Shown here: positions 1 to 64,000 of the stretch, one piece after another | How the letters are laid out: every line of letters starts with the position of its first letter | How positions within the stretch are numbered: position 1 is the first letter of the stretch | Assembly: GCA_051294905.1 (NCBI GenBank) | Contig: CM119371.1 | Location: forward strand, 3,474,001 to 3,538,000 | Reading direction: 5' to 3' | Length of the DNA: 64,000 nucleotides | DNA from: Botryllus schlosseri | Taxonomy: Eukaryota | Translations under genes and position numbers: made by a program | The notes under the pieces: model-generated | What the model saw: the letters and a program-made list of their open reading frames with translations, nothing else | Databases searched by the model: none | What the model was told of the DNA's origin: nothing

Positions 1-1036
1 TGAAGCGTATCGCGTTATCATTACATTCGCCACCACCTATATTGTTGAAATGGATTTTCGGCACTCGCTAATATCCTATCGAAGGCGCGGATTCCCAAGA
101 CGAGACCACGTATTTCAAGAAATGCAATTGCAGAATTCGCTTTGAAATAATAAAAGTCAGTTGACACAATCTCTACATGGATTATTTGGAATAAAAGTCA
201 TTTTGCTGCTGTTTATCACTGAGCCTACAGTCATGAGATCAGATGACGAGTGCGCGATAATTGAGCTAAATCTGAACCAAATCATTCTGGGGGTCCGCGG
301 GGGTCGTAACGGTCCGAAAGGGGTCCGCGAAGACAAAAAGGTTGAGAACCACTGATCTAGTTGCTCTTTAAAGCAAATCGTTAGCACCCAAAACCGTATT
401 CCTGTATTAACACGAATTCACGAATGAATTTCGTCTTTTGATCCGAGCGCGAAATTGGACAGTTTCCTAGTGTGAGCATGTAACTCAGAATTACTTCATG
501 GACATCATATTGACTCCTATATTAAAGGAAGACAAAATGCTGCAGTCCAAAACGCTGTTATGTTCAGTAAAAACTTTTTCGATGCACACTTTGTTGATAA
601 AGACTGGTAATTATCTGTTGCGTACCGACAATGTCTACAATATGCACAATCCAGGATTTTTACGATACTAGCAATGTTACTTGTTTCTCACGCAGTGCAT
701 TTTTTAGCGGCACGCGGCGTTCAATTACGTGAATGGGACATAATTTGTCAAAATATTGATGCACAACTTGATGACCGCCAGACTGACGGGTATCGATCAC
801 ACCAATACCAAATTTCATTAGATTGCATTCATTTCATTCATTCCCAATTCAGTAAAAATCGGATTATTGTTAACGAGGTCGTGGCACTAGCTCTGCGCTC
901 ATATTGCTGCCACTACGCTACATGATCCCCCATTTCACCAAATTCGATTACATAGCTCGATATTAATGACACAGTGCGGATATTAAGAAATCATATCAGT
1001 GGGTAAATACTGTACGGCTTAGTGATGAAAGCAGAG

Positions 1037-1851
1037 TGGGACTGTTAAAAAATATTCTTCAGAATTCACTGGCTATGTGGTAAAAATGTTTGGTTGGTTG
1101 AAACAACGCTGTAAACCAAATTTGGCTTCAAGACAAACTAGTAGAAGCAAGATTCTTGCTGTAAAAAGTTTGGAATTTATAATTTAAAAAAAAATTCAAA
1201 GTTTTTCTTTCAACCCCATAAAATTGTTAGGCGGTCAGTAGTGATGATGCATACCAAATTTGGCTCAATTCCAACCGCTAGGAGCGATGTTATTGCTGTA
1301 GTAAAATTTCAAATTCCATGATTTTATAGCAAATAATTATAGCTTTCAATACAACATCCACTGTAGTACAATATTTAAACACAAATACTTTTCAGCACAC
1401 TAAAGGGATTGAGATGGATTTAGAAGCAAAACCAAATCTGTTTAAATCCCTTCAATGTGCCGTTAACTCTTGAAAGAGGCAATAAAAAAATATTTGAGTT
1501 TAATAAATATTCTACTACAATGGATTTTGTATTGAAAGCTATATTCAAGTTCTGTACCACGAATCAGCTATTTGAATAAATAATAATTTTATTCGAATCC
1601 AAATTTTTTGTACCGCAATAACTTCGCTTCTAGTGGCTGGAATTGAGCCATATTTGGTGTGCATTATCTCTACTGACAGCCCAACAATTTTACGTTGTTG
1701 ACAAAAAAAATTTAAAATTTTATTTTTTAATGATAAATCCAAAAGAATCGCTTCTACTGGTTGAAACTGACCCAAAGTTGGCGTTGTTTTCGCCTACCTA
1801 ACAATTTTATAACAAGGCCGAAGAAATCTAAAGGTTTTTTGAACAGCCCTA
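1037..1851. mobile_element. Diverged palindromic hAT-type MITE, same superfamily
   Basis: Ends TGGGACTGTT.../...GAACAGCCCTA, internal CCAAATTTGG motifs, TSD A(A/T)GCAGAG. A right-arm fragment of the family also lies at ~16095-16381. Confidence 0.75.
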
Positions 1852-2398
1852 ATGCAGAGAATGTATGTATAATGCTTTCTATGACTATGGTGTCACCAAT
1901 CATGTGCGATTGTCACGTCACAAGTCTCCGCATACCCACATAAAATTATAGTGGCTTGTTAGTGCACAACTAAATCATAGAATCGATCTCACTTCCCAAT
2001 CCAATTTTCCAGATAGCGATTCAATCCGACGATGTCCGAGAAGTGAACGTAGTGCTGTTGCTGAGAACTTATTGCGACACAAATCCACTTCCTTCACCTG
2101 GAATGATGAATGAAATATGAATACAATGCCTGCCAATATCATGTCAAACTAACAGCGCTCTGCACAGACTTATTCTGGGCACATTTTGGAAGTTTAGTAT
2201 GTTCAACATCATTGCGATCCCCATAATAAAGGCAAACGACCCTAGGTTTAGAGCCACGGTCTTTTACTAATCCATTCAAACGGCTTCAATCAATTCTAGG
2301 AATACACCGTACTCTATAATTGAGATTACGATTTGATTTCAGTGATTGATGGCTAATTTTATTCACTTTCGATTTCATTTTTGTGAGCGACGCGGCCA

Positions 2399-4094
2399 CA
2401 GTAGGATCAACTGTAATTTGTAATTGAGCTTCATGTAATTAATTATAATTTTTCATGTTATTTTAATTGTCATTGAAGGATTTCTATTCTGTGTACTTGT
2501 AATTTGATAAAAATTTTACTAATTACAATTCAATTGCATTGTTATTGAAACCTGACAATCACAACATAAAATAATTAGGCCATTAACATGGGTGTTCTAT
2601 GCTTCTCCGTTAACTAATTCAGCCATACTAAACTGTTTTGCATCCGCCAACTTCAGGTCCAACAGAAAACTTGGTGAATTATAATATAGGCTATTGAACA
2701 AAATCTTACTCTTTCATAAATGGACGAAAACCAAATAAACCAATAGCTGTAACCTGTGCTGAATCATTTTCTACACCACGGTCAGCGTTGTTTTAAAATC
2801 TCTTTCCAGGCTTGCTGCAGCAATTGTAAAAATAACTTCAAGTTTTCGACCAAGACTTCATCACGCTAGATCACACATTTGTAGAGATGTTATCCCTGTC
2901 TTACCCACTATCTTAGCTTAATTTACTGGGGCCAGAAACTATCCGCATCCTAATGATCATCAAATTCAGTCGAACAGTTTTGAGCAAGTGAAAATGTAAC
3001 TGTGAACCAAAATTTTGTACTTGGTAGTTATCAGGAGCTTCTTTACTTTTGCATTTATTTTAATTTTACACACCTTATCGGTATCATCCTTATTGCCTTA
3101 CCAACTACATTTCATTCACCTTACTCAGCTCTGAGTATTCGTTTGAGTACATTTCATTGACTGTCTTGTATCCTATTCGCTATTAGTCGTTGCCAGTCGC
3201 TCGAACTTTTGACTGTTAGTAGTCGCTTATAAAAATTATATTTTTTTGTATTTTTCAGAGCTCATGATTAGGAATAGTTCAAATACGTTCAAGTTTGTTT
3301 TTTCTAATTAAAAGGTATTCTATGTAGTACGAATCATGAATGAAACATGAATAGCTTGAGATTGTTGCTAAATATGTCGCTACAGTTGTCAAAGAGCACC
3401 TCTCTACCGAATCAGTCAGACTTTTACCAGTAATTGTAATTATAATTGTACTTACTTACATGTTTAACAGTAATTGTAATTGTAGTCAGGGTTCTAAAGA
3501 CTCAAGTCAAGATTTTCTGATGACTCGACTTGACTCGACTTGGACTTGAGTCATTACGCATGACTCGAACCAAGTCATATGACTCGAGACTCAGACGGGC
3601 AGGATCGACATTTCATTGAAATTTCAAAGAATAGTAAAGTGACCCCACTCTTGGGATTTCGTCTATGGGTACTGGTACTTAAAAATGCGACCAGAAACTG
3701 CTACAAGCAAGGAAAATTAATATATTAACATGCGAACTATTCGATATCAACAAACTGGGTGTTAATAAGTGGGTTACCAAGACTTTAACTGGAAGCTGAG
3801 CCGTCAACACAATGACTTGGACTCGAGTCATAATATCATGACTCAGACTGCACCCTCTGATCGCTGACTTGGACTCGGTCGTGAGTTGAAAATGACTCGA
3901 CTTGACTCGAGTGAAAACTATTTAAATGAGATTAACTTGTTACTCGGAGCCTTTGTGACTAGGTAACAACCCTGATTGTAGTTGTAATTTGATATTTTTA
4001 GCATAGAGTAATTGTAATTATAATGTAATTAAAACATGCAATAAAGTAATAGTAATTAAAATTGAATTGAATTATTGTAATTGATCCAACTCTG
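2399..4094. mobile_element. Non-autonomous hAT-like element with AATTGT subterminal repeats
   Basis: Colinear with 57112-58700; ends ...AATTGATCCAACTCTG; contains the nested insertion 3487-3974. Confidence 0.7.
3487..3974. mobile_element. hAT MITE with GACTCGAGTC repeats
   Basis: CAGGGTT...AACCCTG ends, 8-bp TSD ATTGTAGT; same family as 36772-38709 (opposite orientation). Confidence 0.85.
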
Positions 4095-4617
4095 GAGGTG
4101 GCCCTATATTCAAATTAATACACATTGTACCAAAGTGCGCGTAGCACTAAGAAAAAATTTCAGTAGCATATATCTGCTATTATTGTTTATGTTTATTTGG
4201 AAAAGATGTTAAGCGTACGTCAAGCCTTCAAAATTACGAACTTCGAAGCATATTAAAAATTCTTTCTAGACACAATATGAATGGTGAAATCCTGAACATG
4301 TCCCGCAAAATCCAGACGTATGGCAATCCTAATAACTTGAGAATTTCGGACAATCAACCGTTTGCGCATTTTTCAACAAGAGCAATGTTATTGTGATGCA
4401 ACGATGCGTTCGGATGATACCCACACCGCCCTGCGATGATCTAAATCAGTGGTCATTGGCGTAGCCAGAGAAGAGCGAAAAGGGCGGTCGCCTCCCCCCC
4501 AAGCGATTTAGCGTCACGACGTCATTTTATTATCGGTATCCCCAAAAAGTACACATAATTGAATTTAGCTGCATTCTCAATTATGAGAATACAATAGCGC
4601 CAGTAGATACACTAGAG

Positions 4618-5307
4618 CAGGCCGGCTAACCCGTGGCCCACGAGAAGATTTTGAGTGGCTCGCGAGGTAATTTCCGGAATTAGTAATATTATCAAAAATG
4701 GATTGCACAAATTGTGCATTTGCAAGGCCAACCAACAATTTGATTAGTCTGGCCGCAACACTTGAGATCTGATGACTAAAATATCAGTTCCGACGCATTG
4801 GCAGATCCATGAGCCAGTCACATTTTGGTAGATCTTCGTACACTACAATAAAGCAGAATAGTTTGTGATAGATTTATCAAAAGTAAAATTTTTCTACACG
4901 CTTTGCGCAACATGATGTCACTCGAATTCTTGCGTTTAATATTGTTACCCCTTTGTCAAAATGAAAGAACGCCTAATGTAGTCTAACTATATTCGCGATT
5001 GCGAGACAAAGTGTCGTTCAGCATATGCGACCTTGGGTTTGCGCTCGCAGAAAGACCGTCGCCTATGAAACCTAGGCACAAAATGATTGACGCATGTTGA
5101 TCGAGGCTTTCGATATATCCAGGCGCCGAATAGTCCATTCCTTGCAAACTGACCCCAGCGATATAGAGCAGGCCCGCAATATAGTCAAGTGACAATATTA
5201 TTGACCTATGAACTTTGAAAAATTTTCGCGCTTGGGGCGGCTAGCGGCCCGCGCAATAGATCGTCAATCAAATGTGGCCCTTTGGAAGAAAAGGTTGGCC
5301 ACCCCTG
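4618..5307. mobile_element. hAT (Charlie-like) MITE
   Basis: CAGGCCGGC...GGCCACCCCTG ends, 8-bp TSD CACTAGAG. A second, interrupted copy spans ~18330-20220, and a related element lies at 12468-13298. Confidence 0.85.
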
Positions 5308-7199
5308 CACTAGAGTAACCCAGGTAGGTGGGTTGATTGACAGGGCTGCCAGTTCAGTATGGCGGTTGGGGAGTGTTAACTCCGGCAATTTCCGTTCCGG
5401 GGACACACGAGGGCATATAAAGTAGGCTATTTGACTCCGCAAAGTGAGCTCCCAAAATGATTGATGGGCATATATATTGCGAAGCCTTCGATGTAGATTT
5501 TCGGGTGCTTAAATAGCTGGCGCCTAATGATCCTGTCCCTGTAATAAGATCCCTCCGACATAAATGCGACTGGCACAGGAAAATATCGCCACCTCCCGTT
5601 AAAAAGTGTTAATTGGAAATCGCACGAATCTGATCAAAGGAGTTTTTTAATTCGGTCTGGTATGTATCAGCGTTTCCAATCTATAAAGTAGCGTCAATCT
5701 TTACTTGAGGTAACTAAATAACCTTACTTCAACGAAGTAATTAATAGGCTAATAATGTACACCACTTGTTAATATTACTGATCAAATTCTTTCATTTCAC
5801 TGAAATTTACACTGATTGTTCATCACTTAATGTCAGCGACTTGTGCTCGTCCGTGAATCGATCGCCTAATACAAGTTATAGTTAGCAACTGAAGTTTCCA
5901 TAGGGTATGTGCGTGTGCGTCTAAGAATCGTATAACACACACCCACTATTTTAGAGCATAAAATCGGTAAAATTTTGCGCATTACACATTGAAATGTATA
6001 ATTAAAAATTCCAAGCAACTTTTCGCCGTCCGTACATTTAGTCCGCGGGCGGAAAATGCCAAGGTCTGCTCTACGATAATCTACAAGCTTTGGGGGAAAC
6101 CTTCATTTTCAGTGATTCACAACAACCAAACCAATCACATTACACAATCACCACACATTTAATACATTACTTATATTGTGCGTCCCTGAACACCGGTCCG
6201 GAATCACTGATCTAGCTCATAGTTGTGTTTCAGCTAGCTGCAGATTTTTAAAGGTCGTTAGTTCTATGTGCGTTACATTTAAAGCAAACAGTGTTTTAAA
6301 ACACACTGTTTAAAACATGTTTTGAACAGTGTTTTAAACAGAAGCCGTTAAAAATAAAATTGTGTAATGTTATGCCATAATTGCGTAAATACTTTCGAAA
6401 AAACGTTGTATGAGCCTAAGAACAATTACGACCCGATGTAGCCGACGTATATCGATATTGATGATTGGAACCCCAGAAATAGGCGGTTCAACAATAATAG
6501 TACATATATTTCATCAAAAGAACTATATTCATCCTATATTTTGAATTGTCAATGCCAATCCATTATGACGTCACAACTGAATACTCCTGAAGTCGCGACT
6601 TGAAAAAAAAATATGCCTTAAACATGGGCTTTGTTTAAAACAGGTTTGTTTTAAATTGTTTTAGTTTTAAATGCAACCCTACTTTTAGTAATTGTTCTAG
6701 TCGGTTTTGAAAAGCGAGTTGTCGGGATGAGTGAACGAATTTTGATAAACTTTAAATGATTATATTCGTATTTTCTGTCAATGATCATGAATGACATGAT
6801 TTTGAACATTTTTGCTCTCAAAATCACGCAATATGCACATTTATTGTTCGACAATAAAGCGTGACATGAGAGGTAAGAGGTAAGCTCCGTTTTACTAGAG
6901 CAATAATTAATCGTAAATAGCTTTGAATCTATAACCGATATTAATCGAATGAAATTGTCACACTGATCCCGAAAATCTAGATATTGATCGACTTCTTGAT
7001 TCTCAAAATATTCGGCAGTAACGTAACGTTGCGCTATACGCCTACATTTTAGCGGCGGTAGTAAAAAGCTACTTTTAGCAATCAAGAACGTGGATATCGC
7101 TATGGCGCCGATTGTAAGTTTAATTTGTAAACGTGCATGTCACTTGCACGGCAGTTCATTTGTCGCAGCAGATCCAGACGAAAGTAAAGTGGGTCATTT

Positions 7200-7507
7200 T
7201 GATTCACAAATGATTTACGACATTACAGAAATTTCAGACTGCGCTAAGATACTATATTTCATAAGATTTGTTTGAATAACACTGTGCACTTCCGCGTTTT
7301 CGATGTACCCTAGTTAACCATGGATGCCAAATGCATATCCACGCAGATCGTGCAGCACACGCAAGGATAGTTCTACTGGCAACCATCCATAGTTCAAGTC
7401 GATAGTTCCAAGGTTTCGCCAAACCGGTATGATAACCTCTAGGGTTGGAAAATCTGTTTCCTGATATAGTTTCATCAACTTTACTTCTCAATTCTCAAAT
7501 TCGTTGC
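7200..7507 (-). pseudogene. Probable disrupted 3' LRR exon of the NLR-like gene
   Basis: Acceptor ttgttacag|GC at 7507. All three frames stop within 30 nt, but LRR-like pieces (VKLMKL / ISGNRFSNPRGY) lie in adjacent frames. Confidence 0.4.
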
Positions 7508-8793
7508 CTGTAACAACGTTTTGCTACAAGCCCATATTTCAACGTCAGTACAGGCACGTTATCTAACAATCACAATATGGATGGCTAGTTCCTAATTCGG
7601 ATTGGTCAACGTGAACATCACTTCCAAATGAGTTCATTTCACTCTTGTGATTAGGACAACAATGGTGATTTGAAAATTACATTATCACACATTCACACAG
7701 GCCGCGCCATGAATCAACCGATGAATCAACCTAAAACCTAATCCAGCCTTCCAAGCAATATGTCGGGAAAAGCGTATTAGCGGGGGATATTGATTGCCTG
7801 TATGTATGACAGCAATTTTGATTTCGAGCCCCATTTAGATTATATTGATTGTTTGCTATAGACTAGAATTATATTGCAGAGAATTCTAAAATGTGAAGAA
7901 ATGTCTCGCGGCACCCTTGCGAGACGTGAATGGCACACTACTTTGGCGCGATACACCGGTTGAAAACCACTGCTTAGCCGTTCCTTTACACTTTCAATCG
8001 ACACAAACAGACCGCCTAAATTCGCTGTTACAATTGTTATGCCAAATGGGCCAACGACTTGGATCGCAAATTCACTGCTGTGTGCGTCGCAACTATTTTC
8101 TTCACATTTCGAAAACACTCTGGTTATCAGGTTGTGAGATGTTCTCCTGATAGTGAACTACCGGTAATGAGCGGAATTTGGTACCATCTTTGGCCGTGAC
8201 AGTTGCGATTCCGATGTGTTTGGTATTAGGCAGGAGGCACACATCAACACTGATTCCGGATCACATAGCGATTTTTTTACAAGTGCGAGTTAATGAAAGA
8301 ACACTATTTTCAAAACATACTATATTCTGCTGACAAATTAATGTGGCCGCATATTAAATGTGGAGCTGGACAGATTTTCTCACAACTATTTGTCGGTGAA
8401 TGCTTGACTGTCATTGTCCATTATTGTTCACCCTCTCACTCACATCTGACACCATTACATAATCAAACTGATCGGTTGTATCAAATTTGATCGCGCGAGA
8501 AAACATAATCAGCATGGATCAACCAAACCCCCGACTTTCGACGAATCGGTACATTGGTGCTTGTAATGTTATCCTTGGCGATATTACTGAATTTGGTTTG
8601 ACATAAGTGACGAATAATTCCAGACCATGCAGTCGAAAAAGGCCTCTTTCCATATATTGTTTCTGGAAGAGACCAAATCAGAAGACAAAATTATTGTGGT
8701 AAGCCGGGACAAGAGTTTAAACTTATTCTGTGGCGTGTTAATTCTGGTTCTAAATTTCGGGCAGCAAAGGATATCTTTACGCGAGATGCTAAG

Positions 8794-8986
8794 CAATATT
8801 TCCTCTAAGCTGAGTACGTGCGTAATTGCGCAGAGCTGACACGTCCTCTGAGCACAGAAGATCTAAGCTGTGCACAAAAACTCCGAAGTGATGATCATTT
8901 TTTCAGTCGTTACGCACTGCTGTCCAAGGACCGCGCAGTGAGTTGAAGAGTGCGCGCAGACTCGTTAAAAATTAGAGGGAACATCG
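8794..8986. mobile_element. Short hAT MITE (CAATGTTCCCTCTAA family)
   Basis: TIRs and TSD (A/C)TGCTAAG; same family at 36517-36707 and 60787. Confidence 0.8.
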
Positions 8987-9833
8987 CTGCTAAGTTAATG
9001 TGTACATAGCATAATATTATTTTCACATCAATTACCGGGGATGACTGTTTTTCCACAACAAAACTCACTGACCATGTAAGAATGCTAACAAACAAGGTTG
9101 AAACTGAACAATACAATAATCAGACAGCAATACCGAAGCTGGAAATTGGAATCAGCATTCACCCAAGTTGATTAATCAAAGTTTATGTAGACTAAGGGCG
9201 AAGGTTACGGAAGCTGGTTCATCCAGGTTAATTATGATCGTAGAATAAAAAACTTTTAATATTGGCTAATAAACTTTGATACCGGTATTGCGTTTCCCGA
9301 AAAATGAACATTTGCATAATATCCACTCTGAAGAGTAAATCCAATGTGCCGTCTACCATCGTCATATATTGCGCACAATTAGCCAGCTTTCACCGCCCGG
9401 CAATTAAACTAGGTCGGTCGTCATACAGGCCTTCAATGATTTGGGATAACAGCTGATGTCTATGGCAAATCACTATTTGGAGTAGCTAATCTTCAAAGTA
9501 AGCCATCGCTGTCGGGTTCGTGATATCGATGAAAATAATCTTGATATACCGTACTCATATATCATGTATGTTCATAGTTCGCTGAGCAGGTTGCTACTAG
9601 ATCGTTCCCATCGAATATGATTTTGAAAATTGCTATGGTTCCCACAATAGGCCTAACCGACGTGAAAATATGACCCCGAATGGATTGCTACGAACAGTGC
9701 ATCGCCGCGAAAAGATGTGAATATTTCACCATATGATATGTGAAGAGGGGAGGATTCAAAATTAAATAAATTCCAGAATAACACAAAATATCGTTTTCCT
9801 ACGAAATGAATCATTTGAAAAAGTATGACTCAC

Positions 9834-10147
9834 TCGTATTCGATTTTCCAGACACCTTGCAATGATGTCCAAAAGCTCATCGTCGATGCTGCAGTATGGT
9901 AAATTCAAAGAACCAAGGATCTGATTCCTTGCTGCAAGCGATCCAACGATGTGAGCTTCATCGCGATCCAATGAGATGCCAGATGCGTCAATGACGGAAA
10001 GACCTTTTATAAGATTGTCGTCGCCCGATTCGTAGATTGCTGTATATAGTTCCATGAGAACGTATCTGTCTCCGTATTCAGTCTCATCGTGAAGTTGTGA
10101 ACGAATCGATCGATAAAGAATATGTTGCTTCTGTGTTTGATCCGAGA
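9834..10147 (-). CDS. NLR-like gene, HD2/first LRR exon
   Basis: Acceptor ttgcttgacag|TC (phase 1, matching the upstream donor), donor CGA|GTGAGT. Translation LMELYTAIYESGD...LGSLNLPYCSIDDELLDIIARCL matches the NLR HD2-to-ribonuclease-inhibitor-type LRR transition. Confidence 0.82.
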
Positions 10148-10229
10148 CTGTCAAGCAATACACACTGTCGTTGTATTCGTAATGTTTCTTGCCTTATTGT
10201 TTACATAACTATTGTATGATTTACGTGAG

Positions 10230-10535
10230 TGTGATGAGCGAGGGTTCAAATGGAGTCATTGAGTTCTAATCGCTAGTCCACAATAACAGGAGCATTTCAT
10301 GCGCATCCATGTCACATATCCGACTGAGATCGACTCCAGAATGTATACCTAAGTGTTGGAGGTTTATATAGGCTCACCCTCCGGAAGCTATATCTTTCAA
10401 AAAGCTTAAAAGTGGGCCGTGCTACAAGTCGGCGGATGCGAAATCAAAAATACAAAATATCGGCCTGGCGTAAATGACACCTTTAGTCGACAGACACCAT
10501 AAATACACGAAACAAACAAACAAACAAACAAACAA
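10230..10535 (+). mobile_element. SINE-like retroposon with (CAAA)n tail, in an NLR intron
   Basis: 3' part is homologous to the TSD-flanked insertion 19781-19977 and ends in (CAAA)n; 5' boundary approximate. Confidence 0.65.
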
Positions 10536-10794
10536 TGTCACATAGTGATCATCGATGAGCCCTGGTAGCGCTCACGATCAATCTGTGAAGTTATGCAGAT
10601 TTTAGATCCATAAGTTTTATTTAGCCGACTGAATGTAAAGACTTATTTACCGGCCGTGTATGAATTTAAGATCTTTCGACTATTTCACCCCTTCGGTTTT
10701 GACGATACCATCAAATTCATGATAAACTATAAGCGACCCATAATAATCAATCGGTGCTGCGGCAGAATAGTCGCGAAAAATCATGATTACTTAC

Positions 10795-12234
10795 CGCTGT
10801 GAAGTTTGCTAGTAGATTTCATGTAAACGATGCCTGTAACGAATCTTCGAACCACGGACCATCGTTTCTCATGTAGATGTTGGCCATCAAAGCGAGAGAA
10901 CCTTTCAAGCTCCGTTTCCGAGATAAAACTAGCTGCCAGAAATTCCTGCATGCTTTGATGGCAGAAGAAGAATGTGAAGTCGCCTTCCATCAAGTGACGG
11001 CTGAGGATGTTGTTGTCAGGCACTTTCGTCATCAAATCCTGTACTTCGTCCGCGGATATTCCAAACCGATCCAAATCTGCTTTGTAGAACACGACTCGTC
11101 CCTCTTTCATGCCTTCAAACGCCATTGCCTTCAATTTGTTGATAATCGAGAGGATTTGCTTACGGTTTCGGATGTTTTCCACACTCCGTAAGACTAACAG
11201 GATCCTGCTGTACAGTTCTGTCACGGTAGACGGAGGAGGTCTATCTGGATCAATTCCCATCACCACCGCTATCAAAATCAGGAAAACCGGGACCGATACT
11301 AGTTGTAATAATCGCGGTGACATGATTTCAATCTTCTCCCAGAGATGCTTCCCGTTGTCACAGAGAAGACACGTGAACAGTTTATAAGCATCTTGTAGTG
11401 TGAGACCATTGAGGGTGATTATTTCTACAGGGCGTGCTTGCGCCGGTAATTCGGAGACTTTGAATTCACGTGACGAGACGATGATCTTGACGTGACGAAG
11501 GATCTTGCGGGATAAGATATTGTACATGATGATCGCAGAGCTCGCGTTCTTATATGGCGTAATTTTTCTGAGGCTACACTCCCCAAGATCCCACTGCATT
11601 TGATCAAGCCCGTCAAAATTGATAACTGCATCACTTTGATTCTCGACCAGCCATTCGAAAGCTTTGTCCTCTTCAGATTCATTTTTGAAGAGACCGTCAA
11701 ATAGAAACTTGGATGTTTTGATACCGCTCTTTGCATCCATGTTCTTCAATTCAATATAATGTATCATTTTTCGTTTCGGTTCACCGTTGTCACTCACAGA
11801 TGAAATTCCGAGCGCTTTTTGAGCAATTCTCCGCATGAGGGTGGTTTTACCCGATCCTGCAGATGCGACGATAGCAGTGTAACCAACTTTATCGTTTGAA
11901 GGTAATTTCTCATACTTTGACAGCGATTCCATTATCTTTTCCATTGTTATCGATTTACCGTCGTTGTCGGATTGACGATAAAACCCGACTTCCTCTATCA
12001 ACTGACTTTGAAAATCTTTTCTTTTAGATTCACGAACAGTTTCGTCAGTTGAAGAATTTTTATCGCGAAAACGCCCTTTGTAGTAGTCATCAACCTTGAC
12101 TTCCTTCATCTGCGGGAAAACCTCGAAGTCAGGTTCGTGAAGAAATTCATTCTCGAAGTCTTCGCGAATGCTATTTGCCGTTTCTTGTCGAGTATGGTCG
12201 TTTATAACCTCTATCAATTTCCTGTAATCTTCAC
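10795..12234 (-). CDS. NLR-like gene, NACHT NTPase exon
   Basis: ORF 10787..12217 has Walker A ASAGSGKTT, Walker B VINFDGLDQ, sensor-1 IIVSSR, helical-domain VPVFL and winged-helix FFFCHQSMQEFLAA. Acceptor ttttttcgacag|GT at 12234, donor G|GTAAGT at 10795; 1440 nt, phase 1-1. Confidence 0.92.
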
Positions 12235-14077
12235 CTGTCGAAAAAATATTATTGTAGCTTTTATCAAGTATCGCACAAAATTTAAAGGAGTAATTTCAAA
12301 AAAGACATGCTATAAAACGATTTCTGGTATGGCTCTCTTTCTGTTCGGTTTGTTAGCAATTCTTATCAGTTCAATACACCACAAAATTGCGATACAATGA
12401 AAGGATAGGAAAGTGTCGAAACCACTTGGAGTAGTCTATGGAATCAGACACCCACCTTGGCCTAGGCCAGGGATGGCCAACCTTTTCGACTAAAGAGCCA
12501 AATAAGATTAATGTGCATGCAGATGTGCTTTTGGGCGTCCGATAAGAGTGACCCGGATAAGGTAATGGCAAAAAAGATTTACATACTATAAACAACAAAA
12601 TCGATATCACTTATGTCACGAAAACTCTCTGTACGTGTCCTAGCAGCGCGAAACGCCAATTTTTTCAAAGGCATTGAAGATAGATCAATAAAATAATGTT
12701 AGTTGCATATATTGTGGTGGGTCGTTCCTGTATACCGCTCGGCTCGTTTGGCCAGGACATGATTAATCGCCGCTTGGACATATCAATATCGAAAGTTCAG
12801 TGAGCGTGCGTCAATTTTGTGCAAAGTTTTCATCGCTGACGATCTTTCCGCGAGTGCAGACGCCAATTCGCATGTCGGACCACATATTTTTGCATAATTG
12901 CCGATATAGTTGAACTCAATTCCGTATATTAGGGATATGTTTAATTTCCTTGAGGATACAACGCTACTAAAAGCAAGAAATCGATCGGCAATAAATCGCA
13001 CGAGGTGCTGGAAAATATTAAGTCAAATAAGTCTGACCGCGAAATATTCTACTTTATGGTTATATACGAATATCTACGAAATTGTGGATGACCCTTGGCT
13101 ACGTCAATACGTCAGAACTGATATTTTAGTCATGAACGTCCCAATGTCCACGGTCAGGCTAATCATATTTTCAGTTGCCCTTGCAAGTTCACAATGAATT
13201 ACCTGGCTAATATATTTTTGGATATTTTAAGTAATTTCGAGAATTGCCTCGCGGGCCACTCAAAACCTTCTCGCGGGCCACAGGTTGGCCGGCCCCGGCC
13301 CAAGCGATGTAAAGAGGAGGTATGTACACTGAATGAGAAGTAAAAGTAGTACAGAAAAAAAGCAAGCGAAGAAATGGAGTGGCATTTCACTGAAAGCGAG
13401 ATCGATAGTCAGTAACAGTATTTGTATCAGTTCTGCTCGATTTGCTCAACAATGAGCTATGTGATGGATTAGCTGCATCCTAATGATATCTATGGCACAA
13501 TGGTTTGCAAACAAGAAGTTCAAAAACCACATCCAAAGACGACAGTGCCTGATCTCTCTCTATATATATAAAATATATCGCTTGATTTATTCACTTTCGT
13601 TTCAATCTGTTATAATTCACTTCGGACACTCAAGCGAGACCGCTGACAATGACAATTTCGTTGGGTTACCTTTTCAGGCTACTGATTTTGCTAAAGTCGT
13701 GAACACTGCGTTTTGCTGCAATGCCTTGGGTCAAGTTTGCATATCTAGGAGGTTTCAGGTGCGTGGTACTTTACTTGTTTTATGGATGTGCACTATGCAC
13801 GGATATTCGCGGAAAATTACTTCCACGCGTTGCGTTACGTTCTTGCTGCGTACCGGCAAAACATCTAAGTTTCAGCGGTCTCGCCAGGCCGTTCGTGAAA
13901 TAAGAAAGTACCATATTTGACAGCTCTGCGCGCATGAGGGGACAGCGGAATGCTGTCATGTAGTTTCAAACCGAAAGAACATAAAATGGTATACATGATT
14001 GATTGAATAACGAAGAAAGAAGCTAAAAACAGACACCCTGCAAATCTTAAACTTTTCGAGTATCTAATACCCTAATA

Positions 14078-15614
14078 CAGGGGTCGGCAACATTTTGCTA
14101 GTCACGGGCCAAATTTCGAGTGCACAACATTTTAGCGGGCCGGATATTTTCTTATTACTATATTTATCGATCACGTCGGTATATTGCCCTACAATGCTGC
14201 AATCTCAATCATACAAATCACAAAAAGAGCAAAACACATGTATTTACACTTCAACAACGCAGGATAAATGTGACACTTGGCGCAGCTTGATTTGTGAAAG
14301 GTTTTCAACTTCTGCTAACAAGTCAGATGAAGTAAGAATCAGACCATATTCTAAATGGGCGTTGGAATACGTGATCTTAGCTAGCTCTTCGTGAATTTCA
14401 TAGTTGAAAACAAAAGTTGATGCCATTTCTTTTGCATTGTTGTTCAAGCTAGGATGAAGACCCATTTCAAGAACGTACTCTTTGTCAAAGTCATTCAGCG
14501 ATATGCTCTTTGTATGAAATTTGTCATTTAATTCAACTCCATCTCATTTCAAATGGGCCTATTTGAAATTTTCTGGCAAATGTTTTGGCGTTTACATTAA
14601 ACGGAGTACGGAGTAGTCCGAATATATTTTGTACAGAACGAATATCGGAAAAGCGGGTGGAAATTCAGTAATTAAATATTCCTATATCACAGTTACAAAT
14701 GTATAGTGCTGGTACTAGATTTACTCTCCTCCAGAGGAAAGTGAGCATAATTTTCTTTGTACTTTGACATTCCCAGAGTTGCAGTTTTGTTTCGAATGCG
14801 TCTCAACTTCTCATGTAGGCTATTTAGTTGTTTCCCCCAGAAGTTGCAAATTCAATTTGTTTAGATGTGGCGTTAAATGTACTACGAAAGCTAGATTAGA
14901 TACCCATTTTCGATGACAAGATTATGAGTTGGCGATGTTTGTATTTTCAGGGAAAGTTGCTATTTCATTTCTCAGTTCATACACTCGTGCAAGCATAGCT
15001 TCTCGACTTAATGCGCGAACATGGCAGATATACAAGACATCGCCATATTGATGCTCTGCTTCTAGTAATATCTGAGGTAGGTAGGCTAGCTGTCTGTCAT
15101 TCAGTTTGTGAGACAAAAACACTATTCAGGCTTGTTGTCTTAGCGTAAAATGTCTTCTGGTGAATTAAACTACAGATGACTAACCTATGGATGTTAGTTA
15201 TCTATGATGAAACAGGGAAAGTTTGAGATTTTGTCATTGCGTCGGAGCAGAGGAACGGCACCTTTATTGTCGCACCCTATCTGAGAGGCAAAATCCCTTA
15301 AAAAAGTATGGTATACCCTCGGTTGCGCAATACACCTGCTTGCTAAGCACTGGTCTAGTCTATTCCACAAACATTCTCCATCTCCTAATTTCAGTACGAG
15401 ATAGGCTACTAGTCGATCGCCTTCGCACCAGTTTCATGGCTTAACAATAGACTAATACTGCGTAGGATACTTTATATTGGAGCAATGCCGCATTCTTTCC
15501 AAGCAGTGCTGCACTGCAGATTGGAACTCATTACGAAACGGCGGGCCGTATTCTCGTGGGAACTAGTTATTTCGTCGCGGGCTGGACGATTCCGCCGTAG
15601 GTTGCCGACCCTTG
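14078..15614 (-). mobile_element. Decayed hAT (Charlie/Buster-like) transposon with transposase remnants
   Basis: TIRs CAGGGGTCGGCAAC/GTTGCCGACCCTTG, 8-bp TSD CCCTAATA; remnant YGDVLYICHVRALSREAMLARVYELRNEIATF is typical of GTF2IRD2/EPM2AIP1-like hAT transposases. Confidence 0.88.
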
Positions 15615-18476
15615 CCCTAATATATCAAAAAATTATAGATGCAAATCTTTACTGCAACTTTCCAAATGCAACAATAACTTTCCATAGTAATAATTAAACT
15701 TTATGTAGAGAGTAAGGGTTCTCAATCGTTGGGGCATGGCCCAATGGTGGGCCACATGAGTAATGTAAGGGCTATTTGGAAAATTGTGAAATTAGTGAAA
15801 GCTTAGTTATATTTTTTATATTTTTATTATCGAATTATACGTCGGCCAAGTTTAGTTATGTTTTTTATATTTTTATTATCGAATTATACGTCAAAGATGG
15901 GAGGGGAAACAGCGGATTTTGTCTCCTGGATATGACAACCTACGGCCAACAGCAACGGCAATAATTTCGATTATATAATAACTGGAAGTTATTGCTGTAC
16001 AAGCAACCAAGTATTCCAGCACTGTCATACGCCGTATGCCATTCAAAAGGATTTAAATTAAACTCGGATTGAAATGCATTCGACGCAGAATTACGGTATC
16101 CTTGATTGGTGGATCATCCGATAATTATCCAAGAAAAACTCACATAACTCCGCTTATACTAGTCGGAATTGAGTCAAATACGTTTTGCATCGGTTGGCAG
16201 AAAAATGTGATTTTTTTTTATTTTTTCCAATAAATGAAAATTTTTAATTGGATTTGTGGAGGGAGTCCTATATTGTTAGAATTGAACCAAATTTGGCGTG
16301 CAGCGTTTTTTTAAGGTAGCCTGAAAATTTAATAAGTGAACGGCTGGAATCCGGAAAAAAGGGTGTTTTTGAACAGCCCTATTATGCAATTAACGTCATG
16401 TATCTAAACCACAGTAGATAGCAGACAAAGCCTACGAGGCCAGCGACACGACATTTCGAGCACGAGTCCTATTACAGATGCGATTACTTGGGCCTACGGT
16501 TATGTCGTGCGCACCAGATCGGTTGGAGATGCGACTGATTACGCAAGGGATTGCATCTCCCGCACATGGCCTGTTGAAGATGCGATTGTTAAGGCCTGTC
16601 GCTGACGCGTACGCGTGCAGCAATGTCGTGCTCAATGATGTAGTTTCGCTCGCGTACAAACGGCAAACTAACTCAGCAGGAGATCGAGTTCTGTGCTGCT
16701 CATTGATTGGCAACACGTATCTCGCTAATTGGCAGCGCATTACACTGAGAATACGAATTACTGGGCACGGTAGCTGAAAGTGATGCGTGATTGGAAACAA
16801 ACACAAATAAAGGTGTGATTTCAAGTTTCTATCGAGGGAGATTTTTACAAGGCTTGTTGTTCCCATGTATAATTCGCACCCCCTATTTTAGGGCAAAAAT
16901 CGGTAAAATTTTGCGCATTAAGCCAAGCATAAAGAAATAAACACTGGTATAGCAGCTATTGATGATATCAGTATAGCTTACAGCAGCTGTGTACGCCCGT
17001 GACAATACCTGCCAGTGTTGGGACCAAGTCACTAGCTTCAGTCATGAGTAATTTCGAGTCATTGAACATTTTGACTCGAGTCAAGTCAAACGACTTTCGA
17101 AGCTGACTCGAGTCAAGTCAAGTCAGTCGATTTTTGGAGGTGACCCAAATCAAGTCAAGTCACGAGTCCAATCACAATTCAAATCAAGTTTCCTTTTCGA
17201 AGTAGGGGGCATGATTACGTTATTGCATTTTGCTAGCTGTCTGAAATACAGATTGAGTGGTGATTGATTTTGAATAGAACCGATGAACGAATATAGAGCT
17301 AAATATACATGCAATAAGGCGTTGTATCGCTCACATATAGGCTACGTATAACTGCTAAACTACGTAACTATAACTGCATAGTCTCAGTTTATAGTTACCA
17401 GCCAAAATAGACAACAGAGAAATGAATTGATAAAATACAATACATTACCTATTTGAATATGGATATGATACAATTCGAACCTGCGCCAATCGTTGTGGAC
17501 TATATAAACTAAATTCGAATTCAATTTCATTAAAATAAAAGCTTTGATTAGGGTAAGAACAGAAAACAGAAATAGACATTTTGCTAATAAATTACTTCAC
17601 TATACTATTTTGCGACAACGTAAGCTGTAAGCTTCGATCACTTCGTTTGCTGTCGATTTATTTTAGCAATGGAGGCTCAGTAAAACGCACAATCATTGAG
17701 TGATTGGTCGCTCTCACAGATTAAACCAGCGTTTTGCGAACAATACGAGCATATGCAAGATACAGTGATTAGATATAGTGATATGCAAGATACAGGCATT
17801 GAACTCCAACTCGGCCACATCGGTATGACGAGCCAGATATCAGCATCACTCTATGTGGCCTAAAAACCTGCGATGTTCCTTCTTCCTTTTCATTCTAATC
17901 CAGGCTACGAGTTTGAAATTTATGAGGCATATTTCTCTATCGCCCTCTGCTGACTCATATCCCTATTCCCCCGAAACATTTTGTTATATCCTAGCTGTTG
18001 TTAAAAAAGCTTCCTACCCCGGCGGCAGATCAGTCTCTTTCACTGCAACACCAATCCTGCCGTTTATTTTTTTGAAGAAACTGCTGTACGCAGGTTGTTG
18101 CTGTTGTTGTTGCCGGTATGGTACTCTTGAGGTATAGCATTATGACGTAACCCACTTCACCGATGGTTTAACCTTAGGTCACGGGAAAGTGATGCGGCGA
18201 CCATTCATTGCGTATAAATCACTAAACTATATTAGTTTTCCATGCTTTGTTAGTGGATCAAACTGTATGCAGATCTATTAGTTTGTAGATAAAACTATAG
18301 ACTGTATTAGTTTGTAGATCAAACGCTATGCCGGCCGGCCAACCCGTGGCCCGTGAGAAGGTTTTGAGTGGCCGCGAGGTAATTTCCGAAACTTCTAATA
18401 TCATCCCAAATGGATTGCACAGATTGTGAACTTGCAAGGCCAACCAAAACCAGTCACATATTGGTAGTATATATAT

Positions 18477-19494
18477 TAGGGTTACCATATTTTAGTGGCA
18501 CAAATTCCGGAGGCTCTTCAGCGCCCATTATCGGATTTCATAATGATGTATGATGAGCACATTGTCCATCAATATGACGTCGCACCAGTAAGGATTTGTC
18601 TATCGACTAGAGGCGGTCAGGATCCGGTTCAGGAGTATGTGGTTCTGTGTTATAACCAGCGCCGAAGCCACATTTCTTCAGCCCCCTCCCGCCCAAATAA
18701 GCACTGATCAAGGGTCCACCGCAGGGTAATCGATGCAACTTCTGCGAGCTTACCATATGCATCTGGTCGTTAAATCATTTGAATGAATTATGTGAATGAT
18801 ACTGGTTCTTCCATATACTACTATATAATTTTGATCCTCTCTCCGCCCACACGATCAGAGTTAGAGGTAAGCTGGTGGAGGATGATGACTTCGAAAATGC
18901 AAGGAGCGTAGTCGTACATCGCTAAGTCATGTTTATGTCACACCGATAAGATTATTTATCAGCCAACCCCATTGCGCACTGCACGACTGAGGTATGTAAA
19001 CACCGAACATCCGGTGGTTTCCAACCTTTTATGGTCGCGACTACATTTCCAATTTGAAAATGTTCTGTGGCCCAGCTCAAAATCTGATGAACTGATTATT
19101 AATTAAAGGTCGGCATATTTGTCCAGACTTACTCACAGACTCTATGAATATTGAATATACCGTTATCTTGTAATCGCGATTACAATTAGACTTTATTTTG
19201 TAAATGAATTTTATTTTCATTTATTTTTGATCGCAGTTTTTGCGAGGGTAGTAGTCCCCATATTAAAGCCAATATAGATGATACTAAATTGCCAGGCGCG
19301 AAGAAAAAATTCATGTAGCATAACATGTGCCCAAAAATAATATCGTTTTTGTTGATTTACGAAAATATTATGAGCTTACTTCAAGCCTTCAAAATTCCGG
19401 ACATCTAGGCATATTTTAGAAATTCCTCCCGGAAGCAGTTTTAACAGTGAAATTCCGGACATGTCCGGGAAATTCCGGACGTATGGCAACCCTA
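18477..19494. mobile_element. hAT-like element (TAGGGTT(A/G)CCATA TIR, TCCGGA repeats)
   Basis: Inverted termini; it interrupts a sequence that is contiguous near 4830; a right-end fragment also lies at ~4110-4331. Confidence 0.75.
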
Positions 19495-19780
19495 GTATAT
19501 CTTCGTACACTACAATAAAGCAAAATGATTTGCAATAGATTTATCAAAAGTAAAAAATTTCTACAAGCTTGTAGTAGCGCAAAATGTTGTCACTCGATTT
19601 CTTGTTTTAAATATTGTTGCCCCTTTGTGAAAATGAAAGAACGCCTAATGTATTAGATTGAGTCTAACTATCTTCGCGATTACGAGACAATGTGTCGTTC
19701 AACATATGCGGCCTTGCGTTTGCGCTCGCAGTAAGACCGTCGACTATGAAACCTATAGGCACAAATTGATTGACGCATTT

Positions 19781-19977
19781 CCTAAACCCAAGTGTTGGAG
19801 GTTTATCTATAGGCTCCTCCTCGCCACCTCATCCGCGTAAGCGGTGTCTTACAAAAAGCCTAGAAGTGGGCCGTGCTATAAGTCGGCAGTTACAGAATTT
19901 AAATGAAGAATATCGACCTGGTGTAGATGACCATAGTAGTCGACAAACACCATGAATACCTCAAAACCAACCAACCA
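19781..19977 (+). mobile_element. 5'-truncated SINE-like retroposon with (CCAA)n tail
   Basis: 12-bp TSD ATTGACGCATTT; empty site in the sister hAT MITE near 5086. Confidence 0.82.
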
Positions 19978-22387
19978 ATTGACGCATTTAGGTCGCAGCT
20001 TTCGATATCGATATGTCCAGGCGCCAAATAGCCCAGTCCTCGCAAATTTAGCCCAGCGAAATACAGCAGGCCCGCAATATACTCAAGTGACAATATTATT
20101 GACCTATGAACTTCAAAAAATGTTCGTGCTATTCCACTTTGCGCTCAGAGAATATGTATCACAAAAATGGTTCACAAAATATTTTAAACGCGGCTTGCGG
20201 CCCTCATCGATGCAAATATTGCACTTTAATTTGTAGAAGGTGAATGTATATTTGGTCGTCAAATCGCGATAGGAGATGGTGTTTCTCAGAGCACGCGATG
20301 AAATCTAAGTTTCTAGCGATAAAGTCGAAATTTTACATCTCATAACGATCGTTAGTTTGCTGAAATCAGCATCAGTACGCTGCACGAAATACATATTAGG
20401 GATCAATTTTATCGGACTGTACAATCGGCCGGCAAGGTTGTGCTGATACCGAAATTGCAGACATGCCACAAACCCGCAATAATTAGAATGACAGGGTGCG
20501 CTAGTCAAGTCATACCTAAATACCCAGATTCGGCAATGGCAATGAGCACAATTTGTTTAGACGCGGGCATAAGTTTTAATCAAAAAGATACATAATCGCA
20601 AACAATATCACACTCAGAGATTGTTATTGTTTGGCGAAAGTGTTTCTGTGGACGGTTGCAGGCCTGCATGCGGACGCGCTAAATCAAATCACCGAAGATG
20701 GTGCGCATGAGATATCGAAGACCCATTTCGCATACAGATGATTCTCGCCAATTTGCAGTAGGCTACGCAGCATCGATAATACGAATTAGTGAATTGGCAT
20801 TTCAAAAGGACGGGATTTCGAGTTTTAAATGAGAAACTCACTGGCTACGCACGCAGTGTTTTAATACCGACAACGCGCTGGTTAATATCAGTCCGGAGCC
20901 AACGGCCTGCGTAGGTCCCGATCAGCCAGTCGAATTCGATCGCGGAATGGCGCGATTTTAATTATCAAAGGCGTTATTGCAGCAAGAGCAATATGGGCGC
21001 ATGCCGCATCCTTATTAGTGCGAATACAAATCCTGATGGTTTGAAATTCGTTCCGTGATATGGTTGCGACCGATAGAGTCCATCCAGCATTTAAGTTTAT
21101 TGGAACATAAAAGGTTCCCGCTCAAACTAATCGATTGAATTCAGAATTTGCGCCATAATCTCCATTTGCGCCACATAATCTCTTGTTGCATCAATATTTG
21201 ATATCGTAATTCAACGCAATGCACTGCACATTGTGCAGTATTAATAACAAATTAAACACTGACAAGTGACATCGACGGAATACGAATATATAAAGCAGAC
21301 AAGAATGAGTAGCCTATAGATGATAGCAAACGAAAAAGTAATTCATCAACCTGCGTACAGCACAATGAGGTACCGAGTCTGACATCGCGACAATTGTTTG
21401 CTCATTATAACGACGTTTGAGATGCATTGCTGCATATCCCGATAAAAGTTAGTAAAGCCTTGTTAGATTAATGAGTATGCACACTTTGCGCACGAATTTA
21501 TTTCTATTCGCAGGCATACACAAACACACCTTCCTATTTCGTGCTCCAATTAAAAAGACTATCACAAAACTAACTCAAGAATTATTTTGCAAACGAATAT
21601 GCGCGCAAATACAATTCAATTGAGAAAAGTAGAACGTGAATTCGTTCGTCTGGTGAAAAGAGGAGATGGTGTTTCTCAGCGCAAGCGTGTCGAAATCGAC
21701 GCCGTCAACGAGGTCGCTTCAATTGTATGATTAGTGATTACTGATTAGTAATCACTGATTAGTAATCACGGATTACATTTTATATGGGCGTTTAAGGCGA
21801 TAGTTGGCATTTACGCGATATAACGGACTCGCTAATTGACAGCGCAGACGGTGGGCGTTTAGGCATTTTGCATGGAGTGGCCGCCACCCCATAATTGTGT
21901 CATGGGGTGGCTGCGCCACCCCGCCACCCCGTAACTCGGCGCCTATACAGAAACGCCCAGGTATACTCTGCTCAATATCAACGTAGTAATAATCACACGC
22001 CGAAAGACAGATTAATTGGCCATTTGTCTTAATTCAAATAACGAATATAAAGTTAAATATAGATTATACATGCATAAAGCCGGTGTATCGCTCACGCACA
22101 CGTTGAAGTGCTAATAAAATTCGTGAGTAACTGTATAGCTACATGCGGCCGTCTGTAATTATGATCCTAGGACCTAGAGGATCGTACGAAGCTTCGAAAA
22201 GTTGAAACCAATCGATAAGGTGCTCTACGTCCGTCTACACATCCGTGTGTATATAAACTCACAAACTATGTTCGTTCGATTTAAAATATAAAATGGCATT
22301 GGTAAAGGTGAGCACTGCGCACTGCACAATGTAAGCAATGAGTCGTCTAAGAAAAAAGATGCGTTGCTATTAGATTGATCTACTACA

Positions 22388-23203
22388 CAGGGGCGGGCAA
22401 CATACGGCCCGCGGGCCGGATCGGGCCCGCGAAGGGATTTTGTCCGGCCCACGGACAGTTTTCCGTCTTATATGATAATGCGGCCCGTGGCTACAGTCTG
22501 CCAAAATTTCCCGCTACTTGCTTACTACGTCAAATTTTAGTGACTGTATGTTATTATATACAATACATGTATGCGCACTGCGCAGCGTGCGAGAGTGGAG
22601 CTTACGCGTAAGTTCGTCGAAACGGGAAGAGTTGCATCATCGGCATTTACGATGTACTCAACCCTAATATCGTGTGTGGTAATCATGGCGTTTGTTGACT
22701 ACAATGGTCATTTACACCAGGCTGATATTCCTTGTTTTCGATTCCGTAGCCGGGTCGCGGGTCACTTTTCAAATGTCGTAGAAGCCGCGATCCGCATGAA
22801 TTTAATATCGAGATGAAATAGGCTACACAGTTGAACAACGACGCTATCACGTCACCTATTCAGCCCCAATGAATGGATATCTTGGTACATTTGGGGTACT
22901 GGGCTTATCGAACGCCTTGAAATCCTAATTAGTGATTGCTGCGTGTGTTGATTGATCAGAGAGAAGCATGACATGGCGTCGCCTTTATGACAATGCTGTT
23001 CTGAAATTCACATTGTCTTCGTCATTATCGGCGAGAAATGGCTTTGAAGTGACATTGCTGTCGTTAAATACATTCCTTAAATGCGATTTACAACTTGTAT
23101 ATGTGGATAAATGGGCGAATAATGCATCGATTCAGCAATCCGGCCCGTCAAGTACATAATTTTGCTATATCTGGCCCCCGGCTGGAGAAGTTGCCCGCCA
23201 CTG
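22388..23203. mobile_element. hAT MITE (CAGGGGCGGGCAAC TIR)
   Basis: TIR pair with GGCCCG subterminal repeats; imperfect TSD containing TACTAC. Confidence 0.78.
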
Positions 23204-24688
23204 TACTACGACAATGTAAGCTGTGATCGTTTCGTTTGCGGTAATTTTATTTGTGATGTAACAATGGAGGGTCAGTGAAACGTACAACAAGTGAATGACT
23301 GGTTGCTATCACAAGTGACACCGGCGTATCGCGAACAATCCGAAAATACATGAGACAGAGTGACTTGATCGACACCGTTACTGGATGACTTGCAATTGAC
23401 TCGTAAATTTTGGTCCGAGTCACGAGTCAATCCACATTTCTGAAGCTCCGAGTCAAGTCAAGTCAAGTCATTTTTGCAATCTGACTCGAGTCAAGTCAAG
23501 TCATACGAATAGTTGACTCGACTCAAGTCATGAATCGAGTCATCCCAACACTGCTATGCAGTGTCGGCTATGCAGTGTCGGCCTATGATATGGATCGGAT
23601 ATATGAACCAATCCCGACAAAATATCGCATGAACATTAACCCTTTGCGACCGGCTGTCCAGTATACTGGACAACCATTGTTTAACACAGAGGAGTCGTTA
23701 TTTAACCCAAGATAGCTAGACCTGTATTGGTCATAAACTGTTACAATCGTTTCATAAGGATAGCTCGTATGAATACGCATACATCGGACCATGTATAATC
23801 TATTATATCAATGTATATCCTATTTGAAATGAAGATTGAACACGCAAAAACGTTTCCAGCAAAATTGAATTTGTAACGATGTTCGCTTGAATGAACGCCT
23901 GAAAGGTAAACCATTGTAACTTCCGTTCTAGACGTCATATAACCAGTTACAGTTATCTTCCATGACTTGCTGTAGATTATACCATTGTATGAGAGCCCTT
24001 ATATCAAAGATTAGCACGTAGAAGATGTTTCAAATTGACGTGAAAGAAAGCAATACCTTGCCACGTGAAAATCATGGCTGCGTAAGAGCACCTGGCTGGT
24101 TGCGGTTTCAGACAGATGTATAATTGCTTCAGGCAATTGCAAATTATACATATAGTTAGCCATTATCCTGGCAAATCCATCAATATCCCTATCATGGAGC
24201 TTAGTTTTGTATAAGACAACAGACACCAGCCATAGTATCGCATTTCCATATCAATATCAATCAATATCATCATTTTCATCCCATTATGCGGACGAATGCT
24301 AATGCTCTCGAAAATTGAATACCTCGTGATATGCATCAATATGAATTAAGCTCGACACCTTTTCGCATAGCTCAATTTGCACCTTTTGACAACCCATGCG
24401 AACGAATGATGATCGTTTCCACAACTACTTACTTACTTGAGTAGATTTAAAGTCGGTCAATTCTACTTCTACTTCAAGTACTTTTAGGTTGCTTGTGGAA
24501 GAAGTACTTCTACTTGTGCTTGAGTAGATTTTTTCGTCGCTACTTCTACTTCTACTTGAGTAGCTTTCTTGACTACTTTGACCAACTCTGATTGTGGGAA
24601 CCTTGTAGTAAACATATGTTGTGTTGAAAACAAATATTTAATCAAGTACCGTGCATCATCTATTTAATGTGAATATGACATTTATTAC

Positions 24689-24868
24689 CTTTTCCTGTTC
24701 TTCGTTTCTGATTGTTCGTATTTCCTGAGATGAAGGTTGTGCGGTCCTTCTCTTCGCGGTTAATCACACCATAACTTACTGTGTCAGCAATGAGATCACC
24801 CTCCACCGTTATGGGCCTACCATACGCCGGTGAAGACGAAGATCTTTGCTCAGACTCCGTAACAATAT
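24689..24868 (-). CDS. NLR-like gene, predicted exon 3 (...GRPITVEGDLIADTVSYGVINREEKDRTTFISGNTNNQKRRTGK)
   Basis: Acceptor ttttattgcatcaatag|AT, donor AAAG|GTAATA, 180 nt, phase 1-1; joins in frame to the exon at 12234; within ORF 24660..24938. Confidence 0.65.
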
Positions 24869-25738
24869 CTATTGATGCAATAAAACAGTAAGGAACTATA
24901 GAGTATATAGAAGACATGTCAAAATTCGTTCTATTCATAGTCAGTCAACATTCACTTGAACGTCAAAATCAGTGTTACTGCACACTATTGCCTTTATTCC
25001 CAACTTAATGTATTCATTGATATATGGCAGGGGTCGGGAACCTTTTACGACCGAATAACCATATTGACCAAATATTTCCAAGTGAGCTATATATATATAT
25101 TAATGGACTGTTACGTCACAATGGAAAAACCGTAACGGATTTGTAGCACTAATACATGGAATTCGTAGTGTTCGCCACATTTTATCTGCTCACATGCAGA
25201 GGTGGTCAAAGTAGTCAATAACCTAAATCTACTCAAGTACGAGTAAGAGTACTTCTTCCATAAGCAACCTATAACTATTTGAAGTAGAAGTAGAATTGAC
25301 TGACTTTGATAGTACTCAAGTAAGGATTTAGTTGTGAAAACGATCCTAATTCGTTCGCATGGATTGTTAAAAGGTGTAAATTAAGTTGTGCGAAAGGTGA
25401 CGAGTATGATTCATATTGATGCAGACCAAATGGTATCCAATTCTCGATAGCATAAGCATTCGTCCACATCATGGGATGAAATTGATGGTATTGATATGGA
25501 AATCCGATACTTATCCTCTGTTTTCTCAAACAGCACGTTTTAGAAAATAACATGGTATGGCAACATCTCCCATATTATAAGGCCCGCAGTTTAGTCGAAG
25601 TCCTTATTTTAAGAAAATGAATCGGGTCAGGTCTGGTCATCAGAAATTCGTGAATGAGGTCATTATAACTTTGCCCCAGATATACACGACCTATGTTGAC
25701 TATGTGGTGGAGTAGGATGCACTTCATAGTACACTCAC

Positions 25739-25888
25739 GTTGGTCTGGTGAAATTGCGCCAGTTCCAGAATTCATAATGTAGTTGATGATGGTCTTGTTC
25801 CCGTGAATTTGATCTCCTGCCACAACGTTGACCGAGCTGTTTATGATCCGTTGATTGATATTTTTGCCTTCGGCCAAACTTGCAGATC
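25739..25888 (-). CDS. NLR-like gene, predicted exon 2 (N/I/V/G-rich: ...KNINQRIINSSVNVVAGDQIHGNKTIINYIMNS...)
   Basis: Acceptor tgtctcag|GA, donor C|GTGAGT, 150 nt, phase 1-1, open; overlaps ORF 25575..25877. Confidence 0.7.
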
Positions 25889-27116
25889 CTGAGACACGCG
25901 AGAATATTACGTTTGATATTCCAATGCATACTCATTTGAAAGCATTTTTAAATCAAGAATCGATCATGGGAACTTCCCATAATTTCTCATTAATATTAGA
26001 TTATGCAGCGACCGAATATTATTATTATATTTCAATAATTTAAATAGATGCTTCGTGGTACGGCTCAATTGAATATAGCTTTCAATGTATTCATAGTAGT
26101 AGAATATTTATTGAACTTGAAGACTTTTAGGGTGCCTCTTTTCGAGAGTTAACGGCACACCAAAAAGATTTTAACAGATTTAAAAGTAAAACCAAAAAGG
26201 CTAAGTATGACACAACAATCAAAATCACAGACCATGAGATTCGCATTGTAACTATGATACCAATAATAAACTTTGAAGTGCAGTACGGTACGGTTGCCAG
26301 TAAATTCGGCCCTCGCGGAATTTTGTAATAAAATGTATAAACCAACCATTAATATGAATCAATAACATAATTATACTACTAACAAGTGACTCGGAGGTCA
26401 GGGTATGCGTAGATCGCGGGAGATACGCGGAGAATTTTGTATTAAATGTATTCCCAACTACTAACATGAATTACACAATTATCTTATTACCAAGTGATTT
26501 GGAGGTCAGGGTATGCGTAGATCACGCAGTCACGGCCGATGACGAGAATATTTACGGGTTCGAATACATTTTTATTGAAAATTCATTTTATGCGAAATTC
26601 ACCGTGGGCCGAATTTCCGAGGGCCACTGGCAACCAACGCCCCACGGTACTATAGCTACAGCGCAATTTATAAATATACAGTTGCAAACACGAAACAAAA
26701 CAAACTAAGGAGAAAATAGTGAGTTATGGACAAAATCTCTTTGTCAGCATAAAATAGGTTTGTCAATTGAATATGGGTATAATTCAGCACTTTTAAATGA
26801 AACAAAGATCTGTGAATAGTGAATATATTGTCATTAGGTATAGTGTTGTGCGCAGGCGAGATTTTCACTGAAATGATTACCAATCGACAAAGCATATGCT
26901 TGGAGTAATCTTCATAACAATCTGTTTTGGCAGCTTATTTGCATTGGCGTGCGAGCTCTACGTGGTCATTTGCGCATGTTTTTGAGCGAATCAATTCGGG
27001 AATATGCTGCTTTACACGGTCAAACAGTCAATAGATAACTTTAATATTATATCATATGGATAATATATAATATTAGAGGAAATAGATGGAACTCAAATAT
27101 TCTAGTAATTACTTAC

Positions 27117-27189
27117 TGCTTCCTTCGGGTAGTAATGGTGAAGGCACATCAGCGACACCAGAAATTCTTGCTTCTCCCCCTTTCGCCAT
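27117..27189 (-). CDS. NLR-like gene, predicted exon 1 (MAKGGEARISGVADVPSPLLPEGS)
   Basis: ATG at 27189 (atcATGG), 73-nt open frame ending at a consensus donor A|GTAAGT (phase 1), compatible with the phase-1 exon at 25888. Confidence 0.65.
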
Positions 27190-27813
27190 GATAACGATCA
27201 CGCAATGTTAACTAATTACTATATCACACAATACAAAGACGGTAAATCGCCTACAATATTTGAGAAATGTTATTTGAGTACCGCGCTGAGACTAAAGGAT
27301 TAGATTCGAGTCCTCGTATTCAGGACCTGTGAATAATATTCACAACTTTGGAAAATACCGAGCGAATGAGATTGATGAAATAAGTTACACCAATTATACA
27401 CGAGACGGATAGCTTCATATTTGGCAAGGCGTTATTGGGGCTATTCACACTTCCATTTGTGTGCCTTGGAGTCGACTTTTTATCAAAATACACCAGCCTA
27501 TAACTCTGTAAACAGAAGAAGCTCGTGAACCACCTGGGAAAATTGCAATGAACGCTCTCTGATTCGAAATGTTATGCTAGCGACGTCACATTTTGTGATA
27601 CGAGTGTTGATATACAATGTTCTTTCCAAGTCTCTACTAGTTGCTGAGGATGATCCCTGACGAGTGTTCACCGAAAAGATTCGGGTTCATTTCAATATAA
27701 ATAGACCTATACTATTCAATTGTATATGGAAGATCTGTCGCCTACCTCCAAGAAGCTCTTCAAATTCTGGAAAGTAATAACAAGCCATCCGATGTTTTGC
27801 ACTACCGCATATA

Positions 27814-28170
27814 CTGTCATGGTCCATGATTTGCATTGACTGTGATGTAATACTGTTCCACTTGGTTCGTCTTCATTGTTCTTGCTTTGTTGCATATTTT
27901 TGCTGTGCACACTGTGTATTGTATACCAGTACTATGCTTGGATGCTTACTGCTGATCTTCCATGACTTTTATCTGTTGTTTGTTTTTATATCCATTGGTT
28001 AACTATCATAAGTTCGTTAGTATTGATCTTGCCATATCTACTCTTATATAACTCCGCTGGGTGGCGACTGATTCTAAGACCTACCGGTCCCCCGTCGTCT
28101 CCCAATCTATACCAATTTACATGTGTTTGTTGGTGAGATGAATAAAGCATACTGACTGACTGACTGACTG
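27814..28170 (+). mobile_element. 3' fragment of a CR1/L2-like LINE with (ACTG)n tail
   Basis: AATAAA followed by (ACTG)5; absent at the paralogous site near 40055; short ATATA duplication. Confidence 0.65.
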
Positions 28171-28307
28171 ATATAACTGTTCATCCAGTTATTAAATATA
28201 TAATGTGATGTTGCAGGATTCACGTTAAAGTGGAATTAACTGCAATCACCGATCGCTGTGCACAAATAATGAGCGAGGCAGTGCTAACCAGAATTAAATA
28301 TGAACAT

Positions 28308-28925
28308 TAGGGCTGTTCAAAAATAACTTTTTTTTCCGGATTCCAGCCGTTCACCGATTAAATCGTCAGGTTACCTTAAAAAACGCTGCACACCAAACTT
28401 GGTTCAATTCTAACAAGTATAGGGCTCCGCGGATCCAATTAAAATTTTTAATTTATACAGGAAAATTGAAAAAAAAAAATTTTCAAATTTTTCTGTCAAC
28501 CCCATGAAATTGTTGAGCTGTCTTCAGAGACAATGCAAATAAAATTTGACTCAATTCGGACTAGTAGAAGTGAAGTTATTCGAGTTTTCCGTTGATAATT
28601 CTAGGATTATCCTTGATTGGTGGATAATCCGAGAATTATCAACGAAAAACTCAAATAACTCCGTTTCTACTGGTTGGAATTGACTCAAATTTCATTTGCA
28701 TGGTCTTTGAAGACATCTCAACATTTTCATGGGGTTGAGAGAAAAATTTGAAATTTTTTTTTTTTAATTTTACGTAGTAAATTAAAAATTTTAATTGGCT
28801 CTGCGGACGCTTAGACATGTTCGAATTGAACCAAATTTGGTGTGCAGCGTTTTTTAGGGCAACCTGACAATTTAATCAGTGAATGGCTGGAATCAGGAAA
28901 AAAAAGTTATTTTTGAACAGCCCTA
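28308..28925. mobile_element. Palindromic hAT-type MITE (TAGGGCTGTTCAAAAA subfamily)
   Basis: Foldback arms, 8-bp TSD ATGAACAT; absent from the paralogous site near 40190. Confidence 0.9.
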
Positions 28926-31900
28926 ATGAACATGGGTCGACTGAATCAAGAAACTGCTTTATTAGTCAACAGATTTCAACTTCATTGAATTCGATACGAC
29001 TAGACATCCGCAGCATTATCAAATAATTTAGATATACGTCTTTGATGGCCGTTACCATGAGTCACTATCACTTGATCCTAGCATACTGATGAAAAGTATC
29101 CATGATTACCTACGGTGTGACTACTAGATAATGAAACGAGCTCACTCAACATGATTAATTTCGTGTAAGTCATCGAATGATGCATATCGCTGGATTGCTT
29201 CGTAAATTCTGCATGGTAAAAGACAAGCGCAAATACTGAACTTGTTGAACAGCGAAAATTTGTGGACATGTCAAGTATGATTTTGTAATAGTGCGGCTGC
29301 AATCATAGTCTGTGGAATATGCATGGTATTTCTTCAAATTAGCATGCTACTTTCGGATTCCCTACTAATTATTTTAGACTGCGCGAAAATCAAGCGGGCT
29401 AAATTGAAAATACGCGGTGAATTTCTTTCAATACAACGATTCAAGTACCTATATTTCCTAACAACTGCTTTAGGCGCGACAAGATTTTAGATAGTAACTT
29501 TTTTGTATATCAATCGGAAATAGATATCTTCAATGACTGTATAATAATTTCTCTTTACTAAGGTCACATCTGATTCACCACGTGGCAGCAAGTTATGTCT
29601 GAATAAACAATGGCGCATACATAGCTTTCCGTAAATGATATATATGTTGGAGTGAGTCAACTGGATATTATTTGTTTGTTTCCGTTGATTTTGCAACACT
29701 GCGTGGATACGGGCGAATTGGTATTGTTAAATATGTACCATGGGAAAAATTCAAACACTGCAGTGTTGACTTCACGGCGATTCGTGACATACATCGGTGA
29801 AGTCCAAGCTGCGATTACATAATGATAAGTTTTCTAACTAATTGAATGCTAAACTGTTTGTGCTGGCGGGGCAGTTGCCTTTATAAATCCAAAAATGTTA
29901 AATATTTGACAAGATTACTCGCTGACTTTGATGGGTAAACGCTCACTAGCAATCAAATGAAACATCATATTGGTAAAAGTTTATCTGTTAATCGTATAGG
30001 ATAGTTGGCATTGTTCCAATTGGTCGTTGCGTTGACGCACATTTCTGATCCCCGCATAGAGCATGTTTACACGACCCAGAAAACGGAATCCAAGCAATAT
30101 CCCCAGTAAATGCAATATCGCTCTGTATGTCGTGGAGGAAAAGAAATGTAATTGATAGAGGTAGTTTGCCTGCATAAGTACCACAATTAGGGATTTTATG
30201 ATATGTCCGTAAATCAGTGGCTGTTAACATGGGTTCGATCGAACATACTGGGATTCAACAAGACTGTATTCTGAAATATTAACACTTAGGCCGACTTAGG
30301 ATTTATCAGCGAAATATCTTTGTAAAAATATCCGAACCCAAACTTGTGTGGGGCTCAGGTGATGATAAATAACGATCAGTGTGTTTGACGGTGGATCTAA
30401 TGATGTCATCTGCGTGTAACACACATAAACATATATTCTTCCTGGGGCTGCTTTTTCAAGGGATTCATTCAACACGACACTGGTTTAATTGCGTGCATCC
30501 GATTTTTACTATCGTAAAGCAGAATAGCACCCGCGAACTCGTTATACCTAACCTACATCTCGTAAGCTTCGAAATCCTAAATACCGATTTCAGGGTGCGT
30601 TACTTGATTAGAGGGACAGTGCATACATGGATCGTCAGAAAAATTAAGCTACTACTCTCAGATTATAGCTGCTAATACTTTTCCGAATTGAACTAGCTTT
30701 GGAATTATGGCCATTAGGATATTTATCCAAATTATATGGGTCGTTTATGAAAATGGTTTCATACCCGTTCATACCCGTTTCATACCTTCACTGAAACTTT
30801 GGATATGTGTCCATTGTCAATAGCCACGATGGGTGGATGTGACGAATAGTGCTGCCCTTCCAATCTGAGTTCCACAATACAAATGACATCCAGGGCACCA
30901 CAGAGAAAGAAACACATGAAAATTTGTGTGCGCGTCTCGCGAATTATTTTTTTAGTATACTACGTTTGGGTGAATAAAATATCTTTTGATCATATAACAG
31001 ACGGGAGGTCACAAACTATATTCAAAAAATTGTCTCGAGTCTGACTCCAGTCAAGTCATGAATCGAGTCATCTCAACACTGGTTTTGCCTCGAGTCAAAT
31101 CGAGTCATTTTCAATTCACCACCGAGTCAAATCCGAGTCCAAGTCATCGAGCCGAGGTTCGAGTCCACAATTATACACACAGCATTTTAAATCTCTTTCA
31201 ATGTGAAATTAAAATTATATGTGCACGGTATCCTACGTATGGCATGTGTATTCCGTCTTATGTTCCGAATATGACATCCGTACGCAAAGCCATATAACTA
31301 AAATTTTGTCATTCGAACTTATCTAACTGCGTAATAATATAAATAATATATTTGATTATATGATTCGAACATTCATCGAACTTCATCTGTAAATCAATCT
31401 GATTCGTTCAGTTGATGATGAGATAAGCGATTATTGAACAAATGATGCGGCTGCAACTTTTGAATCGTAAAATGAGCTCCATACACATAATAAATGTTTG
31501 GCGTCGACTGATATATGGTTTGTTTGTTTCAGTTGACTATGCAGGTACCTTGGGGTGCATTGGTCGTCACGTTGCACATTGTACGCACTGTCAACGCACT
31601 TGATTTGACGCATCAATTATCTTCATTTAATAATCCTTGGTTGCGGAATGCTATTCTTGAGTCGGTTCACTTACACCACAAGCTCGCAGTCCCGTAAAAA
31701 TTTCAAAGTTGACTTACCAGAGTAATTTTGGTTTGCAATACTCATCATAAACTTATCTTGCTTCCACAAGAATACGGACAAAAGGAAACGTCCAACCAAC
31801 ATCTGTGTGCCAAAATGATGATAAGGCATTGATCTTTGTGATGATGTTGTATTAGCACGACAGGTAATGTGGAATGCAATAAAAAATTAGTTGCTGGTAA

Positions 31901-31944
31901 TCATGCGCATCATTTTCCAAATGTGAAGCATATTGCACATCTGC

Positions 31945-32196
31945 GAGCGAGATAGTGTAATGGTGTTGCGTCCGGCTTCTTGATCGGTAGGCCGTGGGTT
32001 CGATCCCCGGCCATGTCTCGAAAACTGGTATGCGCGGCTATCTTGTTAGGCGCTCAGCAGAAACGGATAGCATGGAGGAGAAAACGGGGCTGTAGATTTG
32101 ATGAACTTACTATAAGGGCGGTCGCATGTCCGTCGTCAAAGCTTCTTGATGTTGCGGGCGAAAAAGAATACCATATCTCTCTCTCTCTCTCTCTCT
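31945..32196 (+). mobile_element. tRNA-derived SINE with (TC)n tail
   Basis: Pol III box A TAGTGTAATGG (31953) and box B GGTTCGATCC, then a body and a (TC)n tail. An orthologous, partly 5'-deleted copy lies at ~44988-45227. Confidence 0.85.
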
Positions 32197-35100
32197 GAAA
32201 CCTCACAAATAAATTGCCACGATAAGATTAAATAGATGAAAAGGTTCGTGTATTTTTATTAGAATTAAGATTAAATTGTCGGGACATGAAAACCAATACG
32301 ACGGGAGTGCCATGTGGTGAAAGTATGATACATACACAGGACATGTTCGAACGGCGCAGCCGGCTAGGAAGTCTTATATCATTATCTGTGTTTCGCGTGA
32401 CGCGAATTATCACTTAAAATCCTTGATTACTTCGATTGGATATAGGTAGAAAACGTCCGATAGTCATAAATACGTTGCCATAGTATTGATTGACTTTCTT
32501 AAACTCAAGGACGGAGGAGAACGAGTTCATAACTGCAAGCTTGGTATTGCTGCGCGCATACTCGCCAGTTCTAAAACAAAAGTCGCGAGTAGGTTTGGTC
32601 GAAGGTGCTTACCATTTTCAGTACTCAGCAGTCAGCCCGCCAAGTTGAGAGGTTAGGTCGCGGAACATTTTGAAATCGAATTTTGGGTCGCGACCATAAA
32701 AAAGTTCTGGACCCCTGCCATACACCATCCGGTGATGCAACAGGGATGCCTATTATAAGAATGCTTATGATATGCACAAACGGAGCTTGTGTCTGATTGT
32801 ACATCCTTTCAGCATACATATCATCCTATATGAGGTGAATGTCTTCTCGAAAAATCAAAGCCAAATAGTAGCGTTACCTCGCGAATTAACGCTGTTCATT
32901 ATAATATGACGTTTTGACACGAAATAACTGATCATACGTGAGGTTGTGTACACGCACTGAACGGTATGAACACTCCGTCAACTTCACGTACTGGCCATTC
33001 GCATGGTCCTTATTTGTTTTGCTCCTTTGCAAGCTTATAGTTTCCCTCAGTCATGCGGCGATTACTTCATCAACGTATTGAATTGCGATTACGATTGCAC
33101 CAAAATCTCCATTACGATTATATTGCTAAAGGGGCAGTGTTCTCTAAATATGATGCGGTCTCGAATTGAAGATAAAATCGGTAAAAAATTCTTGACCGCA
33201 ACCATTTTCTTCAGAAAGCTTTCGTAATGAAGCTGCAGCTAAACCAAAATTCCAACTGTCCCCATTACTCGCCAGTTAAATTAATATTGTCTATAATTGT
33301 GGCGCGGTTGCGAGTCTTTATTGCTTAACCCTTTGCAAACTTGCTGGCACGATATCTTAACTTACACTTGCTCGACGCCATCTCCATTGCGATTTCTCGC
33401 CAGCAAGAATTTTTTATTGTACCTATTTGACAGTCAACGCTAACATGGTGTTGGCTATCGCGACAGATTCAAATGTTAAGTACACAATTGCGCAATATTG
33501 ATTGCTAGAGCGATAGTCTTTATTTTCATCCAACCAAAATACCTTAAAAAACATATGGCAGTGATGGTGGTACAGAAAAAATGCATGCACAGTATTCGGT
33601 TTCACATAGGAATGATCGATACGACCGTGAAGGTCAACTTGTCTGATCACACCAGCAGGCTAGGCTACCCGATTGAAGCATTGCCATATAGGAATAAGGT
33701 AAAGCGAGCATAAAATTCTCCCATAAAGAATGATTGTAGTCGCAGATAAACATACTAATGCCTATTCTATGTGTATACCACTTATTCCTGATATTGTGAG
33801 TTGCCGATTCACGGAGCAGCTTTGCAATGATTCATATCTGTTTCAAACAAGGAGTGGATGATGTGCATATGCCACTGGACATTGAAGGTAAAGTGATAGA
33901 CTTTCAATACTTCAATACTTCAATTTTGCACCAATTCACTGTGCCATCCAGAATGTTGAATGCCAAGCGGCAAGCTACGGTTTTCAGTTGTACCTATCAG
34001 TTCTTATGTCTGACACGTTCAGGGATTGAGACAAGACATACGGTCAAGCACCTGGACCCGCCATCATTATGATATCTATTCTGTTAGGAGTTTACGCACC
34101 TTTAATTACCTCGAGCCGATGTATTAAGGCAGCTCTTTTCAACAATGAGTCAGAAATTCCAACGTTATATATCTTAATATCAAACGATTATAATAATGTT
34201 TATTCCAATCACCCCTGACGAGTGCCAGCCTAACATATTCGAGTTTATTTGAATACACCAGGGGCCGGTAACCTTTCGTGTGCAACGTGCCCAAATATCA
34301 TAAAATTCTAAAATATTACCAACGTTTCAAGCCCTGAACCTGAACCATCTTTCTGCAGCTGGTAGCGCGATTGGTTACGTCAGTGATTCTTACAGTATTG
34401 GTCGCGAAGGGTATAAGTTTTGGTCGTTATCGCATCAGACCTGCGGCCTAATGTAATGCGTAATATGTGCATCACTTAGTCGCGTAATGGTCGATCATCT
34501 GTGATTACCTTGATCGATTCCAAGTCACTATATGTTCGGTACCATGGCCTATAAGTGACGAGGCCCAAAAAAACATGCTGATGATAAAAAAATGGCCTGA
34601 TGATAAAAAATGTCCCAACCCCTGTATCATGTAAGTCGGTTTGATGTCATAATTAGGTTGGTCTGACATTAGATTTGTCTGCAAAGCACCAAAGTTCGCG
34701 GTATAGCGGTAAAGGTCGTCGCTGATCCAGATATATCAGAATCGTTTACTCGTATCAGACGAAACTGAAACAATATATCCTTGCGTGACCCGACACAATT
34801 TCAATTTCGCATTTCGACACTGGAGTCATTATTTGTGTGGATCTCATTTGAGACGTGCGGCTCAAGCTGCGGGCGCTGGACTATTCGCCACGGTCATTTC
34901 GGCCAGAGAATTATAGAACTCTATATATGCCTGATTTCGGCACCTGTACAATGGACATATCAATGTCGAACGTTTCGGCCAACATGCGGTAGGTATGTTA
35001 CTATATTTCTATGCTTCATCGCCCCCAATCATTTAGGTAGCGAATACAGCGCCATGCAGCAGTCGCATTTTGCCCGAAACGTGTGTTGTGTATCCTAACG

Positions 35101-36160
35101 TGAAAATGCCCAGCGCCTAAATGCTGGCCCATATAAAATATTTGCGGTCCCACAGGCTGCACAGTGCGCACTTCTAGACTAAGGTATCAAAACGGTTTCA
35201 TACGATATTAGGTTGCGTCATAGTAAGTCGCGCGGAGTGCGAAAAAATGTTCAAGAATGCTAAAATCTGCCCTGAAAGTCTCTGCTTTATGTGGATTTAT
35301 CAAAAAATTATAGCTTTTTCCATTTTGATAACTTATGCGACATGTTTTGCAACAAACTTGGTTATAATATTTCGTATTCGTCAAATCATTAGGCATGCCA
35401 AGAAAAATCATCTCGACGACATACAAATGTAACAAGGTATATGCGGAAAATAGCATTTTTTGCGTGCGCATAAATAACACGTGCTTAGTTCACTACTGAA
35501 ACTTCTTTTGGAGAGGCTTGTAACTTTGATACAAGAAACCCAACATTACAACCTGTCGATACCGAGAGCTCCCTTCGTCCAACATAGGCATTCATTAATA
35601 AACATCATGTGACAACTTTGTGTCTCACATTTCATATTATTTTATGGATTAACATTGGTGAATAGCAATAAACACTGAAACAATGACATTACGAATTTTG
35701 GACCACGCAAACAGCTCGGTAAACATAATCTATTTTAACGCAAGTCATCCAACTATGCCGTTTGTTTATTCTCGTAGATAACAGGGATAACCGGCCGACA
35801 ATATTACAGAAGGCGTATATATTTACTTCGAATGTATCAACTTTGCAGATCGTGCTAATGCCTTTATATTGACTCGAATATATTAGATATCCGTACCAAT
35901 TGATCCATCAAATTTCAAGTCCCTACCAAGTATTTTATGTGATCACGAATCATTGTATCAATCATGCATTGGAAACATGTGGTAAATTATATCAAAACAA
36001 TAATTCTAGTCACTATATTTTCCAGTTACGGTTTAGACTACAACCAAATTCCGGATGGAAGCTGGTTTATATTCAAAATAGTGCCATTGCTAGCGATGAG
36101 TAAAATGTAATAACGATTCGAAAGAGAACGTATGACCGTTCTGACTCGGATCGTCTAGAA

Positions 36161-36477
36161 CAGTGGTTCCCAACCTTTTTCGACTGATCGCCCCCTTTTC
36201 AAGCTCAACGCCGATCATCGCCCCCAAAATTTTGTGAACCGAAAAATCGGTATACAAAATGTAATCACCGGCGGGTTGACTAAAAAAAGGTCAACTTTGC
36301 CGTTCAATGTCGAATTTTACACTTTTGCAACTGAATTTTCGTGGGATGACTGAAAAAAATGTCATTTCTCCGACTTGACTCCAATATAGCCGTTTTAACG
36401 CGTCATCGCCCCCCTATCGTCCCCTTCGTCATTTTCGCCCCCCTAGACCGCCAAATTGCCCACGTTGGGAACCACTG
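36161..36477. mobile_element. hAT MITE (CAGTGGTTCCCAAC TIR, CGCCCC repeats)
   Basis: 14-bp TIR, 8-bp TSD GTCTAGAA. Confidence 0.9.
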
Positions 36478-36516
36478 GTCTAGAATTTATCGAACAACGA
36501 AAAATATGGTTGTAAG

Positions 36517-36707
36517 CAATGTTTCCTCAATTTTTGACGAGTCTGCGCACACTCACCCACTCACTGCGCAGACACTGGACAGCAGTGCGTAACAACAAAA
36601 AAAAGGTCATCACTTCGGATTTTTTGTGCGCATCTTAAATTTTCTGTGCGCAGAGACCGTGACAGCACTGCGCATTTGTGCACGTGCGCAGCTTAGAGGG
36701 AACATTG
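36517..36707. mobile_element. Short hAT MITE (CAATGTTCCCTCTAA family), reverse orientation
   Basis: TIRs and TSD GTTGTAA(G/C). Confidence 0.82.
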
Positions 36708-36771
36708 GTTGTAACCAAAACATCGGTTTTGATTGACTTCTGTCAATCACGATAGCAATACATAATCTAGC

Positions 36772-38709
36772 CAGGGTTGTAACCAAGTCACAAAGCACCG
36801 AGTCACAAGTCCATCTCAGTTTTATAGTTTTGACTCGAGTCAAGTCGAGTCATTTACAATTCACCACCGAGTCAAGTCCGAGTCCAAGTCAGCAAAAATA
36901 CGGTGGAGTCCGAGTCATGGAATTATGACTCGAGTCGAGTCCAAGTCATTGTGTTGACTGCTCAGATTCCTGTTAAAGTCTTGTTAATCCCACCTTTATA
37001 ACCAGGGTTGCCATCGACATTGACCCAAAAATAAGGACAGTCGAAAATTTAGATTAGCATGAAAAAGCGTTTTTGTACATACGTTGTATTTATTCGATCC
37101 GTGGCATATCACATTCCATACTTTTCGCCAGAAACAATCTGCTCCAGCAACACCTTGTTATTAGAAAGTGCTTCATGGATCTCACGACAGCTCATAGGTC
37201 TAGGTTTACTTGGGCCGAAACAGCACTGCACCGCTCACCTCCGTAGGGTGATAAACCAAACTTCTTCACCTCGTTGTGATAAGAGGCGTCAACCAAGATG
37301 GAAAAATGCCGTTCACCAAGTTTATACAAATTCATTTTTGAGCGCATGGAGCAAGAACTCCAGTAACAGTGCTTGTACTGTTGGTCCTGGCCGGAGAAAA
37401 CTCATTTGCGACGTTGGAGTCGGGGAATATTGTTTTGAACAATTACGATGTGCAATCGTTGGTGAGGAATGATTGCTGTTGTTTGACAGTATGGAATGCC
37501 CAGGTACCCTCTGCAGCAGCTGCCTTGTAGTTTGTGGTCGTTGGTGCTGATCGACTTATGGAAAAATTATTCATAGACTGGCTCAAATTAATCATTATGA
37601 CACAGTTCTTGTGTTTTGTGGTATCAATGTGAGTTGAAATAGCGGTCTTTCCTAGGGCCTCCAGGTTAATGTCACAATTGCAGATATTACAATGTGCGAA
37701 ACCTTTCAAGTTTCGTTAGATACCTTTGAATTCTCTCTCATAATCGTCACGAAAAACGATTTTGCGCCTGCTCATTTTAACTAACCAGATTTAGCCTTAT
37801 TAGGAGCTAAAACTATATGCACAAGTGCAATATAATTTAGAAAAATTTATCAATGATTTATAGCTTTACTACTTTTTAACCAATGTGTCGACTGAACTGC
37901 GCCTTTTTTCACTACGCAATAAATGCGGCCTTCCCCACAGCTGGAGCTTATTCTGCTGTAGACCGAACAGCAGGAACCTGGTACTGGTGCTAAAATGACG
38001 TCCGCTGCGGTAGCTTGGTGCAGACGAAACTGCTATACCGCCACTCACTGCCCTAGCCCTCACCAGTTAGAAGTCAAATCTTGTGGTGTGTACGTCACAA
38101 GAGTTCCTATCATTTATGATGTCACAACGTAATCACAACGTAAAAGCATAATTTTAGAATATTATGCAAATTAGATACCAGAGGAAATGATCGAATTTCT
38201 GTAGATGTTGAAAATAAGACAAAATAAGGACGCAATTCGAAAATAAGGACATTTCTTGGAAATAAGGACAGTCGAATTTTCTAAGACGTGGCCCTTCAAA
38301 ATAAGGACAAATCTTAGAAATAAGGACGGTATGGCAACCCTGTTTATAACTCTATTTGGTGATATCGAACGGTTCTCATTTAACATATACTAATTTTCAT
38401 CACTTTTAGCAGTTTCTGGTAACATTTTCAAGTACCAGTATCAATAGACGAAATCCAAATAGTGTGGTTACTTTACTATTCTTTGAAATTACAATGAAAT
38501 GTCGGTCTTGGCGGTCTGCGTCTCGAGTCATATGACTTGGCTCGAGTCATGCACAATGACTCGAGTCCAAGTCGAGTCAATACAGAAATTGACTCGAGTC
38601 GAGTCATTACCGTATTCTGAGAAAATGACTCGAGTCAAGTCGAGTCATCAGAAAATCGTGACTCCAGTCCGACTCTAGTCGAGTCATGACTCGAGTCATT
38701 ACAACCCTG
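36772..38709. mobile_element. GACTCGAGTC-family hAT MITE carrying a nested element
   Basis: CAGGGTTGTAA...TTACAACCCTG ends, imperfect TSD TAATCTA. Confidence 0.82.
37003..38342 (-). mobile_element. Internally deleted hAT transposon with a 5' transposase pseudogene
   Basis: TIR CAGGGTTGCCAT, 8-bp TSD TTTATAAC, AATAAGGAC subterminal repeats. From ATG 37775: MSRRKIVF...AHCNICNCDI...HIDTTKH...AEGTWAFHTV...LFKTIFPDS, with in-frame stops. Confidence 0.88.
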
Positions 38710-41700
38710 TAATCTACTAGTAGGCTACTATAGAGCTGGACTGAAACCTCTACTAGAAACAATGTGATGATTCTAAAATTTCTTAGAATTCAGTTCAATA
38801 ATCGCTCTTACATCACCAAGCAAGAAGAAATTTACGATACACGTAATGATTTTGGTACACTAGTTCTCTTTATTCTCTCGAATGCAATCTACTCTGTGTT
38901 CCTTAATTCGATTGACAGCTGACTCGGCAGTAAGTCAGGTGAACAGAGAATTTTGAAAAGCTGAAGATTCGAAAACGCCGCAATTGAATTCTGAGTATGC
39001 CTACCATAGTTTTCATTCGTCCGATAATATCTGTACCGAACATGCTAATAAACTAACTAAAGATTTACCGATTCGTCCCGCGGGGTGTATTGAAATATGA
39101 ATGTTAAAGTTGGACCGTGGCAATTAATTCAGTTATAAATATTTTGGGAATGCTTCTGTCAACGGATTCCATCACGTCGGTTAAGAATTATATTCCAAAA
39201 GATATATGTAATACAAGATTTCTGTCATTTATAGTTCAATCCGCTCTTTATGCAGGTATTGGCAAGTTCGAAGCCAGCTACATATATCAGCCAGCAATAC
39301 ATTTTCTATATCCACAAATTGAAATCGGTCGATAAAATATAGGCTTGCGCTAGTCACTGGGTTATATAGTTGATTTCGGAAGAGTAGGCAGAAGTGAGCG
39401 GTAATTCCAAACTTTGCAGCAGAGAATGCTCAGTGGTTCAGAATCCGTAATATACAACAGCGAAGGTAAACCTGCGACTACGGTCTGCAAACGGCCCCAT
39501 TTATGTGGATATTGGACCAAGCATTATCTGGTTATGCGGGCTCTGGTAATAAGGAAGAATGCATTGCAAAAATCAAACAACCACCTGTATTTGTAATGAG
39601 CTTCTTCAAAATAGTACCGGTTGTTTCTCAGTATTTCATAGGCTCAGTGTATTTGAGAAGGTTTCTCGTCGTAGCACAATATATTAGCCGGTTGCAGATA
39701 ACATCACTCACGCATAATCACTAATATATGCTTTTGTCAAGTAACAAGACTGATGTTCGACAGACGGGCTTTATATGCTATGTACGTAGTATAGTATCAG
39801 AAAGACTTGGTTCTCCATTGAGCTATCAAGCATGTCCTACGGTGGGTGCGTAACAATCTGACTCCATAACTGAGCTTTTATAAGTTTACTTCTTTTTCAC
39901 CATCTTGCTTGAGCATGCTCACCTGATTAGGTATGGATTCATTTATTTTATTGTCGATGAAGAATGACAAAACTACAATAGTCACAAAAACGAACGCGTC
40001 TGTTTACTACTGAAAAGTAATTACAAGCCATCCGATGTCTTGTACTACCGCATATAACTGTTCATCCAGTCCTTAAATAGGCTATGTAGTGCGATATCGC
40101 AGGATTCATGTTACAATGGAATTGACTGATGTCTATCACCGATCGTTTTCCTCAAATAATGAGCAAGACACTGCTCAGCATAATGAAATATAAACATGGA
40201 TCGACTGAATCAAGAATTAAATACCAAGCTCCGTATTATCAAATTCGATACGACCAGCCATCCGTGGCATTATCAAATAATCAATATATACGTCTTTTAT
40301 GGCCATTTTCGTCGGTCAACATCAATTTATCCTAAGATACTGATAAAAAGTATCCATGACTACGGTGTGATTATTAGATGATGAAACGAACTCACTAAGC
40401 ATGATTGATTTCGTGTAAGTCATGGAATGATGCGAATCGCTGGCTTGCTTCGTAAATTCTGCATGGCAAAAGACGAGCGCAAAGACTGAAATTGTTGAAG
40501 AGCGAAAATTTGTTGACATGTCAAGTAGACTTTTTCAAATGTGCGGCTGCAATCATATTCCGTGAAATATGCATGGTATTTGTTCAAATTAGCACGCGAG
40601 TTTTGGATTCCCCCACCAATTATTTTAGATTGCGCGAAAATCAAGTGGGCTAATTTAATAATACGCTGTGAATTTCTTGCAATACAACGATTTAAGTACC
40701 TATTTCCTAGCAATTGCTTTAGGCGCGACAAGATTTTGGATAGTAACTTCACCTGTATAATAATTTCTCTTTACTAACATAACATGGGATTCAATCAACG
40801 TGGCAGCAAGTTATGTCTGAATAAACAATAGCGTATACACATGTTTCAGTAAATGATATATATGTTGGAGCGAGTCAACGTGCGATATAATTTGTTTGCT
40901 TCCGTTGATTTTGCAACACTGCGTGGATACGGGCGGATTGGCTTTGTTAAATATGTACTGTGGGACAAATTCAAACACTAGTATTGACTTCACGGCGATT
41001 CATAATTCGTAACATACATCGGTGAAGTCGAAGTTGCGATTACAGAATGATAAGTTTTCTAAGTAATTGAATGCTAAACTGAGTATCACTGTTGGTGCTG
41101 CCGGGGCATTTGCCAATATAAATCGATTTTTTTTAAATATTTGAAAAAATTACCCGCAGACTTTGATGGGTAAACGCTCACTAACAATCAAACGAAACAT
41201 CATATTGGTAAAAGTTTATCTGTTAATCGTATAGGATAGTTCGCATTATTCCAAACGGTCGTTGCGTTGACGCACATTTCTGATCCCCGCATAGAGCATG
41301 TTTACACGACCCAGATAAAGGAATCCAAGCAATATCCCCAGTAAATGCAATATCGCTCTGTATGTCGTGGAGGAAGAGAAATGTAATTAATAGAGGTAGT
41401 TTGCCTGCATAAGTAGCACAATTACGGATTTTAGGATATGTCTGTAAATCAGTGGCTGTTAACATGGGTTCGATCGAACACTGGGATTCAACAAGACTGT
41501 GTATTCTAAAATATCAACACTTAGTCCGACTTATGATTCATCAGCAAAATATCTTTGTAAAGATATCCGAGCCCAAACTTGTGTGGGGCTCACGTGATGA
41601 TAAAAAACGATCAGTGTGTTTGACGGTGGATCTAACGATGTCATCTGCGTGTAACACACATAAAAATATATTCTTCCTGGGGCTGCTTTTTCAAGGGAAT

Positions 41701-43422
41701 CATTTTACACGACACTGGTTTAATTGCGTGCATCCGATTTTCACTATCGTAAAGCAGTATAGCACTCGCGAAATCGTTACACCTAACCTACATGTCGTAA
41801 GCTTCGAAATCTCAAATACGGATTTCAGGGTTCGTTACTTGATTAGAGGGACAGTGCATACATGGATCATCAGAAAAATTAAGCTACTACTCTCAGATTA
41901 TAGCTGTTAATACTTTTCGGAATTGAACTAGCATTAGAATTATGGCCATCAGGATATTTATCCAAATTATATGAGCCGTTTATGAAACTGGTTTCATACC
42001 CGTGGTTGTCAAACTGTGTCAATGCAGCAATGGCTTGCTCAATCATATAATGTTACAAAGATAGTTGTCAGAATAGTACAATTGAGCATATCCTCCGTCA
42101 CATTCATAATAGGTTGTCAGCCGCACTATTTCTTACTGTAAAGACATATGATAACCGACTATAGTATTGACTTATCTTCCGATTGATGATACGCCTTTAT
42201 TCGCTACTGTTCTTGCCAAATGCTGATACATATTGCCACAATGGAAAGTCTCAACTCAAGTAACGCTCTGCAAGACTAGTTTTTAGCGCAATCAGCGGTA
42301 TCGCAAAATGATAGTCAAGTGGTTCATCGGTCGCCTTTTCTATAGCTAGCTGACCGTTATTTATTTTCAATCTAGCAAACATTCCGTTCGCTAAAAAACT
42401 ATAGGAGAGCAATCTACGTTCTGCCCACATTACGTGCGATATGATACATAACGTAGACATCATCACCGAACTATACCACGTTTTGCGATTCTCTTCATTC
42501 AATATTTCTTGAAATCTAATCAATGAATCGGCAATTCAAAATGTTGACCAATATTTTCAAGTAACTGTATTACCAATTGCAGCTACAACTATATAAGCAC
42601 TTGGTCGCTAGCTATTACCCACATATAGACATCGTGATGTAAAATTTAACGCGTACTATAAATAGCCGACGGTGGATCATTGAATGGGTAAATTATGTAC
42701 GTAAGCGGGGAAGCATCGGAGACGGTATTGCCATGGATTACATTAGGTTCAGGGGCATCTATGCCAGTGTTTCTCAAACTTTTTCCGACCGCGTACCACT
42801 AATTAGTTTACCTTCACGGCGTAGGCGTACCACTGGATGCCAAATGACCTCTTAGTCAAATGTACCAGTAATATTAGTAATTGGCGTTCATAATAGATCG
42901 TAACACCAGTGAATAGTTAGAAAAGCGGATTTAATTTGCTAGATACAACTGTTTCCTCCAGACCAGATTGTCCAGGAGGCGTATAGCAATATTCATAACT
43001 CACAGGCTATTGTGTCAATTGTCCAGGCTCAGTTGGACGATCTCTTCCATTTAATGGCATGATAATGCATTGATATGGGGTGATTACTTCGTGAATGTAA
43101 TCGATTGCGACAAAGATTACTTCTGAATCACGGGATTACGATAACGTTTACGATTACAGCAAAATCAGGAAGTAGTCGAATACGATTACATTGGAAAAGT
43201 AATCATGATCACATTTATTTTGCTTCTCAGAACTTATCTTAGAAGATATATTGGAAGACAATATAAGAATTGCGATGAAAAGGCCTAATGAGATAATCAA
43301 TTTATTCGAATATGAGACTTCATTTGCTTGCTACTTCATAATGTGCCATTGCCCAACTATATAAAACTCCCCTATATGGCGGGGATTGCGTTAGAAGAGA
43401 ACTCAGTATTTCGCAAATCAAT

Positions 43423-43650
43423 GTTGTTGTTGTTGTTGTTGTTGTTTTTATTAACGCATATAATTGGCGCTTGCAACTCGTGGTTATTTGCGCCCACACA
43501 GAATCGCATAATGGCATGTCTTCATGAACTTCAGTCTTTTTTCGGCTCATTTGCTGCCTCCTTTCACAAGTTCGGCTCTCTCGTCGTCTAATGGGCTTTT
43601 CAATGCGCTGTATTACAGCGGGTTCGTCGACGAGGAGCCCAGATAAACCT
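43423..43650 (-). mobile_element. Probable decayed LINE 3' end with (AAC)n tail
   Basis: (GTT)n tract at ~43423-43446 adjoining a basic, RTE-C-terminus-like ORF remnant; boundaries approximate. Confidence 0.4.
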
Positions 43651-45760
43651 CCGACACATAGAAACATGGCAGAGCCGAGATTCGAATTATGGAGTATTTT
43701 GAAGAGATTTAATTACCTTGAAAAAAAAGTTTTTCAAACTTCGTGATTTAATGTCTGAAGATAGCATGATTTTGAAATAGATACCTCCCACCCCCTCAAG
43801 AAAAATATATGCGACTCCACGAAGTTTGCTACCAAAGAAACACCTTCACTGAAACTTTGGGTATGTGTCCATTGTCAATAGCCGCGATGGGTGGGTGTGA
43901 CGAATAGTGCGGTCCTTCCAATCTGAGTTCCACAATACAAATGACATCCGGGGCACCACAGAGAAAGGAACACATGAAAATTTGTGTGCACGTCTCGCGA
44001 ATTATTTTTTTAGTCTACTACGTTTGGGTGAATTAAATATCTTTTGATCATATAACAGACGGGAGGTCACATCCTATATACGAAAAAGTTAACTCGAGTC
44101 TGATTCCAGTCAGACTCGAGTCATCTCAACTCTGGTTTTGACTCGAGTCAAATCGAATCATTATCAATTCACCACCGAGACAAGTCCGAGTCCAAGTCAT
44201 CGAGCCGAGGGTCGAGTCCACAATTATACACTCAGCATTTTAAATCTCTCTAGTTGTGAAATTACAATTATATGTGCACGGTAGCCTACGTAATAGCATG
44301 TGTATTCCGACTTATGTTACGAATACGACATCCGTACGCAAAGTCATATAACTAGAATTTTGTCATTCGAACTTATCTAACTGCGTAATAATATAAATAA
44401 TATATTTGATTATATGATACGAACATTCCTCGAACTTCATTTGTAAATCAATCTGATTCGTTCACCTGATGATGAGTTAAGCGATTATTGAACAAATGAT
44501 GCGGCTACAACTTTTGAATCGTAAAATGAGCTCCGTACACATAATAAATGTTTAGCGTCGACTGATATATGGTTTGTTTGTTTCAGTTGACTGTGCAAGG
44601 TACGTTGGGGTGCATTGGTCGTAACGTTGCACATTGTACGCACTGTCAACGCATCGATTATCTTCATTTAATATTCCTTGGTTGCGGAATGCTATTCCGA
44701 GTCGGGTAACTTTCCGCGCAAGCTCGCAGTCCCTTACAAATTTCAAAGTTGACTTACCAGAGTAATTCTGGTTTGCATTACGTACCATCAACTTATCTTG
44801 CTTCCAGGAGAATACTGACAAAAAGAAACGTTCAACCAACATCTGTGTGCCAGAACGATGATAAGTCATTGATCTTTGTGATGATGTTGTATTAGCACGA
44901 CAGGTAATGCGAAATGCAATATAAAATTAGTTGCTGGCAATCTTGTGCATCATATTGCAAATGAGAAGCATATTGCACGTCTTCGAACGGTGATGCGTCC
45001 GGCTTGTTGATCGGTAGGTCGTGGGTTCGATCCCCGACCATGTCAGGCCAAAGACTCGAAAACTGGTATCTGTGGCTATCGTGCTAGGCGCTCAATAAAT
45101 ACGGATAGCATGGAGGAGAAAAACAGGGCTGTAGACTAGATGACCTAGCTATAAAGGAGGTTGCATCTCCGTCGCCAAAGCTTCTTGATGGTGCGGGCGA
45201 AAAAGAATACCATATATCTCTCTCTCTGAAACGTCACAAATAAATTGCCACGATAAGATTGATTGGATGAATTAATACCTGGGGTTCCCAAACTAGGGTC
45301 GCCACTCTAACGAGGTCGCTTTTCTATTCTTTGGTGTCGGATAGGCAAAATTAAATACCGATGGCTACTATTAGAATGTCAACTAAGAGGATGCTATCGA
45401 CGGCTCATTTCTGAATATTTTAGTTCATTTTTAAAATGGAAGAAAAAAAACGACCTACGTGATATGCGATCGGGAGTACCAAGTGGTGAAAGGATGGTAC
45501 ATACACAGGGCATGTGCGAACGGCGCAGTCGGCTAGGTCAGTCGTATATCGTTATCTGTATTTCGCGTGACGCGAATTATCACATAAAATACTTGATTAA
45601 TTCGATTGGATATAAATAGAAAACGTCCTGATAGTCCTAAATAGGTTGCTATAGTATTGATTGAGTTTCTTAAGCTCAAGTATGGAGGTGAACGAGTTCA
45701 TAACTGCAGGCTTGGTGTTGCTGCGCACATACTCGCCAGCTCTAAAACATAAGTCGCGAG

Positions 45761-46286
45761 TACGGCTGGGCAAAATCGAGTACCAGGGTGATTCGATTCT
45801 GAATCACGTATCCTGCTTCGAGTCGAGTAGAGTAATCGAGTATAACACATTATGACATTATAACTGTATAAAGTATTTCACAGTACAAATATGTAGCTTT
45901 TATGCCACCGCGCACAAAGAATGTAATGTCCGTTATCCATCAAATTAAAGATAGCTAGGTATTTTTTCGACCACACTGATTTCATTTCACTGGGTGGCAA
46001 TGTTGTGGAATGATCATGACTTCAGAAATGCGTTATTCCCAGCAACGTTTGTAGCTTTGTACTATGTATTGTATGCTACGGTACGACCAGTCAAGGTTTC
46101 AAGGCTTACTATCTGAAAATTAGTATCGAAACTATAATTCTTGTCGATAAATTAACTTTCAGCGGCGAGGAGCGTATAATTTCAGTACGCGAAAAAATCG
46201 TATTTTACTACTCGACTCGAATCATTAAAATTACTACTCGATTCAGATTCGACATTCGAGTACTCGAATCATTATGCCCAGCCCTA
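45761..46286. mobile_element. hAT MITE (TA(C/G)GGCTGGGCA TIR, TCGAGTA repeats)
   Basis: 8-bp TSD GTCGCGAG; empty site near 32582. Confidence 0.9.
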
Positions 46287-48279
46287 GTCGCGAGTAGGTT
46301 TGGTCGAAGGTGCTGACCATTTTCAATAATCAGCACGCCAAATTGAGAGGTTTGATCGCGGAGCATTTTGAAATCGAAATTTTGGGTCGCTACCAAAATA
46401 ACTGATCATACGTGAACTTGTGTAGGCTATACACACTGAGCAGTGTGAACAATGGGTCAACTTCACGTACTCGCCATTCGCATGGTCCTCGTTTGTTTTT
46501 CTCCTTTGTAAACTTATAGTTTCCCTCACACATTCGATGATTACTTCATCAACGTATTCAATTGCGATTACGATTACACCAAAATCTCCTTTACGATTAT
46601 ATTGTTAAAGAGACAGTGAATTCTCGATATGACGCGGTCTCTTATTGAAGATAAAATCGGTAAAAACTTCTTGGTGGCAACCATTTTCTTCAGAAAGCTT
46701 CCGTAATGGAGCTGCAGCTAAACGAAAATTCCAACAACCCCGATTACTTGCCAGTTGAATTACAGTAGTATTGTCTATAATTGTGGCGCGACTTCGAGTC
46801 TCTGTTGTTTAACCAGTTGCGAACTTGCTGGTACGATATCTTCACTTGCACTTTCTCGACGCGATCTCCATTGCGATTTCTCGCCAGCATGAATAATTTT
46901 ATTATGGCTATCCGACAGTTCACGCTAACATGGTGTTGGCTATCGCGGCAGATTCGAATGTTGAGTAAACAATTGCGCAATATTGATTGCTAGGCTACCC
47001 AAATGAAGCATTACAATATAAAATAATGTGAGCCTAAAATTATCTCTTAAAGAATGATTGTATTCGCAGATAAACATATTGATACCTACTGTATGTATAC
47101 CACTTATTCCAGATATTGTGAGTTGCCGATTCACAGAGCAGCTTGGCTATGATTCATATCCGTATCAAACCATGAGTGCATGATGTCCATATGCCGCTGG
47201 ACATTAGGGCTCTTCAAAAATGACTTTTTTTCTCAAATCGTTCTGGCTACTTGATAAAATTGTTAGGATACCTAATTTAAGCCTACACACAAACTTTGGT
47301 TCAATTCCAGCCAGTAACCGCTTTGCTACAGGAGAAGAAAGTTTCTGTTTATCATCTAAAAATAAATAATAAAAAATTTGAAAATTTTCTGTTCACCCCA
47401 TGAGCGTGTTAGGCTGTCTATAGAAACGATGCTCACCAAATTTGGTTCAATTCCAACCAGTGGAAGCGGAGTTATTGCCGTCGAAAAATTTGGAATTTGA
47501 ATAAAATAGTCTTTACGGTGACCGATTCTTTGTTTATCTATTATTGTTGTGCTCACCGTAAATACTATTTGATTCAAATCCAAATTTTTCGACGGCAATA
47601 ACTCCGCTTCCACTGGTTGTAATTGAACCAAATTTGGTGAGCATCGTTACGAGAGAGAGTATTTGGTTGTATTCAGATTCGTGTCTTGCCTTTGCTAGCC
47701 ACCGTAAACAGTATTTAACTTAGCTACTATAAACCTACGCACTAGGCAATTATCTCTTTTTTGTTAGTGACTGCTTGCTGAGCCGTATCTTCGCCGGTGA
47801 AGCAGCAGTCACTAAGCCTAGGATAAGTAGCAGCTTCCTCCGTTCTCCTCTATTTCTCACTGCCTCTCTTTCTCACTGGATTTCGAGTCTTCTGCCTCTC
47901 CAGCGTGTCTTTACCGGCCTTCATCTTCTCGACTTGCAGAAACCTCTTTCAGACGGAGACTTTAGTTTTCACTCCCAGCCTCTCACAAATCTCGCCAGAC
48001 AACTTTCTAGACAGCCTCTTGATACAAAGTATCGCATCTCCAAACGTCACTTTTAGGCGAGATTGCAACTGTGTTACCAGACCTACAACGGCTTCCAAAC
48101 AGCAATAGAAGCGCTGTAAACCAACCACTATAGACAGCTTTGGGATATTACAGTGTTGTCTTTCGAAACGCGTCTTTTGACCGCCTCTGAGCTGTCCTTC
48201 GGAGTACATCTGCGCTCAAATCAAAAACCCGCGGGCATAGACACATTCAAATAACGCCGTGAAACAACACGGAACTACA

Positions 48280-49593
48280 ATGGCCTATGCACAGGCCATT
48301 GCAAACACGTCTGCATCAACAAATGTACCAACACAGCAAATTAACGCACGACCGGAACGAATAACCTATGGCTTGCGACCTAGATCGCTTGACATCATTG
48401 TACCTAACAACACGAAGAAAACTGATGTTATCGACGCAATCATTACACACCCAGAGCTGAAGCTGTACAAAGAATACATCTTCTCGATCTACCAGATAGG
48501 CTGGAATACATATAACTTAACATTCTATAATGGCTCGCCTATCGACATAATCAGAGAAACATTCTTGAAAATCGCAGAAGGAGGAATCCCGCTTGAAAAT
48601 GGAAGAATGTACATTGACAAACCAAGAATGCCTGTAGCCAGGATTAACATAAGAGCAGTACCGACGGAGGTAGAGCAAGATGAAGTAATCCAAAAGATTA
48701 GACAATACAATTGCGGTACAATAAAAGAAGTTAGAATGATCAATCATGCTGGAACTACCATCCACAATGGCTACAGACAAATAGACATCGAAAACTACGT
48801 ACCGCGACAAATTCCACCCTTTGTCTATCTGGGGAAAGCTCCATGCAAGGTCTTCTTCCCGCCGGGAGAAGACCAAGCCCAATGCTTTAAATGCCTGAAA
48901 GAAGGGCACGCAGCTAGAAACTGCCCCAACCAAACGGCTTGCTACATCTGCAAGCAATATGGACACGTTAGAGACCAGTGTCCTCAAAATAACCAAACGG
49001 AGGTAAAATATAGCACAGTAGAAACTCAACCAGAGGAAAATGAAGTGAGATCGGAAGAATTGACCATCACCCCAGAAAGTATCAATCAATTGTCTCCAGA
49101 GGAACAACAACAGCAACTTGGAAGCGAAACAAAACAGATTCCGAATCAAACGCCTCAGATAAATCAGGGAGAGAAAATAACCGACGAGAACAAGCAAATA
49201 GAAGAACAAACAGAAGAGGAACAGCTCACACAAGAAGAACAAGAAGAAGCAAATGCAGAAATGAGAGGAACAAACGAACACAAAAAAATCAACACAGGAA
49301 TGAACGATTCCGACCCAAACACAATCTCAGAAAGTGAGGCAGAACAAACTGATGTTGAAGAAGACCTCTTCGTAATGGAGAAAGACTCGCCAGCTAAAAC
49401 GCCCGGGAAACCAGTAGCCCAAAATACCGGGAGATTACGGAGGATATTTGAACCCTCCTCCATTATAACAGCCAAGGAACTGGTCCACCTAACGTGCTCG
49501 CCCATCAAAAGAAGCCGTGATGAGAGAAGCCCACCAAGTATTAACACACAAAATAAGAATAGGAGAAAACTTCTTTCACCGAAAAAAAGCTGA
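48280..49593 (+). CDS. LINE ORF1 (gag-like, two CCHC zinc knuckles)
   Basis: First ATG at 48280 in ORF 48259..49593; knuckles CFKCLKEGHAARNC and CYICKQYGHVRDQC; acidic low-complexity C-terminus. Confidence 0.92.
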   Translation: MAYAQAIANTSASTNVPTQQINARPERITYGLRPRSLDIIVPNNTKKTDVIDAIITHPELKLYKEYIFSIYQIGWNTYNLTFYNGSPIDIIRETFLKIAEGGIPLENGRMYIDKPRMPVARINIRAVPTEVEQDEVIQKIRQYNCGTIKEVRMINHAGTTIHNGYRQIDIENYVPRQIPPFVYLGKAPCKVFFPPGEDQAQCFKCLKEGHAARNCPNQTACYICKQYGHVRDQCPQNNQTEVKYSTVETQPEENEVRSEELTITPESINQLSPEEQQQQLGSETKQIPNQTPQINQGEKITDENKQIEEQTEEEQLTQEEQEEANAEMRGTNEHKKINTGMNDSDPNTISESEAEQTDVEEDLFVMEKDSPAKTPGKPVAQNTGRLRRIFEPSSIITAKELVHLTCSPIKRSRDERSPPSINTQNKNRRKLLSPKKS

Positions 49594-49641
49594 AGTTATA
49601 GCACGTAACGGACGATCCATCATCCCACTTTACCCGACCAA

Positions 49642-52600
49642 ATGGATCTGAAAATACTTTCCCTTAACGTAAACGGCCTACAAGCCCATTGGCATAATTT
49701 CAAGAACTTTCTTAGACTAGAAAAAGACTGGGATATAATCTGCATCCAGGAAACACATAGGACTAATAAAAAAAAGATCGACAGATGGGCCCACCAAAAC
49801 CAGTTAAAATACTACGCAAACCATATAGACATAAACACAATCTGGACAGACCAGGAAAGCAACAAAAAATTATACTTTAGAGGCACAGGAGTGCTTGTAA
49901 AAAATAGTGTCGAACAACGACACACCATAGAAAACAGAATTATCAAAGATGACAGACTGCAACAGATAATAATCAAGGACAAAGAAACAGAACAAGCCAT
50001 AAAAGTATGGAATGTATACGGTCCTTCAGATATAGGAAAGGTCCAAACGGATTTTTTTAAGCTCCTTGCGACAGAAGTAGCTATAGACCCAAACAACACC
50101 GTCGTATGTGGAGATTTTAACATCGTAGAATACCCAATAGACGCCAAATACAACGAAAATTTTAAAATTACACCAGCTGCAAAAGTTTGGAAAGACCTCA
50201 CCGGAATACACAAAATCCGAGACGTCTGGCGCTGGCGTAATCCACACAGAAGATTATACAGCGTAATCAAGACGAGACAGTCTAGACGGGTAGACAAAAT
50301 ATACGCGTCTGAAGACCTTCTATCAAGAGTCCAAACCTGCACGTATAAAATGAACCCAATATCCGATCACGTCTTCCTAACCACGATCACACTGAAGAAG
50401 CCAGAGCATATAAGATGGGGATACGGATACTGGAGAAGCGACTCCAGACTCTTCATAGAAGCAGAACTAACAACGGAGCTCAAAAAAATGCACAAGAGAT
50501 GCACCGAGCAAAAACACCTCTTCGATGACGTGTACCATTACTGGGACTTCCTTAAAAACCAAATGAAGGTCCAAATAAAGAGATACGGCTACAAGAAAAA
50601 AGCAGCCGAAGGACAAAGAATTGAGTCGCTACAAAAACAAATCGTAGAACTCCAGAATAAAGATGATACAAAAGGAGACGTATACGAGCTAGCTAAAGAG
50701 CTCAAAAGCATTGAGCAAGAAAAATTCACACGCCAATGTAAACTCCACAAAATCAGAGACATAGAAGAGAACGAAAAGCCAACTAGGTACTTCTATCAGA
50801 AGCTAAAACAGAGGAAAGAGAAGGTTGCGCTAACCAGTGTGGTAGCACCTTCTGGAACAGCAACCAAGAACAAAGCTGAAACGTTAGAAGCAGTCGAAAA
50901 TTTCTACACTAAACTGTGGGCCAAATCACACCAGGCACAGACTCATGTCCAGAAAGACTACCTGAAAGAAGTAGAAGGACTAGAAATCACAGAGGAAGAA
51001 AAAAAACAGCTAGAATGTCAGGTAGACGAAAACGAGATTAAAAATATCCTCAACCAAATGGACAATGACAAGTCGCCAGGGTCTGACGGACTATCTAAGG
51101 AATTCTACCTGCAATACTGGAATATGATAAAACATGATTTATGTGAGGTAATAAACAATGCCTACCTTTTCGGTGGATTATGTAGCACCTGGAAAACGGG
51201 AATAACGACGATAATTTACAAAAAAGGTCAACCCACAGAATTAAAAAATTGGCGACCTATTACTTTACTAAACACAGACTACAAAATACTCACCGGACTG
51301 ATTGCTAATAGACTAAAACCAATACTACCCAACCTCATTCTTGAAACACAAAAATGTGCAATAAAAGATCGTCAAATCACGGATATTTTACGAAACACGC
51401 AAGCTGCAACAGAATACGCGAAAGAGAAAAAGAAGGAACTCCTGATAGTCAACTTAGATCAGGAAAAAGCTTTTGACCTGCTAAATCATGAATACCTTTT
51501 CAAAATTCTTGAAAGTTATCATATGCCGGAAACATTAATGCGGCTGATTAAACACATCTATAACACCGCATCGAGTAGAATTCTGGTAAATGGCGCAATG
51601 ACACACCCCATAAAACTGGGTAGAGGGATACGGCAGGGGTGTCCTCTGAGCATGGCGCTCTACGCCATTAGTTGTGACCCCCTAGCCAGGAAGATAACGA
51701 ATAACGAAAAAATCCAACCCTTCAGAATCGGAAAAGCCACCATAAAAATCCAACAATATGCCGATGACATAACTTGCTTCCTTACCAACGAAAAAGACAT
51801 TGGCCGCATATTCCAGGAATTCAACAAATTCGAAAGAGCAACCGGGCAGAAACTAAATGCGGAAAAAACCGAAATCTTGCATATCAACCAGAATAAGTAT
51901 TCGAGCCGAAACCCGATTTACGATAATAAGAAAAAAAGAAGCATAAAAATATTAGGTCAACACTACGGAAAAAATCAGATTGAAGAAACCTGGAGCGAGA
52001 AAATTGCGAAAATCAAACGAACACTATATGGCTACCGTGATAGAAAACTGACATGGGTAGGAAAGCTTACGATCCTGAACTCCCTGGCATCAAGCCAGAT
52101 CATATATAATGCGAGGGTAATAACAGCACCCAGAGAAATAAAAAAAGAGCTAGAAAAGCTATATTACAACTTCTTATGGCACCCCCAAAAGATGGAAGCA
52201 ATAGCCAGACGAACGCTTATTGCAGAAAAAAAGAAAGGGGGGGTCGCAATGCCGGACGTGGAATCAAAGTTCAAAGCGTGTGAACTTGAAAAAATTGTCG
52301 CGCTGAAAAAATTGGATCAACCGAAGGAGATATGGCATCAATATGCCATATACGAAATCGGCACAAAATTGAAACAAATTAACCCCGTGCTCTATAATAA
52401 CTCTGAGCCGCATAAATTCCCGACACCCAAAAACTGGGTGGAAAACCTGGAATTAACAAAAAAAATGAAACTCACAAACGATGAATGGGAAAACGCATCT
52501 CACAAAACGCTATACAAAGAAGTCAAGAAACTGAAAGAAAACAATCCAAATATTAGAACAAAAAACGGAGACAAAATCAACTGGAATAAAATTTGGCAAT

Positions 52601-53094
52601 CGAAACATATGGGACATAAAGTAATAACCAACGAGGAAATAATTATAAACTACAAAGTAGTCCACGAAGGATTCATATTTGGGGCAAAACGGAAAAGCAG
52701 AAACCTGACCCATGACAAAGATAATAAACCACTCAATCTTAATTGCAAATTTTGCAATAACGAAAAAGATGACATAAGACACATACTAACAGAATGTAAA
52801 TATACAAACGAAATTAAACTCCATGTTGAAAGAGCGCTCGGAATAACAATAAACGAAAATAACATACTCTACAACCATAAAACGGCGAAATTAATGTGGA
52901 TAATACTATCCATATTAAAGAAGGTTGTGATAAAATTCAAAATCGCTCTAGATATTGATAATAGAAAAGCAGGAGAGGAAAAACTTGGAAGAAAGATCCT
53001 GGAAAAATTCATTACCAGAATGAAAAGAGTACCAGAAAATGAAAACATCAGCGAAATTATCGCAAAAACTGACGGATACCTACAAATTCTGTAG
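49642..53094 (+). CDS. LINE ORF2 (APE endonuclease, reverse transcriptase, C-terminal Cys/His motif)
   Basis: 1150 aa. APE motifs SLNVNG, IQETH, NVYGP, GDFN, SDH; RT motifs KSPGSDG, WRPITLLNTDYK, GIRQGCPLS, YADD; C-terminal CKFC...HILTEC. Confidence 0.97.
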   Translation: MDLKILSLNVNGLQAHWHNFKNFLRLEKDWDIICIQETHRTNKKKIDRWAHQNQLKYYANHIDINTIWTDQESNKKLYFRGTGVLVKNSVEQRHTIENRIIKDDRLQQIIIKDKETEQAIKVWNVYGPSDIGKVQTDFFKLLATEVAIDPNNTVVCGDFNIVEYPIDAKYNENFKITPAAKVWKDLTGIHKIRDVWRWRNPHRRLYSVIKTRQSRRVDKIYASEDLLSRVQTCTYKMNPISDHVFLTTITLKKPEHIRWGYGYWRSDSRLFIEAELTTELKKMHKRCTEQKHLFDDVYHYWDFLKNQMKVQIKRYGYKKKAAEGQRIESLQKQIVELQNKDDTKGDVYELAKELKSIEQEKFTRQCKLHKIRDIEENEKPTRYFYQKLKQRKEKVALTSVVAPSGTATKNKAETLEAVENFYTKLWAKSHQAQTHVQKDYLKEVEGLEITEEEKKQLECQVDENEIKNILNQMDNDKSPGSDGLSKEFYLQYWNMIKHDLCEVINNAYLFGGLCSTWKTGITTIIYKKGQPTELKNWRPITLLNTDYKILTGLIANRLKPILPNLILETQKCAIKDRQITDILRNTQAATEYAKEKKKELLIVNLDQEKAFDLLNHEYLFKILESYHMPETLMRLIKHIYNTASSRILVNGAMTHPIKLGRGIRQGCPLSMALYAISCDPLARKITNNEKIQPFRIGKATIKIQQYADDITCFLTNEKDIGRIFQEFNKFERATGQKLNAEKTEILHINQNKYSSRNPIYDNKKKRSIKILGQHYGKNQIEETWSEKIAKIKRTLYGYRDRKLTWVGKLTILNSLASSQIIYNARVITAPREIKKELEKLYYNFLWHPQKMEAIARRTLIAEKKKGGVAMPDVESKFKACELEKIVALKKLDQPKEIWHQYAIYEIGTKLKQINPVLYNNSEPHKFPTPKNWVENLELTKKMKLTNDEWENASHKTLYKEVKKLKENNPNIRTKNGDKINWNKIWQSKHMGHKVITNEEIIINYKVVHEGFIFGAKRKSRNLTHDKDNKPLNLNCKFCNNEKDDIRHILTECKYTNEIKLHVERALGITINENNILYNHKTAKLMWIILSILKKVVIKFKIALDIDNRKAGEEKLGRKILEKFITRMKRVPENENISEIIAKTDGYLQIL

Positions 53095-54591
53095 AAATTT
53101 TTCAAAGTAAAACCATTGAGATTACAGTAGGGGGGAGTAAAACACAGTAGGGGGGAGTAAAACATGAGTATAGCAGTAAAATAGAGAAGCTAAAAAGAAT
53201 GAGAGAAACCGTTTTATCAAGTTGAACCATTTAATCACCTAGGTTGGAAAATATAAAAAACAAACTAAAAAAAAAAAAAAGTGTAATCAAGACCCCGAGC
53301 GCGAGACAGCCCTACACATACGAGAGGGCTGCCGAACGCCGGCGGATACGGGGAGCCGTATAAAAAAAAAAAATGAGCATCGTTTCTATAGACAGCCTAA
53401 CACTTTCATGGGGTGAACAGAAAATTTTCAGATTTTTTATTATTTATTTTAATATAATAAATATAAACTTACTTCTCCTGTAGCAAAGCGGTTACTGGCT
53501 GTAATTGAACCAAATTTTGTGTGTAGGCTTAAATTAGGTAACCTAACAATTTTATCAAGTAGCCAGTACGATTTGAGAAAAAAAGTCATTTTTGAAGAGC
53601 CCTACTGGACATTAAAGGTAAGTGTAATAGACTTTCAATACTTGCTAAATTTTGCATCGATTCACTGTGTCATCCCTGAACGTTGAATGTCAAGCGCCAA
53701 CCTACGCATATCAGTTTTACTAATCAGTTATCATATCTGACACGGTCGGGGATTCAGACACGACATTGCGGCCAAGCACCTGGACGCGCCATCATTATGC
53801 TCTCTTGTCTATTAGGAGTTTACGCACCTTAAAGTACCTCGAGCCGATGCAATAAGGCAGTTCTTTTTAACAGTGAGTCAGAAATTCCATCGTTACATAT
53901 GTTAATATCCAACGATTATATTTATGTTTATTCCAATTACTTCTCAAGAATGTCAGCCTAGCATATTCGCGTTTATTTCAATACACCGTATTCAATCGGT
54001 CAACGTTCCGGTTTACTACCACCAAAAGTCAGAACACGCCACTGGATGTTTGCTTAATTCTGATTGCCTCAGTCATAAATTACCCCATAAACTGATATCG
54101 CAGGATTGCCGTAAATGCGAAATCTAAAGCTTTTTATTGCCGATTGACGTGTACCGTACACATTATGAGCAGACGGTGCTCAACTAAAGTAAACATTGTT
54201 TGTGATAGCGGTTGGACGAAGCAGATATCAAATACCAAACTGCATGCCATTGAATTAGATTGATATTTATAGCTACTAGGGATGGTGTGAACGCGAAGCT
54301 CATGTTCGCGATCTGTGTGTGAACCTCCGAAATTTAGAGGTTCGCGTTCACAATCGAACCTTGGTAGGTGCTGCACTGTGAAACTTTTGAACATATTACA
54401 ATTTTTAACATCTTTGGTTGAAATTCTTTGCATTTCAATTTCGGGCCACTCTATGCATGGCTATGACACTGGCAACATAACAAATCTCCACACTAAGCTA
54501 GCATGCACCTTGACAATCTCATAAACTTCATTTGCTTGGTTACAAAAGTTTGCTTGAAATATTCATCTTTTCGCTTGTGAATATTTATTAC

Positions 54592-56848
54592 TAGGGATGG
54601 TGTGAACGTGAGGTTCACGTTCGCGTTCTGTGTGTGAACTTCGGAAATTTCGAGGTTCGCGTTCACAACAGAACCTTGGTAGGTTCTGCACTGTGAATCT
54701 TTTTCATATATATTACAATTTTCACTTCATTATAACTGATTAAGTTAAAATTCATTGCATTTCAACTGTGGACCACTCTATGCATGGCACTGGCAGCATA
54801 AACAATCAACACCTGTCCAATTCAAATATTTCATTTGCTCTCTAACAAAAGTTTGCTCGAAATATCCAGCTTATCAATATTTAGTGACTCTCTGCTGTGA
54901 GCTTGACCGGCAATCACACAACATCAAGAGCGAAACACACTACATGTAGATAAGCCAATGATGCTTATTCAATTGATATCGTTTTCTGATGTCAAAATAT
55001 GGCTAGCTTATACGTGGTCAATCTTGTCTTCATATGTTTACTGTATCATAAAAAGCAAAAACGGCATCCGTGCGATTGGGGTGTTGGCTATTGTTGTATA
55101 ACTAGTGGGTTAAAAGCGGTAGCAAGTATAGTTTTTACTCTCTGCTCAATATCCGTCCGTCTAGCACCTCAGACGCCGAATACATTTTCCGGTCTGGCCT
55201 GGACCGTTAAGGCGTAAAGCGGGGCCTACGATACTTAAGTATCGTAGGCCCCGGCGTAAGCTTATATTCCCTGGCAAGTCCTCGTCGGAATTGTCGGCAA
55301 AGCGACGGATGATATTGATTCATGGGATTATTATATCATTTGATTGCCTCAGTTGATACATTTAGCGACGATTAAAATGTCTATATGTACTTCAGCATTG
55401 TGCCATTATGTGGCCCGAGTCGTCGCTATGTATCGTGTACAATTGTACATTAATATAGGCTATCACTTCATTCAAATATAGGGCTGGAATTAGCAATATG
55501 ACGTCACGTGACGTCATGAGGTTAACGTTCGCGTTCACACAGAACCTTTCAAAAAGGTTCGAGTTCACACGAACCTGAACCAGTGTTGCCAATTTAGCGA
55601 TTTTCGCGCTAGATCTAGCGATTTTTCATCCGGTTTAGCGCCAAAAAATATGGATCTAGCGCCTAGCGATAAATCTAGCGATTTTTGAAGGAGTATTTAG
55701 CGATTATTTAGCGCTTTTTTACCGAAAATAACCACTAAAGATCAGTTCTGACTGACGACTGCATTGGCTATACCGGTCACCAGAGTGCGGACTCCGATGA
55801 TATATAATTATAGATTAATACCTGCCGATCGATAGTAGTAGATACGCAACTCCTGGCGGTTACGCATGGGCAAACAGTGTCTCTACTTGCTGAGTAATCT
55901 AAAAGTAGCATAGTTGGCAGTGCTAAAACTGGCGACCTGAACGCTGAAGTTTAATATAATTGGCCAATGGCCATAAACGAAAGATAGTGTCGCAGTGATT
56001 TCGAAAATACAAAATAAAATCTCGTCCGGACAATGGAACCATGCACCCCGAAACAGCCCTCAAAGTCTGAAATCCGGCATTATTGCTCCAACAATGGCAC
56101 CGACGCAACACGATGAACATAACAATGAGCAATTTCGTCAAGCGATTGTTCTTATCAATGCCGATTTCCAGACTTTGGGGACTGTTTTGAGGTCGCTCCA
56201 ATGTCTGGTCATTCGTTTAAGGCCAGATTAATTACATTTCATACACCGGGTTGGTCCTCGGATTATTTTCTTAAGGTCTCTACTTATAGTGGAAAACAAA
56301 CCCGTTTCAACGTCGTGTTGTGACGGGTCAAGTCGTATGTCGTGTCCACTGTCCACGTGTGAAGTCGCATGTCGTGTTCAAGTAGGCCAACTCCAACACA
56401 GTTTAGAGAAGAAGTCAGGCGCATAACCACGGTACATCGCATCACGTATTCACGGACGCATCGAGTAAGGCACGCTGATATAGTGAGCGGTTATGCCTGC
56501 AAACCTGGTCAGTGTTCACGGTATAGCGATCGTTTCGCAAAGCGATCTGCTTTATCGAAATGCACTGCCGTTTTGTCCCGCTTAGATATGACTATTACGT
56601 ATTATGAACTATAAATATGATAAGTTACTTTGGCCCCAGACGAGTAAAATATAGCTGAGAAGAATATATCGATATACTGGTTCAATTTAACACCTTTAGC
56701 ACCTTTTGCAGATTTAGCGCTATTTTTTAGCGCTTTTTTCTCAATATTTAGCGCTATCTAGCGATTTTTGACACCAGTTTTAGCGATTTTCTTCCATCCG
56801 GAGTTGGCAACACTGACCTGAACCTTTGTGAGGTTCACACCATCCCTA
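54592..56848. mobile_element. hAT element (TAGGGATGGTGTGAAC TIR) inserted into an older copy of itself
   Basis: 16-bp TIR, 8-bp TSD TTTATTAC; the host copy starts at 54277 and resumes at 56857. Confidence 0.88.
55581..56815. mobile_element. hAT element (CAGTGTTGCCAA TIR, TAGCG subterminal repeats)
   Basis: TIR pair, 8-bp TSD ACCTGAAC. Confidence 0.9.
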
Positions 56849-57111
56849 TTTATTACCTCTTTGCTGTGAGCTTGGCCAGCAATCACATGACACACAGAGC
56901 GAAATCCGCTACATGTAGGTAGTCAGCGAAGGATGCTTATTCAACCAATCAATGAAATTGATAGAAAGAAAACATCATTGTCATACGTCAAAATTCTAGC
57001 AGGCGTAGGGACCCATCTTGATTTGATATTCATTGTATCATAAAAAAAAACAAATCCGTGCGACTGGGGTGTTGGCTACTTAGTAATTTGTTAATGAGGT
57101 AATATCGGTAG

Positions 57112-58700
57112 CTAAGTTTGGTCAATTGTAATTTGTAATTAAGCTGAATGTAAATAATACATTTCTTCATGTAAGTGTAATTGTAATTGTAATTGAAGCA
57201 TTTCTATTTTGTGTAATTGTAATTGTAATTTAATGAAAATTTTGCCCAATTACAATTTCAATTGCATTGAAAATCACAACATAAAATGATTAGCCTATTT
57301 TCATCGATGATCTATTCGTACCTCGTTAACTAGATAATTCAGCCATGCTAAACTGTTTGCCATACTTCACTAGCAACAGAGAACGTAGCATAGTGGTTCT
57401 CAAACTTAGGGCCGTGCCCTCCTTGTAAGGCACGAAAGCATCTGATAGGAGGCGCGAAGCTCCGGTAAATTGAATAATTTGACCGCGCGTGGCGCGATTT
57501 ACCTCCATTTCATAGGTATTGCTCTGTGTATAATACGAATTTCATATTGGAGAGATCTCTCATCAACAGTCATAACCTTCCATACCATCAAACCATATGT
57601 AAGGATTTCCTACATTCTGGTTTCATTGTGTGATATGACGATAAGGAAGACACGAAATATTTCACCGTCATAAAAACATCTAAAAAAGTTTGAAAACCAG
57701 TGGACTAAACTAAATCTGAATATTTCAAAAATGGATAAATAGCAAATAAACGCTTGTGAAACCTGTGATGAACCATTTCCTACACCACTGTCATAGTGTG
57801 TGGTTTAAATCTCTGACCAGTACTGAGTCTTGTTGCAACAATCGCAAATAGAGATTCCAGTTTTCAACCAAGGCTTCATCAAACTTGATCATGCATTTTT
57901 AGAGATGTTATCCCAATTTTGGCCAAATTTACTGGGGCTCGAAACTTTCCGCACCCTAATGTTCATCAAATACAATCTAATAGTTTTTGAGCAAGTGAAA
58001 ATGTAAATGCGAACCAAAATTTTGTAGTTCGTAGTTATCAGGAGTTTCTTTCCTTTTGCATTTATTTTAATTTTACACACTTTATTGATGAAATTCAGGA
58101 TCTACTCCGTTCTACCTACGGCTTGAGATTCCCTATTTCTTACACTTGACAGACATCAGTCCAACACACACAGCAGAGTATATTACAGCGGACCTGTTCA
58201 TACAGCGAGCGACGTATCGTACTACCACGAGGTAACCCAGAATCAAACCAATTATACCCGAGTATCAAAACATTAACTCGAACGTACACGAGAAACCAGA
58301 ACACTTTCAATATGAGTCATTCACACTCCTGCAGGGAGACCAGCGGTTAGCTAACAAAGTTCCAGAATATTCCAAACACAAGTACAGTATACAACGAATA
58401 CACAATATGTACAATGTATACAACGGTTTAACAATGTCTCATGTAACATGAAAATCATCATTTTCAACATTTATCATTATCATCCTTATAGCTGACGACT
58501 TACCAATTACATTTCATTTGCCTTACTCAGCTTTGTGTATTGGTTTTACTACATTTCACTGCACGACTTCTAATTGTAATTTAAATTGTCATTAATTACA
58601 TGTTTAACAGTAATTGTGATTGTAATTTGATATTTTTAGCATTGAATAATTGTAATTGTAGGCCTAATTGAACTGAATTAATGTAATTGATCTAACTCTT
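57112..58700. mobile_element. AATTGT-repeat hAT-like element
   Basis: 8-bp TSD ATCGGTAG; homologous to 2399-4094; contains a small MITE (~57390-57702) and a solo LTR. Confidence 0.82.
58086..58469. mobile_element. Solo LTR
   Basis: TGATGAAA...TTTCAACA termini, 5-bp TSD TTTAT; absent from the homologous site near 3075. Confidence 0.75.
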
Positions 58701-59669
58701 ATCGGTAGTAAGTATTACACCAACCCGTTTCACACTCCTCTCAATATCAAGTAATAGTGAGGCGCAGAATACATTGTCTGGTCTGGCCTCGGCCCTCGCA
58801 AGGCGTAAGCTTATATTCCCTTGCAAGTCCTTGTCGAAATTGTTGGTAAAGCAACGGAATATATTGATTTTATTGGATTATTATATCATTTGATTGCTTC
58901 GGTGGATACATTTGATGACGTTTAAAAAGTGTCGCCTGAGTCGTCGCTAGGTATAATGTACATTAATATTTATCACTTCACTGAAATTTAGGGTTGGAAT
59001 TAGCAATATAACGTCAGGTGAAATAAATTTAAACTTCTTAAAATGCTTTACGTTTTGTTCTCCCGAAATCTCAAATCCGATCGCGGGCCGCAAAATATGA
59101 CACCGAGGGCCGCATGCCACGTGTTGGTGACCCCTGCCATATATCTCGAGTAATGGACCGACCAATGTATATATATCATTGCTCGACACAATAAAAAAAA
59201 GTCATAAATGAAGTGAAATCCTCAATGCGGATGCTCAGGTGGGTCATTCGGTCCAATGGCGCTGGAAAAATTGACCTTTTTAAGGGTCAACACTAGAAAA
59301 GTACACCAGATGACTATGGCATAAAGTGGGCAATCCGGGAGTCGAGCCGGAAATAATAACCTTTATTGTTATCCAACACAATAAAATTTTAGAAGCAGCA
59401 GTTTTCTAGTCCGACAATCTAAATTTTGTGGTTTCAAAAAAAGTAATAAGTGTCCTCCTTTCCGGATCCCAAAATAAGGGAACCCCACGGTTGATGATGG
59501 GGATTTTTCTGCGTAGGGGTGTCAAACCAGGCATGACTGCTGTAATATGTTGTTTCAATTTATTCTGATTGCTATTCTTTAGAGATCATGCGATAGCTGA
59601 AAGTGATTCAGGAAGTCACGTCATGACTCCACTGGACCATGCAATGGTTTGAACACGACTATCAAGGAA

Positions 59670-60045
59670 TAGAAGCACTCACGCTGACAGAAAAGCTGGC
59701 TAAGACACTCAACGCCAACTACGATGCACTCCTCCGCTACGCACTCGGCATCCACCACCCGGAGCACATATCCACCAATGCTCTGCGCAAACTCACAAAA
59801 ACAGTCCCATGCCGTTTGCTAGCTGCTGAACGACGCTTACGCTTAATCGGTCATCTAGTGCGGCATCAAGACGATCAACCAGCCACCGCCATCATCAACC
59901 ACATTCCGACGGAGCCATGGCGCAGAGGTGGCTGGAATAGAACCACATGGCGATCAACAATAGAGACCGAGCTAGCGCAACGCGGGCTATCGCTCGAAGA
60001 CGCCCACGACCGCCCACGATGGAGGCGCTTAATAAGGGCCGAAAA
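59670..60045 (+). mobile_element. 5'-truncated RTE-like LINE, C-terminal ORF2 fragment
   Basis: ORF 59639..60151: LLRYALGI...RRLRLIGHLVR...TTWRSTIETEL...AHDRPRWRRLI is typical of the RTE-clade post-RT region. Confidence 0.8.
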
Positions 60046-61779
60046 CTCGTTATCTTGCTGTTCGTTTGTTTCCTGTTTTCTTTTGCCCTTTTATTTAATT
60101 GAAAGGCGATATATATATATCAAGGACCGTTTATTCCAGAAGTGGGCATAGTAGTTATTGTCGGTACTGAATAAGTAAAAGTAATGTCTTAAAAATTCAG
60201 CTTAATGTGACTTTAAATTTCCAAGAATTCTAGTATTAGCGTGGATGAAAAGCAACACCTACCTGGACGTACTTTGTGGCTGACCTACTCTGCGATAGTA
60301 GGCATATACTATATACCTAGGCCCCACTTTCTACTCCAATGGTTTTCAAGCGTGGCCCATTTATCTTGTTAAATTAGCAACATTTTTAAGCCTATTCATG
60401 GCCAACTATCATCTATTTTGAGCCGTTATGCGCATCCTATCTACGTTCATTTCTTCTCCTGAAAGAAACAAGTGTGCCCCGAGGCTGCTGTGATTTCGAT
60501 TGAAGCTGATTTGCTGACAATGATCTTACCTGCTACTGACCAAAATACACCACGTCAACTTGCAAACTGTGTTTATTCATCCAGACGGAGACAGGAGGCA
60601 GTGTAAGTATTTAAGTATAAGACGACTAAACACGAAAATATCGTAATCAAGTGATTACACAGTCAGTTATAAAGCAACCAGACGCGACTAGCAATATATG
60701 CAGCAATATATGCATCGACATTGACCCAAAAATAAGGACAGTCGAAAAATTAGATTAGCATGAAAAAGCGTTTTTGCACATACGTTCAATGTTCCCTCTA
60801 AGCTGCGCACGTGCGCAAATGCGCAGTGCTGAAACGGTCTCTGCGCACGGAAAATCTACGCTGCGCACAAAAAATCAGAAATAATGTTTTTTTATAGTTA
60901 TTGCGCACTCATGTCCAATGGACCACGCAAGCGCGCAGATTCGTGAAAATTAAGATGGAACATTGCCAGGGTCAAATAGTGTTATCACTGAAGTCTGAAT
61001 CCGAGGTACAAAGTGCGCCGCGCAAAGGTAACTCTTGCGATCCGTGAAGAAATTTGAGTTCACAATCACCTGCTCCTCACGGAAGATATTTTTTGAATTT
61101 GGCCTCGTACACGTGAGCGATTCTGATATCATTTCAATAGCGCATTATTTTCTGGGAATGGCTAAATAAAATGGTTTTACAAAGTTATGAATAACATGGG
61201 CTAGCTCGAAGTTAATATGCGAGATCCTAACGAATGATAGTCTTCTTCGCGTGGCATGAACATTGCGTAAGATTTACTCAGGACCGTCACTTTCGCACCC
61301 CAAACCCCCCAATTGGAGGGGCCGAGCTCGAAGTGGGTCCAAAATTATTTCGAGAATTAACATAAATCATGGTGCATTTTTTTAAATTTTTCAGGAATTT
61401 TTTTGGTGCTACGCGCGTTTTATTATTTTAAGATATCTGATTATTGGGTACCCTTTCCCAACACAAATTAGGTACGATTTATAGAAATCGGCAGTTGGGC
61501 TTCGGTCATTACCGCACCATGACGCGCCAAGACATATGAAGTTAAAGGCTATGTCACATGCGAATCCAAGGAATGCGCCAGAACGATCAGCAGCGAGAAA
61601 ACCTGCTGACCGAAAACTTCGATATATACAGATATATGTGTAATTGCCCATGTCCATGGGCACCTATAAATGGCTGGCGCCGAATGTTCCTGTCCTGGCG
61701 ATCCGAGTCCCACAACAAGACAAATGACATATCGAGGAAACATTATTTTCTAGTTAATAAATACCAATTTGAAATCGTG

Positions 61780-63416
61780 TAGGGGAGATGTGGTACCGAT
61801 GGATCACTGGGACCGAAAATACTTTGAAAATTCTCTATGACAATTCCATGATTACACTCCGTGAACTTGTCCACAAGTGCTTGCTGGCAAAATCTTTCCT
61901 CACATACAAAAAAATTCGACGTGCGCGAGCTATGGGGTCTCTCACAGATGTTTTTTGTTTTGGGGGGTGTAAAGTAAATTTATATCGACATATAAATTTT
62001 TCTTTGTAACCTTCAACACGAACAAACCAGCAATCATTTTTATTGTGAAGTGCAGGGCTTGTATCAGGCTATATAATAACACCTATTATTTTTTTCAGTA
62101 CTTTCCTTGAGTGGAATTTTTTTCGATTCATGTATAAAATTCGTAGGGTGGGGACCGATGATACAGTAGCCAAATCAAGCAAAATAATCAAGCATACTAA
62201 TCATAAGACAAATAAAACATGCCTACGTACAGAAAATCTTTATGTACTAATTGCATATGATGTTTTATCGCTATAACGAGGTGTTTGGAAGTCACACTGT
62301 CGATTTTCGGGCAATATGCATTAGGGCTCTTCAAAAATGAATTTTTTTCTCAGATCGTACTGGCTACTTGATAAAATTGTTAGGTTACCTGATTTAAGCC
62401 TACACACAAAATTTGGTTCAATTCCAGCCAGTAACCGCTTTGCTACAGGAGAAGAAAGTTTCTATTTATTATATAAAAATAAATAATAAAAAAAATGAAA
62501 ATTTTTTGTTCACCCCATGAAAGTGTTAGGCTGTTTATAGAAACGATGCTCACCAAATTTGGTTCAATTCCAACCAGTGAAGGCGGAGTTATTGCCGTCG
62601 AAAAATTCGGATTTGAATAAAATAGTATTTACGGTGACCACAACTATAATAAATAAACAAAGAATCGGTCACCGTAAATACTATTTTATTCAAATCCGAA
62701 TTTTTCGACGGCAATAACTCCGCTTCCACTCGTTGGAATTGAACCAAATTTGGTGAGCATCGTTTCTATAGACAGCCTAACACTTTCATGGGGTGAACAG
62801 AAAATTTTCAAATTTTTTATTATTTATTTTTATATAATAAATAGAAACTTTCTTCTCCTGTAGCAAAGCGGTTACTGGCTGGAATTGAGCCAAATTTTGT
62901 GTGTAGGCTTAAATCAGGTAACCTAACAATTTTATCAAGTAGCCTGTACGATTTGAGAAAAAAAGTCATTTTTGAAGAGCCCTAATATGCATGTACCCTC
63001 AAATTTATAAGTCCGAGCCTAAATCGAAACGTGATTTTATGACAACATTTGAGTTAATATTTATTCTATTTCTTGACGGTTGCGATCAAACATTCTTCTT
63101 TGGCTTACTGTAGCTTAGATTATAATACTGAGCAAGAAAAGTTGTCACATCTGAGGTATTTAGGGTATATGTGTCATAGGTCCCCGGGTCGTGTGCCATT
63201 GGACCCACCGGGTGGGGACCGATGGCACGTTCGAGCAACAAATTTTGAACGTCCATTAATATTTTTTGAAAAGACGGATATTCATGTATATGTGCGCGAT
63301 AGGTAGAGCTTGTATCAAAGTGCTGAGCCAGCAAAAGACTTGCTGTTTTAGGCTGAACATTTTGGGGCCAGCGATCATTTTCCAATTTTTGATCCATCGG
63401 TACCACATCTCCCCTA
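61780..63416. mobile_element. TIR DNA element (TAGGGGAGATGTGGTACCGATGGATCA) hosting the 62322 MITE
   Basis: 27-bp inverted repeats including a terminal TA (possible TA TSD); superfamily not determined. Confidence 0.8.
62322..62984. mobile_element. Intact 663-bp palindromic hAT-type MITE
   Basis: Near-perfect foldback of two ~320-bp arms; 8-bp TSD ATATGCAT. Confidence 0.93.
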
Positions 63417-64000
63417 CGTCTTTTACTTTAATACCGGTACGATTTGGCGATTTCAATATCTTTTGACAAAGCATTTAGGGGGTCACGAAATAGCATCATG
63501 TAACGAAGTCATTATATCAACGGGTACGCCCGAAGATGTTTTATTATTATTTAGAGGGCCTATCTATTCCAACACACCTCACTGGATCAGCTCTACCGGT
63601 AAATCTGATTATGTGAGCAGGGAGAGGATAAAAATTGATAGCAATATATATATGCAATTCCCGATCATATTGACCGATGCAATCATGAATGATAGAAATT
63701 TTTTCGCGCTTCGCGCGTTTGGGGACAGCACTACTAAATGGGCACCTAATGTATATGATAAGTAGTCTAGAGCCGTAGGGGGGTCTGGGGGGCAAAGGCC
63801 CCAGTAGATAGTTTTATCACCCTATTAGAAGGTGGTTGCGCACTGTTGTCCGATGGCCTGCGCAGTGAGTTGGCGTGTTTGCGCAGACTCTTAAAAAATT
63901 AGAGGGAACATTGCATACGTTGTAGGCCTATTTATTCTAGCCGTGGCATATCACATTCCATACTTTTCGCCAGAAACAATCTGCTCCAGCAACACCTTGT

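Follow-up and report, generated by a model that had tools for sequence, protein, structure and literature searches.

The window, that is the whole 64,000-nt stretch of Botryllus schlosseri DNA analysed here, carries on its minus strand a gene that is identified by its similarities as a tunicate NACHT-family (NLR-type) gene. The part of the gene recognized in this way consists of the following exons:

10795..12234, minus strand: NACHT exon, 1,440 nt, phase 1 to 1, acceptor ..ttttttcgacAG, donor GTAAGT, no start codon at the 5′ end
9834..10147, minus strand: next exon, 314 nt, donor GTGAGT; codes for the helical region that follows the winged helix

The NACHT exon is open over 480 codons, with the Walker A (GSGKTT) and Walker B (FDGLDQ) motifs intact, and matches the Pfam families NACHT (4.4e-16, 59.6 bits, with a cut-off of 26.7) and NOD2_WH (6.2e-7, 29.9 bits, with a cut-off of 23.1). 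A phmmer search with this exon returned 762 matches at E<=1e-3, the closest named relatives being ascidian NLRs from Styela, Clavelina, Phallusia and Ciona, and the similarity to the Styela proteins begins at residue 3-4 of the exon. Four Styela proteins also align by tblastn, in their helical region, with the next exon (E from 2.5e-5 to 5.7e-8). Further downstream, within 1-9900, Pfam matches to LRRs are absent from all 91 minus-strand ORFs that reach 30 aa, and tblastn with Styela proteins detected no LRR exon in the 9.8 kb downstream, so that the copy may be incomplete or decaying; LRR exons may be located outside the window or be too divergent.

Candidate 5′ exons

Since the NACHT exon opens in phase 1 and lacks a start codon, coding exons must exist upstream. 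The earlier note on this DNA had proposed that three small phase-1 exons, separated from the NACHT exon by a long intron, are spliced to it in frame:

27117..27189, minus strand: candidate exon 1, 73 nt, ATG start, 24 codons plus 1 nt, donor GTAAGT
25739..25888, minus strand: candidate exon 2, 150 nt, phase 1 to 1, acceptor ..gtgtctcAG, donor GTGAGT
24689..24868, minus strand: candidate exon 3, 180 nt, phase 1 to 1, acceptor ..gcatcaatAG, donor GTAATA
12235..24688, minus strand: putative intron from exon 3 to the NACHT exon, 12,454 nt, repeat-filled

At the sequence level, sites, phases and peptides are as had been claimed: the splice sites of the three exons are canonical, every junction is in phase 1 and in frame with the NACHT exon (the junction codons of the predicted chain being AGA, CAT and GGT), and the exons contain no stops. 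The quality of the individual exons is uneven. When phase-1/phase-1 candidate exons were ordered by a crude splice score, exon 2 was second and exon 3 was 26th out of 667, and exon 1, despite a Kozak-like start context (A at -3, G at +4), was only 34th among 720 candidate first exons ordered by donor score; exon 1 is the weakest part of the predicted gene model. Codon usage, compared with that of 305 control ORFs, is weak and inconclusive evidence: exon 2 falls within the top 5%, while exon 3 stands at 42% and exon 1 at 81%. Judged by how protein-like they are, the exon peptides stand near the top of the window ORFs, in the top 0-0.6% of 511 in one test and at ranks 18 and 23 of 1,250 in another.

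The 35 kb upstream were also explored with a crude chain finder, in which splice weights are combined with an amino-acid composition term. Its best path is exactly the chain of the three exons and the NACHT exon, with a score of 13.0, which is above those of the opposite strand (4.2), of both control stretches (2.8 and -1.8) and of all 12 simulated sequences (-1.5 to 7.4). The support given by this result is limited because it depends on the composition term and on the splice weights chosen; without the composition term the procedure over-chained to 36 exons, with the opposite strand scoring about equally (148.9 versus 144.1), and was uninformative. In one RNA run (X24, about 6% of reads) mapped on 7800-27300, depth in the NACHT-exon bins was at most 1.13 and elsewhere tracked repeats, and of the 15 joints listed out of 203, from this run and three contig sets over the same region, none fell at a predicted intron; these depths and joints carry no weight for or against expression or splicing of the predicted exons. 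Over the putative 12,454-nt intron, the DNA contig sets give a very high, uneven depth of the kind that repeats produce. Taken as a prediction, the model of the three small exons is plausible.

Outside this model, two further upstream candidates are found in the window:

29621..29698 (ORF 29490-29726), minus strand: short ORF, candidate phase-1 exon resembling a Styela N-terminal module, from a profile match
31748..31718: short ATG exon with a perfect donor

ORF 29490-29726 is the top match of the profile made from a Styela N-terminal module among the 2,879 window ORFs (13-15 bits, E about 0.011), a score that was reached by none of 5,000 shuffles. The candidate exon within it has a weak donor and sits in a duplicated segment, the other copy of which carries a stop at the same place; it may be a relic or a chance match.

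The predicted N-terminal peptides

Exons 1-3 would together encode a tail of 134 residues, rich in S (16), G (14), I (14) and N (11). Exon 2 encodes an N/I/V/G-rich segment, and the product of exon 3 combines an S/P-rich linker with another segment of beta-favouring composition and the basic tail QKRRTGK. With the exons themselves being predicted, the beta-favouring segments begin at residue 25 of the predicted protein, not at its extreme N-terminus. It had been claimed that this N-terminus has no recognizable death fold, and the peptides of exons 1-3 accordingly match no Pfam family at E<=1, in a library which presumably includes the RHIM, HET-s prion-domain and sigma-motif models. Upstream of the NACHT exon, from 12313 to 33831, the minus strand has 146 ORFs of 40 aa or more; none reaches a Pfam cut-off, there is no Death, CARD, PYD or TIR domain among them, and the putative intron has no ORF with a Pfam domain. 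The translations also lack the RHIM core I/V-Q-I/V-G, so that the description of the motifs as non-canonical with respect to RHIM stands.

Searches for relatives of the exon 2 and exon 3 peptides were equally negative. Neither has a relative in a collection of 5.8 billion proteins, and in Smith-Waterman comparisons with 182 related proteins shuffled sequences did as well or better in 47 (exon 2) and 83 (exon 3) of 100 cases. The two peptides are not mutual repeats, their Smith-Waterman score of 18 being matched by 88.6% of 2,000 shuffles. The ESM Atlas gave a best score of 0.81 at low recognition, and no lead. A PDB sequence search with the exon 2 peptide returned one match (E=1), and a search with profile A1 of the Styela module returned three (best E=0.41), all of which are taken to be chance matches to beta-rich proteins. 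When the exon 2 peptide was modelled alone from its single sequence, AlphaFold2 produced a low-confidence helical hairpin (mean pLDDT 57, pTM 0.27), which carries no evidential value.

Ascidian relatives and comparable systems

Many of the ascidian relatives of the NACHT exon, in four species, have Pfam-less, low-complexity N-termini that are rich in beta-favouring residues and built of small cassette modules, while some paralogues carry Death or TIR domains instead. The Styela clava NLRs XP_039264287.1 (P0012) and XP_077969750.1 (P0016) are 30-36% identical to the window gene over the whole NACHT exon. As is predicted for that gene, their NACHT domain is preceded by a stretch of beta-favouring composition that matches no Pfam family, with linkers and a basic patch after it; unlike the window gene, Styela proteins have C-terminal LRRs, none of which was found in this window, and their N-termini show no significant similarity to the window's exon peptides. 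Styela clava NLRs have 113-321 residues upstream of the point where similarity to the NACHT exon begins, and these residues are arranged in modules: P0170 has three copies of a unit of about 120 aa, and a 25-aa block of P0012 is missing from P0182. The N-terminal modules are conserved among paralogues in both Styela and Clavelina, a motif of about 55 aa being common to five Clavelina NLR clusters, in two of which it precedes a TIR domain, and a Phallusia relative has a G/Q/N/V-rich tail. All 18 carriers of the searchable Styela clava module are NLRs or truncated NLR models, and for residues 1-83 of P0012 AlphaFold2 gave no structure (pLDDT 20-28).

A likeness of the exon 2 and exon 3 peptides to the Styela modules, the pattern of which can be written '..VAG|SA[ST]..NVEI..SNIH..G..ATT..', was seen by eye ('VSGSASL' against 'VAGSASL', 'PAYGRPITVEG' against 'PVYEV.P..G' and 'TIINYIMNSG' against 'KIVNYNYYLG') and dropped after shuffle and profile tests. 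Among the 2,879 window ORFs an earlier Styela module profile places exon 2 at rank 2 but with E=1.8, and in a later comparison the score of exon 2 (2.7 bits) is equalled by 507 of 5,000 shuffles; a second module profile places exon 2 at rank 24, and a profile of the Styela pre-NACHT segment places exon 3 only 611th. In BLASTP with the N-termini of 13 relatives against the same ORFs, those of exons 2 and 3 are absent from the best 40 matches (E up to 7.7).

Titles and abstract openings of the papers listed on tunicate NLRs and metazoan amyloid signalling yielded nothing on N-terminal motifs of tunicate NLRs, nor did PMC12261475, PMC11508797 and PMC8662601. Comparable arrangements are described in other lineages. 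In amphioxus, RHIM-NACHT proteins have been described (Kajava et al. 2014, PMC4262963), so that a premise restricting animal NLRs to death folds is too strong; tunicates are reported in the same paper as apparently without RHIMs. As presented there, these proteins resemble the predicted product of the window gene in having a short non-globular motif where a death-fold domain usually sits, but the window peptides have neither the I/V-Q-I/V-G core nor a Pfam match. Some groups of the zebrafish NLR-B30.2 (NLR-C) genes are described as having short, family-specific, exon-shuffled N-terminal peptides, which replace or accompany death folds (Howe et al. 2016, PMC4852459). By that description they too are animal NLRs with short lineage-specific N-terminal peptides; however, the zebrafish peptides are given as true repeats, whereas exons 2 and 3 are unlike each other, and the window gene lacks the B30.2 domain. 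Finally, fungal NWD2/HET-S and the bacterial BASS pairs, as outlined in a review (PMC7889193), likewise place a short beta-favouring N-terminal segment before a NACHT-type NTPase, but are defined by a partner with the same motif, by conservation of the motif and by amyloid formation, and for the window peptides neither partner nor conservation was found.

Possible roles of the N-terminus

The comparisons point to a probable lineage-specific, domain-less NLR N-terminus. For the locus as a whole, the best explanation, to which slightly less than an even chance is given, is that the three exons are the domain-less, cassette-type N-terminus of an NLR that may act by induced proximity. These exons, the best candidates for 5′ coding sequence within the upstream 35 kb, would encode a low-complexity, domain-less tail of some 134 residues. 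It would contain two short beta-favouring stretches, S/P/G-rich linkers and, immediately ahead of the NACHT region, a basic patch. Such a tail would be of the same class of fast-evolving, cassette-built and lineage-specific N-termini as are found in many ascidian NLR paralogues (NCBI models), and would be analogous to the N-terminal peptide repeats of the zebrafish NLR-B30.2 genes. Oligomerization of the NACHT domain would cluster the flexible tails, which might then use short linear or strand-forming segments to recruit or activate a partner further down the pathway; the output of the tail would not pass through a folded death-fold domain, and a prion-like template finds no support.

The exon model may, however, be wrong or the locus dead, which is a substantial though less than even possibility: the three exons would then be chance ORFs with good-looking splice sites, the true 5′ exons being located near 29.6-31.7 kb or beyond the window, or the locus being a NACHT pseudogene copy truncated at both its 5′ and 3′ ends. 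The orphan status of the exon 2 and exon 3 peptides in the protein collection searched, the modest ranks of exons 1 and 3 and the length of an intron (12.45 kb) full of repeats are all in keeping with such an error, as are the missing LRR exons, the ATG exon with a perfect donor at 31748..31718 and the fact that ORF 29490-29726 is the only window ORF picked out by the Styela N-terminal profile. Yet the candidate exon in this ORF has a weak donor and a duplicate with a stop, the splice signals of exon 2 are near-best, the predicted chain is the best-scoring path and above all controls, and the NACHT exon keeps an uninterrupted reading frame of 480 codons with intact Walker motifs. If the exons are real, the tail may instead be a disordered spacer or regulatory region, for autoinhibition, localization or turnover, with no signalling role of its own, the output being left to the NACHT/helical part or to a partner bound elsewhere. 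This is considered improbable: the extreme divergence of the exon peptides, with no detectable conservation, the basic patch before the NACHT exon and the disorder predicted for the Styela counterpart would all suit a spacer, but N-terminal modules are conserved among paralogues within Styela and Clavelina, and in related NLRs the corresponding place is taken by Death or TIR domains, suggesting that the output module sits there.

The earlier note had suggested amyloid motifs, with the oligomerized receptor nucleating a cross-beta fold and imposing it on a second protein, an effector that carries the same motif, in the manner of NWD2/HET-S, BASS or RHIM. Signalling of this kind by the predicted N-terminus is so far unsupported, the indirect tests being blank or negative, and is held to be unlikely. 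What prompts the idea is the character of the segments, which are short, N/G/I/V-rich, placed ahead of the NACHT domain and flanked by linkers predicted to be disordered, together with aggregation-prone stretches predicted in the exon peptides by a scale; composition alone, however, is insufficient to define an amyloid motif, and the segments show no Pfam match, no RHIM core, no repeat relation to each other and no conservation detectable in database, profile and shuffle comparisons. Nor, as had been stated, is there a candidate partner within the window, where no other domain-bearing gene is seen except a LINE. Other ascidian relatives do have conserved short N-terminal motifs of similar character, such as that of about 55 aa in Clavelina, the Styela module is not predicted by AlphaFold2 to fold as a monomer, and RHIM-NACHT proteins exist in amphioxus, with tunicates reported to be without RHIM (PMC4262963). 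Against this, the Styela module was found only in NLRs or truncated NLR models, and the position of the Clavelina motif before a TIR domain in two of five clusters does not correspond to a receptor/effector split of the fungal type. A broader proposal, also regarded as improbable, is that many ascidian NLRs have swapped death-fold and RHIM adaptors for lineage-specific strand-forming modules that build a cross-beta scaffold on oligomerization, as a new class of metazoan signalling amyloids. The tail of the window gene would then belong to this class, together with the Styela cassettes, the G/Q/N/V-rich Phallusia tail and the Clavelina motif of 55 aa, and the templated partners could be other NLRs or further proteins.

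Tunicates are the closest invertebrate relatives of vertebrates. A review (PMC7889193) leaves open whether RHIM is the sole animal signalling amyloid, and, if the N-terminal modules of ascidian NLRs were assembly motifs, they would provide a second animal example and a tractable system. Many of the ascidian NLR models examined have N-termini matching no Pfam family. With one orphan and predicted N-terminus, the present locus by itself adds little, and its value is that of a pointer to the family-wide pattern.

The NACHT exon and its candidate upstream exons

The locus most likely represents a tunicate NACHT gene whose N-terminal tail is domain-less and specific to the lineage; the 134 residues of the tail, among which S, G, I and N are abundant, would be encoded by three small exons (exons 1-3). 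The elements of the model, in window coordinates, are the following:

27189..27117, minus strand: candidate exon 1; ATG context A(-3) and G(+4), length 24 codons and one further base, donor GTAAGT
25888..25739, minus strand: candidate exon 2, 150 nt; pyrimidine-rich acceptor ..gtgtctcAG, donor GTGAGT
24868..24689, minus strand: candidate exon 3, 180 nt; acceptor ..caatAG, donor GTAATA
12234..10795, minus strand: NACHT exon, 1,440 nt; acceptor ..ttttttcgacAG at 12236-12235, donor GTAAGT
10147..9834, minus strand: further exon 3' of the NACHT exon, placed by alignment to the helical region of relatives

The NACHT exon matches NACHT (4.4e-16) and NOD2_WH (6.2e-7) in Pfam, with intact Walker A and Walker B motifs. 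In phmmer searches against 1.84 billion representative proteins it gave 762 matches at E<=1e-3, the top ones (50-54% identity) being unnamed exon-sized ORFs of public assemblies; the best named full-length relatives are RefSeq models of Styela clava (30-36% identity, tblastn), and weaker matches are found in Clavelina lepadiformis, Phallusia mammillata, Ciona intestinalis and one fish. Styela, Clavelina and Phallusia each belong to a different order. Since the alignment with the Styela proteins begins at residue 3-4 of the exon, and 113-321 residues precede the start of homology in these proteins, the NACHT exon surely needs upstream coding exons.

Exons 1-3 and the NACHT exon are stop-free in a scripted check, all their junctions are in phase 1 (junction codons AGA, CAT and GGT), and exon 3 is separated from the NACHT exon by 12,454 nt. 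The earlier note's observation that three small exons join in frame to NACHT is real at the sequence level, the sites being canonical and in phase 1, while the chain itself is a predicted model, the best available. By a crude splice score, exon 2 is second and exon 3 26th among 667 phase-1/phase-1 candidates (minus strand, 12,296-47,000); exon 1 is merely 34th of 720 candidate first exons. An amino-acid composition model trained with 16 N-termini of ascidian NLRs places the peptides of exons 1-3 among the top 0-0.6% of the 511 ORFs scored in the window, and the ORFs of exon peptides rank 18th and 23rd of 1,250 by a stricter sliding-window score. Supplied with 497 first-exon candidates and 408 internal ones in any phase, a crude chain finder returned exactly the chain of exons 1-3 as its best path (score 13.0, against 4.2 for the opposite strand, 2.8 and -1.8 for two control stretches and -1.5 to 7.4 for 12 simulated sequences), a result that hinges on the composition term and the splice weights used; without the composition term, the finder over-chained and the opposite strand scored equally. 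Codon usage gives no clear signal for exons 1-3, and the peptides of exons 2 and 3 have no relative among 5.8 billion proteins. The chance that the gene model of exons 1-3 is correct is judged about even or a little better, exon 2 being its firmest part.

N-termini of ascidian relatives

In Pfam, the peptides of exons 1-3 have no match at E<=1. The absence of a death fold from the N-terminus, as the earlier note had it, is borne out by profile searches: among the 146 ORFs of 40 aa or more on the minus strand from 12,313 to 33,831, no ORF reaches the Pfam cut-off and none of their weak matches is Death, CARD, PYD or TIR, so that the death-fold exon inside the intron, which would have spoken against the proposal, was not found.

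Ahead of the NACHT region, 12 of the 15 relatives scanned have no Pfam domain, the other three carrying Death (Styela protein P0015) or TIR (two Clavelina proteins). Styela N-termini contain two kinds of module rich in beta-favouring residues, then S/P-rich linkers and a basic patch. In P0170 the N-terminus includes three tandem units of ~120 aa (module, linker, 'PCPVYE'), which shows cassette amplification before the NACHT domain, and a 25-aa block directly after 'LLVAG' in P0012 (XP_039264287.1) is absent from P0182, as expected of a cassette exon. Five Clavelina clusters (P0051, P0080, P0087, P0090 and P0094) have in common a conserved, Pfam-less N-terminal motif of ~55 aa, 'G.V.I...P.YYHHD.RQYQD.REF.Q.D[IV].[DN]S..[IV]N.G.G', two of them having a TIR-NACHT architecture with TIR downstream of the motif. 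Given these domain-less N-termini, modules and motif, the architecture inferred in the earlier note proves common in ascidian NLR relatives, and the family-wide pattern is a more interesting lead than this locus. The Phallusia NLR P0055 has a G/Q/N/V-rich start, and the Ciona NLR P0130 an H/Q-rich tail.

Among the papers listed by literature searches, none dealt with N-terminal motifs of tunicate NLRs; exon-shuffled N-terminal peptide repeats have been described in zebrafish NLR-B30.2 genes, exclusive to that family (PMC4852459).

A direct similarity of the window exons to Styela modules, first seen by eye, failed profile and shuffle tests. With a first module profile the exon 2 ORF was second of 2,879 window ORFs, yet with E=1.8; a cleaner profile gave exon 2 2.7 bits, 507 of 5,000 shuffles being as good. 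The exon 2 ORF was 24th with a second-module profile and the exon 3 ORF 611th with a pre-NACHT profile, and Smith-Waterman scores of the exon peptides against 182 related proteins were no better than those of shuffles. The window tail is familiar in type and an orphan in sequence.

Proposed amyloid templating and the partner search

The earlier note had proposed that the tail is an amyloid signalling motif templating a partner protein with the same motif (cf. NWD2/HET-S and RHIM). Its place ahead of NACHT and its short N/G/I/V-rich stretches amid linkers predicted to be disordered fit this idea. Aggregation-prone runs are predicted in the tail, and AlphaFold2 gives no fold for residues 1-83 of Styela P0012 (pLDDT 20-28, 30-sequence alignment). 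The RHIM core is absent from the exon peptides, which are not canonical RHIMs, as had been stated; according to one paper, tunicates appear to lack RHIMs, and RHIM-NACHT proteins have already been described in amphioxus (PMC4262963). The two beta-prone segments, in exons 2 and 3, show no mutual relation, and no conservation of the tail is detectable in the protein database or in the relatives' sequences.

As the earlier note had remarked, no partner gene is visible in the window, where only a LINE otherwise bears recognisable domains. When the profile of one Styela module was run against all proteins >133 aa, with a word filter limiting its reach, 18 proteins were retrieved, all from Styela clava; 13 have NACHT and the other five are truncated or mis-joined NLR models. 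Moreover, the Clavelina motif precedes TIR in two of five clusters, unlike the fungal receptor/effector split. Amyloid templating by the tail, for which these analyses gave no positive support, is possible and quite improbable; the lineage-specific tail would act, if at all, through induced proximity once the receptor oligomerises.

Other features of the window

Neither Pfam (0 of 91 ORFs) nor tblastn searches using Styela proteins revealed an LRR exon 3' of the NACHT and helical exons (1-9833, minus strand). The gene may extend past the window, carry very divergent repeats, or be truncated. Further features are:

29698..29621, minus strand: candidate exon in a short ORF (29490-29726) containing '..QTNNIQLTHSNIYIIYGK..', the window's best match to a Styela N-terminal module
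28988-33508 and 40242-46993: segmental duplication upstream of the NACHT gene, copy spacing 11.2-13.5 kb
31748..31718 and 44788..44758, minus strand: short ATG ORFs in both duplication copies ('MMSIANQNYS' and 'MVRNANQNYS')
48241-53094, plus strand: LINE-type retrotransposon, both ORFs open
24420-24580 and 25195-25340: MITE-like element, its copies bearing 'TACTTGAGTAG' ends and GTAGAAGTAG runs

The ORF at 29490-29726 scores 13-15 bits against the Styela module profile (E about 0.011; 0 of 5,000 shuffles as good). Its candidate exon is bounded by phase-1 splice sites, of which the donor is weak, and at 78 nt is near the length of the 75-nt Styela cassette; in its duplicate at about 40.8-40.98 kb, a stop follows 'IIY'. 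The match may be due to chance or mark the relic of an N-terminal cassette. Of the 20 blocks listed for the duplication, 19 show 82-95% identity between the copies, and no Pfam domain was found in the ORFs of the duplication. Both short ATG ORFs end in phase 1 at donors of consensus type, one of them reading CTG|GTAAGT, and could be alternative first exons.

The LINE encodes a CCHC zinc knuckle in ORF1, and an endonuclease domain and reverse transcriptase (RVT_1, 5.1e-36) in ORF2; its region shows a strong AT skew. The MITE-like copies flank exon 3 and sit between exons 2 and 3, and the element's translation imitates a hydrophilic ORF (24487-24663).
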